From NCBI GenBank assembly GCA_964631675.1, contig CAZVXJ010000001.1:1-52703 (forward strand): a DNA stretch of 52,703 nt, given 5' to 3'. Source of the stretch: an uncultured Alphaproteobacteria bacterium. GTDB taxonomy: Bacteria > Electryoneota > RPQS01. Positions within the stretch are counted from its first letter, which is position 1. Each line of letters begins with the position of its first letter. Positions 1-52,703 of this stretch are shown piece by piece. The notes beneath the pieces are model-generated. The model made no database searches. It saw nothing but the letters and a program-made list of their open reading frames with translations, and was not told where the DNA came from. The position numbers and the translations under genes were made by a program.

Positions 1-1
1 T

Positions 2-802
2 GGGTGCCTTTGCAGACGCAACGATACGGAACGGCCCGTCGCTGTCGTCCTCACGATATTCCGTATTGACTCCGACAGCCGCAATGCGAAGTTTAACCTT
101 GCTGGAGGCGGGCTGCGTTACGGTCCAGTCATAGGAGGTCGACTGACCGTCAATGTCGTCGGCGATCAAAGAATACTGTTTGCCGCCATCGAGACTCACC
201 CACAAGGTGAACAATTCAGGCATTGGGCTGCATTCCCAGCGAACGGTATAGACAGTTCCTGGTTGAATTTTTTCGCTGCCATTGGGAGCAAGCAGTTTGA
301 GCCCGGCCACCGGATGAATGTTTTTCGGCGGAGTGTATGGTTGTTCGGGTTTGTCCCCGCCTACGGCATCCTTGCGCGCATTGGGCAGTAAAAGGGGATT
401 CGAGTTACAATGTGCCGAGACTTTGTTTCCCGACAAAGCTTGAACTTGGAAGACTACCGACCGACTGCGAAAGCTCGCAACAGAGAATTCGGCTCCGGCG
501 GTGTCCGCATGCACCGTGAACGGTCCAACGTAGACCGTATAGGGAAACGTCACACCGTTGTCCGTCGAGAGTAGTACTCGCCACTGTGTGGGCTGCGAGC
601 GAAAGATGCCGGCATCCCAGCTCAAATACACTTGATTTGACGAAATGGCTTGCGGACAATCCAGATAGCCACCCGGACAACGCACACGAAACGACACAGG
701 CCGCAGCGGATCCGGAATTCGGGGTGCGGCAAGCGACTCTGACAGAGTACCACCGAGGCCGAGTGCTGACATAGCAACGAGAAGACATAATCTTTTCAGC
801 AT
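2..802 (-). CDS. Secreted repeat protein, N-terminal 267 aa (gene runs off the window start)
   Basis: Own translation of the reverse strand from ATG 802-800 gives MLKRLCLLVAMSALGLGGTLSESLAAP (signal peptide) and stays open to position 2. It contains Ig-like strand patterns such as 'GTVYTVRWEC' and 'SYDWTVT'. It is absent from the ORF track because it has no stop inside the window. The listed ORF 405..788 is in another frame. Confidence 0.75.
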   Translation of the reverse strand, partial: MLKRLCLLVAMSALGLGGTLSESLAAPRIPDPLRPVSFRVRCPGGYLDCPQAISSNQVYLSWDAGIFRSQPTQWRVLLSTDNGVTFPYTVYVGPFTVHADTAGAEFSVASFRSRSVVFQVQALSGNKVSAHCNSNPLLLPNARKDAVGGDKPEQPYTPPKNIHPVAGLKLLAPNGSEKIQPGTVYTVRWECSPMPELFTLWVSLDGGKQYSLIADDIDGQSTSYDWTVTQPASSKVKLRIAAVGVNTEYREDDSDGPFRIVASAKAP

Positions 803-1067
803 GTTCTGACTCCGAAAGGGGTTGAATAACTTCTTGGGAGGTGTTCCCGTCGATAAATTGTGCAATTCAGAGAGTTCTTACTGACACGCGTGTTGGTCAA
901 ATTAGCGATATCAGGCGAGAGGTGCAACCGTTGACTCAAGGGCGGCACCAAGCAGTGCACCAGGATAAGTGATCAAGGCCCATCGGGAGTAGCGGTTTTC
1001 TTCATCAAAATCAGGAGGAATTCGGTGTTTTAATGCTTATATTTAGAATGGGAAAACCCGGCAACTA

Positions 1068-1859
1068 TTGGAAAATTCAAGGAGTTATAAACCTGACATG
1101 GCTCAGGAAACGAAAGGTCAAATAGGGTTGTTTTTACAGAGTTTGCGGGTTAAAAATTTAGGACAGGTCTGGAGGCCTGCCTCGGTGGTCACGTTCATAG
1201 TGCTGCTCATGGGCCTCTTGGGGACCGTCTGCTATGGTCAAACCGCCAAGACAGAGGGCCAGTTGGAGGTGGGGCTTCTGAAATACAAGGGGGGCGGGGA
1301 CTGGTATTCGGCTGGCCGGGCTTTGGCAAACCTTATTCAGTTTGTACGCTCAAATACGAGTGTGGAGGTCGCTCCCGAGCCGGTCGCGGTGGAGCCATCT
1401 TCTCCCGACCTGCTGGCTCATCCGCTGGTGTTCATCAATGGGCACGGGAATGTAGCTTTTTCGCAGGATGATGTGGTGAATCTGCGGGCCTGGATGCTGG
1501 CCGGAGGATTCTTGTTTGCGAATGACGATTACGGAATGGATCCGAGCTTCAGGCGAGAGATGAAGAAGGTGTTTCCTGAAAGCGAGTGGATTGAGCTGCC
1601 GTTTTCACATTCGATTTACCACACGCTGTACCAGTTCCCCAACGGACTGCCGAAAATTCACGAGCACGACAAGTTGCCAGCCATGGGATATGGACTTTAC
1701 GTGAATGGGGTCATGGTCTGCTTCTACGATGTGCAGTGTGATCTGGGCGACGGCTGGGAAGTGGCCGAAGTACACGGTGATCCTCCGGAGAAAAGGCAGG
1801 CGGCTTTACAAATGGGGACGAATGTGCTGATGTACGCGCTGAGCCGAGGCGTCGAGTAA
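1068..1859 (+). CDS. DUF4159-family protein (Bat/aerotolerance-cluster associated), N-terminal membrane anchor
   Basis: The motif 'LKYKGGGDWYS...' followed by 'FINGHG...FANDDYGMD' matches my recollection of DUF4159. A hydrophobic anchor 'VVTFIVLLMGLLGTVCYG' is present. The track start 1068 is TTG; ATG at 1098 (MAQETKG) is the more likely start. Confidence 0.8.
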   Translation: MENSRSYKPDMAQETKGQIGLFLQSLRVKNLGQVWRPASVVTFIVLLMGLLGTVCYGQTAKTEGQLEVGLLKYKGGGDWYSAGRALANLIQFVRSNTSVEVAPEPVAVEPSSPDLLAHPLVFINGHGNVAFSQDDVVNLRAWMLAGGFLFANDDYGMDPSFRREMKKVFPESEWIELPFSHSIYHTLYQFPNGLPKIHEHDKLPAMGYGLYVNGVMVCFYDVQCDLGDGWEVAEVHGDPPEKRQAALQMGTNVLMYALSRGVE

Positions 1860-1861
1860 GA

Positions 1862-1901
1862 CGCTGACAAGCCGACATTCCGACACGCCGACATGCTGAC
1901 C
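1862..1901 (+). repeat. Five tandem 8-nt words NNCYGACA running into the start codon at 1893
   Basis: cgctgaca / agccgaca / ttccgaca / cgccgaca / tgctgacc, read directly from the sequence. Confidence 0.7.
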
Positions 1902-2237
1902 GCTTCGCTTATTCTGATCTCTCTTGCCGGATTAGTTGGAATCATTCCGATGCGGTCGCTGTTGAAAGGCGTGCCGGCCAAATGGCGGTTCATCCTGCTG
2001 CACGGCGGACTGGCCGTCACTGGAATTGCGCTCTTATTTGTTCAAGCGACCGGAAAAAGCGAAGCACCGCTGTTCGCGCTGATGATGCTGATCATGGCCG
2101 CGCTGGGAGGCGTTGCGCTGTTCTTCCTGCACCGGTTCAAAGCTCCGATTCCCGCGGGAATGGCTATGATTCATCCGATGGTTGGCGTATTCGGACTGAT
2201 ACTTTTGATCTTGTTTATGCTGACGGGGGAAGGATAA
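1893..2237 (+). CDS. Small integral membrane protein (about 4 TM helices), unknown function
   Basis: The 114-aa product is almost entirely hydrophobic segments (LILISLAGLVGIIP, GLAVTGIALLFV, LFALMMLIMAALGGVALFFL, MVGVFGLILLILFML). No motif recognised. Confidence 0.7.
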   Translation: MLTASLILISLAGLVGIIPMRSLLKGVPAKWRFILLHGGLAVTGIALLFVQATGKSEAPLFALMMLIMAALGGVALFFLHRFKAPIPAGMAMIHPMVGVFGLILLILFMLTGEG

Positions 2238-2316
2238 CACACCGACACACCGAACAGCCGACGCGCCGACAGCAGTACGTCGGTACATTGGTATGTTGGT
2301 TTGTCGGAATTTCGGT
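2238..2316 (+). repeat. 8-nt-periodic CCGAC word array facing a GTYGG word array (long imperfect hairpin)
   Basis: CCGAC/CCGAA words start at 2242, 2250, 2258 and 2266. GTCGG/ATTGG/GTTGG/GTCGG/TTCGG words start at 2279, 2287, 2295, 2303 and 2311. Pairing needs G-U wobbles, which are valid only in the + strand RNA. Confidence 0.7.
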
Positions 2317-2348
2317 ATGTTTGCTGTCAAACCACCGGGAGGTCTGTC

Positions 2349-2768
2349 ATGAGTCAGGATTATCGCAAGGGAATCTTGTGGTCGATTCGCGTAGTCATCG
2401 CGATTGTGTTTATTCTGGCAGGGGGGCCGAAGATTTTGAAAGACCCGAACTGGGTGCAGAATTTCCAGGAATGGGGCTATCCCGACTGGTTCCGCATGCT
2501 GGTGGGCTGGGTGGAGATACTGGGCGCGCTGGCACTGGTGAACAATCGCACCGTCTCCGGAGCTTCAGCAGGACTCGCGATGGTGATGTTTGGCGCAACC
2601 GTCACGAGGTTCGTCAACGGCGATTGGCAGTGGGCACTGCCTCCGCTTGCGATATCAATTCTGCTGATTATTGTGGCGATGGCCTATCGTCCGCATCCGG
2701 TGAAGGGCGAGCTGGAAGACAATGAGTATGCAGATTATGAGGGAGAGCCGGATCACATCAAAGTATGA
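2349..2768 (+). CDS. DoxX-family membrane protein
   Basis: 'RVVIAIVFILAGGPKIL...GYPDWFRMLVGWVEILGALALV' is the typical DoxX pattern. GGGAGG lies 8 nt upstream of ATG 2349. The track start 2301 is TTG and lies inside an intergenic hairpin. Confidence 0.8.
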   Translation: MSQDYRKGILWSIRVVIAIVFILAGGPKILKDPNWVQNFQEWGYPDWFRMLVGWVEILGALALVNNRTVSGASAGLAMVMFGATVTRFVNGDWQWALPPLAISILLIIVAMAYRPHPVKGELEDNEYADYEGEPDHIKV

Positions 2769-2856
2769 AGTATGAAATATGAAAGATGAACGAAGAAAAT
2801 TGAAGCTGAAAGCTGTCTTGGTATTTTTTTCATACTTCATCGTTCATACTTCATCT
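2763..2856 (+). repeat. 7-nt-periodic (N3)TGAA word array facing a TTCA(N3) array (hairpin spanning a stop codon and the next start)
   Basis: TGAA occurs at 2766, 2773, 2780 and 2787, then at 2801 and 2807 (near-period; AGAA sits at the intervening 2794 slot). TTCA occurs at 2829, 2836, 2843 and 2850. Confidence 0.65.
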
Positions 2857-3381
2857 TTTGCCCAAGAAACCTACTTCCATGCCGGAGTGGGCGCGGCTTC
2901 GGGTTCAAATTTCGGGATGCCGATTACGGCCGGGGCGGCGCTTCAGGCGGGCGAGATTCCGCTCACGATATTGAAGACCGAACTCATGGCCGGTGCATGG
3001 CGGATATCGGACAACAGCAGTTCAATCGGTTTCTGTGACAAGTGCGATTTTGCCGACGCGTGGTGGGGATTTTATCAGGGGGCACGGCTGCGGGTCGAGG
3101 GGCTATTGCCGGAAGCCGGGACTTTTCCCAGTACCCAAGGAGTGGGCTTGGCCTTCGGGCAGAGCATTCCGCATCTTGAAGACGGCGGATACGGCGGAAC
3201 CGACTATTATTTGCTCGGGATGGGATTTATCCGGTATGACCTGAATCCGGGCAAACCGGCCGGGCTTTTTGTGGAATTGGATGTGTGGCTGAAACTCACG
3301 AACCGGGAGTCGCAGGGCTCTCCGGCTGAAATGCTGACGGCGAATTTGGGAGTCAGGTTGCCGGGGCTGGGGAAACGATAA
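2779..3381 (+). CDS. Secreted hypothetical protein, possibly an outer-membrane beta-sheet protein
   Basis: Signal-peptide-like N-terminus (KLKLKAVLVFFSYFIVHTSSFA-QE) followed by Gly/Ala-rich alternating segments. The first ~25 codons are encoded by the 7-nt word hairpin at 2763..2856, so the start is uncertain. Confidence 0.6.
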   Translation: MKDERRKLKLKAVLVFFSYFIVHTSSFAQETYFHAGVGAASGSNFGMPITAGAALQAGEIPLTILKTELMAGAWRISDNSSSIGFCDKCDFADAWWGFYQGARLRVEGLLPEAGTFPSTQGVGLAFGQSIPHLEDGGYGGTDYYLLGMGFIRYDLNPGKPAGLFVELDVWLKLTNRESQGSPAEMLTANLGVRLPGLGKR

Positions 3382-3410
3382 TCGAAAAACGATGAACGAG
3401 GAACGATGAA
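3376..3410 (+). repeat. Five tandem 7-nt words CGNNNAA containing the start codon at 3406
   Basis: cgataat / cgaaaaa / cgatgaa / cgaggaa / cgatgaa. Confidence 0.6.
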
Positions 3411-3999
3411 AAACATTTTGTGGATGACTGCGATTTGTTTACTGGCGGTTGGTGCTGCGTTTGCTGAAGACAGTCCTTTGATTGTCAAAGCCAAGGAGTA
3501 TCGCGCGCTGAAAGACTCCGGCCAGGATACGGCCGCATTTGCTTACTTATCCAGCGATTGCCATATCTGGTATGAAAAGATCGAGGGCGAGGGCATTAAG
3601 GCGGACATCGGCGGGCCGTGGTCGCACTGGGATAACTACTTTCGTGGCACAAGGCAGTATGAGAGCTGGACCGTGGACAGCAATGCGGTGACCGTCAGCA
3701 TGATGGAGACAAATGACTTCTACAAGCTGATCGAACGCGAGCCGACGCGCGTGTTCATCACTTGGTGGTTTGACGACGATCAGAAAATTAACCGTGTGTT
3801 TGTAAAAGGCGACCGTTCGGTACGGCCGAAGGACCGGATGCCGGAGTTTGTGAAGTGGGCGCTGGGCACGATGCCTGCCGAAGTGGAATATCTGCTGCCC
3901 GACAAAAAGCTGAATCCCACCGGTGACCGCCCGGAGCGCTGGAAGAAGGCGCTTCTGGAATGGCGCAAGGCCGAAGGGTTGCCGGAAGTGAAGATGTAG
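3406..3999 (+). CDS. Secreted hypothetical protein
   Basis: Signal peptide MKNILWMTAICLLAVGAAFA-ED followed by globular, protein-like composition. No family recognised. Confidence 0.7.
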   Translation: MKNILWMTAICLLAVGAAFAEDSPLIVKAKEYRALKDSGQDTAAFAYLSSDCHIWYEKIEGEGIKADIGGPWSHWDNYFRGTRQYESWTVDSNAVTVSMMETNDFYKLIEREPTRVFITWWFDDDQKINRVFVKGDRSVRPKDRMPEFVKWALGTMPAEVEYLLPDKKLNPTGDRPERWKKALLEWRKAEGLPEVKM

Positions 4000-4161
4000 C
4001 ACACTGCGCACACTGCGTGTGGTTTTCCTCCACCAAACAGGCGCCAATCTCCGAGGTGGTGCGATGGAAGAGTAGATTCGGGGCATGTCCTTCCTTCGTC
4101 AGGATAAATTCCGACACGTGCCTCGGTGAAGAAATTTTGATTTTTCGATTTCCCCCCTTAA

Positions 4162-4184
4162 TCCCCCCACAAGATGTGGAGGGA
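4162..4184 (+). repeat. C-run/G-run hairpin with AGA loop and GAAGAAGA tail (copy 1)
   Basis: TCCCCCCACA-AGA-TGTGGAGGGA pairs at 9 of 10 positions. A second C-run (4151-4157) precedes it and GAAGAAGA follows it. Confidence 0.6.
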
Positions 4185-4210
4185 GAAGAAGATATAATTA
4201 GGAGTTTGAA

Positions 4211-7200
4211 ATGGGTGCAAGAGAGGTATTGAGCACGATCAGCAACTGGATGATGGGACTGCGGCGCGCGGTGATGGCCAATCGCTTGAAGGCGGGAGCC
4301 ATGTTTGCCGTGGCGGGATTTCTGTCATTCACTCTTGTCATAATGGTATTAGAAGCTATCGGCCATTTCCCCGGGGCACTGCGTGCCTTCTTGTTGGGGA
4401 GTTGGATTGTATCAGGGCTCGCGGCAGTGGGTCTCGGCATTGTGTGGCCGATTTTGAAGTACACGGTGTTCGCGCCGAGTCATAAACAGCTTGCGGGAGA
4501 ATACGCAGAGCGTATGCCGCAGGTGAAAGATCGTGTGCTGAATGCCTTGCAGCTTCTGGATCAGGTGGAAGGCGCGAACCGCGAAGGCTATTCAACGGAC
4601 ATGATTCTGGCGGCGGGCCGCGAAGTCGCGGAGGAACTGCGTTCTGTGAACTCACAGGATTTGCCCGATAAGCGTCCGGTGAAAATGGGTCAGCGTTTCG
4701 CCCTGGCTTCAGTGGGACTAACTGTGGTCATGCTGCTCGTGGCCGGAAGTTCTCTGCTTAGTGCCGGTGAGCGTGTGCTGAAACCGGGCGAGGAGTTTGC
4801 TCCTCCGGCGGCGTTCACGCTTTCACTGAAACCGGGAGATGTGGAACTCGTGCGCGGCGATTCGCTGGTTGTGGAAATTTATGTGGTCGGCGATGCGCCG
4901 GAAGAGGTAATTTTGGAACGGCTGGAGTCGGGGAAGAATGCAGGGGAGCCGGTGACGCTGGAAAGCGGAAAACAGAAAGCGGAAAGCGGAAGTCAGACGG
5001 AGGGTGTAAAACTGGAATACACTTACCGTGGGATTACGGCGCCGTTTACATATTGGGCGCACGCGGCGGGTGTGAATTCGGAAAAGTACAAAGTTTCGGT
5101 GCAGGAACTGCCCAGCGTGAAATTTCTCTCGCTGCGCGTGCAGCCGCCGGCTTATACGGGATTGGAAGAGACCGTGCTCGAAGAAAACGTTGGCGACGTG
5201 GCGGCAGTCGTAGGCACGAAAGTGAAACTCTCATTGGCGGCAACGAAGAGTTTGAAGAGTGCGCGGTTGGAGTTCGCGGCTCCCTCGATGAATGCAGATT
5301 CCGGGCAGGTGAGGACACCTGCCTCGGCGACCACGCTCCAGCTTGTGGTAGAAGGATCGCGGGCGAATGGGGAATTTGAAGTCAAGGAAAGCGGCTATTA
5401 CAAAATCAGACTGACCGACAGCGAAGGTTTGGAAAACCGCGATCCGATTCAATACCGAGTTACGGCGCGCAAAGACGAAGCGCCGATGATTACAATCAAG
5501 CAGCCGTCTGAAGATATTGACATCGCAGCGAATGTGAAGGTGCCTGTGGTGACGGAAGCGATTGACGACTATGGTTTCACGAAGATGAATCTGCGCTACT
5601 TCCGCACGTCGGCTTTTGAGCGCGCTGAAGAGCGAGAGAACGAAGCGAACTACCAGACCAAACCGCTGGAATGGAACATGCTCGAAGCCGGCAAAGCTGC
5701 CGCGGAGTATGTGTGGGATATGGGGCCGCTGGACCTGCTGCCGGAAGATCAGGTGCTGTTCTTTACCGAGGTCTGGGATAATGACCGCATCTCGGGACCC
5801 AAGCGCGCTCGCAGTGAAACGCGCACGCTGAGATTCCCCTCGATGGCCGAAATTTTTAATGAGCAGGAAAAGCAGGACGAAGCGCAGCAGATATCGCTCG
5901 CGGACTTGCTGAAGGAGTCGGAAGAACTTCGCGAAAAGGTTGAAGCGGCGGTAGAGGAGTTCAAGTCGAATCCGGAAATGAGCTGGGAGAAGAAGCAGGA
6001 GATGGAGCAGCTCATGGAAAAGCAGAAGACGATGAACGACATGCTGAGCCAAATCTCGGAGGCCATGGAAAAGGCGGCCGAGCAGATGGAGCAGCGCGCC
6101 ATGTTCTCGCCCGATGTGATGGAAAAGATGCAGAAGATTCAAGAACTCGTGAAAGAGGTGTTGACTCCGGAAATGAAAGAGGCGCTGAAGAAAATGGCCG
6201 AGGCCATGAAACAGCCGACGGAAGAAGAGATGCGCCGCGCGATGGAGAACATGCAGAAGAATCAAGACCTTTTCGAGCAGGCGCTGGATCAGACTTTGAA
6301 CATGCTGGAACAGCTCAAGGTCGAAAAGAAGATGGATGAACTGACGCGCCGTCTGGATGAACTGGGCCGCCAGCAGGAGCAGCTCAATGAAAAGATGGAT
6401 CAGAACACTCCGGAAACTGCGCCAAAGAATGCCGAGCAGCAGAAGAAATTGTCCGAAGAGATGAAGGCCATCGAGAAGGAGCTGCAGAAGCTGGCCGAAG
6501 AGATGAAGGAAAAGCAGATGAAGGCCGCCGAAAAGATGGACAAGATGAGCAAGGAGGCGGAGCAGCAGAAGATGAGCGAGGAGATGAAAAAGAACTCCGA
6601 GCAAATGTCGATGTGCAACAACTCCCAGTGCAAGAAGCAAGGCAAGAAGAACCGCCGTCAGATGTCGGAGATGGCCAACCAGCTGCAGAACATCAAGAAC
6701 GAAATGAATCAGAGCGAGGATCAGGAAGCACTGGAGGCTCTGGAAAAAGCACGCGATCAGATGCTCGACTTGTCCATGCGGCAGGAGCAGCTTTGGAAGC
6801 AGTCGGAAAATCTGGAAGCCGGAAGTCCGCAGGCCGCACAAGTGGCGGAAGAACAGGAAAATCTGCGGCAAGCACTTTCTCGTGTGAAGCAGGACATGGA
6901 GGAACTTGCGCGCAAGTCCATGCACGCCACGCCGAAACTTGTTGCCGCGATGAGCGAAGCCGAAGCACAGATGAAACAGGCCGCGCAATCGGCTTCAGAA
7001 CGCGACCAGCGTACGGCATCACACTACCGCAAGCAGGCATTGTCGGCAATGAACGCGGCACTCAAGGAGAACCAGAGTTCATGCTCGAGCTGCAAGAGTG
7101 CGTGCAATAAGCCCAACCCGAATTCACAGTGCAACAGTGCCGGGCAGATGGCCGGCGAGCAGCAGAAGCTGAATGAAGGCACCCGGAGCATGATGCAGGG

Positions 7201-7660
7201 CAATCAGAATCCCGGCAGCCTGGGGATGGGTGAACAGGCTTCGATGCAGCGACTGGCCGTCGAGCAGGAAGCATTGGCGAAAAGTGCGCGGCAGCTTGCG
7301 GAAGAGGCGAAGGCATCACAGCAGAGCCTCGGCAAGATGGAAGACATTGCCAAGGAGATGGAGGAGGTCGCTCAGGATTTGAAGAACCGCAACGTGTCGG
7401 AGCGCACGCTGGAAAAGCAGGACAGGATAGAATCCCGGCTGCTCGATTTTCAGCGCGCCAATCGCGAGCGTGAGTTTTCTCCGAAGCGGCAGGCCAACAC
7501 AGGCATAGACATCGTGCGCACATCGCCGAAAGCAATGCCGGAGAAGCCGGGACAAGATCAGCTGAGAGAGGATATGCTGCGCGCGCTCGATGCCAAGTAC
7601 ACTCCGGACTACGAGAGTTTGATTCGATCGTACTTTGAAGCGCTGGGAAAGATGAAGTAA
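4211..7660 (+). CDS. DUF4175-like large membrane-anchored protein with ~600-aa Met/Glu/Lys/Gln-rich coiled coil
   Basis: 1149-aa ORF with AGGAG 8 nt upstream. N-terminal TM hairpin (AMFAVAGFLSFTLVIMVL / LLGSWIVSGLAAVGLGIVWPIL) and a mid-domain with 'EAIDDYGF'. Long low-complexity helical region and a C-terminal 'YESLIRSYFEALGK'. The family assignment rests on architecture plus DUF4159 nearby, and is a recollection. Confidence 0.85.
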   Translation: MGAREVLSTISNWMMGLRRAVMANRLKAGAMFAVAGFLSFTLVIMVLEAIGHFPGALRAFLLGSWIVSGLAAVGLGIVWPILKYTVFAPSHKQLAGEYAERMPQVKDRVLNALQLLDQVEGANREGYSTDMILAAGREVAEELRSVNSQDLPDKRPVKMGQRFALASVGLTVVMLLVAGSSLLSAGERVLKPGEEFAPPAAFTLSLKPGDVELVRGDSLVVEIYVVGDAPEEVILERLESGKNAGEPVTLESGKQKAESGSQTEGVKLEYTYRGITAPFTYWAHAAGVNSEKYKVSVQELPSVKFLSLRVQPPAYTGLEETVLEENVGDVAAVVGTKVKLSLAATKSLKSARLEFAAPSMNADSGQVRTPASATTLQLVVEGSRANGEFEVKESGYYKIRLTDSEGLENRDPIQYRVTARKDEAPMITIKQPSEDIDIAANVKVPVVTEAIDDYGFTKMNLRYFRTSAFERAEERENEANYQTKPLEWNMLEAGKAAAEYVWDMGPLDLLPEDQVLFFTEVWDNDRISGPKRARSETRTLRFPSMAEIFNEQEKQDEAQQISLADLLKESEELREKVEAAVEEFKSNPEMSWEKKQEMEQLMEKQKTMNDMLSQISEAMEKAAEQMEQRAMFSPDVMEKMQKIQELVKEVLTPEMKEALKKMAEAMKQPTEEEMRRAMENMQKNQDLFEQALDQTLNMLEQLKVEKKMDELTRRLDELGRQQEQLNEKMDQNTPETAPKNAEQQKKLSEEMKAIEKELQKLAEEMKEKQMKAAEKMDKMSKEAEQQKMSEEMKKNSEQMSMCNNSQCKKQGKKNRRQMSEMANQLQNIKNEMNQSEDQEALEALEKARDQMLDLSMRQEQLWKQSENLEAGSPQAAQVAEEQENLRQALSRVKQDMEELARKSMHATPKLVAAMSEAEAQMKQAAQSASERDQRTASHYRKQALSAMNAALKENQSSCSSCKSACNKPNPNSQCNSAGQMAGEQQKLNEGTRSMMQGNQNPGSLGMGEQASMQRLAVEQEALAKSARQLAEEAKASQQSLGKMEDIAKEMEEVAQDLKNRNVSERTLEKQDRIESRLLDFQRANREREFSPKRQANTGIDIVRTSPKAMPEKPGQDQLREDMLRALDAKYTPDYESLIRSYFEALGKMK

Positions 7661-7763
7661 ACGAACCGACTTACCGATATGCCGACGTACCGCAATAGCA
7701 AAGTTCAGATTCTCAGTCTGTCGGCGTGTCGGAATGTTGGTCTGTCGGAATGTCAGTTTTCGG
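7661..7763 (+). repeat. Second CCGAC / GTYGG 8-nt word hairpin
   Basis: CCGAC/CCGAT/CCGAC/CCGCA words start at 7666, 7674, 7682 and 7690. GTCGG/GTCGG/GTTGG/GTCGG/GTCAG/TTCGG words start at 7720, 7728, 7736, 7744, 7752 and 7759. Confidence 0.7.
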
Positions 7764-7786
7764 TGTGTAAGAAAAGGAGATGAATC

Positions 7787-8104
7787 ATGGCTGGAAAGAC
7801 AACGCCGAAGGATGTTCAAAAAGCAATTTACAGAGCGATGCGCTCATTGCCGCTCGTGGGGGATTTGTTTGAGGAAGAACAGGACGAGCTGCTCAAACGC
7901 AGCAAGCGGCTTGAACTGGAAAAGGGCCAGTATAAGAACGCGCTGGCCGAAAGCATGCGCGCTTTGAATCAGACGATATCGAGTCTTGAAGAAATAGTAA
8001 GCGAACTGGACCGTGCCCGGCAGGAGATTCGCAGAATGCTTGCGCCGCCTGCTAACGAGACTCTGCGTGAAGATTCGCTGAACGCCGGCGCGGCCGGGAA
8101 TTGA
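7787..8104 (+). CDS. Small coiled-coil hypothetical protein
   Basis: 105-aa ORF with AAGGAG upstream and heptad-like E/K/L-rich sequence. Sits directly after the DUF4175-like gene. Confidence 0.6.
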   Translation: MAGKTTPKDVQKAIYRAMRSLPLVGDLFEEEQDELLKRSKRLELEKGQYKNALAESMRALNQTISSLEEIVSELDRARQEIRRMLAPPANETLREDSLNAGAAGN

Positions 8105-8179
8105 ACGAACCATCCGATTAAGCAGACGGTGTCGGTCCATTTGGGGCCGACCCGTCTTCGTTGTAGAACAGGAACAGCC

Positions 8180-8518
8180 ATGCGAATCTTGATCATTTTG
8201 ATTATTCTGCTTCCGCTCGCGACTTTTGCACAGAACGACTTTGATCCGGTGCGGATGGACGACGGGCAAGGCGTGAATTACTTTTATCCCTGGCTCGCGA
8301 CCCGTCCCGGTGGAAACCTGATTTGTACTTGGGCGCAGACGTCGGAAACCTGGATCTCCGGAGTCAGCCGTACCATGCATGCCTCGGGCATTCCAGTCGG
8401 AGATCAAACGTACTATCAAACCGTGATTCCCGGGCAGGGCGGGATTGTCTGCCCCCCGGAGGTTGCGGTTTTTCCTCATCCACAGGGAGGCGAGGCACAA
8501 TTCATCTTTCATGCTTGA
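8180..8518 (+). CDS. N-terminal fragment (signal peptide) of a T9SS cargo protein, ended by an in-frame TGA
   Basis: MRILIILIILLPLATFA-QN signal peptide. The ORF stops at TGA 8516-8518. The next ORF is in the same frame with no other stop between them. Confidence 0.7.
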   Translation: MRILIILIILLPLATFAQNDFDPVRMDDGQGVNYFYPWLATRPGGNLICTWAQTSETWISGVSRTMHASGIPVGDQTYYQTVIPGQGGIVCPPEVAVFPHPQGGEAQFIFHA

Positions 8519-8572
8519 GTAGCCACAGCCGATGTCTACTTTGTCACCCCGGAGGGGCAGACGGTAGATTCA

Positions 8573-9640
8573 GTGATGGGACACCGCGCAGTCAATCCGA
8601 CCTTCATCAGTCTCGAATCCCTGATGTTCATGACGTATACGCATGCGGACGATCGCAATGAACGACAGATCTGGATGAACCATGATGGAGACGTGACGCG
8701 AGATCAATGGGTTGATTTGGGAGATGTCATGCACGCCGCGGCGAACGGTGATTCAGTCGTGGTAGCGGATTATACATCGGAGTATGTGGGCGACCTGATG
8801 CAATTCCGGCTCAGCGTGCGCGAGTTTGCACCGGACGGCGCACTGGTTACCCAACAAGTTGTGATGGCCGACACGCTGCCGTTCGGGCAACTTGTGGCCG
8901 GATCGGGCTTTGATGACCGGGACGGCGTGATGACGGGCATGCTGATAGTCGTTAACGCGCTTGAGGATCCGGTCGAATATGAAATGCGAGCGTTTCGCTA
9001 TGACGCGGGAACCGATGCGGTCACATTGTATGAGCCAGCTCCGGTTTCAGTTTTCCCGGGCAGCTACGTGGACTGGTGGGCGATTGATGACGGACCACCC
9101 TGGGCGGAATCGCTGATTCTGGCCTATCATTTGGTCACGTCAGGCGGCAACGGACATTTTGTGTATCAATCTTACGATGAGAATTTGCAGCTGATTGGCG
9201 AGAGAACACAGGACCAGCCGCCCAATCAGTACGCAAACGGGCTGGAAATCACGCTGGAGTACAACACGGTGTATACAGCCTTCACGGCACTCTCTGATGA
9301 TTCACTTTTGCGCGGGTGCTGGCTCTCGGGATTTCCGCTGGAGGAGATACTGGGCGCGGAAACTCGTTCACCGCAGCCCGTCGAGTTTGCCTTGACAAGC
9401 TACCCCAACCCGTTTAACAGCACGGTGCGGATCCGGTTTACAGTTCCGGGCGAGCAAGTTGTGACGGCGCGAATTTTTGATGTGACCGGGAGAGAGGTGG
9501 AAAGACTGGCTGAGGACACATGGAGTCCAGGCAGTCAGGAATTGACTTGGAGCGCGCGGAATGCCGCAAGCGGAATCTATTTTGCCCGAATTGAAGCGGG
9601 GAATTTCTCCGGTACGGCGAAGATGGTCTTGATAAAGTGA
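8573..9640 (+). CDS. C-terminal part of the same T9SS cargo protein (T9SS type-A sorting domain, no signal peptide of its own)
   Basis: Ends in 'SYPNPFNSTVRIRFTV...GIYFARIEAGNFSGTAKMVLIK*', a Por/T9SS C-terminal domain (about 9386..9637). The frame is open back to 8519, immediately after the TGA. Confidence 0.8.
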   Translation: MMGHRAVNPTFISLESLMFMTYTHADDRNERQIWMNHDGDVTRDQWVDLGDVMHAAANGDSVVVADYTSEYVGDLMQFRLSVREFAPDGALVTQQVVMADTLPFGQLVAGSGFDDRDGVMTGMLIVVNALEDPVEYEMRAFRYDAGTDAVTLYEPAPVSVFPGSYVDWWAIDDGPPWAESLILAYHLVTSGGNGHFVYQSYDENLQLIGERTQDQPPNQYANGLEITLEYNTVYTAFTALSDDSLLRGCWLSGFPLEEILGAETRSPQPVEFALTSYPNPFNSTVRIRFTVPGEQVVTARIFDVTGREVERLAEDTWSPGSQELTWSARNAASGIYFARIEAGNFSGTAKMVLIK

Positions 9641-9697
9641 GTCTTCTTAGCACTTCCCTCATTGATTGCGGGAGGAGAAAATGTTAACCCCCTTGTG

Positions 9698-9726
9698 TTC
9701 CCCCCAAATCAGAGATTTGGGGGGAA
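9698..9726 (+). repeat. C-run/G-run hairpin with AGA loop and GAAGA tail (copy 2)
   Basis: TTCCCCCCAAATC-AGA-GATTTGGGGGGAA is a perfect 13-bp stem. A second C-run precedes it at 9688-9692. GTCTTCTT (9641-9648) is complementary to AAGAAGAC (9726-9733). Confidence 0.65.
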
Positions 9727-9822
9727 GAAGACCCCTCCGCACGCAGAGTGAGAAAATAAAAGTCAGGCGGGGGAGAACTAAAGCGTAAACGGAGCGAGAG
9801 CAGAGAGTAGATTACAAATCCA

Positions 9823-11724
9823 ATGAGCATTCAGTATAAGCACATCGTCGCGGCATTAATGGCGATTACCATCGCAGCATTTGCACAGCCGGTAAAAATC
9901 GAGGTTGGGCCGGCGCCTCCCGGGCCGAAACCGCGCGTGGGTGTTCAAAAAAGCAGTGCGCAACTGGAAGAGCAGATGATGGCCGACCGTGCGCGACGAG
10001 CGGAACTGTCCGGTGACTATGCGCGGGCGCTGCAGCTGTGGAAGGAAGTTCTGAATCGGAGCGCATGGCACCCTGAAGCGATCGAAGCGACGCCCCGCAT
10101 CCTGATCATCGAGAAACGATTTGCTGATGCAGACAGTTTTCTAGTATCACTAATCCGAAAGAGCCCCTTTCGCACCGATGGTCCCATTCGCCCGGGCGAT
10201 CCAACCAGCACATTTTCGTTGGCATTGGATCGGGGAACCGTTGCACACGCAAACGGCGAGTCGGTTCGCGCAAAAGAGATATGGGACGGCGCACTAAAGG
10301 AGCAGGGCCGTACGGTGGAAACGGTGACGGCTTATGTGCGAGAGATGCAAAAGAACCGGATGTGGGAGGAGAGCGAAAAGACCATACGTGATTTTCGCGT
10401 GGAGGGCAAGCAGCCGGGTTTTATGGCCATCGAGCTTGCCAGCAGTCTGAGAGCGCAAATGAATTTCGGCGCGGCGGCCGCGGAACTCTTGCTCTATGCT
10501 GATTCACAGCCCGGTGCGTGGCAGGCGGCACTTAGTCAGCTACAGCAGTTTCCCGACGACACGACGGTGCATGCAAAGGTGGCCAAAACGCTGAAAGAGG
10601 CGACGCAGAAGAACAAGAAGAATGCGGCCTATTGGAGAATTTACTCCGGCTACCTGCTCAAGTCGGGCGATTTGGCGGAGTCGCTCTCGGCAACGATCGT
10701 TGCTGACTCACTGACGGAGAATCACGGCATACTTGTATTGGGCGCGGCCCAGACGATGCTCGAAGAAGGCGACGTGAATCTTGCGCGCAAGGGATTTCAA
10801 AAAGTACTCGCGTGGAATCCGCAACCCGATGTGGCCGCACGGGCTGAACTTGGTCTGGGCCGCTGTCTGGAAGCACTGGAGCAGTGGGCCGAGGCGAAAT
10901 CTGCGTATGAGAGATTTGTGGAATCTCATCCGGGTTACAAGGAAGTCGACGAGGCAAGATTCAGAATTGCCGAAATTCTACTGCAGCACCAGAATCAACC
11001 GGCTGAAGCACTGGTCATGTTCAAAGGACTGGTTGGACGCGCGCAGGGGCCTCAGCGTGCCCTGATTGGTATGCGTGAGGGCGATTGCCATGCCTGGATG
11101 GGCGAGTATGGACCTGCGATTGCCGCCTGGGGCGACGTGGTGCGGCTGAATGGACTCAACCAGACGGAAGACGGGACACAGGCGCTGTACAGAATCGCGC
11201 GTGCGAATTTCTGGCGCGACAGCACGAGTCTCGTCTATCTGGCACTGGATTCGATTACCCGGGGCAACGTGAGCACGACAGCTTTTAACGATGCCATCAA
11301 ATTTACAGCATTGATGGAAGAAGGCGGAGTGTACCGCGCACAGCGGGCATTTGCTGAGGCCGACTATGCAAGCTTCCGGCGAGATGATTCACTGGCTGCC
11401 GCTCGATTTGACGAGACGGCAAGTTTGCTAAAGACAGGCAAGCTTGCCGAGCATTGCCGCTTCATGTCAGCATTGGCCCTGCGCGGCGCAGGAGCGTTCA
11501 CGGCGGCGGTGGCAATGCTGGATACTTTTGTTGCCAGCTATTCTGGATCGGCCGATCTGGACCGGGCGAAATATTACCGTGCGCTGATCAAGATGGAAGA
11601 CTTGAAGGATTTTGCGGGCGCCAAACAGGAGTTTGAGCAGTTTCTGGTGGATCACCCGCGTTCGATCTACCTGGAGCAAGCGAGACGTAAGGCACGGATA
11701 CTGGCGAGCAAAACGACTTCCTAA
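9823..11724 (+). CDS. Secreted TPR-repeat protein
   Basis: Signal peptide (IVAALMAITIAAFA-QP). Repeated 34-aa-type helical pairs with 'A..L..W..VL..NP', 'AEAKSAYERFVESHPG' and 'AKYYRALIKMEDLKDFAGAKQEFEQFLVDHPRS'. Confidence 0.85.
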   Translation: MSIQYKHIVAALMAITIAAFAQPVKIEVGPAPPGPKPRVGVQKSSAQLEEQMMADRARRAELSGDYARALQLWKEVLNRSAWHPEAIEATPRILIIEKRFADADSFLVSLIRKSPFRTDGPIRPGDPTSTFSLALDRGTVAHANGESVRAKEIWDGALKEQGRTVETVTAYVREMQKNRMWEESEKTIRDFRVEGKQPGFMAIELASSLRAQMNFGAAAAELLLYADSQPGAWQAALSQLQQFPDDTTVHAKVAKTLKEATQKNKKNAAYWRIYSGYLLKSGDLAESLSATIVADSLTENHGILVLGAAQTMLEEGDVNLARKGFQKVLAWNPQPDVAARAELGLGRCLEALEQWAEAKSAYERFVESHPGYKEVDEARFRIAEILLQHQNQPAEALVMFKGLVGRAQGPQRALIGMREGDCHAWMGEYGPAIAAWGDVVRLNGLNQTEDGTQALYRIARANFWRDSTSLVYLALDSITRGNVSTTAFNDAIKFTALMEEGGVYRAQRAFAEADYASFRRDDSLAAARFDETASLLKTGKLAEHCRFMSALALRGAGAFTAAVAMLDTFVASYSGSADLDRAKYYRALIKMEDLKDFAGAKQEFEQFLVDHPRSIYLEQARRKARILASKTTS

Positions 11725-11818
11725 GCAAAGATCAACGAAGTCGTAAGTGCCAGCCGCGAGCTCTTTGTGCTTAATGCGATTGGCAAACTGTTGTGCTAAT
11801 ACTAAGGTAAGAGAAGCC

Positions 11819-12064
11819 GTGGAAACACACCGCGTACAAATTATCATTGAGCAGGACGAAGACGGCAAGTATATTGCCGAGTGTCCTGCGCTGCAAGGGT
11901 GCTACTCGCAAGGGGACACGTTTGAAGAGGCATTGGAAAATGTGCGGGAGGTTGTGATGATGTGTCTACAGGAGTTAGCAGAAGACGGCGTAACGATTAA
12001 CACGAGGTTTCCTGAGGTAATCGCTGTGAAAACGCTTGATGTCCCGTTTTCGCGCGCTTCGTGA
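11819..12064 (+). CDS. hicB: HicB-family antitoxin (UPF0150 fold)
   Basis: 'RVQIIIEQDEDGKYIAECPALQGCYSQGDTFEEALENVREVV' is the classic HicB N-domain pattern. The start is uncertain: GTG 11819, or ATG 11774, or the track start 11747. Its stop overlaps the hicA start (GTGA). Confidence 0.75.
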   Translation: METHRVQIIIEQDEDGKYIAECPALQGCYSQGDTFEEALENVREVVMMCLQELAEDGVTINTRFPEVIAVKTLDVPFSRAS

Positions 12065-12294
12065 CTCCTCCGCAATTACCCCTACTTACTGCTCAAGAAG
12101 TGATGAATGCGCTCGAGCGCATCGGTTTTCGCGCTCGACCTTTAGGCGGGACGAGTCATCGCAGATTTGTCCACCCTGACGGGAGACGAACGACTGTGCC
12201 TGTACACAAAGGCACGCAAGTTGACAGAGGGCTACTGCGAAAAATACTGCGCGACATTGACGTTACGATTGAAGAATTCAAAAAGCACTTGTAG
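12061..12294 (+). CDS. hicA: HicA-family mRNA-interferase toxin
   Basis: 'TAQEVMNALERIGFRARPLGGTSHRRFVHPDGRRTTVPVHKGTQVDRGLLRKILRDIDVTIEEF' matches the YcfA/HicA pattern (G-SH--F-h-----t-vP-H). GTG start. Confidence 0.8.
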   Translation: MTPPQLPLLTAQEVMNALERIGFRARPLGGTSHRRFVHPDGRRTTVPVHKGTQVDRGLLRKILRDIDVTIEEFKKHL

Positions 12295-12948
12295 ATGTTC
12301 GTTCCAGTCTTCGTCTTCCTAACCCTCGTGTCTGTTTTCGCCACTCCCAAATACAACCCCTCTCTGTGTACCAAGTCGCCTGCGGAAATCGAGTTCCGCG
12401 CGGCACTTGATAAGGAAGAGGATTCGGCGAAGCGAATGCAGTTAGCCGAGGCTTATGTGACTCGGCATCTTGAAGACGTGCCGCTTGGCCGGCTCGCAGG
12501 GGATGTGATTCGCCGGGCGAATAAGGAAAACACATGGTCGAGAGTTTTTTTCAAGAAGCTCGCGGATGAACATCCCGAGTCTATTGCCGCGCAGTATTAC
12601 TACGCGCGGGCGGCAGATGATACGACAGTCTGGAGTGAAAAAGCGCGCTGGGTTCTGGCAAAGGATTCGACAAATTATTGGGGCTGGCTGATGTTCATGG
12701 CGGCCGAGTGGCACAGGGGTGCGCCTGATCTTGATCTGGTCTACCAGCGTGTTACACGCGCCATTCAATTGGATCCGTCGCGGCCCGAGGGCTACATGTT
12801 TCTCGGGCAATACTATGAAGAGAAGGCGCTGTGGATGGATGCGTTTGAGGCCTATCGGGCGGGGTTAGTCTGTGACCCGGAAAGCAAGATCCTGCAACGC
12901 GGTGTGGAGGAAATGGAAACCAAACTTGAGGCTGAACGCGGCAAGTGA
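12295..12948 (+). CDS. Secreted TPR-like hypothetical protein
   Basis: The ATG directly abuts the hicA stop. Hydrophobic N-terminus MFVPVFVFLTLVSVFA. A TPR-like helical C-terminal half ('AIQLDPSRPEGYMFLGQYYEEKALWMDAFEAYRAGLVCDPES'). Confidence 0.7.
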   Translation: MFVPVFVFLTLVSVFATPKYNPSLCTKSPAEIEFRAALDKEEDSAKRMQLAEAYVTRHLEDVPLGRLAGDVIRRANKENTWSRVFFKKLADEHPESIAAQYYYARAADDTTVWSEKARWVLAKDSTNYWGWLMFMAAEWHRGAPDLDLVYQRVTRAIQLDPSRPEGYMFLGQYYEEKALWMDAFEAYRAGLVCDPESKILQRGVEEMETKLEAERGK

Positions 12949-13388
12949 GTTTGACCTTAGTCCTGAAGAAACAGATTTCTGCGCCGCAAGAACGAATCTT
13001 TGAAGCGTTTACGCACGCCGAGTTGCTTTCGACCTGGTTCACGACCCAAGCGAAAGTTGATTTGCGCGTGGGCGGGCGCTATTCGAATGCGGACAAGGAC
13101 GAGGGCGTGTTTCTGGAGATTGTGCGACCCAGTCTTGTGCGCTTCACATGGGAGAATGCCGATCACTGTCCGGGAACGGAAGTGCGAATAGAAATTTCCC
13201 GCGAAGGGCTGGTCACGCTGACGCATTCGAAGCTTGCCAGTGAAGAGCATGTAGTAGGTATGCGGTCGGGCTGGAGCTGGGCGCTGGATAATGTGAAGCT
13301 GTTTCTCGAAGCGGGACGAACGGTAGGATATGAAGAATGGCTGAAAAAGCACCCAGTCCATACGACGACAAATTCTCCGGAAGCGTAA
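12945..13388 (+). CDS. SRPBCC/AHSA1-like (Activator of Hsp90 ATPase homolog 1-like) domain protein
   Basis: 'ISAPQERIFEAFTHAELLSTWF...GGRY...FLEIVRPSLVRFTW' is the typical AHSA1/SRPBCC signature. The GTG start overlaps the upstream stop (GTGA). Confidence 0.75.
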   Translation: MSLTLVLKKQISAPQERIFEAFTHAELLSTWFTTQAKVDLRVGGRYSNADKDEGVFLEIVRPSLVRFTWENADHCPGTEVRIEISREGLVTLTHSKLASEEHVVGMRSGWSWALDNVKLFLEAGRTVGYEEWLKKHPVHTTTNSPEA

Positions 13389-13502
13389 TCAATCTGGCGA
13401 AGGCATGATTGGCCGTAGACGATGTACAAAGAAGCACATTTGATGGAGTTCAAGGGATTCTTGAAAGAGTACGAGAATTAACCGCAGGACGCGGGAGAAC
13501 TC

Positions 13503-14405
13503 ATGCATCTGACAAGTCTACATCTGCTGCTGACGTACCGCTGCACGTACGAATGTGACCACTGCTTTGTCTATTCATCTCCCCGGGCGGAAGGCACAAT
13601 GTCCCTGGAAATGGCGAAAGATGCCATCAGCCAGGCTGCAGAACTTAGCGGCATTCACGAAATCTGGTTTGAAGGCGGAGAGCCCTTCCTGTATTATCCG
13701 GTATTGCTTGAACTTGTCCGATTTGCCGGCAAGCGAAGGATGAAGACGGGGGTCGTAACAAATGCCTTCTATGCGGTCAGTGAAGAAGACGCGCGCGTAT
13801 GGCTGGAACCTCTTCGGGACGCGGGATTGAAACGCCTATCGGTCAGTGACGACCGTTATCATAACGAGACTTTTCCCAGCTCGCCGACCGTTTCTCATCT
13901 CATATCCATCGCGAAGAAACTGGGCATAGTGACGGATACGATCTGTATAGCGCAGCCCGGACGGTCAGAGCCACCAAGTACCAAAGGAGAACCTATCAGC
14001 GGTGGGCCAGTTCGCTTTCGTGGACGCGCCGTGGAGAAGCTGGCGCCGAAGAGCGAACCATCGGAGTCATGGGAATCGCTGACTGAGTGCCCGGACGAAG
14101 ACTGGATTTCCGTCGGGCGGCTGCACCTGGATCCGTACGGTAACTTGTTTTCCTGCCAGGGAACGGTATTTGGAAATCTTTTGAATCATTCCCTCACGGA
14201 GATTGTTGCAAACTACTCGCCGGAGGATCATCCGATAGTCAGCGCGATCCATCACGGTGGTCCGGCAGAGCTTGTACGCCGATTCCATTTGCCATTGCGC
14301 GGCAAGTATCACGATGCGTGCCACTTGTGCTATGCGGCGAGGCGGCAATTGCGTGAACGATTTCCGGCAGAGCTTGGTCCGTCGCTTGTATACGGGCAGG
14401 AATGA
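13503..14405 (+). CDS. Radical SAM enzyme with a short SPASM/twitch-like Cys-containing C-terminus
   Basis: CX3CX2C cluster 'CTYECDHC' near the N-terminus and a 'GGEPFL' SAM-binding motif. The C-terminal part has 'C...YGNLFSC' (G-x4-C) and 'CHLC' (C-x2-C). GGGAGA lies upstream of the ATG. Confidence 0.85.
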   Translation: MHLTSLHLLLTYRCTYECDHCFVYSSPRAEGTMSLEMAKDAISQAAELSGIHEIWFEGGEPFLYYPVLLELVRFAGKRRMKTGVVTNAFYAVSEEDARVWLEPLRDAGLKRLSVSDDRYHNETFPSSPTVSHLISIAKKLGIVTDTICIAQPGRSEPPSTKGEPISGGPVRFRGRAVEKLAPKSEPSESWESLTECPDEDWISVGRLHLDPYGNLFSCQGTVFGNLLNHSLTEIVANYSPEDHPIVSAIHHGGPAELVRRFHLPLRGKYHDACHLCYAARRQLRERFPAELGPSLVYGQE

Positions 14406-15874
14406 TACCGAAAGGCATGAATCACTTCCTGACACCGGTAGTTCTTTGTGCGCTGATGATGGGAACGGCCACTTCACAGCCACGTATGATCGCGTACTTT
14501 CCTTCGTGGGCAGTGTATGCGAGGAACTATCATGTCACGGATATTCCGGCTGAACATGTGACGCATATCAATTATGCGTTTGCGAATATCGTGGATGGGC
14601 GAGTGGTACTAGGAGATTCCTATGCCGACATCGATCGCTTTTATCCCGGTGATTGCTGGAATGAGGGATGCCGGCGCGGCTCGTTTCATCAGCTCGAGAT
14701 CCTCCGGCAGGAGTATCCGCACGTGAGAACACTGATTTCGGTCGGCGGATGGACATGGTCGAATCATTTTTCGGATGTCGCTCTGACGGCGAATTCGCGG
14801 CAGCTTTTTGCGCAGTCGTGTGTGGATTTCATTTCGCAGTGGCGCTTTGACGGCGTGGATTTGGATTGGGAGTATCCGGTCTGCTGCGGAGAACCGGGAA
14901 ATGTGGAACGGCCGCAAGACAAGCAGAATTTCACGCTGCTGCTGTCGGCGATTAAAGTGAAATTGGACTCCATGGAGCAGGCGGATCAGCGCGAATATCT
15001 GCTGACGATTGCCACACATGCGGTTGATCTGGACACGCACTATGAGTTGCCGCAGATTGCGGACATTGTGGACTGGATCAATGTAATGACGTATGATTTT
15101 CACGGGCCCTGGAGTCCCGGCCAAGAGCTGACAAACTTCAACTCAGCGCTTCATGCGGCAAGTGATGATCCGACACCCGAGCCGGAACGCAGCGAATGGA
15201 CTTCGGCAGGTTCAATCAGTGCATACCTCGACCGCCGTGTTGCGCCCGAAAAACTTTGCCTGGGAATGGCGTTCTATGGACGCGGCTTTGCCGGTGCAAG
15301 CGGCGGCAACAATGGGCTTTTTCAGCCTTATACCGGCGTGAGCCAATCGGGCACATGGGAAAACGGATCCTATGACTATTGGGATCTCGCACAGAACTAT
15401 GTAAATCAAAACGGATACGCGAGATTTTTTCACGCTGACGCGCGCGTGCCATGGCTCTATCAAGCGGCGGCCCACGTTTTTATCAGCTATGATGACAGTC
15501 TTTCGATTGCGGAAAAAGGGTCATACATTCGCCAGATGAATCTGGGCGGCGCGATGTGCTGGGAACTCTCTGCCGACCGAAACGATGTATTGATTGCTTC
15601 TGCCGTGCGGGCGATGCGCTGCAACGGTGCAGAGGCCGCAGCCATTATTTTCCGCGATCAGCATTTGACGCTGCAGTTTTTTGCTCCGGTTGCCGGTCAA
15701 TATACCATTTGGTCCACGACGAACCGAAGCAACGACAGCGATCCCGACGGTGGAGCAGACACAGACTGGACAGCCGTCACAACGATTCAGGCGAATGCCG
15801 GAATGAATAACTATGTAGGTGACTCTCCGCTTGGGGTTTACAAAAACTACGTGGTGACGCGTGAATGTGAGTAA
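14402..15874 (+). CDS. Secreted GH18 chitinase with FN3-like C-terminal module
   Basis: Catalytic motif 'FDGVDLDWEYP' (DxxDxDxE) and 'SVGGWTWS'. Signal peptide present. The start overlaps the radical SAM stop (ATGA). Confidence 0.9.
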   Translation: MIPKGMNHFLTPVVLCALMMGTATSQPRMIAYFPSWAVYARNYHVTDIPAEHVTHINYAFANIVDGRVVLGDSYADIDRFYPGDCWNEGCRRGSFHQLEILRQEYPHVRTLISVGGWTWSNHFSDVALTANSRQLFAQSCVDFISQWRFDGVDLDWEYPVCCGEPGNVERPQDKQNFTLLLSAIKVKLDSMEQADQREYLLTIATHAVDLDTHYELPQIADIVDWINVMTYDFHGPWSPGQELTNFNSALHAASDDPTPEPERSEWTSAGSISAYLDRRVAPEKLCLGMAFYGRGFAGASGGNNGLFQPYTGVSQSGTWENGSYDYWDLAQNYVNQNGYARFFHADARVPWLYQAAAHVFISYDDSLSIAEKGSYIRQMNLGGAMCWELSADRNDVLIASAVRAMRCNGAEAAAIIFRDQHLTLQFFAPVAGQYTIWSTTNRSNDSDPDGGADTDWTAVTTIQANAGMNNYVGDSPLGVYKNYVVTRECE

Positions 15875-16019
15875 GCTGTAAATGGACTCACCGTGATGCC
15901 GTGCGGGTAATGCGCGCCACTAAGCGGTGGGTTGTTATTATCTCTGCGGGCTTGCCAACGTCGCACGCCGTACTTATCTTGTAGCGATGTACTTTTGAGA
16001 CAGTTCAAAGGAGGTCGTT

Positions 16020-18875
16020 ATGGGTCGTGTCTGTTTGTTATTTCTCTTAGCCGGACAGCTATTTGCGGCGGGGGCGGACTCGCTGTGGACCCGCCGCTTC
16101 GGCGGGCCGAATCTGGACAATGCGCAAGGAGGCACACCGGATCAGAGCGGTGGATTTGTCCTGGTGGGTCAAACGCAGTTGGGCGGGAGTCAAAACGGCT
16201 ATCTCGTTCGCGTGAACGGTCTGACAGGCGACACGCTGTTCACGAAATTCTACGGTGGAGCGTCCGGCGATCAGTTTTCCGATGTGCATGTGACAGCGGC
16301 GCGCATGGTGGCGGTGGGAACGACCTCGTCGTTCGGCGCCAATCCGGGCAACGCGTGGCTCGTCTGCACGAATGCGATCGGAGACACACAGTGGACACGC
16401 ACGCTGGACTTTGGCGCCAGCGATGGCGCGCTGGCTGTGGATTACAGTACGGATTACTTTGTGACGGGCTTTGCCTTTGCGAGCGGTGATCCGAATATGT
16501 TTGTGGCCAAAGTGACGATGGGCGGAACGGTGCTGTGGACGCGCACGCTGGGCGGGGGGCAGCAGGATTTTGGCAACGATGTGGCGGCGCTGTCCGACGG
16601 CGGCTGCATTGTCGCGGGAGAGACGTATAATTTTGGGATCAATGCGCCGCCGTTTTCCAATCTGTGGATGGTGCGCTATGATATGAACGGCGATACACTA
16701 TGGACGAAAACGTATGGCGACTCCGGCTATTACGAGCGGGCCAATGAGATTATCGCGACGGCCGACGGCGGGTTTGCACTGGCCGGCTATCGCGATTCTT
16801 TTACGGGGGATCAGGATGTGTTGCTGCTGAAGACGGACGCGGGCGGAAATACGGAGTGGGCACGGCTGATTGGCGGGGGCGACGACGATATGGCTCTCGA
16901 TTTGGTCGAGTCGTGTGACGGCGGCTATCTGATCGGCGGCGCAACGCGTTCGTTCGGTGCAGGGGATAATGATTTTTATCTGATACGCACTGATTCCCTC
17001 GGCGACACATTGTGGACGGCGACGTACGGCGGAACGGCCAGTGATATCTGTTATGCAGTGTCGGCAAAGTGTATTCCCAATGTAGTTAATGAAGGCTATT
17101 TTGCCGCCGGTTCGACGCAATCCGGTTCATCCGGCACGATGGATGCGTGGCTGGTGAGGCTCGATGCAGAGCCGTGGATTGAGGTGACGCAGCCGTTGCC
17201 CTGTGCGGACTACGTGCTGGGATCGACCGTGACGGTCACGTGGAATTGGGAGGGCTTGGCTGCCTTTCCGTATGTGACAGTAGAACTGAATCGCGACTAT
17301 CCGACAGGCGGTTGGGAACTCATCGCGTCCAACCTTTTCAATAACGGCATTGCACAGTTTACCGCCTCCACACCGTCGTCCCGCCGCTGCCGCGTGCGAG
17401 TTACAAAATCACAAGGCGAACCGGCGGAGGGGCTGAGTGAACCGTTTCAAATTGTTCCGCCGGGCGCCTTGCAAATTCCTTCCGTGGATTGGGACAGCTT
17501 GTTTACGGGCGGCAGTGAGATTGACAATTTGATTTCGCTTGATGACGGTGGAACTGTCTATCCGTATGGCCGCTCAATTGCGAAGCGAGACTCGATTGGT
17601 GCGGTGTTATGGACCGCGTTCTTTCCATACAGCCCTCAGCACGATGTATCCTCGCGATCGGTTGTGGAACTCACGAACGGCGATTTGATTGCGGTGGGCA
17701 GTGTGGATTCCAGCGGAATCAATGACCCGAGTTCGATGGCGGTGATGATCTCCAGTTCCTCGGGAACTCCGCTCACAGGAGCGGGACTGCGCCCGCAGGG
17801 CTGGGCAGCCGAGGGAGTGGATGTCGCCGCGTTACCGAACAATTTCTATTGGCTGCTCGCCCTCGTGGTTCCGGAAACGGGAGGCCAGCCCCGCGCAGCG
17901 GTGGTTCGCGACAGCGGTTTTCCCTCGCAGAACTTAACCGTTTTGCTGGAGGCGCCATCGTTCCGGCCGACCTGTTGTGCCGCGTGCAACGGCGCATGCG
18001 AGAATGAAGGGGGGAGCAAGTTGTGCATTGCGGGCGAAATCGGCGATCCCTTTGCGTTGGCGCAAGACATCTATCTGGTGCTGATTGACAGCACGGCGGA
18101 TACGCTCTGGACAAAGCGGCTTGATTTCGGCCAGAACGAATATGCACGCGAAATCCGTCATCTGGAAAATGGCGGCTATGTTCTTGGCGGCAGATCGTTT
18201 ACCGGAGTTGGCGGGACGAGCGATTATCTGCTGGTCGTGCTGGATGAAGGCGGCAATGTGGTTCAGCAGTGGACGCATGATGTGCGCGCGTCGGATGAGT
18301 TGGGCGGTGTGATCGAGGATACGGACGGAGGATTCGTGATTGCGGGCCGTTCGGCGGATTCCGGTCAGCCGCAGGAGCAGCAGTTAATCAAGTTCGGCTG
18401 CGATGGTTCCTTGATCTGGCAAACGCACCGCGCGGGCGCAAACAGCCTCGGTTATCTTGATGTCGCCGTGACGCCGGATGGCGGCTATATTGCTGGCGGC
18501 TACAAGTTTGTTCCGGGGGGAGGCGGACTGGGGGTTGACCGGCCCAATCTGGTGAAGTATGGTTCGGAAACCTATCAGGCGCCCCCCACCTGTCCGCCTG
18601 CGGATAGCTTGGTGATCAAGTTCAATTTCCAACTGAATGCCAACGAGTTAACCTGGAAAGGCGAAGAGACCGGTTCTTACCTGATTTTTGCCAAGAACAA
18701 TTTCGATTCCACCCACGGCACGGGCAACGGCTGGTCGCAGATCGGCTGTGTCGAGCCGATTCCGCCCGCGCTTGCCTTATTTACATTCCTGGACACCGAT
18801 CTTACACCGCTCCGTAAATTTTATTATGTCGTACACAATTGTGACGGCGGTTGCGGCGGCAGCGGAGAAAACTAA
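16020..18875 (+). CDS. Secreted beta-propeller repeat protein (SBBP-like 'GDTLWT..YGG' repeats) with FN3-like C-terminal module
   Basis: 951 aa with AAAGGAGG upstream and a signal peptide. More than 10 repeats of '..GDTLWT+TYGG...D.......DGG....G.T.SFG.G..D..L.+.D..'. Confidence 0.9.
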   Translation: MGRVCLLFLLAGQLFAAGADSLWTRRFGGPNLDNAQGGTPDQSGGFVLVGQTQLGGSQNGYLVRVNGLTGDTLFTKFYGGASGDQFSDVHVTAARMVAVGTTSSFGANPGNAWLVCTNAIGDTQWTRTLDFGASDGALAVDYSTDYFVTGFAFASGDPNMFVAKVTMGGTVLWTRTLGGGQQDFGNDVAALSDGGCIVAGETYNFGINAPPFSNLWMVRYDMNGDTLWTKTYGDSGYYERANEIIATADGGFALAGYRDSFTGDQDVLLLKTDAGGNTEWARLIGGGDDDMALDLVESCDGGYLIGGATRSFGAGDNDFYLIRTDSLGDTLWTATYGGTASDICYAVSAKCIPNVVNEGYFAAGSTQSGSSGTMDAWLVRLDAEPWIEVTQPLPCADYVLGSTVTVTWNWEGLAAFPYVTVELNRDYPTGGWELIASNLFNNGIAQFTASTPSSRRCRVRVTKSQGEPAEGLSEPFQIVPPGALQIPSVDWDSLFTGGSEIDNLISLDDGGTVYPYGRSIAKRDSIGAVLWTAFFPYSPQHDVSSRSVVELTNGDLIAVGSVDSSGINDPSSMAVMISSSSGTPLTGAGLRPQGWAAEGVDVAALPNNFYWLLALVVPETGGQPRAAVVRDSGFPSQNLTVLLEAPSFRPTCCAACNGACENEGGSKLCIAGEIGDPFALAQDIYLVLIDSTADTLWTKRLDFGQNEYAREIRHLENGGYVLGGRSFTGVGGTSDYLLVVLDEGGNVVQQWTHDVRASDELGGVIEDTDGGFVIAGRSADSGQPQEQQLIKFGCDGSLIWQTHRAGANSLGYLDVAVTPDGGYIAGGYKFVPGGGGLGVDRPNLVKYGSETYQAPPTCPPADSLVIKFNFQLNANELTWKGEETGSYLIFAKNNFDSTHGTGNGWSQIGCVEPIPPALALFTFLDTDLTPLRKFYYVVHNCDGGCGGSGEN

Positions 18876-18895
18876 CAGCATACCCTTTCTATCCC

Positions 18896-20167
18896 ATGAT
18901 TCGTTTGCCCGCATTTCGCCTATCCCTTATTGTGTTGTTCTTTCTAACTTCGCAGATTTTTGCGCAGAAGCTGCTGATTCCGATGGACCTCTCGCAATCG
19001 GACCACCTCAAGGCCTATGGTGTGGCTTGGGGTGCGCTGAATCGCGGGCTGCGCGTGGAATGGCTGCTGAACTACCGCGGCGGAAGTTTTATGATGGATT
19101 TCACAGAAGAGATCGCGGGTGAATGCCGTTTACGCGGTGTGGGCGCGGAGACGGTGAACGATGCAGGCGGAATTTACTCGGAGATGGAACAGGCGAACAT
19201 GGAAGTCGTCGTGTTGGAAAAGCCGACGAAGATTGCGATTTACGCTCCACCCGAAGTTCAGGATGGGCCATGGGACGATGCGGTAAACCTCGTGCTCACC
19301 TACGCGGAGATTCCATTTGACCGCATCTATGATGAGGAAATCCTGAGCGGCAAACTCGGAAAGTATGATTGGGTGCACTTGCATCATGAAGATTTTACCG
19401 GACAGTACGGGAAATTTTATGCAATGTACCGCAACGCGGATTGGTATCAGCGTATGGTGCAGCAAGAAGAGAGCCGCGCGGCAACGTTAGGCTACGGGAA
19501 AGTTTCGCAGCTTAAGCTGGCGGTGGCAAGAACTTTACGCAGTTATGTGGGGCAGGGCGGATTCTTGTTCGCGATGTGCAGCGCGACGGACAGCTATGAT
19601 ATTGCGCTGGCCGCAGCAGAGACGGACATCTGCGCGCCGGTGTTCGACGGCGATGGATTGGATCCCGAGTATTCCGCAAAGCTGAACTATGACTACGCGT
19701 TTGCGTTTCATAATTACGCGCTGATGACTGACCCGAATATCTACGAATTCTCCACGATTGACGTCTCGCCGCGCACTGGCCGCATGTCCCGAGGCGACGA
19801 GGGCGATTATTTCACTCTGTTCGACTTCTCGGCGAAGTATGATCCGGTGCCATCGATGCTGACGCAGAATCATACCAGCGTAGTAAAAGGGTTCATGGGG
19901 CAGACTACGGCGTTTCACAAGCAGAATATCAAGCCGTCCACGACCATTCTTGCGCAGAATGAAGGCACGGATGAAGTTAAATATCTGTACGGAAATTTCG
20001 GCAAGGGCTTTTTCGCGTTTTACGGCGGCCATGATCCCGAGGATTACCGCCATCAGGTGGGCGATCCGCCGACGAATCTATCACTGCATAAGAATTCGCC
20101 CGGCTATCGGCTGATTTTGAATAATGTGTTGTTTCCTGCGGCAAGGAAGAAGGAATTGAAGACGTGA
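18896..20167 (+). CDS. Conserved secreted protein of the family often annotated 'asparagine synthetase B' in Bacteroidota (GATase1-like fold, by recollection)
   Basis: 'LIPMDLSQSDHLKAYGVAW', 'LLNYRGGSF', 'WDDAVNLVLTYAEIPF', 'YDWVHLHHEDFTGQYGKFY' and 'GGFLFAMCSATDSYDIAL' match that family as I remember it. The likely start is ATG 18896 (MIRLPAFRLSLIVLFFLTSQIFA-QK); the track start is 18851. Confidence 0.8.
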   Translation: MIRLPAFRLSLIVLFFLTSQIFAQKLLIPMDLSQSDHLKAYGVAWGALNRGLRVEWLLNYRGGSFMMDFTEEIAGECRLRGVGAETVNDAGGIYSEMEQANMEVVVLEKPTKIAIYAPPEVQDGPWDDAVNLVLTYAEIPFDRIYDEEILSGKLGKYDWVHLHHEDFTGQYGKFYAMYRNADWYQRMVQQEESRAATLGYGKVSQLKLAVARTLRSYVGQGGFLFAMCSATDSYDIALAAAETDICAPVFDGDGLDPEYSAKLNYDYAFAFHNYALMTDPNIYEFSTIDVSPRTGRMSRGDEGDYFTLFDFSAKYDPVPSMLTQNHTSVVKGFMGQTTAFHKQNIKPSTTILAQNEGTDEVKYLYGNFGKGFFAFYGGHDPEDYRHQVGDPPTNLSLHKNSPGYRLILNNVLFPAARKKELKT

Positions 20168-20583
20168 GTTGCGGCTGGATCATCGCTGTACTCTTCATAT
20201 GCGAGCTTTCCTTCGCGCAGACAGGAACAATTCGTGGCCGTGTCCTCGATGATGTGGATTCTAATGCGGTGTGGGGAGCGGAGGTACGATTGCTGCGAGC
20301 CGGTCATGTTGCCTCAATACAATCTGACAGCGGAGGTTTTGAGTTCAAAGATTTAAAGTTTGGGTTAGATACTTTGCGAGTCTTAGGACTGGGATACCAC
20401 CCCATAGTTTGTCCAATTGCAATCAAACAAGACACAGTTACGGTTGCAGATTTTATACTAAAGGTTGCGGAACTTGGTGCGCCCGATCCGGGATGGTGTG
20501 GTACTCCTATACATTATGTTCCTCCGCCAAATGACTATGTGCAAACCCACTCAAAGATTGACTATATTCCGAAAAAGCCCTGA
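20164..20583 (+). CDS. Carboxypeptidase-regulatory-like (CarboxypepD_reg) domain protein
   Basis: 'GTIRGRVLDDVDSNAVWGAEVRLL....SDSGGFEFKDL..G.DTLRV...GY' follows a signal-like N-terminus. The GTG start overlaps the upstream stop (GTGA). Confidence 0.65.
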   Translation: MSCGWIIAVLFICELSFAQTGTIRGRVLDDVDSNAVWGAEVRLLRAGHVASIQSDSGGFEFKDLKFGLDTLRVLGLGYHPIVCPIAIKQDTVTVADFILKVAELGAPDPGWCGTPIHYVPPPNDYVQTHSKIDYIPKKP

Positions 20584-20600
20584 CACGAAAGACGTTCAAA

Positions 20601-20885
20601 ATGTATATTCTTCAAATTGAGCATCCAGTTAAGAGTTACGACGGCTGGAAGAAGTTGTTTGACTCCGATCCGGCGGGGCGGCTGCAATCAGGCGTGCGCC
20701 AATACCGGATTCTGCGGAAGGCAGACGAACCGAATCTTGTGATTATTGATCTGGAGTTTGATTCTCGGGTCCAAGCCGAAGCTATGCTGGCCAAGCTACA
20801 GCCCATTTGGGGACGCATACAGGGGGACATCATCGAGAGCCCGCGCGGAAGGATTTTTGAGGTGGCGGAAAGCAAGGTATACTGA
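20601..20885 (+). CDS. Small cytoplasmic hypothetical protein (alpha+beta barrel-like)
   Basis: 94-aa ORF with protein-like composition, followed by the hairpin at 20894..20919. No family recognised. Confidence 0.6.
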   Translation: MYILQIEHPVKSYDGWKKLFDSDPAGRLQSGVRQYRILRKADEPNLVIIDLEFDSRVQAEAMLAKLQPIWGRIQGDIIESPRGRIFEVAESKVY

Positions 20886-20893
20886 CCGGCTAG

Positions 20894-20919
20894 TCTTCTT
20901 CTTTAGAAAAGGAAGAAGG
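20894..20919 (+). terminator. Pyrimidine/purine-word hairpin after 20601..20885 (terminator-like, no U tract)
   Basis: TCTTCTTCTTT-AGAA-AAGGAAGAAGG forms 11 bp including two G-U pairs, which are valid on the + strand RNA only. Confidence 0.45.
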
Positions 20920-21010
20920 AACTCAAGACGTAGGGCGCACTGCAGCATTCCGGGATAGCGCGATCTCAATGGTCTAAAGGAGATTTGATAAGCACGAAGT
21001 CATTGCAAGG

Positions 21011-22582
21011 ATGAGACTTCTCCCTAGACAGCTCATGTTATGCGCTTGCAGCCTGTTGATGTGCGGCAGTTTTGCCTCAGCACAGGAGGCAAAGCACATC
21101 ATTTTTATGATTGCGGATGGCTGGGGATTCAACGACATTCTGGCGACGAATTACTGGCACGGGGATACGGCACAGATTTACGAGACTTTTCCGGTGGCGC
21201 TCGCGATGAGCACCTATTCGCAGAGCACACTCGACGATGATCCGGCAGGATATGACGCGGCACAGGCGTGGAACAACTGGCTCTATATGCTGCTCAGACC
21301 GACAGACTCGGCCTCTGCGGCTACTGCGATGTCCACGGGCTACAAATGTTATGACGGGCAGATAAACATAGATCCGGAGAATGGACAGCCGCTTTACAGA
21401 TTCCAGGAGCTATTGGAGTCGCAAGGCAAGTCCACGGGAGTGGTAACCAGCGTCCCATGGAGCCATGCAACGCCGGCCTGTTTCGGCTCGCATAATGTCT
21501 CACGAGATAATTATGCACAAATAGCCCGGCAGATGCTCAACTCGAGTGGATTGGATGTCATCATGGGAGCGGGGCATCCATTCTATAATGACAACGGCAA
21601 TTATTCGCCGCCGTCCGGTGAAAACAGTTATCGGTACGTAGGCGGATCGGCGAAGTGGGACAGCCTCGTCAACGGACTGACGCCTTACAGCTTGATTCAG
21701 ACCCGGGCTGAGTTTCAGTCGCTGATGAGTGGTGCGACACCGGACAGGGTTTGCGGAGTGGCGCGCGTCAGAAATACGCTTCAGCAGGCGCGTACACCAA
21801 GTGAAGCCGGAAACAGCATGACGCCACCGTACACCGTGGCGCAATTGACGACGGTTCCAACGCTTGCGGAAATGACGAATGGCGCGCTGAACGTTCTGGA
21901 CAACAATCCGAGTGGTTTTTTTCTCATGATCGAGGGCGGCGCAGTGGACTGGGCCAGCCATGCGAATCAGGGCGGCAGAATGATCGAAGAGATGACGAGT
22001 TTTGCGGATGCAGTTCAGGCGGTGGTGGACTGGGTGGAGACAAACAGCAACTGGGACGAGACCATTTTGGTGGTGACCGGAGATCATGAAACGGGTTATC
22101 TGTGGGGACAGGGGTCGGGATCTCCTGCGAACTTCAATCCGATCGTGAACAACGGCGCGGGCCAGATGCCGGGCATGCGGTACTACACCGGAGGTCACAG
22201 CAACAGTTTGATTCCGCTGTTCGCAAAGGGTGTGGGCAGCGAGTGGTTTCATGTGTTTGCCGATCAGCTGGATTCGGTGCGTGGTCCATACTTGGACAAT
22301 ACGGAGATTCCGCGCGTGCTATTTGCCGAACCACGAGTGCCGCTGGATCTGACGATTCTCGCACAAGACTCCGGGTTATTGACGTTGACATGGCGGGCAG
22401 TAGAGGAGAGTATTTTCGGGCTGGCACTACCGTACGCACCGTACTACCATATTTTCCAACGGCCGCTTTCCAGTGATACCGAAGACACGCTGGTCGCTAC
22501 GGTTTCAGACACTTCTTTTGTCGGGCTGCAGGATACAAGCACCGGTCTTCTCTATACAGTAACCGCGCAAATTGAGCCGTAA
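21011..22582 (+). CDS. Secreted alkaline phosphatase (PhoA family) with FN3-like C-terminal module
   Basis: 'IIFMIADGWG' and the nucleophile motif 'TDSASAATAMSTG'. Also 'TSVPWSHATPA', 'MIEGGAVDWASH' and 'VVTGDHETG'. Signal peptide present. Confidence 0.9.
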   Translation: MRLLPRQLMLCACSLLMCGSFASAQEAKHIIFMIADGWGFNDILATNYWHGDTAQIYETFPVALAMSTYSQSTLDDDPAGYDAAQAWNNWLYMLLRPTDSASAATAMSTGYKCYDGQINIDPENGQPLYRFQELLESQGKSTGVVTSVPWSHATPACFGSHNVSRDNYAQIARQMLNSSGLDVIMGAGHPFYNDNGNYSPPSGENSYRYVGGSAKWDSLVNGLTPYSLIQTRAEFQSLMSGATPDRVCGVARVRNTLQQARTPSEAGNSMTPPYTVAQLTTVPTLAEMTNGALNVLDNNPSGFFLMIEGGAVDWASHANQGGRMIEEMTSFADAVQAVVDWVETNSNWDETILVVTGDHETGYLWGQGSGSPANFNPIVNNGAGQMPGMRYYTGGHSNSLIPLFAKGVGSEWFHVFADQLDSVRGPYLDNTEIPRVLFAEPRVPLDLTILAQDSGLLTLTWRAVEESIFGLALPYAPYYHIFQRPLSSDTEDTLVATVSDTSFVGLQDTSTGLLYTVTAQIEP

Positions 22583-22612
22583 AATGTAAGACGAAGCGTT
22601 GCTGACCAGCTA

Positions 22613-22641
22613 TTGACTTTCGGCCTGAATTTTGTTATAAT
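22613..22641 (+). promoter_or_regulatory. Consensus sigma-70-type promoter of the abrB-doc operon
   Basis: TTGACT (22613-22618), a 17-nt spacer, then TATAAT (22636-22641). The inverted repeat ATTGT-N5-ACAAT follows immediately and is a possible operator. Confidence 0.6.
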
Positions 22642-22678
22642 TATTGTATAACACAATTTAGTAAGATAAGGAATTACA

Positions 22679-22903
22679 ATGATTAACCTGACTGTTCGGA
22701 AGGTCGGAAATTCGTTGGGGGTGATTCTTCCCACGGAGGCAGCGGCCTTTCTGCATGTAAAGGAAGGGGATGTTCTTCATCTGACGGAATCCCCTGACGG
22801 GTACCGGATCACGCCGTATGACCCGGAGTTTGAGCGCGTGATGGAACTCGGCAAGGAGTTCATGGACGAGCATAAAAATGCTCTTCGCGAGTTAGGAAAG
22901 TGA
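22679..22903 (+). CDS. AbrB/MazE/SpoVT-family antitoxin (Phd-equivalent partner of Doc)
   Basis: 'TVRKVGNSLGVILPTEAAAFLHVKEGDVLHL' is the swapped-hairpin AbrB/SpoVT motif. It overlaps the doc start. Confidence 0.8.
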   Translation: MINLTVRKVGNSLGVILPTEAAAFLHVKEGDVLHLTESPDGYRITPYDPEFERVMELGKEFMDEHKNALRELGK

Positions 22904-23295
22904 TAGAGGAACCGCTTTGGCTGAACGAAAAGTCGGTTCTCGCGCTGTATGAGCAGTTGATCGAGCGATTCGGTGGCTCTCGGGGATTGCGCGATCGCGG
23001 TCTGATGTCATCGGCATTGGATAGCCCGAAGAATCACTTTCACTACGGGACCTCGGACATCTTTTTGCTTGCAGCACACTACGCGCAGGCATTTTCGAGA
23101 AATCATCCCTTCATAGACGGAAATAAACGCATTGCGCTAACTTGCGCCGGCGTATTCTTGAAATGGAATGGATGCAGAGTCAAACTTCCTGAAGATGAAG
23201 CCGTAAACATGACCGTAAAACTTGCGACGAAAGAAGTAACAGAACACGAATATGCCGATTGGTTGAGGAAAAACTCAAAACTCCGCGCGGGATAA
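22900..23295 (+). CDS. doc: Doc (death-on-curing) / Fic-family toxin
   Basis: Fic motif 'HPFIDGNKRIA' (HxFxDGNKR), 131 aa. The GTG start overlaps the antitoxin stop (GTGA). Confidence 0.85.
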   Translation: MIEEPLWLNEKSVLALYEQLIERFGGSRGLRDRGLMSSALDSPKNHFHYGTSDIFLLAAHYAQAFSRNHPFIDGNKRIALTCAGVFLKWNGCRVKLPEDEAVNMTVKLATKEVTEHEYADWLRKNSKLRAG

Positions 23296-23296
23296 A

Positions 23297-23596
23297 ATGC
23301 CTTACGAGCGCGTGATGGGTCTGCAAGTAGATGATGAGGAAACATACCGCAGGTATCGCGAGGCGATGACGCCGATTCTTGCACGATATGGCGGGAAGTT
23401 TCGCTATGATTTTTGGCTGGGCGAAACGCTGATTAGCGAAACGGACAAGCCGATGAATCGTGTATTCGTGATTCATCTTCCCGACCGCAAGTCCAATGAT
23501 GATTTTTTCGCTGATGCCGAATACCAAGCCGTGCGCAAACAGTTTTTCGATCCGTCAGTGAGCGCGGTGACGAGGATTGCAGAAATCGAGCTGTAG
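23297..23596 (+). CDS. DUF1330-domain protein
   Basis: 'YRRYREAMTPILARYGGKF....VFVIHLPDRKSNDDFFADAEYQAV' matches the DUF1330 pattern as I recall it. The ATG is 1 nt after the doc stop. Confidence 0.65.
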   Translation: MPYERVMGLQVDDEETYRRYREAMTPILARYGGKFRYDFWLGETLISETDKPMNRVFVIHLPDRKSNDDFFADAEYQAVRKQFFDPSVSAVTRIAEIEL

Positions 23597-23664
23597 TGTT
23601 GTAGTGAACTCCGAACTCCCTATCCCTTTGCAAGCAGGGGGAATAAACCCAGAAGGACCCGATC

Positions 23665-24147
23665 ATGACTAAAATCATTCTCATCATCACGCTCGCGCTA
23701 ATGACGGCTACGTTCGCAGCAGATAAAAAACAGCTGACGGCAAGCAATCTTCCAGCTGCGGTGAAGGCGGCCTTTGAAAAGAGCCATTCGAAAGCGGAGA
23801 TCACCGAAGTGGATACGGAAGTGGAGAATGGTGTGACTTATTGGGAGATCGGGAGCAAGGACGGGGCCACGGTGCAGGACCTGCTCTATGCAGCCGATGG
23901 AACCCTGATCGCGACCGAGACAGAAATTCCGGCGACGGATCTGCCGGCGGGCTTGACAATCCTGTTCACACGCGCCTATCCCTACGATCGCATTGAGAAG
24001 GCGGAGATCATCGTCAAAGGCGGTGTGTCGAGCTATGAACTGCGCTCCAGAACTCCCGACGACAAGCGACACGAGTTTCTGATCACGGCGGATGGAAAAA
24101 TTACGGAACTGGAAGAGGAGGATGACGGGGACGAGGATGATTGCTGA
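23665..24147 (+). CDS. PepSY-like (beta-lactamase-inhibitor-like) secreted protein with acidic tail
   Basis: Signal peptide, then two halves of 'LPAAVKAAFEKSHSKAEITEVDTEVENGVTYWEI' type. The C-terminus is 'EEEDDGDEDDC'. Confidence 0.65.
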   Translation: MTKIILIITLALMTATFAADKKQLTASNLPAAVKAAFEKSHSKAEITEVDTEVENGVTYWEIGSKDGATVQDLLYAADGTLIATETEIPATDLPAGLTILFTRAYPYDRIEKAEIIVKGGVSSYELRSRTPDDKRHEFLITADGKITELEEEDDGDEDDC

Positions 24148-24155
24148 AAGAAAAG

Positions 24156-24176
24156 CGGCGCACCGATGGTGCGCCG
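24156..24176. terminator. Bidirectional intrinsic terminator between convergent genes
   Basis: Perfect 9-bp stem CGGCGCACC-GAT-GGTGCGCCG. It is flanked by TGTTG on the + strand and by CTTTTCTTTC on the - strand transcript. Confidence 0.65.
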
Positions 24177-24203
24177 TGTTGCAGTTAGAAGGAAGGGCTA
24201 CTG

Positions 24204-24503
24204 TTAGTCGTAGAGCGGGTTGTAGCTCTGGCGAGCGGGAACAATGGAGAGCAACAGCACTATATCTGCATTAAATTGATAGTAGACCGCATAGCTAACG
24301 CCCTCGGCGGGTTCGAAACTGAATACCCAGATTCCGGGGGTGCGAGTGCGGTGGCCGGATTCGGGGTTGCGCGCCAAGGGCCAATAGACTGCGTTTTGAT
24401 AGATCCGGTCGGCATCGCGGTCGTCGAAAGAGATGCGTGATTTCTCAAGTAGGAACTGCTCGTGTTCCTGAATTATTCTAAGGCGAGGACTATCGGACGG
24501 CAT
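24204..24503 (-). CDS. ParE/RelE-like putative toxin paired with the Panacea-domain antitoxin
   Basis: 99 aa. An N-terminal helical part with '...LARNPESG' is followed by beta-strands 'GIWVFSF...SYAVYYQFNADIVLLLSIV', a layout resembling ParE/RelE. It overlaps the upstream gene by 14 nt. The assignment comes from pattern only. Confidence 0.45.
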   Translation of the reverse strand: MPSDSPRLRIIQEHEQFLLEKSRISFDDRDADRIYQNAVYWPLARNPESGHRTRTPGIWVFSFEPAEGVSYAVYYQFNADIVLLLSIVPARQSYNPLYD

Positions 24504-25035
24504 CCGGCAACTTCGGGGTCAACGAGTCTGCGTGTGCAAGTTCAAAGTCGGTCGGTTCGCGCCTTGAGATAAACACGGTCTCATACGGAATATCTTCGCC
24601 CATACTTGCGATTTCCCAGCCGATGAAACGGTGCGAGAATTCGGAGATATCGGTGGCGGATTTGTTACGCAACAAGGCGATCATCTCGTCCACGATCGCG
24701 ATCTCGTCTCCGGAAAATGAGGTCAAGATTGGATCGCGCAAGTGAATCAAGCGATCTTGACGGAGTCCGTTAAGCTCGGTGTGCTGAAGTGCAGCTGCTC
24801 CCTCGCGAATCATCTCGTCTCGGACTTCTGTGAACTTTGCTGGTGCCGGGCCGTGCTCCAGTTTGCGATAGCTATGGCCGGTAATGGATTGCCCAAGCGT
24901 CTTGAATGCCAGAAAATCTGAAAAGAAGAGAACCTTGTTCAGCTTGGTCGCTCCGTAGAACGGGTCATCGTACGAGCGCTTCGCCGCGTAAAGGATTAGT
25001 TCTTTGAGTTTTGAGTTTTTCGACAACTGACTCAT
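24490..25035 (-). CDS. Panacea (DUF4065, SocA-like) domain protein, putative PanA-type antitoxin
   Basis: 'KLNKVLFFSDFLAFKTLGQSITGHSYRKLEHGPAP' matches the DUF4065 core (KLqKLLYf.d......g.pl....f.aw.hGPv). AGGTGA lies upstream of the ATG. Confidence 0.7.
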   Translation of the reverse strand: MSQLSKNSKLKELILYAAKRSYDDPFYGATKLNKVLFFSDFLAFKTLGQSITGHSYRKLEHGPAPAKFTEVRDEMIREGAAALQHTELNGLRQDRLIHLRDPILTSFSGDEIAIVDEMIALLRNKSATDISEFSHRFIGWEIASMGEDIPYETVFISRREPTDFELAHADSLTPKLPDAVR

Positions 25036-25136
25036 GGTTCACCTTTCTGGCTTGACATTATGTTCAATATACGAAGGTGGGAGCGGATTGTCAAGAGGGG
25101 GGAGATGGTCTGAAAAAAAGTGGTAAACACGCAATC

Positions 25137-25865
25137 ATGATGACAATAGCCGAAGACGGAGACGGTATTGAAAGACTCTACTGGCGCACTTACATGGAAT
25201 GTCACTTTCCAAGCTATGAGAAGTTCTGGCAGAAAGAGGTGGTGCCAATCACTTATCGGGACATGGTGCCCGCGTTGTTCAGACCTGAAAGTGAACTTAA
25301 GGCATTGGGCAAGAGTGAGATCAATTGCTATCTCGCGCAGTTGCACTACTCCATCATGTTTCAACTGGGATTGGCGCACTCATTTACTCAGATTCCTAAC
25401 CAAGAAACGGAGTACACGAAACTGCTTTATGCGTTTACCGCATTGTTAGGTGCTACGGACAAAGCATTTCAATTGCTCTCCTGGTGGGCACAAAAAGACA
25501 AATGGCAGAGCATACTTTCGGATTGTACAAAGAGCCCTGCGGCGAATGTGCACATGTTTGTGTGTTTTGAAGAGAAGGCAAGGCCATGGGACAAACAATG
25601 GAGAGACAAAGGCAATAACGACACCGCGCCGCTTCAGAAGATACGTGACTATCGAGATAAACTCATACACCGCGGGCTGCGATACACGCACGTGATTAAT
25701 GGAATTGCCTGCCTCCCCGGACTGAATGCACAGGACAAATACGGGAAATGGGGAGAATTTATCGATGAAAAGGACTTCGTTCCTGCCGCACAAATACTTT
25801 GGGAGTCTTGGAAGAAAACAGTTGATTACATTGAGTTGAAGTGGAAGGACGTTTTGCTGAAGTAG
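25137..25865 (+). CDS. Hypothetical protein with HEPN-like Rx4H motif
   Basis: All-helical-looking ~240-aa protein with 'KIRDYRDKLIHRG' (R-x4-H preceded by an aromatic/R residue, as in many HEPN RNases). The start was chosen at ATG 25137; the track GTG 25077 lies in the divergent promoter region. Confidence 0.6.
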   Translation: MMTIAEDGDGIERLYWRTYMECHFPSYEKFWQKEVVPITYRDMVPALFRPESELKALGKSEINCYLAQLHYSIMFQLGLAHSFTQIPNQETEYTKLLYAFTALLGATDKAFQLLSWWAQKDKWQSILSDCTKSPAANVHMFVCFEEKARPWDKQWRDKGNNDTAPLQKIRDYRDKLIHRGLRYTHVINGIACLPGLNAQDKYGKWGEFIDEKDFVPAAQILWESWKKTVDYIELKWKDVLLK

Positions 25866-25880
25866 ACCAACACCACAACC

Positions 25881-27314
25881 ATGAACACACTGCGTTATAT
25901 TCAACTCATGGTCATTTTGTCTTCGCAAGCTCTATTTGCGCAGGGGCCGGACGTGCTCTGGACGCGGGCGTACGGCGGGAGCGCGCACGAGCAGCTGCAT
26001 GATATTCAGATCACTGCGGATGGCGGGTTTATTGCTGCGGGTTCGACGGAGAGTTATGGCGCGGGAGGGGAGGATGTGTATCTTGTGCGAACAAATGCGA
26101 ACGGCGATACGCTGTGGACGCGGGTGTATGGTGGGGCGAACGAGGATTACGCGTATTCGATAGAACCTGCCGCAGGCAGTGGATGGATCGTGGCAGGCTC
26201 AACAGCATCGTTCGGCGCAGGCAGTGACGATGTCTGGGTGCTGCGACTAAACGCAAACGGCGACACGCTGTGGACGCGCACACTGGGTACGGCGCAGATT
26301 GATCAGGGCACGAAAGCACGCGAGACCGCCGACGGAGGCTTCATCGTCACCGGTTACTCCGCTCTCTTCCCCAATGCGAACTCGGACGGACTGCTGGCAA
26401 AACTGAACAGCAGCGGTGTACCCGAATGGTCGCACGTGATTGGGCAACCTGAGAATCATGAAGCGCTGTATGATGTACACGAACTCCCTGCGGGAGGTTT
26501 GGCGGTCTGCGGCTACAATGAGGATATTGAAAACGGCAACGGCAGTTGGGATGCGTGGCTAATCCTGTGCGACAGTCAAGGCTTGAACCTGACGATGGAG
26601 TATTACGGCGGTTTCGGTTGGGACGCGGCTTATGCGATGATTCCGATGCCGGACGGCGGGTTCATGCTGGGGGGGACGACCGACCTGAATTTTTCGGTGC
26701 AGACAAATTTCTTCTTAGTGCGTACCGATGCGAGTTTGAACGAGCTTTGGTCGCGGAATTATGGCACGAATGAAATCGAAGATCTGTTTGACCTGACTCC
26801 CACGGCTGATGGCGGCTATCTGCTCACTGGCAGGACCTGCCTGATTGTCGTGAATCAATGCCGCTGGAATATGTTCGCCGTCAAGGCCGACTCGAACGGC
26901 GACTCTGTCTGGGCTTGGGAATTCGGGACAGCCGGTGCCAGTGAGTCCGCCTATGCTGCTCGACAGCTGAGCGATGGCGGCTTCGTTGTGGCGGGATACA
27001 ATACGCCGAGTGCGGGAAACTGGGATGCATATCTTGTGAGACTTGCAGCCGAGTGCTCCGACCCAACACCCCGCGCACCGGAGTCCGTGACGGTTCGCAC
27101 GATTGGAAACGACTTGAGGTTGCGCTGGAATGGAGTCAGAGCTTCAGTCGCAGACTGTGCGATTGCGGTGAGTGGATATACGATTTACTCGGATGTGAAT
27201 GCGGGTGGTGCATATTTGGTGGTGGCGGGAACGACAGCGGATACGACATTCACTGATGTTAATGCTGCCGGTGCTCCGCGAAAATTTTATTTGGTGAAGG
27301 CGATAGTGCCATAG
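25881..27314 (+). CDS. Secreted beta-propeller repeat protein (paralogue of 16020..18875) with FN3-like C-terminal module
   Basis: Signal peptide and the same 'NGDTLWTR.YGG...D.......DGGF..AG.T.S.GAG..D..L' repeats. Confidence 0.9.
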   Translation: MNTLRYIQLMVILSSQALFAQGPDVLWTRAYGGSAHEQLHDIQITADGGFIAAGSTESYGAGGEDVYLVRTNANGDTLWTRVYGGANEDYAYSIEPAAGSGWIVAGSTASFGAGSDDVWVLRLNANGDTLWTRTLGTAQIDQGTKARETADGGFIVTGYSALFPNANSDGLLAKLNSSGVPEWSHVIGQPENHEALYDVHELPAGGLAVCGYNEDIENGNGSWDAWLILCDSQGLNLTMEYYGGFGWDAAYAMIPMPDGGFMLGGTTDLNFSVQTNFFLVRTDASLNELWSRNYGTNEIEDLFDLTPTADGGYLLTGRTCLIVVNQCRWNMFAVKADSNGDSVWAWEFGTAGASESAYAARQLSDGGFVVAGYNTPSAGNWDAYLVRLAAECSDPTPRAPESVTVRTIGNDLRLRWNGVRASVADCAIAVSGYTIYSDVNAGGAYLVVAGTTADTTFTDVNAAGAPRKFYLVKAIVP

Positions 27315-27411
27315 TTCTCTGAAAGGAGCCGATCCCAACCTTGCTCAAACGGCGGTCTTTGCCGGTCTGATTCTGTGTGTTTCATCCAAAAAACAGAAGA
27401 GGAGTAAAACC

Positions 27412-28263
27412 ATGAGCAGCCGTTTTCTCGCCCTTGCACTGCCGCTATTGTTCTCGCTTCCCGGCGTACTCGTTGCAGAGGAGTACACGACCGAGTTGCC
27501 CGTGTATCTGCGTGATCGCGGAGCAAGCATGCCAACATCGATGTTTGGCACGTACATTCAGAAAGGAGAGTTCTTACTCTATCCATTTTGGGAGTATTAC
27601 TACAATCCCGACGAAGAGTACAAGCCGGCGGAGCTGGGTTATGGTGTGGATCAGGATTTCACCAGTGAATTCCGGGCCAATGAATCGCTGATTTTTGCCT
27701 GCTATGGATTCACGGACCGGTTTAATGTGGAACTTGAAGCCGCGCATATCTCCGCAGAACTGAACAAAGCTCCAAATGATTTTTCGGCGATGCCCGATGA
27801 TCTGGAAGAGCAGGGCCTCGGCGATGTGCAGACGATGCTGAACTACATGTGGCGGCATGAAACACCGCGCGGGCTGGGCGCCTTCAGTTTCTTTGAGACG
27901 GTTTACCCCTTCAACAAAAATAAGCCGCTGACGGGAACGAGCGATTTTGAGCTGAAACTCGGTCAAGGAGTTATCAAGGGCTATTCGTGGGGAACGATGA
28001 AGGCAAGGATAACCGGAGAGTATATTCTGGCTGAAAAGAAGGCGGAACTTGGAGAAGTGGCGGTAGAGTACCTGAAGCGCGTGCATCGCAACTGGCGGGT
28101 TGCAATGGCAGTCGAGGGCTTTCAGGATGAGATTGAACTGATTTCCGAAGTGCAGTACCACTTGATCAAGGATCGCCTGTATATGAAGTTCAACAATGCG
28201 ACAGGGCTCACTTCGAAGGCTCCCGACTGGGCGCCGGAGTACGGTATCATGATCGGGTTCTAA
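27412..28263 (+). CDS. Outer-membrane beta-barrel protein (MetA/transporter-like, tentative)
   Basis: GAGGAG ribosome-binding site and signal peptide (LALALPLLFSLPGVLVA-EE). Alternating strand pattern and a C-terminal aromatic beta-signal '...YGIMIGF*'. Confidence 0.7.
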   Translation: MSSRFLALALPLLFSLPGVLVAEEYTTELPVYLRDRGASMPTSMFGTYIQKGEFLLYPFWEYYYNPDEEYKPAELGYGVDQDFTSEFRANESLIFACYGFTDRFNVELEAAHISAELNKAPNDFSAMPDDLEEQGLGDVQTMLNYMWRHETPRGLGAFSFFETVYPFNKNKPLTGTSDFELKLGQGVIKGYSWGTMKARITGEYILAEKKAELGEVAVEYLKRVHRNWRVAMAVEGFQDEIELISEVQYHLIKDRLYMKFNNATGLTSKAPDWAPEYGIMIGF

Positions 28264-28284
28264 ACCAAGACCGGATTTCATGCA

Positions 28285-28312
28285 ACAACCCCCGCCAAAT
28301 GGCGGGGGTTGT
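28285..28312. terminator. Bidirectional intrinsic terminator
   Basis: Perfect 12-bp stem ACAACCCCCGCC-AAAT-GGCGGGGGTTGT followed by CTTGTCTT. It lies between convergent genes. Confidence 0.75.
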
Positions 28313-28340
28313 CTTGTCTTGGTCCGTGCTGATGGCTCGA

Positions 28341-30476
28341 TTACGGTTGTTCACCGCCCGTCGTGTCTTCCTCCATCGTAACCAGATAGAAGAATTTTTC
28401 GGACGGGTTATTCAAGATACCCGTGTCAATGAAGGTCGTGTCGGAAGTTGAGCCAATGCGCAAATTAGGACCGGGAGTGAAGTCCGGTGTGCGGGAACGA
28501 TAGATATTGAATATCGGTTCGGTTGGATCGGAGCTCCAGGCAAGTTTGATATGCGGATTAAAAGGCACGCCATGTCCGAGCACGACATCAATGATGAAGC
28601 ACTTGCCACACTGTACGATGGAGGTGTACTGCGAGCACGGGATACCGTTCGTGACGGTGGGCGTGACATGCAAGTAATAGGTTCCGGCTGCGAGACAAAG
28701 GACAAACGCGTTTTTCGTTTGACAAGGATTGCCCGTCAAGTCGCGAATCGTGACCAGGTTGCTGCAATCAGGCGTGGGACGCAGAAGCTGCATTTGGAAC
28801 GGAAACTCCGCCCGAACCCGCCAATTAATGCGACGCGGCGCGAGCAGAGTAAAGGTATACCAATCGTGATCCACGATGCCGCCCATGGCAAATGAAGTTG
28901 CACACAAGCCCTGGTTGCAGCCCTGAAAGCCGAAGGGTGGCGGCGTGAGCCCCGAGGTGCAGCCGCCGTTGTAAGAATCTGGCCCGGTGATGTTCGGACA
29001 AATTTCTCCGTCCAGCGAGTAGCTTCCGCAGCTGATGTCGCACGGGCAGGCACAGTTTGAACAGCGCATCGTCAGCACATAGGGTCCGGTCGAAAGCCCG
29101 ACGCCTTGCACAAGCAGTTTGTAGGTGCCGGGCGGAAGACATGGTGTGACCATCGCGGCATCGTCACCCACTCCGGAACTGTCATCGAAACCCAAAAGTG
29201 TTGTGCAGTCTGATTGGAATAGTGCGATGCGCGGATTGAGTCCCTGCCCATAGGTGTACCAGCCAAACGCGTCGTCGGCATAACAGTTGATGGTTGCGCT
29301 GCGGCAGCTTGGTCCGGGAATGGTGATGTTATACCAGTCACGGTCGGGTGCACCGGCTCCCGTCTGAATTCGTCCGCAGAGTGTATCCGGGCAGCCAAAA
29401 ACGGAAGTGGTTTGCGGGCAGGAGTCGTCCGTTGGCTCGAAATCCTGCGTCGGATAGGGACAGGTGTCAGGTGGAACACTCAGGCAGGGAATACACTGCA
29501 CGCTTGCGACGTAAGGTTTACAGACAAATCCCGTTGGGCCGTTGGCCGCGACTCTGAGCCAATAGGTTCCGGGATTCAGACAGGCGGAAATGCAAATTTG
29601 TTGACAGGCAAGGGCGCTGCCCACGGCATGCACGGCCATCGCCGGACAGGTTAGCGCAGGCGTGTAAATTCCGGTCATGATCGGAAAGTCTGCCGTCACG
29701 CACCAGATCACGCTGTCGACACTCGTCAGAGTGATTTCATAAAAGTCGTTGTCCGGCCAATCCTGCATGATGCCCATGCCGCAGATGGTGTCGCCGCATT
29801 CCACGTGCATACCCACCGGCGGATAGGATGTGCAGCCGCCGTTATAGATATCCCATTGGCTGGGACAGGGCTCGTTTTCCTGAATGGCTGTAACCGGACA
29901 CGGTTCGCAGGGAGTACAAGGATAACAATTCACTTCTGCCGTGTAGGGATCCAAGGTGCACTCGACGTTCAGTCCGTAAGGCAATACAGTCAACCAGTAT
30001 TCGCCCGGTGGAAGGCAGGCTCCAATGCACGTCGTTTCGCAGCGAGTCATTTCAGCGGTCGCCCAAGTTATTGTGGGTCCGCAGCCACCCGTCAGCGGCT
30101 CGAGAATTCTAATCTGTCCGTTGAAGTTTGCGTAGACGCACCACGACACGCTGTCGTAACTGGTCAGATTGATCTCGTAGACATCCAGATCATTGTAGCC
30201 CGGACCTGAATCGGAGGTTCCGCAAAGTTGGTCGCCGCACTGAACGGGGAAAGTATAAACACTCCCGCCCACACAGCCGCCGTTATAGTGATCAATCAGA
30301 TTGGGGCACGGTTCGTTTTCCAGTATTGAAACAGCCGGATCACATTCCGGACACGGAAGGCACGGTTGACAATCGAGAGAAATCCAGTAGTCAGCACTGC
30401 TGCAGGGCACACCTCCCGCAGGGCCGGAGGGATAGACCGTAACGTAATACGTTCCCGGATCAAGACAGTCAGACAT
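28341..30476 (-). CDS. C-terminal 711 aa of a Cys-rich PPC-like repeat exoprotein (no signal peptide of its own; FN3-like C-terminal module)
   Basis: Four ~140-aa units with 'ENEPCP...YNGGC...CG..CG....D.D.Y..TL......W.V.A.F' (pre-peptidase-C-terminal-like 'E-x-EP' and 'DxDWY' hallmarks). Same frame as 30525..31460, separated from it by one TGA. Confidence 0.85.
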   Translation of the reverse strand: MSDCLDPGTYYVTVYPSGPAGGVPCSSADYWISLDCQPCLPCPECDPAVSILENEPCPNLIDHYNGGCVGGSVYTFPVQCGDQLCGTSDSGPGYNDLDVYEINLTSYDSVSWCVYANFNGQIRILEPLTGGCGPTITWATAEMTRCETTCIGACLPPGEYWLTVLPYGLNVECTLDPYTAEVNCYPCTPCEPCPVTAIQENEPCPSQWDIYNGGCTSYPPVGMHVECGDTICGMGIMQDWPDNDFYEITLTSVDSVIWCVTADFPIMTGIYTPALTCPAMAVHAVGSALACQQICISACLNPGTYWLRVAANGPTGFVCKPYVASVQCIPCLSVPPDTCPYPTQDFEPTDDSCPQTTSVFGCPDTLCGRIQTGAGAPDRDWYNITIPGPSCRSATINCYADDAFGWYTYGQGLNPRIALFQSDCTTLLGFDDSSGVGDDAAMVTPCLPPGTYKLLVQGVGLSTGPYVLTMRCSNCACPCDISCGSYSLDGEICPNITGPDSYNGGCTSGLTPPPFGFQGCNQGLCATSFAMGGIVDHDWYTFTLLAPRRINWRVRAEFPFQMQLLRPTPDCSNLVTIRDLTGNPCQTKNAFVLCLAAGTYYLHVTPTVTNGIPCSQYTSIVQCGKCFIIDVVLGHGVPFNPHIKLAWSSDPTEPIFNIYRSRTPDFTPGPNLRIGSTSDTTFIDTGILNNPSEKFFYLVTMEEDTTGGEQP

Positions 30477-30524
30477 ACACGCGGTGTCACAGGCCAGACC
30501 AACGGTCTGGAAAATTACGGGGCT

Positions 30525-31460
30525 TCAACCAGCGCTGAAATACTGGTGCGCCTGCGCAATGAAATCAAATTCCGCGCTAATACACCACGTCAAGCTGTCG
30601 CGCTCGGTAATCGTGACGATATAGGCATCATGATCGAGGTGCGATCCCCAGAAGGCGGTACCGCAGCGTGTCTCTCCGCAGTTCAGCGTGGTGGCATGAA
30701 AGGGGTAGTTAAAGCACCCGGCATTATAATTGTCCGGATAACCTGAAGGACAGCCTTCGCCTTCGGCCAGTGCTCCGGTCGGACACAGCACGGAACAAGG
30801 CGGGCAAGGTTCATTCGGACAGGCACCCGGCGCTCCAACGTGGAGAACATAGTCTCCGCTCTCCGAGCCCGCGCCGTCAATAATGATGTAGTAGGTGTAT
30901 CCGGCGCGCATGAACACATTAGGGCAGCAGCTTTGCGGAGCGCAGGTTGCCCCATCATTATTACAGCAGACAAGATTCGCGGGGGGCGGGCCGGGACAAA
31001 GCTCCCAGACATAGAGAATGGTATTGAATGACGAGCCGCACAGTGATACGGAGACAATCTGATTGGTGGGCGAGGTGTAGCTGTACACCACATCCGGCGC
31101 CGTACTGAGTCCACAATTGACCGGCGGGACAAAGTCATCAAAGAATTCAATGGTCGAACCAAAATCGCAGTAGGGCAAGCTGTCAATCGGCGCGGCATCC
31201 GTGCAATTATCACCCCCTTGATCCAGCGAGCCTTCGCGGTCGCGCGGGAGTTGAGAATAGAGTGCGTTGAGTTGGTCAACGATAGGAAGCATAGCCTGCT
31301 CCCCTCCGCATTCAGCGCTAATTCGGGCGAGCTGATTCTGGAGGTCGGCAATGCGGGCGTACAGATCATCGCTCGATGCATCCTCGACGGTCGGCCGTGC
31401 TAGGAGCGGCACCGAGGAAAGGATGAGAATGAGTACGCAAAAAATTCGTTGATTAATCAT
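30525..31460 (-). CDS. N-terminal part (signal peptide, coiled segment, first Cys-rich modules) of the same exoprotein, ended by an in-frame TGA
   Basis: GGAG lies 8 nt upstream of ATG 31460, giving MINQRIFCVLILILSSVPLLA-RP. It contains one 'LPY.DFGST...APDVVY...SLCGSSFNT.L.V...CPG...CCNND' module. The stop TGA is at 30527-30525. Confidence 0.8.
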   Translation of the reverse strand: MINQRIFCVLILILSSVPLLARPTVEDASSDDLYARIADLQNQLARISAECGGEQAMLPIVDQLNALYSQLPRDREGSLDQGGDNCTDAAPIDSLPYCDFGSTIEFFDDFVPPVNCGLSTAPDVVYSYTSPTNQIVSVSLCGSSFNTILYVWELCPGPPPANLVCCNNDGATCAPQSCCPNVFMRAGYTYYIIIDGAGSESGDYVLHVGAPGACPNEPCPPCSVLCPTGALAEGEGCPSGYPDNYNAGCFNYPFHATTLNCGETRCGTAFWGSHLDHDAYIVTITERDSLTWCISAEFDFIAQAHQYFSAG

Positions 31461-32051
31461 AGCGAGTCTCCAAGTTGCTCTACCGGCGAGGGTCAACCCC
31501 ATCGTATCATGAATTGTTACAATTTAGTTAATCTGCGATGTGAGCGCAAGGAGTATCTGGCTCCGAAAAAAAAACTGCACGGCATTTGGATTGAATTCCA
31601 ACAAATAAGAGGCAGCTATAGCACATACAAACAAAAGATAAACAATAACTAACACGATCGGGCCAGATCGTTGTGGGTCATTACCAAGTGAGAGCCAGAG
31701 TCGGGACTACTCGAGCGAAGTTTTGGCGATTGCGCCGAATGGGTACCGAAAGTCGCTCATCCGATGCCTTCGAGTGGTACCAACGGCCGCCAATTATTTC
31801 GAGAATTTTACAAATGCCCCGGAACTCGTGAATCCACAGCAAGATATTCCACGTATAAGCATCGAAACGACGAGTGTCTGTCGTATTCAGAAAGAAACCA
31901 TGCCACAACATTTTCCCATTCACAGGTGAGCTAACACCTCGCCCGGCGTAGCCGGGCGCCCAACTTTAACCTCGCCGGAGGCCGTGGCGTGTAGGTAAGG
32001 CATTCGTCTACTCCTGCTCGTGCGGTCATTTCCGGCACAGCAAGGAGTCCC

Positions 32052-33182
32052 ATGATTGCCACAGCAGAGAATTTCGAGACGGTACTGAATCTGGTTTGTA
32101 CGGATGTAATCGCGCGAGAAGCGCCCGAGGTGGACAGGCACGGTGCATTTCCGCGAGTATCCATAGACGCGCTGAGAGCCGCTGGACTGCTCGGCGCAGT
32201 GAGCGCAAAAGCGGTCGGTGGCCTCGGGCTTGGACCGCGAGGAGCGGCGAGAATTACGGGAAGAATCGCCGAGGAATGCGGCTCCACGGCGATGGTCGTC
32301 TGCATGCATTATTGCGGAGCGGCGGTGCTGGAAGCTCATGCCGATTTAGAGACTCGCAAATCTGCGGCGAAGGGCACACACCTGAGTACACTGGCTTTCA
32401 GTGAGATGGGATCTCGCAGTCATTTTTGGGCGCCGATCGGAACAGCGATCAAGAATGGCGGCACGATTCGATTGGATGCAAAAAAGAGCTGGATCACTTC
32501 CGCTTCGGAAGCAACCGCTTATGTTTGGTCTTCCAAGCCACTCGGTGCAGAAGGGCTGAGCACAATATGGCTGGTCCCCGCAAAGTCTGAGGGTATCAAA
32601 GTTCAGGGGAAATTCGATGGCCTGGGTCTCAGGGGAAATGATTCTTCGCCAGCCAGTGCCGACGGAGTACACGTTTCCGAGGGGGCGATGCTGGGTGCTG
32701 ATGGCAAGGGATTCGACATTATGATGGGGGTCGTGCTTCCCTTGTTCAATGTGCTGAACACTGCCGTTACGGTTGGATTGATGGAGGGGGCGGTCAAGCG
32801 CACAGCAGAACATGTGGGCGGCACAAAATACGCGCATCTGGATTCTGCCCTGAAAGAAATGCCCACCATCCGCAATTACGTCGCAAGAATGCGCGTCAAG
32901 ACGGACATGACGAAAACGCTGCTGGACGATACGATTGCCGCTCTGGAAACGAATCGTCCCGATGCGATGCTGCGGGTGCTGGAATGTAAGGCGGCGGCCG
33001 GCGAAACGGCAACTGAAGTACTGGATACTGCGATGCGCGTCTGCGGCGGGGCGGCTTTTCGCAAGGACGTGGGTGTAGAAAGATATTTTCGCGATGCCCG
33101 TGCAGCGGGTGTGATGGCTCCGACAACGGATGTGCTCTACGATTTTATTGGCAAAGCCGTGACCGGCATGCCGCTATTCTAA
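32052..33182 (+). CDS. Acyl-CoA dehydrogenase-family flavoprotein
   Basis: 376 aa with AAGGAG upstream. Three-domain ACAD-like layout with 'LAFSEMGSRSHFW', 'KSWITSA' and the C-terminal 'GVERYFRDARAAGVMAPTTDVL' (the ERxxRDAR-type motif). Confidence 0.8.
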   Translation: MIATAENFETVLNLVCTDVIAREAPEVDRHGAFPRVSIDALRAAGLLGAVSAKAVGGLGLGPRGAARITGRIAEECGSTAMVVCMHYCGAAVLEAHADLETRKSAAKGTHLSTLAFSEMGSRSHFWAPIGTAIKNGGTIRLDAKKSWITSASEATAYVWSSKPLGAEGLSTIWLVPAKSEGIKVQGKFDGLGLRGNDSSPASADGVHVSEGAMLGADGKGFDIMMGVVLPLFNVLNTAVTVGLMEGAVKRTAEHVGGTKYAHLDSALKEMPTIRNYVARMRVKTDMTKTLLDDTIAALETNRPDAMLRVLECKAAAGETATEVLDTAMRVCGGAAFRKDVGVERYFRDARAAGVMAPTTDVLYDFIGKAVTGMPLF

Positions 33183-33208
33183 TACATGAAGGAAATGCAG
33201 GAGAGGCA

Positions 33209-34102
33209 ATGAGCGAGATAAAAATTTCCTCCGGGATAGACAATCCTGCCCGGCCCGAGGTGGTGATGGGCGCCGTAGCCTATGATCCCAAAGTGGTGAC
33301 GATCTGGAACGGCTTTCGTGACTACTTCAGAGACCACGGGTTGGATTTCGATTACGTGCTCTATTCTAACTATGAGCGGCAGGTCGAAGCGCTGTTTCTG
33401 GGACACATTGACGTGGCGTGGAATTCACCACTGGCCTGGATACAGTGCGAACGCTTGGCAAAGACTCTTGGACGAAAGGCGGAGTCCATTTGCATGCGCG
33501 ACAGTGATTGTGACTTGACTTCGGTGGTCATCGTGCGCGCCAACAACGGGGTGAAAACCCTGTCCGATTTACGTGGAAAGCGAGTCGCGGTGGGTGCGAA
33601 AGACTCACCGCAGGCCACGCTGATTCCGCTCAGTTTCATTGCCGGCGAAGGGTTGATGCCGCACAGTGATTTTGAAGTGGTGCCGTTTGAGAAGTTGGTA
33701 GGTCTGCATGGTGACCACATCGGCGGTGAACGCGATGCGGCAGCGGCACTGGCTCGCGGCGAAGCGGATGCCGCATGCGTGCTTGAGGCCAATCTTCACC
33801 TGTTTGTGGATGAAGGAACGCTGAAGGAAAACACGACCCGTGTGTTAGCCCGCACGGAGGAATACGACCACTGTAATTTCACCATTCTCGATGGCGCCCC
33901 GAGGGAGGCGGTACAGCGATTCCGCGAGTTGCTTTTGGAAATGAGTTATTCTGATCCGAGGGTTCGGCCACTCTTGGACATGGAAGGCTTGAAGCAGTGG
34001 CGGCCCGGCCGGACAGCGGGTTATGCGGCCTTGTCCGAGGCGGTCAATCGTTTCGGCTCCATAGAGGAGTTCGTGGTAAACGCCGGTGCACGATGCCGAT
34101 GA
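33209..34102 (+). CDS. PhnD/SsuA-like periplasmic-binding-fold protein lacking a signal peptide
   Basis: 'VVMGAVAYDPKVVTIWNGFRDYFRDHGLDFDYVLYSNYERQVEALFLGHIDVAWNSPLAW' follows the phosphonate-binding (PhnD) family pattern. There is no hydrophobic N-terminus. Confidence 0.7.
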   Translation: MSEIKISSGIDNPARPEVVMGAVAYDPKVVTIWNGFRDYFRDHGLDFDYVLYSNYERQVEALFLGHIDVAWNSPLAWIQCERLAKTLGRKAESICMRDSDCDLTSVVIVRANNGVKTLSDLRGKRVAVGAKDSPQATLIPLSFIAGEGLMPHSDFEVVPFEKLVGLHGDHIGGERDAAAALARGEADAACVLEANLHLFVDEGTLKENTTRVLARTEEYDHCNFTILDGAPREAVQRFRELLLEMSYSDPRVRPLLDMEGLKQWRPGRTAGYAALSEAVNRFGSIEEFVVNAGARCR

Positions 34103-34203
34103 GGGCTTCGAGATACAAGTCTGCGATTCTTTAGAATTGTCGGCCAATGCGAGTTAATTAACGCGAAGAGAATTCGAGTATTGCAAAGAGGAGCTAAAAG
34201 CAC

Positions 34204-34232
34204 TTGACTTTTGGCTCTTTTTTGTGTTCAAT
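34204..34232 (+). promoter_or_regulatory. Sigma-70-type promoter with A-rich upstream element
   Basis: AAAAGCAC-TTGACT (34204-34209), 17 nt, then TTCAAT (34227-34232). The same AAAAR(A)CACTTGACW context recurs at 44375 and 52588. Confidence 0.5.
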
Positions 34233-34286
34233 AGGGTATTCGGGGGCTTGAACAGGGCTGAAAAACTCAAAAAAGAGGAGCAGGGG

Positions 34287-34937
34287 ATGGTCAAGAGATT
34301 TGGACAAGTCGTGCTGGCCGCTGCAGTCTGTGCGAGCATGGCATTCGCTGCAGACACGGTCACGGAAAAGAAGCAGGTGGGAATGATCGTTCCGACCACG
34401 GGGACTGCGAAGATGGTTGGAGCCATTTCGGTGAAGAAGATCCCGCCGACGACCTATGCTGCGTCGCTGCAGAAGGCTGCAGATTGCAAGCCGAAGGAAG
34501 GTTTTGCAGCAGGTAACGCGGGTTATGACCAGGCATATGGTTGCATGATGGAAAAAGGATTCACGGAGTTGATGGGCTGGATGCACACTGGCAATGCCCC
34601 GATGGGAGCGGCGCTCGCGACATATCATCAGGATCCAACGGTGACGGCGGCCGAAGCATTAACGACGACCGTGGCATTCCCCGTTGCCAAGGGTACGAAG
34701 GGCGTGGACAATGTGAAAATCATTGAAGAGCCTGAGCTGGAAGTGGCGGCGGTTCAATACACCGGTGATTACAGCGAGTCGGGTCCGATCTGGACGGCGA
34801 TTAAGAAATGGGTTGCCGAAAACGGGTACATCAGCAACGGCGCACCGAAAGAAGTTTACTTGAAAGGTCCATCGGACACACCGGTCAAGGAGGAATGGCT
34901 GACCGAGATTCGTCTGCCTGTGATTCATAAGAAGTAA
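34287..34937 (+). CDS. Secreted GyrI-like (AraC effector-binding/SOUL-like) small-molecule-binding domain protein
   Basis: GAGGAG ribosome-binding site and signal peptide MVKRFGQVVLAAAVCASMAFA-AD. The C-terminal half 'VAAVQYTGDYSESGPIWTAIKKWVAENGY...PKEVYLKGP......EEWLTEIRLPV' is the typical GyrI-like pattern. Confidence 0.7.
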   Translation: MVKRFGQVVLAAAVCASMAFAADTVTEKKQVGMIVPTTGTAKMVGAISVKKIPPTTYAASLQKAADCKPKEGFAAGNAGYDQAYGCMMEKGFTELMGWMHTGNAPMGAALATYHQDPTVTAAEALTTTVAFPVAKGTKGVDNVKIIEEPELEVAAVQYTGDYSESGPIWTAIKKWVAENGYISNGAPKEVYLKGPSDTPVKEEWLTEIRLPVIHKK

Positions 34938-34963
34938 TCTCAGCGGAAACATTCTAAATGAAG

Positions 34964-34998
34964 CGAGGGCGACCATGACGGTCGCCCTCGTGTTTTGT
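34964..34998 (+). terminator. Intrinsic terminator
   Basis: 11-bp stem CGAGGGCGACC-ATGAC-GGTCGCCCTCG followed by TGTTTTGT. Confidence 0.75.
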
Positions 34999-35678
34999 GA
35001 GATGATGTGCGCGATTCTTACGGTCCGCAATCGACGGAGCCGCAGACTGACTTGACCGTGTAGAAGAAGCGCTGCGCCGCGGTTGCGATGACATTTGGAT
35101 CCACAAAAAAGTATCCGTTGTGGCGCCGAAGAAAGCAAACAAATTGTCCGGCACGACAGCGACCGCTCAATCTGCGTCAAGGTATTCGGTTTCTGCCTGC
35201 CGTGCAAGCACTTTGGACTCATGGTAGCCATTAGTACTGGGGACCCACCCAAAATTTGGGATGAGTTGTGGATTATCCCCTGTCGTGAACGGGATGATGA
35301 AGACTTTTTTTAGGGAACCTATTCCGGATATTGACAAACGGTCAAAATAGTATGAACTTGAATTATGCACTATTGCTGTCATTATTCGATATCAGCCCAC
35401 CGCGGCGTGGTTTCACGAAGACCGTAACCAAACAATAAACAAAGACTTTCGCGCTGTTTGGATGAGCTCGTCTGGCTCTGTCGGGCGCCGCCGTGACAAC
35501 TCTGAAGAAGAGGCACAAGAGTATCGCGCGGGAATCAGTTTAGCATACCCCATGAAACACGTCCCCCGGAAAGAAGAGCATGCATACCCTCCCCAAGGAA
35601 AATATTCTGCTGCAACGCAGGGTACGATTAGCCACAATTTGATTCATTGAAACAAAGAAGAAGCAACAAGAAGTTCCG

Positions 35679-38600
35679 ATGAAGATCCGATCGCAATCTG
35701 TGCTGACGGCCGCGTGTCTCGCGGTGCAGATGTTAACATCATCCATGCAATTCGCTGTGGGAGCATTGCCACCGAGCAGTTTGTTCTCACTCTCTTCGGC
35801 TAACGTTCCGACCGTAACAATGAACGCAGTAGACAATGCAGCGCTCACTGCCGAAGACGAGATGGAACAGGCGGCTGCGCAGCTTGCGCAAACCACCATT
35901 CCTTACCAGATCGCCGAGCCGCTGGAAGTCCATCTGACTCTCGATAACTCAGGGAATTGGGAAACGCTCGCAAACGGCGATAGAATTTGGCGCCTGCGGA
36001 TTCTCTCCTCCGGCGCTACGGATCTTTTTCTGCTATACGATGCCTGGAGATTAGTCAAGCCTTGCGAACTGTGGCTCTACAATGATGACCGTTCGATGAT
36101 ACTCGGACCCTTCACCTACATTGACAATTGGGATGGAACGAATATCACGCCAATCACCGACGGAGATGCTGTCACGCTTGAATATTATGTGCCTGCGGGA
36201 GTCGAAGATGCCGGTGAACTTTCAATCATGCGTGTGCTGCATGGCTATCGTCAGTTTATCGCACGGCACGACGGAAACCGCGATCCGCTTGACGCCTTCG
36301 GCGACGCGATGCCATGCCATATCAACGTCCGCTGTTTCCCGGATTGGCAGGATGAGAAAAAATCTGTGGCGATGACGATTAATCCGATGGGCGGAGCCTG
36401 CTCGGGAACGATGCTCAACAATGTTCCGCAGAACGGTGCGCCGAATTTTCTCACGGCGAATCACTGTTTGGGAGGGAACTTGAGCAACTGGCTCTTTTAT
36501 TTCAATTATGAAAGTCCGCAGTGCAATCCGAATGCGAATGGCAACCTCAGCTATGTGATTCAAAATGCGTCGCTGCAGGCGAATGCATTACCGTCTGATT
36601 TCGCCCTGCTCAGGCTTTCGCGGCCACGACCGAACGCACCGTTCATTCCAAGATTTGAAGGCTGGGACAGACACGATATTGCGCCGGAAATCAGCATCAG
36701 CATTCACCATCCGAGCGCTGACGTGAAAAAAATTTCCTATGACACGAGTCCGGCGGTAAGTGATGATTATGGCGGATCTGAGGAACCTCATACTCATTGG
36801 CATTGTGAATGGGACTTGGGAACAACAGAGCCGGGTTCCTCCGGCGGGCCGCTGTTCGATGAATTCAGCCGGGTAGTAGGGCAGTGTCACGGCGGTTTTT
36901 CGGACTGCAATGTTGGCACGGAGGAAGATGTATGGTACGGAAAACTTTCGCGGAGCTGGAACGGTCCGACTTCGACTGACCGGCTGCGGGACTGGCTGGA
37001 TCCGGGCAACACCGGCGCTTGGGAGACAAACGCCTTCCAGCCGGTCGGCCCGCTGAATGACAGTTGCGGCCCGCTCGGTGAAAACATTCCGGTCATCTCA
37101 TCGGTTCCGTACTCGCATTCGGGAAGCACACAATGGGCATCCGATGATTATCAAGGCGGCTGTTTCGCGAATACGGCGCCGGATGTTTTCTACAGTTTGC
37201 GCATGAACTGCGATTATCAGATTACGATTTCGACGTGCGGATCCAATTTTGACACGCAGATTTACGTTACGAATGCGGCGTGTTCGCCGGGCGGTGCCTA
37301 CGTAATATGCAATGACGATTTCTGCGGAACGCAAAGTCAAGTCACATTTACTGCTGAAGCGGGCGAGCCTTATACCATCTGTATTGACGGCTATGGATCG
37401 GCCTGGGGAAATTACGTGATCAACGTGACGGGATTTGCTGCAGGGTCGCAGGGCAATGCGCAGTGCCCCGGCTTTCCCATCACCGAGATTCCGTACTTCA
37501 CATATGGTGCAAATTGGTGCGGAGGTGATCACATCACCCCGAGTTGCCGGAGCTCAGATAGCGAGGATATTCACTGGTACTGGGTCTCGCCTTACAGCCA
37601 GGCGATGCGTGCCAAGACCTGTTACATAAACTACGATACCATTCTGGAAGTTCGTTACAGCGGTTCGTGCCCGGGAACCTGGCTGGCGGGCTGCAATGAT
37701 GATACGTACTGCGGTCTGGATGCGCTGGCGAGCACCGTAGTGTTTGACGCATACAACGGCGTCACATTTTACATTCACCTCGATGGGTACAATGGTGCCA
37801 CCGGAATGGCATCGCTGGAACTGGAAGCCTACAATGACGACTGTTCCAGCCCGATTGTCGTGCCCAGCCTGCCCGCCAACTACGGCGGCGACACCAGGGC
37901 GGGCGTAGATGATTTTGCCACGGTTGTCGGACCATCCTCCAAAGAGCTGTTCTTCAAATACACCTCTCCCACTTGTCAGACGATGGGGGTGTCGCTGTGC
38001 GATCCGATTACGACATATGATACCGGGCTGGAAGTGCGCACGGGCGGCCCCTGCCCCGGATCGACGCTCGTTGCCTACAACGACGATCTCTGTGGTTTGA
38101 AGAGCCAGGTGATTTTCAGCGCGGAAGCAAACCGCACTTATTACATCATTGTTGGCGGTTACGGAACGAATGCAGGGCCGTTTATGGCATACTTCTATAA
38201 CATACCCGGAACTCCGGCCGCTCCGCTGGCAGATGTTTGCTTTGGCATTCAGGTCACAAATTTGCCGTTTACGGATTATGGCAATACGAATTGCATGGCA
38301 GACAACTTTGCCGACTGCGTGGGTTCCACGTCACCGGAGATGTATTACTCCCTCGTCCGTCCGCAGTGTGAAGAGGTTACAGTTTCGTTGTGCGGTTCGG
38401 GCTACGATACCGGACTGGGCGTCTACCAGGGCTTGTGTCCCGCCGGTGGACCTTGGGTTGTCTGCAACGATGACAACTACTGCGGTCAACTCTACACCTA
38501 CCAGAGCACAGTTTCGTTCACCGCATTGGCTAATACCTACTACCAGATACTGGTGCATGGCTTTTCTACCTATTCAGGTCCATACGTCATCAATGTCACA

Positions 38601-39023
38601 AGCTATCCATGCAACATACCCCCCGAGGCTGTGGATGATCAAGTTTCGCAGTTTAACCCGGCGACGGGCGATGTCGTGCTGACATGGGGCGCGGTTCCGG
38701 GGGCTGACATTTACCATATTTACCGCTCCTCGGTTTTCCAGAATCTGTTTCTACCTCAAAGTTTGATCGCGAGCGTGACGGGCACCAGTTACACCTGCGC
38801 CGGATGCATCAATGATCCGGCAGATCGTTCGTTCTTCGGAGTGACTTCCGAGAATTATGAGTCGGTGACGGCTCCGCCGCCCGAATTGCCGGACATCAGC
38901 ATGTTCACCAAGGCCGATGCGGTGCAGGGCCAGACTGTGCTGTCTCCGGAGGCCACCGTGCCAGCGCTCAATGCCGAGCATACACCAGAATGGAAACAGG
39001 CAGAGTTAAGCAACGGACAATAG
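35679..39023 (+). CDS. Secreted S1-family serine endopeptidase (lysyl-endopeptidase-like) with four Cys-rich modules and an FN3-like module
   Basis: Triad contexts are 'FLTANHC' (His), 'SDFALLRL' (Asp) and 'EPGSSGGPLF' (Ser). The prodomain 'NSGNWETLANGDRIWRLRILSSGA..L.LLYD.W.L' is typical of lysyl-endopeptidase precursors, by recollection. 1114 aa. Confidence 0.9.
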   Translation: MKIRSQSVLTAACLAVQMLTSSMQFAVGALPPSSLFSLSSANVPTVTMNAVDNAALTAEDEMEQAAAQLAQTTIPYQIAEPLEVHLTLDNSGNWETLANGDRIWRLRILSSGATDLFLLYDAWRLVKPCELWLYNDDRSMILGPFTYIDNWDGTNITPITDGDAVTLEYYVPAGVEDAGELSIMRVLHGYRQFIARHDGNRDPLDAFGDAMPCHINVRCFPDWQDEKKSVAMTINPMGGACSGTMLNNVPQNGAPNFLTANHCLGGNLSNWLFYFNYESPQCNPNANGNLSYVIQNASLQANALPSDFALLRLSRPRPNAPFIPRFEGWDRHDIAPEISISIHHPSADVKKISYDTSPAVSDDYGGSEEPHTHWHCEWDLGTTEPGSSGGPLFDEFSRVVGQCHGGFSDCNVGTEEDVWYGKLSRSWNGPTSTDRLRDWLDPGNTGAWETNAFQPVGPLNDSCGPLGENIPVISSVPYSHSGSTQWASDDYQGGCFANTAPDVFYSLRMNCDYQITISTCGSNFDTQIYVTNAACSPGGAYVICNDDFCGTQSQVTFTAEAGEPYTICIDGYGSAWGNYVINVTGFAAGSQGNAQCPGFPITEIPYFTYGANWCGGDHITPSCRSSDSEDIHWYWVSPYSQAMRAKTCYINYDTILEVRYSGSCPGTWLAGCNDDTYCGLDALASTVVFDAYNGVTFYIHLDGYNGATGMASLELEAYNDDCSSPIVVPSLPANYGGDTRAGVDDFATVVGPSSKELFFKYTSPTCQTMGVSLCDPITTYDTGLEVRTGGPCPGSTLVAYNDDLCGLKSQVIFSAEANRTYYIIVGGYGTNAGPFMAYFYNIPGTPAAPLADVCFGIQVTNLPFTDYGNTNCMADNFADCVGSTSPEMYYSLVRPQCEEVTVSLCGSGYDTGLGVYQGLCPAGGPWVVCNDDNYCGQLYTYQSTVSFTALANTYYQILVHGFSTYSGPYVINVTSYPCNIPPEAVDDQVSQFNPATGDVVLTWGAVPGADIYHIYRSSVFQNLFLPQSLIASVTGTSYTCAGCINDPADRSFFGVTSENYESVTAPPPELPDISMFTKADAVQGQTVLSPEATVPALNAEHTPEWKQAELSNGQ

Positions 39024-39084
39024 AACCGTGATGACGGTTCATTAGACTGTTTGTAGAGTACCCAGTGTCGAGAAGGAGGTCATT

Positions 39085-42000
39085 ATGCAGGGCCGCCGCA
39101 CACAAGCTCTCGTTCAAGCCGTTGTGCTTGGATTGACCATGATCGTGTTCTTTAGTCGCGCTGCAGCACAAATCAGCGCTGGTGGAACACCAATCAGTTT
39201 TGGGACTCCGATTGCCGGAGTGGTTCCGACAACGACGATGCCGTCAGTAGATGTGGCGGCATTACTGGCTGAAGACGCACTCGCTTCCGAAAACGATCCC
39301 TATCGATTTGCTGAGGGAATAGACGTTCACCTAAATTTGAACAACTCCGGCACATGGGTTGTATTGCCTAACGGCGACCGTCTTTGGCGGCTGCGAATTC
39401 AATCGGAAGGCGCGCAGACACTGGGGTTGATTTACGACGAGTGGAACTTACCGAAAGGGGCAAGGCTCTTTTTGTATAATGACGATCATTCGCATGTGAT
39501 CGGGGCATTCACGTCATCGAATAACTGGAGGGACGGAACGAATACGACGGCGCCGGTGCGGGGCGATGCCATCACACTGGAGCTTGTGGAACCTTCCGGT
39601 AAGCGGGGTGAATCGGTTTTGTCCGTGAGCAGGGTTTGCCATGCCTACCGCGGCGCATCCGGATTTCATTCGCGCGATCCCTTAGACGCATACGGCGCCT
39701 CGGATACGTGCATGATCAATGTGGCCTGTCCGCTGGGTGACGATTGGCAGAACGAAGCCAACAGCATCGCAAAAATATATGTTGCAGGTACTCACCTGTG
39801 TACCGGAGCGCTCATTCGTACTGCCGACGGCGCTTTTCATCCGTACATTCTCACGGCGAATCACTGTTTTAAGCCCGGAATGGCGAGTTCGGTGTTTGAA
39901 TTTGATTATAGAAGTGTGACCTGTGCGGGGCAGCAGCCGCCTGCAAGTACACATGTGATTGCGAACTGTGTTGTGAATGCGCGCTGGCGCCAATCGGATT
40001 TCATGCTACTCGAAATGTCCTCACTTCCGCCGGTGAATTGGACTCCCTATTTCGCCGGTTGGGATCGCAGAGATGTCATTCCGCCGAATACGACCGGATT
40101 GCATCATCCCCAAGGGGATGTGATGAAAATCAGCTTTGACAATGATTCACCTGTCGGCCCCAATCCGTTTGATACGACCTATGTGCCCGAAGGTCCTGAC
40201 CAATATATGTGGCGAGTCGTGGACTGGGATAATGGCTCCACGCAAGGCGGTTCTTCCGGTTCTCCCCTGTTTGACGCGAATCATCGCATTATCGGACAAC
40301 TATATGGCGGCGCTGCAACCTGCGCGAACAACCTATATGATAGGTATGGCCGGCTCGCGCGATCATGGTGGGGCGGTGACAGTTTTGACAGCTCACTAGT
40401 CTCTTGGCTTGATCTTAATGCGACGGATACCCTATTCATTAACGGGGCTTATCTCAACTCTCCGGCCAATGATCTCTGTCCGGGTATAGAAATCAGCTCG
40501 ATTCCATTTTCGCATTCGAGTTCAACGGCGCTGGCATCGCGCGATTATGACAATTTTATCGAAGGTGTTGGCCCGGAGGTCATCTACAGACTGAGTCTTG
40601 ATCCCGGATTTTATGAAAACCACCAACCGCTGCGGGTGAGTGTTTGTACGGCTGATTTCGACGCCGCTGTAGAAGTGCGCGACGGCTGTGAGTGCGGCAC
40701 GCTGGTCGCTTGGGATGATGATTTATGCGGACCGAACGCGGGAGCAAGATGCGATTTTGTAGCGTGGTACGCCCAGACCTACTACATTCGGGTGTACGGC
40801 GCAGGGACAGCCAGCGGAAATTATACCTTAAGCGTTACAGCACTGGCTCCGCCAGTGAGCTATGGTGGAGATAACTGCGGTGACATTACGACCTTGCCTG
40901 AAACGCCATTTTTAAGACAGGGGACGACTCTCGGTTACGCCGACGATTTCACGTTATGTTCGATAGGGTATGAAGAACCCGATGCAGTACACCGATTTCA
41001 GCCGGACACGAACGGATTTTATGTCGGACGCTATGCGTCATTGTTTTATTCCTGTCTGGTGGTCAGGCAATCGAACGCGTGTCCGGGTGGCAGTGATTGG
41101 TTTCATCCGGGTTATAACGGCCAAACGTTCGCGGTCAGTTATGCGCCGAACCCACCGACACGAATCTGGATAGACAGCAACGAGGAGAGCGCAACGGATC
41201 AGGGGAACTACTATCTTGAAATGCGCCATGTGGATTCATGCATCACCGGACCGCGCGCGAGCTGTATAGCGGCTCCCATGGCCACCGCTCCCTTTGCGGC
41301 GAGCGGAACGTATTTTTGCGAGCATCCGCTGAAAAACCTGAATCCGATCTGGTATCCTTTTGTGCTGGAACAGGTGTGTGATTTGGAGATTCTGCTCTGC
41401 ACGGACGCCGTATGCGGTTACGACTGTATTCTGGGTGCGGATGTATATTCAACATGTCCGGCAGGAGAGTTTCCTTTACCTGCCGATGAATATGATTACG
41501 CGCCTCAGGAATGTGATGTGGCCGGAATGAAGCAAACATACTATGCACTGCCTGCGGGAACCTATTACATTGCAGTATACGATTGGCTGTCTTGCGGGAA
41601 CGAAATCCAGTATGTACTGAACGTGGAATGTCCGCCGGGTGCGCGACCCGCGAATGACCGCTGTGAGCAAGCCGCTCCGGTCTCATTACCTGCAAATCTT
41701 ACGGGCACAACTGTGGGTTCGACGAAAGATTGCAGCTATCTTCCCGGCGGGGCGGAAACCTGGCACGCATTTACCGTGCCCGTTTCCAGCGATGTTACCT
41801 TGAATTTTTGCGGAACATCGCCGGCATTCTCAACAGTCAATACCGTGTTGGTTCAAAACTGTCCCTGTGATCCGACTTTGATTCAAGCGAGCAGCCTCGA
41901 ACAGTGCGGCGACGGTAATTATACGATGACATGGGTTGACCTTGCAGCAGGCACCTACTATTATCCGGTAAGGCACGAGGCGAATCTTGCAGACGGCCCA

Positions 42001-42663
42001 TACACAATAAATGCCACGGCATTCCCACATACTCCACCCAATGATGTAGGTCCGGGAGTACTCGTTCAATCGATACCCTTCTATTATGCCGGATCGACTT
42101 CCGGCGCACACTCAGAAGAGTACACAGGTTGTGACGATCAGGAAAGCCCAACCGTTTACTTCACATTGAATTTTCCCGAATGCCGTGATGTTGTTGTTGA
42201 TCTTTGCGGCTCAAGTTTCGATACGCGACTGGATTTGCGCACAGGCGGCAGTTTCCCGGGCGATTCCTTGCTGGCCTGCGGCCAGAATGAAACTTGCCCC
42301 GAAGATTCCTTCCCGCATGCCATGATTTCATTTCAGGCGTTGCCCAATACCAACTATTATCTCGTCGTACACGGTGAAGATGGCGCCAGCGGCCAATATC
42401 AAATGACCATTGAAGGAGCGGTTTGCGGCGGCGGCTTGGGCACTCCGGATTCGCTCGTAATACGCAGAAACGGAGATCACATTCGGCTGAATTGGAGTTC
42501 GGCTGCGGGCGCAGTTCACTACAACGTGTATCGCTCGAGCAATTCCGGAGTGGCGATTATTCCGGCAAATTTGATTGGGACATCTAATACGACCTTTTAC
42601 ACCGATTCATCGGCGGTGCTGAATCCGGCTGCGGCGAGATTTTACGCGGTGACGGCGGAGTGA
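39085..42663 (+). CDS. Secreted S1-family serine endopeptidase (tandem paralogue) with about five Cys-rich modules and an FN3-like C-terminal module
   Basis: GAAGGAGG ribosome-binding site. Triad contexts 'ILTANHCF', 'SDFMLLEM' and 'TQGGSSGSPLF'. The prodomain is the same as in the upstream gene ('NSGTWVVLPNGDRLWRLRIQSEGA'). Confidence 0.9.
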   Translation: MQGRRTQALVQAVVLGLTMIVFFSRAAAQISAGGTPISFGTPIAGVVPTTTMPSVDVAALLAEDALASENDPYRFAEGIDVHLNLNNSGTWVVLPNGDRLWRLRIQSEGAQTLGLIYDEWNLPKGARLFLYNDDHSHVIGAFTSSNNWRDGTNTTAPVRGDAITLELVEPSGKRGESVLSVSRVCHAYRGASGFHSRDPLDAYGASDTCMINVACPLGDDWQNEANSIAKIYVAGTHLCTGALIRTADGAFHPYILTANHCFKPGMASSVFEFDYRSVTCAGQQPPASTHVIANCVVNARWRQSDFMLLEMSSLPPVNWTPYFAGWDRRDVIPPNTTGLHHPQGDVMKISFDNDSPVGPNPFDTTYVPEGPDQYMWRVVDWDNGSTQGGSSGSPLFDANHRIIGQLYGGAATCANNLYDRYGRLARSWWGGDSFDSSLVSWLDLNATDTLFINGAYLNSPANDLCPGIEISSIPFSHSSSTALASRDYDNFIEGVGPEVIYRLSLDPGFYENHQPLRVSVCTADFDAAVEVRDGCECGTLVAWDDDLCGPNAGARCDFVAWYAQTYYIRVYGAGTASGNYTLSVTALAPPVSYGGDNCGDITTLPETPFLRQGTTLGYADDFTLCSIGYEEPDAVHRFQPDTNGFYVGRYASLFYSCLVVRQSNACPGGSDWFHPGYNGQTFAVSYAPNPPTRIWIDSNEESATDQGNYYLEMRHVDSCITGPRASCIAAPMATAPFAASGTYFCEHPLKNLNPIWYPFVLEQVCDLEILLCTDAVCGYDCILGADVYSTCPAGEFPLPADEYDYAPQECDVAGMKQTYYALPAGTYYIAVYDWLSCGNEIQYVLNVECPPGARPANDRCEQAAPVSLPANLTGTTVGSTKDCSYLPGGAETWHAFTVPVSSDVTLNFCGTSPAFSTVNTVLVQNCPCDPTLIQASSLEQCGDGNYTMTWVDLAAGTYYYPVRHEANLADGPYTINATAFPHTPPNDVGPGVLVQSIPFYYAGSTSGAHSEEYTGCDDQESPTVYFTLNFPECRDVVVDLCGSSFDTRLDLRTGGSFPGDSLLACGQNETCPEDSFPHAMISFQALPNTNYYLVVHGEDGASGQYQMTIEGAVCGGGLGTPDSLVIRRNGDHIRLNWSSAAGAVHYNVYRSSNSGVAIIPANLIGTSNTTFYTDSSAVLNPAAARFYAVTAE

Positions 42664-42701
42664 GTCACGCAATATTCCTTGAAAGTAATTAACAGGAAGT
42701 G

Positions 42702-52400: not shown

Positions 52401-52479
52401 CCTACCCTCGGGAGTCTATGTGTATAAACTCGAAGTAAACGGTTTCAGCGATGCGAAGAAGATGCTGCTGTTGAAGTAG
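49462..52479 (+). CDS. Multidomain exoprotein: lamin-tail-like domain, C39-like cysteine peptidase, TSP3-type Ca-binding repeats, proprotein-convertase P-domain, FN3-like domain, T9SS sorting domain
   Basis: GGAGGTGA ribosome-binding site. 'VVINEV...[14 protein letters not shown]' (LTD-like). '[17 protein letters not shown]' plus '[10 protein letters not shown]' (papain/C39-like Cys and His). '[12 protein letters not shown] / [12 protein letters not shown] / DVDGDGL' repeats. '[30 protein letters not shown]...GDWQIRF' (P-domain). The C-terminus is '[17 protein letters not shown]...KKMLLLK*'. Confidence 0.9.
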   Translation: [1005 protein letters not shown]

Positions 52480-52539
52480 ACACTTCTTATCGTTTCGATC
52501 CGCCCTTGCGGGTGCGGCAGTGCTTTATCGCTGACAATA

Positions 52540-52578
52540 GAGCCGATTCGGGATCTTCCGAGTCGGCTCCCTTTCTTG
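52540..52578 (+). terminator. Intrinsic terminator (two-tier hairpin)
   Basis: GAGCCGA..TCGG-GATCTT-CCGA..TCGGCTC followed by CCTTTCTTG. Confidence 0.6.
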
Positions 52579-52587
52579 AAAAAACAC

Positions 52588-52616
52588 TTGACAAGGACGG
52601 GTGAATTTTGTAGTTT
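52588..52616 (+). promoter_or_regulatory. Sigma-70-type promoter of the ArsR-like gene
   Basis: GAAAAAACAC-TTGACA (52588-52593), 17 nt, then TAGTTT (52611-52616). Confidence 0.5.
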
Positions 52617-52623
52617 ACTAACA

Positions 52624-52635
52624 AGTTAATTAACT
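52624..52635. promoter_or_regulatory. Perfect 12-bp palindrome, candidate ArsR/SmtB-type operator
   Basis: AGTTAATTAACT lies between the -10 element and the start codon of the ArsR-like gene. Confidence 0.4.
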
Positions 52636-52647
52636 GTATTATTAAAT

Positions 52648-52703
52648 ATGAAACTCGACAGGCTAAGCTCAATATTTTCTGCACTTGCAAACCCAACACG
52701 GCG
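52648..52703 (+). CDS. ArsR/SmtB-family transcriptional regulator, first 18 codons only
   Basis: MKLDRLSSIFSALANPTR... matches the 'lf.aLadptRl.iL' start of ArsR-family HTH proteins. It is truncated by the window end. Confidence 0.45.
   Translation, partial: MKLDRLSSIFSALANPTR

Follow-up and report, generated by a model that had tools for sequence, protein, structure and literature searches.

A likely selenocysteine codon, followed by a bSECIS-like hairpin, in the gene of a secreted cysteine-rich multi-module protein

The minus-strand segment 28341..31502 of the window (the whole 52,703-nt stretch of DNA that was analysed) is, with a probability of about 90%, one gene for a secreted, Cys-rich protein of about 1,050 residues, in which the UGA at codon 326 is recoded as selenocysteine (Sec) by means of a hairpin similar to the bacterial SECIS (bSECIS) elements. 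Codon 326 would thus direct Sec insertion and not termination, and the product would begin with a signal peptide and an N-terminal Cys-rich domain, continue with five disulfide-rich beta-sandwich modules in tandem, and end in a small C-terminal domain. This is almost certainly a bacterial selenoprotein family missed by current catalogues and annotations, with poorly studied uncultured hosts.

A probable single gene called as two open reading frames

Regarding its structure, the gene is currently called as two ORFs, 30525..31502 (325 aa) and 28341..30476 (711 aa), both on the minus strand and in one shared frame. Read-through translation of 28341..31502 yields 1,053 residues plus stop, including 78 Cys codons, with the TGA at 30527-30525 (minus strand, codon 326) as the sole internal stop, and 16 sense codons separate this TGA from the annotated ATG of ORF 28341..30476; the translation therefore agrees with the initial annotation, which had described two same-frame ORFs split in this manner. 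The same source had assigned a signal peptide to ORF 30525..31502 and none to 28341..30476, as is indeed read from the translation: the predicted Sec-type signal peptide (MINQRIFCVLILILSSVPLLA, with cleavage before RP) spans 31398..31460 on the minus strand, and the true start is likely the ATG at 31460 (M15), where this peptide begins. In the orthologue L001, a signal peptide (MNTRYLLGWLLLLTLPLLALA, followed by DQ) likewise occurs on the N-terminal fragment alone.

As for the databases, GenBank has truncated entries named "hypothetical protein", and the gene is split into ~315-aa and ~1,010-aa parts in all public records examined; these split pairs should be one selenoprotein annotation.

A reassigned code in this lineage (4 or 25, with UGA standing for Trp or Gly) can be given practically no weight: nothing but the in-frame TGA itself speaks for it, and TGA ends 9 of the 29 other long ORFs in the window, well-supported genes included, such as ORF 8573..9640, which carries a T9SS C-terminal domain. 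The genetic code is therefore the standard one, as had been argued from the sequence at the outset; moreover, the 1,053-codon gene has a single in-frame TGA, which is found in unit 1 alone in every orthologue. The neighbours 8573..9640, 45648..49202 and 49462..52479 carry the T9SS sorting domain Por_Secre_tail (PF18962), and such T9SS cargo genes would point to the FCB group; in the joined protein itself, a Pfam scan found no PF18962 at E<=1. One orthologue record is labelled "Calditrichota bacterium" by NCBI, the others plainly "bacterium", and several of the orthologue MAGs are, judging by their isolate names, presumably activated-sludge MAGs.

Conservation of the UGA codon

Within the repeats of the protein, the TGA codon is at +20 residues from W306, the next unit has Cys at +20 from W454, and the internal repeat alignment puts a Cys of units 3 and 5 in the corresponding place. 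This column (C85 of the alignment) is an invariant Cys in 37 of 37 paralogous and orthologous domain copies, which bears out the earlier placement of the TGA on a conserved Cys column of the repeat.

Orthologues were collected from NCBI MAGs, JGI metagenomes, ENA and Logan assemblies, that is, from independent samples and assemblers; the MAGs carrying the gene include GCA_963853605.1 (contig CAWKXM010000006.1), JADKHW01, JADJCU01, CAYORN01, JADLDM01, the Calditrichota MAGs with MCB1059814.1 and MCB9367826.1, and the assembly of the window itself. All 15 distinct Sec-form orthologues have TGA at the identical column, and TAA or TAG occurs in none; their amino acid identity over a 350-aa segment is 44-93%. 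The one Cys form, the syntenic orthologue P0002/L030, has TGT at the column in a single unbroken ORF of 1,327 aa, with no SECIS-like hairpin; it comes from Logan SRR8569140, and a midpoint-rooted NJ tree places it inside the TGA clade. In every locus examined, TGA is confined to unit 1. The initial annotation had left it to the orthologues whether this column carries Cys or TGA, and had weighed a Sec codon against a fresh nonsense mutation or an assembly error: 15 TGA sequences, whose hairpins co-vary and keep one register, and a sole Cys form with TGT and no hairpin, support the Sec codon.

The second of those options, a pseudogene with a fresh TGY-to-TGA mutation or a sequencing or assembly error in the contig, is cheap in terms of mutation, because the change from TGC or TGT to TGA takes one base and 78 Cys codons offer many targets; it is refuted, to the point of having almost no probability left, by the recurrence of TGA at this column in all 15 Sec-form orthologues, whose samples and assemblers are independent and whose identity goes as low as 44%, by the purifying selection on both halves of the protein, and by the co-variation of the RNA helix.

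A scan of the window and the related loci for other TGAs conserved on both sides was dominated by off-frame conservation among close loci; the sole standout was the TGA under study, with 35-53 matches having a stop or C aligned.

A different reading takes the UGA as a true stop: a 325-aa secreted protein would end at Gly325, the downstream ORF would be translated by termination-reinitiation, and the role of the hairpin would lie in coupling or in mRNA stability. Gene callers do give two abutting ORFs, the first of 313-327 aa and the second of about 1,010 aa, and 9 of the 15 orthologues have an ATG two codons 3' of the TGA, so that on those alone two abutting genes are a possible reading. However, in the window and in L031, L006, L022, L034 and L035 no ATG occurs for at least 16 codons after the TGA, yet at the protein level the 16-30 codons in between are conserved in the same frame (for example, SPVIFQTVGLACDTAC versus SPVIFQAGGLACDTVC, where the differences are mostly synonymous). 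In-frame conservation of the protein extends to either side of the TGA, these start-codon-free stretches included, and the lack of ATG in six sequences together with the conserved post-TGA codons means that read-through translation is needed. In addition, the break would fall inside one beta-sandwich domain, at its invariant Cys column; the downstream part is extremely rich in Cys but lacks a signal peptide; neither TAA nor TAG ever replaces the TGA; and the syntenic orthologue is unbroken, with Cys at the site. Two separate genes are thus very unlikely, and recoding of UGA326 within one gene is the reading followed below.

The hairpin downstream of the UGA codon

The hairpin CCAGACC-GUU-GGUCUGG (30494..30510, minus strand) consists of 17 nt, with 7 bp and a 3-nt loop; it begins 14 nt 3' of the TGA, inside the coding sequence, and 21 nt separate UGA from the apical loop. 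The perfect stem noticed at this distance in the initial annotation was recovered as the centroid structure, at -10.5 kcal/mol. Taken by itself, this hairpin is unremarkable: the 76-nt fold around it has z = 0.2 against shuffles, so that it is not arguable from the window sequence alone, and a SECIS-like hairpin also stands 3' of 41 of the 873 ordinary Cys codons in these genes (~5%, chance level). For this reason the window alone could fit a nonsense mutation; the observation rises above chance because hairpin and TGA are conserved together across orthologues.

In fact, RNAalifold over the orthologues predicted this helix alone. In the 15 sequences, 98.1% of the cells are paired and four of the seven pairs have compensatory changes, with a covariation score of 0.373 versus 0.188 in shuffles (a value reached by 0 of 500 shuffles), and pairing in slid registers is at most 50%. 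The register is the same in 15/15, the loop always reads G(G/U)N, and the distance from UGA to the loop is 21 nt. Perfect stems occur in L034 and L035; L007 and L032 have one internal mismatch each, hence 13 of the 15 stems are perfect. The closest comparison is that of L005 with L004, whose proteins are 93% identical and whose stems are CUUCGCC/GGCGAAG and CCAGACC/GGUCUGG, respectively, with non-synonymous changes in both arms. Such a compact 17-nt element, with its unusually clear covariation, is therefore useful for refining bSECIS models.

The criteria applied to the hairpin (loop sequence, stem length and spacing) were those of PMC13188914, in which the bSECIS consensus model of Zhang & Gladyshev is available in summarised form. 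Eleven of the first 12 sites scanned had a perfect stem within these limits, always at 21 nt, and the hairpin of the window is within the published constraints with a loop that starts with G-G/U, a 7-bp stem, a spacing of 21 nt and about -10 kcal/mol. Rfam at the gathering threshold gave no match in the window, and a permissive Rfam scan of 30400-30600 returned a chance lncRNA match alone and no SECIS model. This result carries little weight, since the bacterial SECIS models in Rfam are, we assume, family-specific.

Canonical bacterial SECIS elements are bound by SelB.GTP.Sec-tRNA(Sec), which brings Sec to the ribosomal A site; the hairpin described here would act as an element of this kind.

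Selenocysteine machinery and selenium-free read-through

The search for selA, selB, selD and tRNA-Sec covered ~390 kb only, namely the window and ~340 kb of related-genome flanks; none was found there, which is no evidence that the genomes lack them. Queries for SelA, a SelA-SelB fusion and SelD had no tblastn match in the window and the related-genome loci searched, and ARAGORN scans of the window and of these flanks yielded no tRNA-Sec. When E. coli SelA was used against a database of 5.8 billion proteins, with scoring of the 8,000 candidates that shared most words, the 120 matches listed were all from Enterobacteria, which tells nothing about the TGA genomes. The TGA genomes would be expected to encode SelB and the remaining Sec genes.

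These data are a point in favour of selenium-free decoding, in which a near-cognate tRNA (Trp or Cys) would read through the UGA, stimulated by the hairpin, in organisms that have no Sec pathway: no Sec machinery was found in the ~390 kb of sequence, and the conserved UGA, hairpin and frame are equally expected under programmed read-through. Against it stand the invariant Cys in 37 domain copies and the Cys in the only non-TGA orthologue, a Sec/Cys signature; Trp is unsuited to a disulfide position, and the G-G/U loop, the stem length and the spacing of the hairpin all agree with the bSECIS consensus. Finally, hairpin-stimulated UGA read-through is not known as an established conserved strategy of bacterial chromosomal genes, which counts further against it. 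Read-through of this kind is accordingly very improbable, and Sec insertion at codon 326 is retained as the preferred reading.

Module architecture and the putative Sec-Cys pair

The N-terminal Cys-rich domain (LDQGGDNC...YVLHVGA; 30831..31226, minus strand) has no Pfam match and is supported by a protein database search: the 325-aa N-terminal ORF, compared with 1.84 billion representative proteins, matched 4,502 of them at E<=0.001, and most of the best-scoring stretches lie within residues ~90-240. On the strength of these matches, the domain is a widespread module of large secreted proteins.

The five modules that follow are all on the minus strand. Unit 1 (30360..30782), similar to the PPC/collagen-binding domain according to the internal repeat alignment and to the model described below, is the sole UGA-bearing unit, and the codon read as Sec occupies 30525..30527. 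The repeat alignment also defines the PPC-like units 2 (29916..30338) and 3 (29484..29897), both with Cys in the Sec column. Unit 4 (29046..29462) belongs to a second repeat subtype (CPYP...DWY...GQGLNP...), read from the translation, and has a weak match to the NCBIfam DVUA0089 family at residues 749-800 (27.9 bits, under the 29-bit cutoff). Unit 5 (28599..29030) is PPC-like and the only one above the Pfam PPC threshold (PF04151 at residues 879-947, 30.3 bits versus a cutoff of 25.9); units 1-4 individually stay below that threshold. The protein ends with a C-terminal domain of ~85 residues (28344..28598, minus strand), with an acidic tail ending in ...GGEQP, which is kept in orthologues and has no Pfam match.

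Regarding the fold, AlphaFold2 modelled unit 1 of the Cys-form orthologue (140 residues) with a pLDDT of 92.5 and a pTM of 0.87; the UGA column in this model lies in the middle of the beta-sandwich, in the loop after strand 73-81. The collagenase PPC/collagen-binding domains 5sv5 and 1nqd were on top of the Foldseek matches in the PDB, and 5sv5, 1nqd, 2o8o and 4hpk all had E about 1e-5 and probability 1.0. On the basis of this model, made on the unit of the Cys-form orthologue, unit 1 is predicted to have the PPC/collagen-binding beta-sandwich fold.

As for the partner of Sec326, the Cys of the Sec column and the equivalent of Cys346 (the C of CLDPGTYY; 30465..30467, minus strand) co-occur in 236 of the family's 242 PPC-like units, and 121 of these 236 have no other Cys within the stretch. 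The co-occurrence suggests that Sec326 may substitute for a structural disulfide Cys and form a selenenylsulfide with Cys346 in the first module; this bond would be a more reactive or lower-potential cross-link, found in that module alone. The site is probably not a classical thioredoxin-type active site, because the modules belong to a ligand-binding fold. Somewhat short of an even chance, and hence proposed tentatively, is the more specific view that Sec326 is non-catalytic, being half of a conserved structural disulfide, as selenenylsulfide with Cys346, in one module out of five, and would represent a structural or redox-switch Sec in a secreted binding protein.

In nearly all known selenoproteins, Sec belongs to a redox-active site, for which a thioredoxin-like or metal-cofactor context is typical; here it would occupy the position of a disulfide Cys that is otherwise invariant, in an extracellular binding module with a beta-sandwich fold, one of five near-identical ones. 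If true, a structural or redox-switch Sec has been maintained across deeply diverged lineages, and the Sec unit versus the Cys units, like the Sec versus the Cys orthologues, would offer a natural internal control for the role of an extracellular selenenylsulfide.

Comparison with known systems

The gene has the arrangement of the E. coli fdhF-type genes with the SECIS inside the ORF, namely an in-frame UGA aligned with Cys of homologues and a stem-loop just 3' of it within the coding sequence. The minimal fdhF element is reportedly a 17-nt upper stem-loop about 11 nt past the UGA, and the hairpin described here is similar in size (17 nt) and offset (14 nt). The differences concern the loop, which has 3 nt only and no evident bulged U; the local context, which is G-U-x-(M/P) with no UxxC/CxxU motif; and the host protein, which is no oxidoreductase and has neither a thioredoxin-like nor a molybdopterin fold.

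Among proteins of the same fold, the closest are the PPC (PF04151) domain, the clostridial collagenase collagen-binding domain (CBD) and the C-terminal domain of the C. perfringens enterotoxin (CPE): in addition to the four structures above, the model of the Cys-form unit 1 matches 3jqw and the CPE C-terminal domains, with TM values of 0.5-0.6 when normalised on the query and 0.5-0.8 on the target. These relatives, too, are ligand-binding or accessory modules of secreted proteins. However, sequence identity with the solved structures is 11-20%, each module described here has 10-12 Cys in about 140 residues, the protein carries no protease domain, and Sec occurs in none of the solved relatives. 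The solved collagen-binding domains are not known to have such a disulfide framework.

Cys-rich repeat modules in large secreted proteins are also the hallmark shared with the DVUA0089 family/MXAN_6577-like proteins (NCBIfam NF038127; the NCBI name on the match P0090). The Cys-form orthologue P0002 scores 52.1 bits with NF038127 (29-bit cutoff), and the distant matches include a "MXAN_6577-like cysteine-rich protein" of Sorangium; in contrast, the window protein itself remains below the cutoff, with a match that spans only about 50 residues of unit 4. NCBIfam has no model for this selenoprotein family apart from that sub-threshold match, and no selenoprotein subtype of DVUA0089 is described in the PMC13188914 catalogue.

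Finally, the same catalogue (PMC13188914 Table 1, 2026) lists 119 prokaryotic selenoprotein families or subfamilies, none with PF04151 PPC or NF038127, and a literature search gave nothing relevant tying Sec to Calditrichota, Caldithrix, the PPC domain or secreted Cys-rich proteins. The remark in the initial annotation that Sec in an exported disulfide-rich protein would be unusual therefore holds, though periplasmic, outer-membrane and other exported selenoproteins are listed: the DUF1573 protein (UGC), the FCYXU-type TonB-dependent receptor, the MtrB/PioB-like GSU2204 protein, the ExtKL cytochrome, UshA-like and DsbA/DsbG-like proteins, and the selenobacteriocin (PMC13188914 Table 1). These cases have in common with the window protein that Sec proteins can be exported from the bacterial cytoplasm, and the DUF1573 protein and the TonB-dependent receptor are likewise beta-rich, non-thioredoxin proteins from anaerobic or FCB-type bacteria. 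No domain is shared with the window protein, in which, unlike the catalogued exported families, Sec would stand in for a single Cys within a disulfide framework that recurs from module to module.

Reading Frame and Protein Organization

The gene under study (28341..31502, minus strand), read straight through, has 1,053 sense codons and one internal stop, codon 326, which is a TGA at 30527-30525 (context ...QYFSAG-stop-SPVIFQTVGLACDTACMSDCLDPGTYY...). As the initial annotation had described, this single TGA parts two ORFs of the same frame on the minus strand, an N-terminal one of 325 aa (30525..31502) and a C-terminal one of 711 aa (28341..30476); translation likewise confirmed that the N-terminal part has a signal peptide, of typical form (MINQRIFCVLILILSSVPLLA/RP), and that the C-terminal part has none. 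The joined protein contains 78 Cys codons (7.4%) and the one TGA, which lies 20 residues past W306 in the first of its ∼140-residue units; the Cys of unit 2 is 20 residues past W454, and the internal repeat alignment places a Cys at the equivalent position of units 3 and 5, in keeping with the earlier alignment of the TGA with Cys. As for the genetic code, it is standard because TGA ends 9 of the 29 long ORFs in the window, several with solid Pfam domains; this refutes code reassignment, and codes 4/25 had rightly been set aside before.

The N-terminal Cys-rich domain (30831-31226, residues 93-224; pattern LDQGGxxC...YxIxVDG...GxYxL) has no Pfam model and is very widespread: at E ≤ 0.001 it was matched in 4,502 representative proteins, with repeated matches often seen along proteins of 1,000-5,000 aa. 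At the other end (28344-28370), there is a short acidic tail that in nearly all orthologues, as judged from the C-termini of the protein matches P0002-P0018, ends in E-P or Q-P (GGEQP, PPQEP, PEEQP, GDVEP, DVQEP, SDLEP); the tail may signal sorting or processing, and no Por_Secre_tail domain was detected in the window protein.

Orthologues Carrying the TGA

A search with the joined protein returned close homologues of ∼1,010 aa, whose predicted N-termini (MPISQTGGLECDTVC..., MPTAQTGGLACDTVC..., and similar) align directly after the window TGA, and one full-length homologue, P0002 (1,327 aa), with Cys at the column (GESCNVPFYY). In the DNA of the homologues and of further relatives, taken from genome, metagenome, and read-assembly collections, an in-frame stop at this column occurs in 15 distinct sequences, and it is TGA every time (the window and loci L001, L002, L004, L005, L006, L007, L008, L020, L021, L022, L031, L032, L034, and L035). 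These sequences share 44-93% amino acid identity over a 350-residue segment and form three deep clades. The projects behind them are independent of one another and comprise NCBI MAGs, GCA_963853605.1 (a contig of 3.37 Mb), JGI metagenomes, and assemblies from ENA and Logan. The MAG isolates Skiv_18-Q3-R9-52_BATAC.286 and Aved_18-Q3-R54-62_BATAC.765 are, from their names, presumably Danish activated-sludge MAGs, and the P0014/L032 cluster has the NCBI label Calditrichota. In every gene the TGA is confined to the first PPC-like unit, with Cys in all the others. When the 325-aa fragment was searched exhaustively, three clusters (50% identity) of 313-327-aa proteins were matched right up to their last residue; these proteins are N-terminal fragments that end at the TGA. 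In the Logan assembly L033 (1923-2797), gene calling divides the N-terminal part into two ORFs (98 and 193 aa), and the C-terminal protein is identical to that of L032; this split is probably an assembly frameshift unrelated to the TGA.

In six of the sequences (the window, L031, L034, L035, L006, and L022), at least 16 codons follow the TGA without an ATG and the peptide is still conserved in frame; between the window (SPVIFQTVGLACDTAC) and L031 (SPVIFQAGGLACDTVC) there are six synonymous and three non-synonymous changes. Conserved in frame yet lacking a start codon, the region 3′ of the TGA is very probably translated. The Sec column (C85) is Cys without exception in the 37 aligned copies of the module. 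The AlphaFold2 model of unit 1 from the Cys-form orthologue (pLDDT 92.5, pTM 0.87) is an eight-stranded beta-sandwich with C85 in the loop after strand 73-81; Foldseek matched it to the PPC/collagen-binding domains of collagenases (5sv5, 1nqd, 2o8o, 4hpk; E ∼1e-5, probability 1.0), and also to the C-terminal domain of the C. perfringens enterotoxin.

Nine of the 15 Sec-form orthologues have an ATG exactly two codons past the TGA (U-x-M; among them L001:9995-10003, L002:533-541, L004:6343-6351, L007:491-499, L021:3361-3369, and L032:2995-3003), hence the abutting ORFs of 1,010-1,011 aa proposed by gene callers. This ATG, probably just a conserved Met that accounts for the systematic mis-annotation, is the sole argument for two genes with UGA as a true stop followed by a restart. 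Such an arrangement is very unlikely: six orthologues have no start codon there, the Cys orthologue is uninterrupted, and the break falls mid-domain, so that a true stop is not sensible because it would split one domain into a secreted fragment and a fragment without signal peptide.

The Downstream Hairpin

The hairpin noticed initially, CCAGACC-GUU-GGUCUGG (30510-30494, minus strand, beginning 14 nt past the TGA), was recovered as the centroid fold at −10.5 kcal/mol. The 76-nt fold around this hairpin was no better than shuffles (z = 0.2) and a SECIS-like hairpin also follows 41 of 873 ordinary Cys codons in these genes, so the window sequence alone makes a weak case for Sec. No gaps are needed to align the 15 sequences between the TGA and the end of the hairpin, and in the first 12 the sole helix predicted by RNAalifold pairs columns 30-36 with 40-46. 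Across all 15, standard pairs fill 98.1% of the stem cells, and four of the seven pairs changed on both sides: pair 5 (A-U/G-C, 8 vs 7 sequences), pair 4 (G-C to A-U or C-G), pair 2 (C-G to U-A), and pair 3 (A-U to U-A). The covariation score was 0.373 vs 0.188 in shuffles, a value reached by 0 of 500 shuffles, and pairing fell to 5-50% once the 3′ arm was shifted by 1-3 columns. The TGA kept in 15 orthologues and the covarying helix refute a pseudogene, a nonsense mutation, or an assembly error, the second option of the initial annotation.

The stems encode differing residues (Q-T-x-G-L, CCAGACC/GGUCUGG; W-A-G-G-L, CUGGGCC/GGCCUGG; Q-A-G-G-L, CCAGGCC/GGCCUGG; F-A-G-G-E, CUUCGCC/GGCGAAG), and their changes are not silent hitch-hikers. 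L004 (6357-6393) and L005 (6378-6414) have 93% protein identity, yet differ at three stem pairs (CCAGACC/GGUCUGG vs CUUCGCC/GGCGAAG), the substitutions in each arm being non-synonymous (Q-T..G-L vs F-A..G-E); here an RNA helix within a coding region has evolved quickly by compensatory change. The loops are GUU, GGU, GGA, or GUA. Eleven of the first 12 sites agree with the published bSECIS criteria (PMC13188914) with a perfect stem, at a spacing of 21 nt throughout; stems are also perfect in L034 and L035, and L007 and L032 have one internal mismatch each. The recoding signal looks like an ordinary bSECIS, though unusually compact. Selenium-independent read-through of the UGA, which fits poorly with both the invariant Cys column and the consensus bSECIS, is improbable.

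Cys-Form Orthologue and Gene Neighborhoods

L030, the locus of P0002, has TGT at the column and no qualifying hairpin, as opposed to the 15 TGA sequences, all with the hairpin; a midpoint-rooted NJ tree places it within the clade of TGA sequences. It is syntenic with L001, with which it shares upstream genes for an apolipoprotein N-acyltransferase (LNT), YfiO-like, CTP-transferase-like, T9SS, and tricorn-like S41 protease proteins, and a downstream ZU5-domain protein. A TGT without hairpin, nested among TGA sequences, is the pattern expected of a secondary Sec-to-Cys replacement followed by SECIS decay.

One clade (L001:5455-14667, L030:6403-15633, L032:1-7700) has a ∼1,100-aa gene upstream, the tricorn-like protease in L001 and L030 and a gene without Pfam hit running off the locus in L032, and a ∼450-aa ZU5-domain protein downstream. 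In the window and in L031 the context differs, the neighbors including phosphonate-binding-like and acyl-CoA dehydrogenase genes. Elsewhere, the window encodes a tandem pair of paralogues with Trypsin_2 domains (ORFs of 1,114 and 1,192 aa, 35679-42663), followed by a PD40-repeat protein and two T9SS cargo proteins of ∼1,000-1,180 aa (45648-52479), a cluster of large secreted proteins; DUF4159 and DUF4175 proteins at its start, with three ORFs without Pfam hit between (1068-7660); and a SocA/Panacea antitoxin-domain gene (24490-25035, minus), on the strand opposite to its neighbors and beside small ORFs without Pfam hit, which may mark a toxin-antitoxin or defence insert.

Proposed Decoding and Role of Sec

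The Sec codon proposed initially is strongly supported by the TGA in 15 orthologues, the covarying hairpin, and the Cys form that lacks it; comparative sequence analysis points to a true selenoprotein gene, recoded in the canonical bacterial manner, with a probability of about 0.9. From established knowledge of the pathway, SelB with Sec-tRNA(Sec) would recognize the hairpin and decode UGA326 as Sec. No tRNA-Sec, SelA, SelB, or SelD was detected in the roughly 390 kb searched, the window and the relatives' loci, which are part of these genomes.

Of the family's 242 PPC-like units, 236 have both the Cys at the Sec column and that of the C-L-x-P-G-x-Y strand, and the 121 units of simpler subtype have no other Cys in that stretch; intervening positions are C97 (115 of the 242 units) and C101 (52). 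From this co-occurrence we infer that Sec326 pairs with Cys346, in a selenenylsulfide that would replace a structural disulfide. Our best guess is that, in this one of the five binding-type modules of a secreted protein, the cross-link would be more reactive, more easily reduced, or open to exchange, and would work as a redox switch or a site of covalent capture. By eye, C66 ('WC') and C101 (middle of C-x3-C-x3-C) come and go together in alignment A3 (domain copies from P0001-P0029), 'WR' or 'WT' units being without C101, which suggests an optional extra disulfide.

Comparison with Known Families

The protein is missing from the 119 prokaryotic selenoprotein families and subfamilies catalogued in 2026 (PMC13188914), and literature searches turned up no link between Sec and PPC domains, Calditrichota, or secreted bacterial proteins rich in Cys. 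Pfam detects PPC in unit 5 only, the sole match in NCBIfam release 20 is the DVUA0089 family (cutoff 29 bits), against which P0002 scores 52.1 bits and the window protein a sub-threshold 27.9 bits, and the GenBank entries of the orthologues are truncated "hypothetical protein" records. The initial annotation had regarded Sec in an exported disulfide-rich protein as very unusual; export itself has precedent, since exported selenoproteins are already catalogued (DsbA/DsbG-like, DUF1573, FCYXU-type TonB-dependent receptor, GSU2204/MtrB-like, UshA-like, and selenobacteriocin; PMC13188914). In conclusion, this is a new selenoprotein family with a known bacterial mechanism, and what sets it apart from the known exported selenoproteins is its fold and the apparent structural-disulfide position of Sec.
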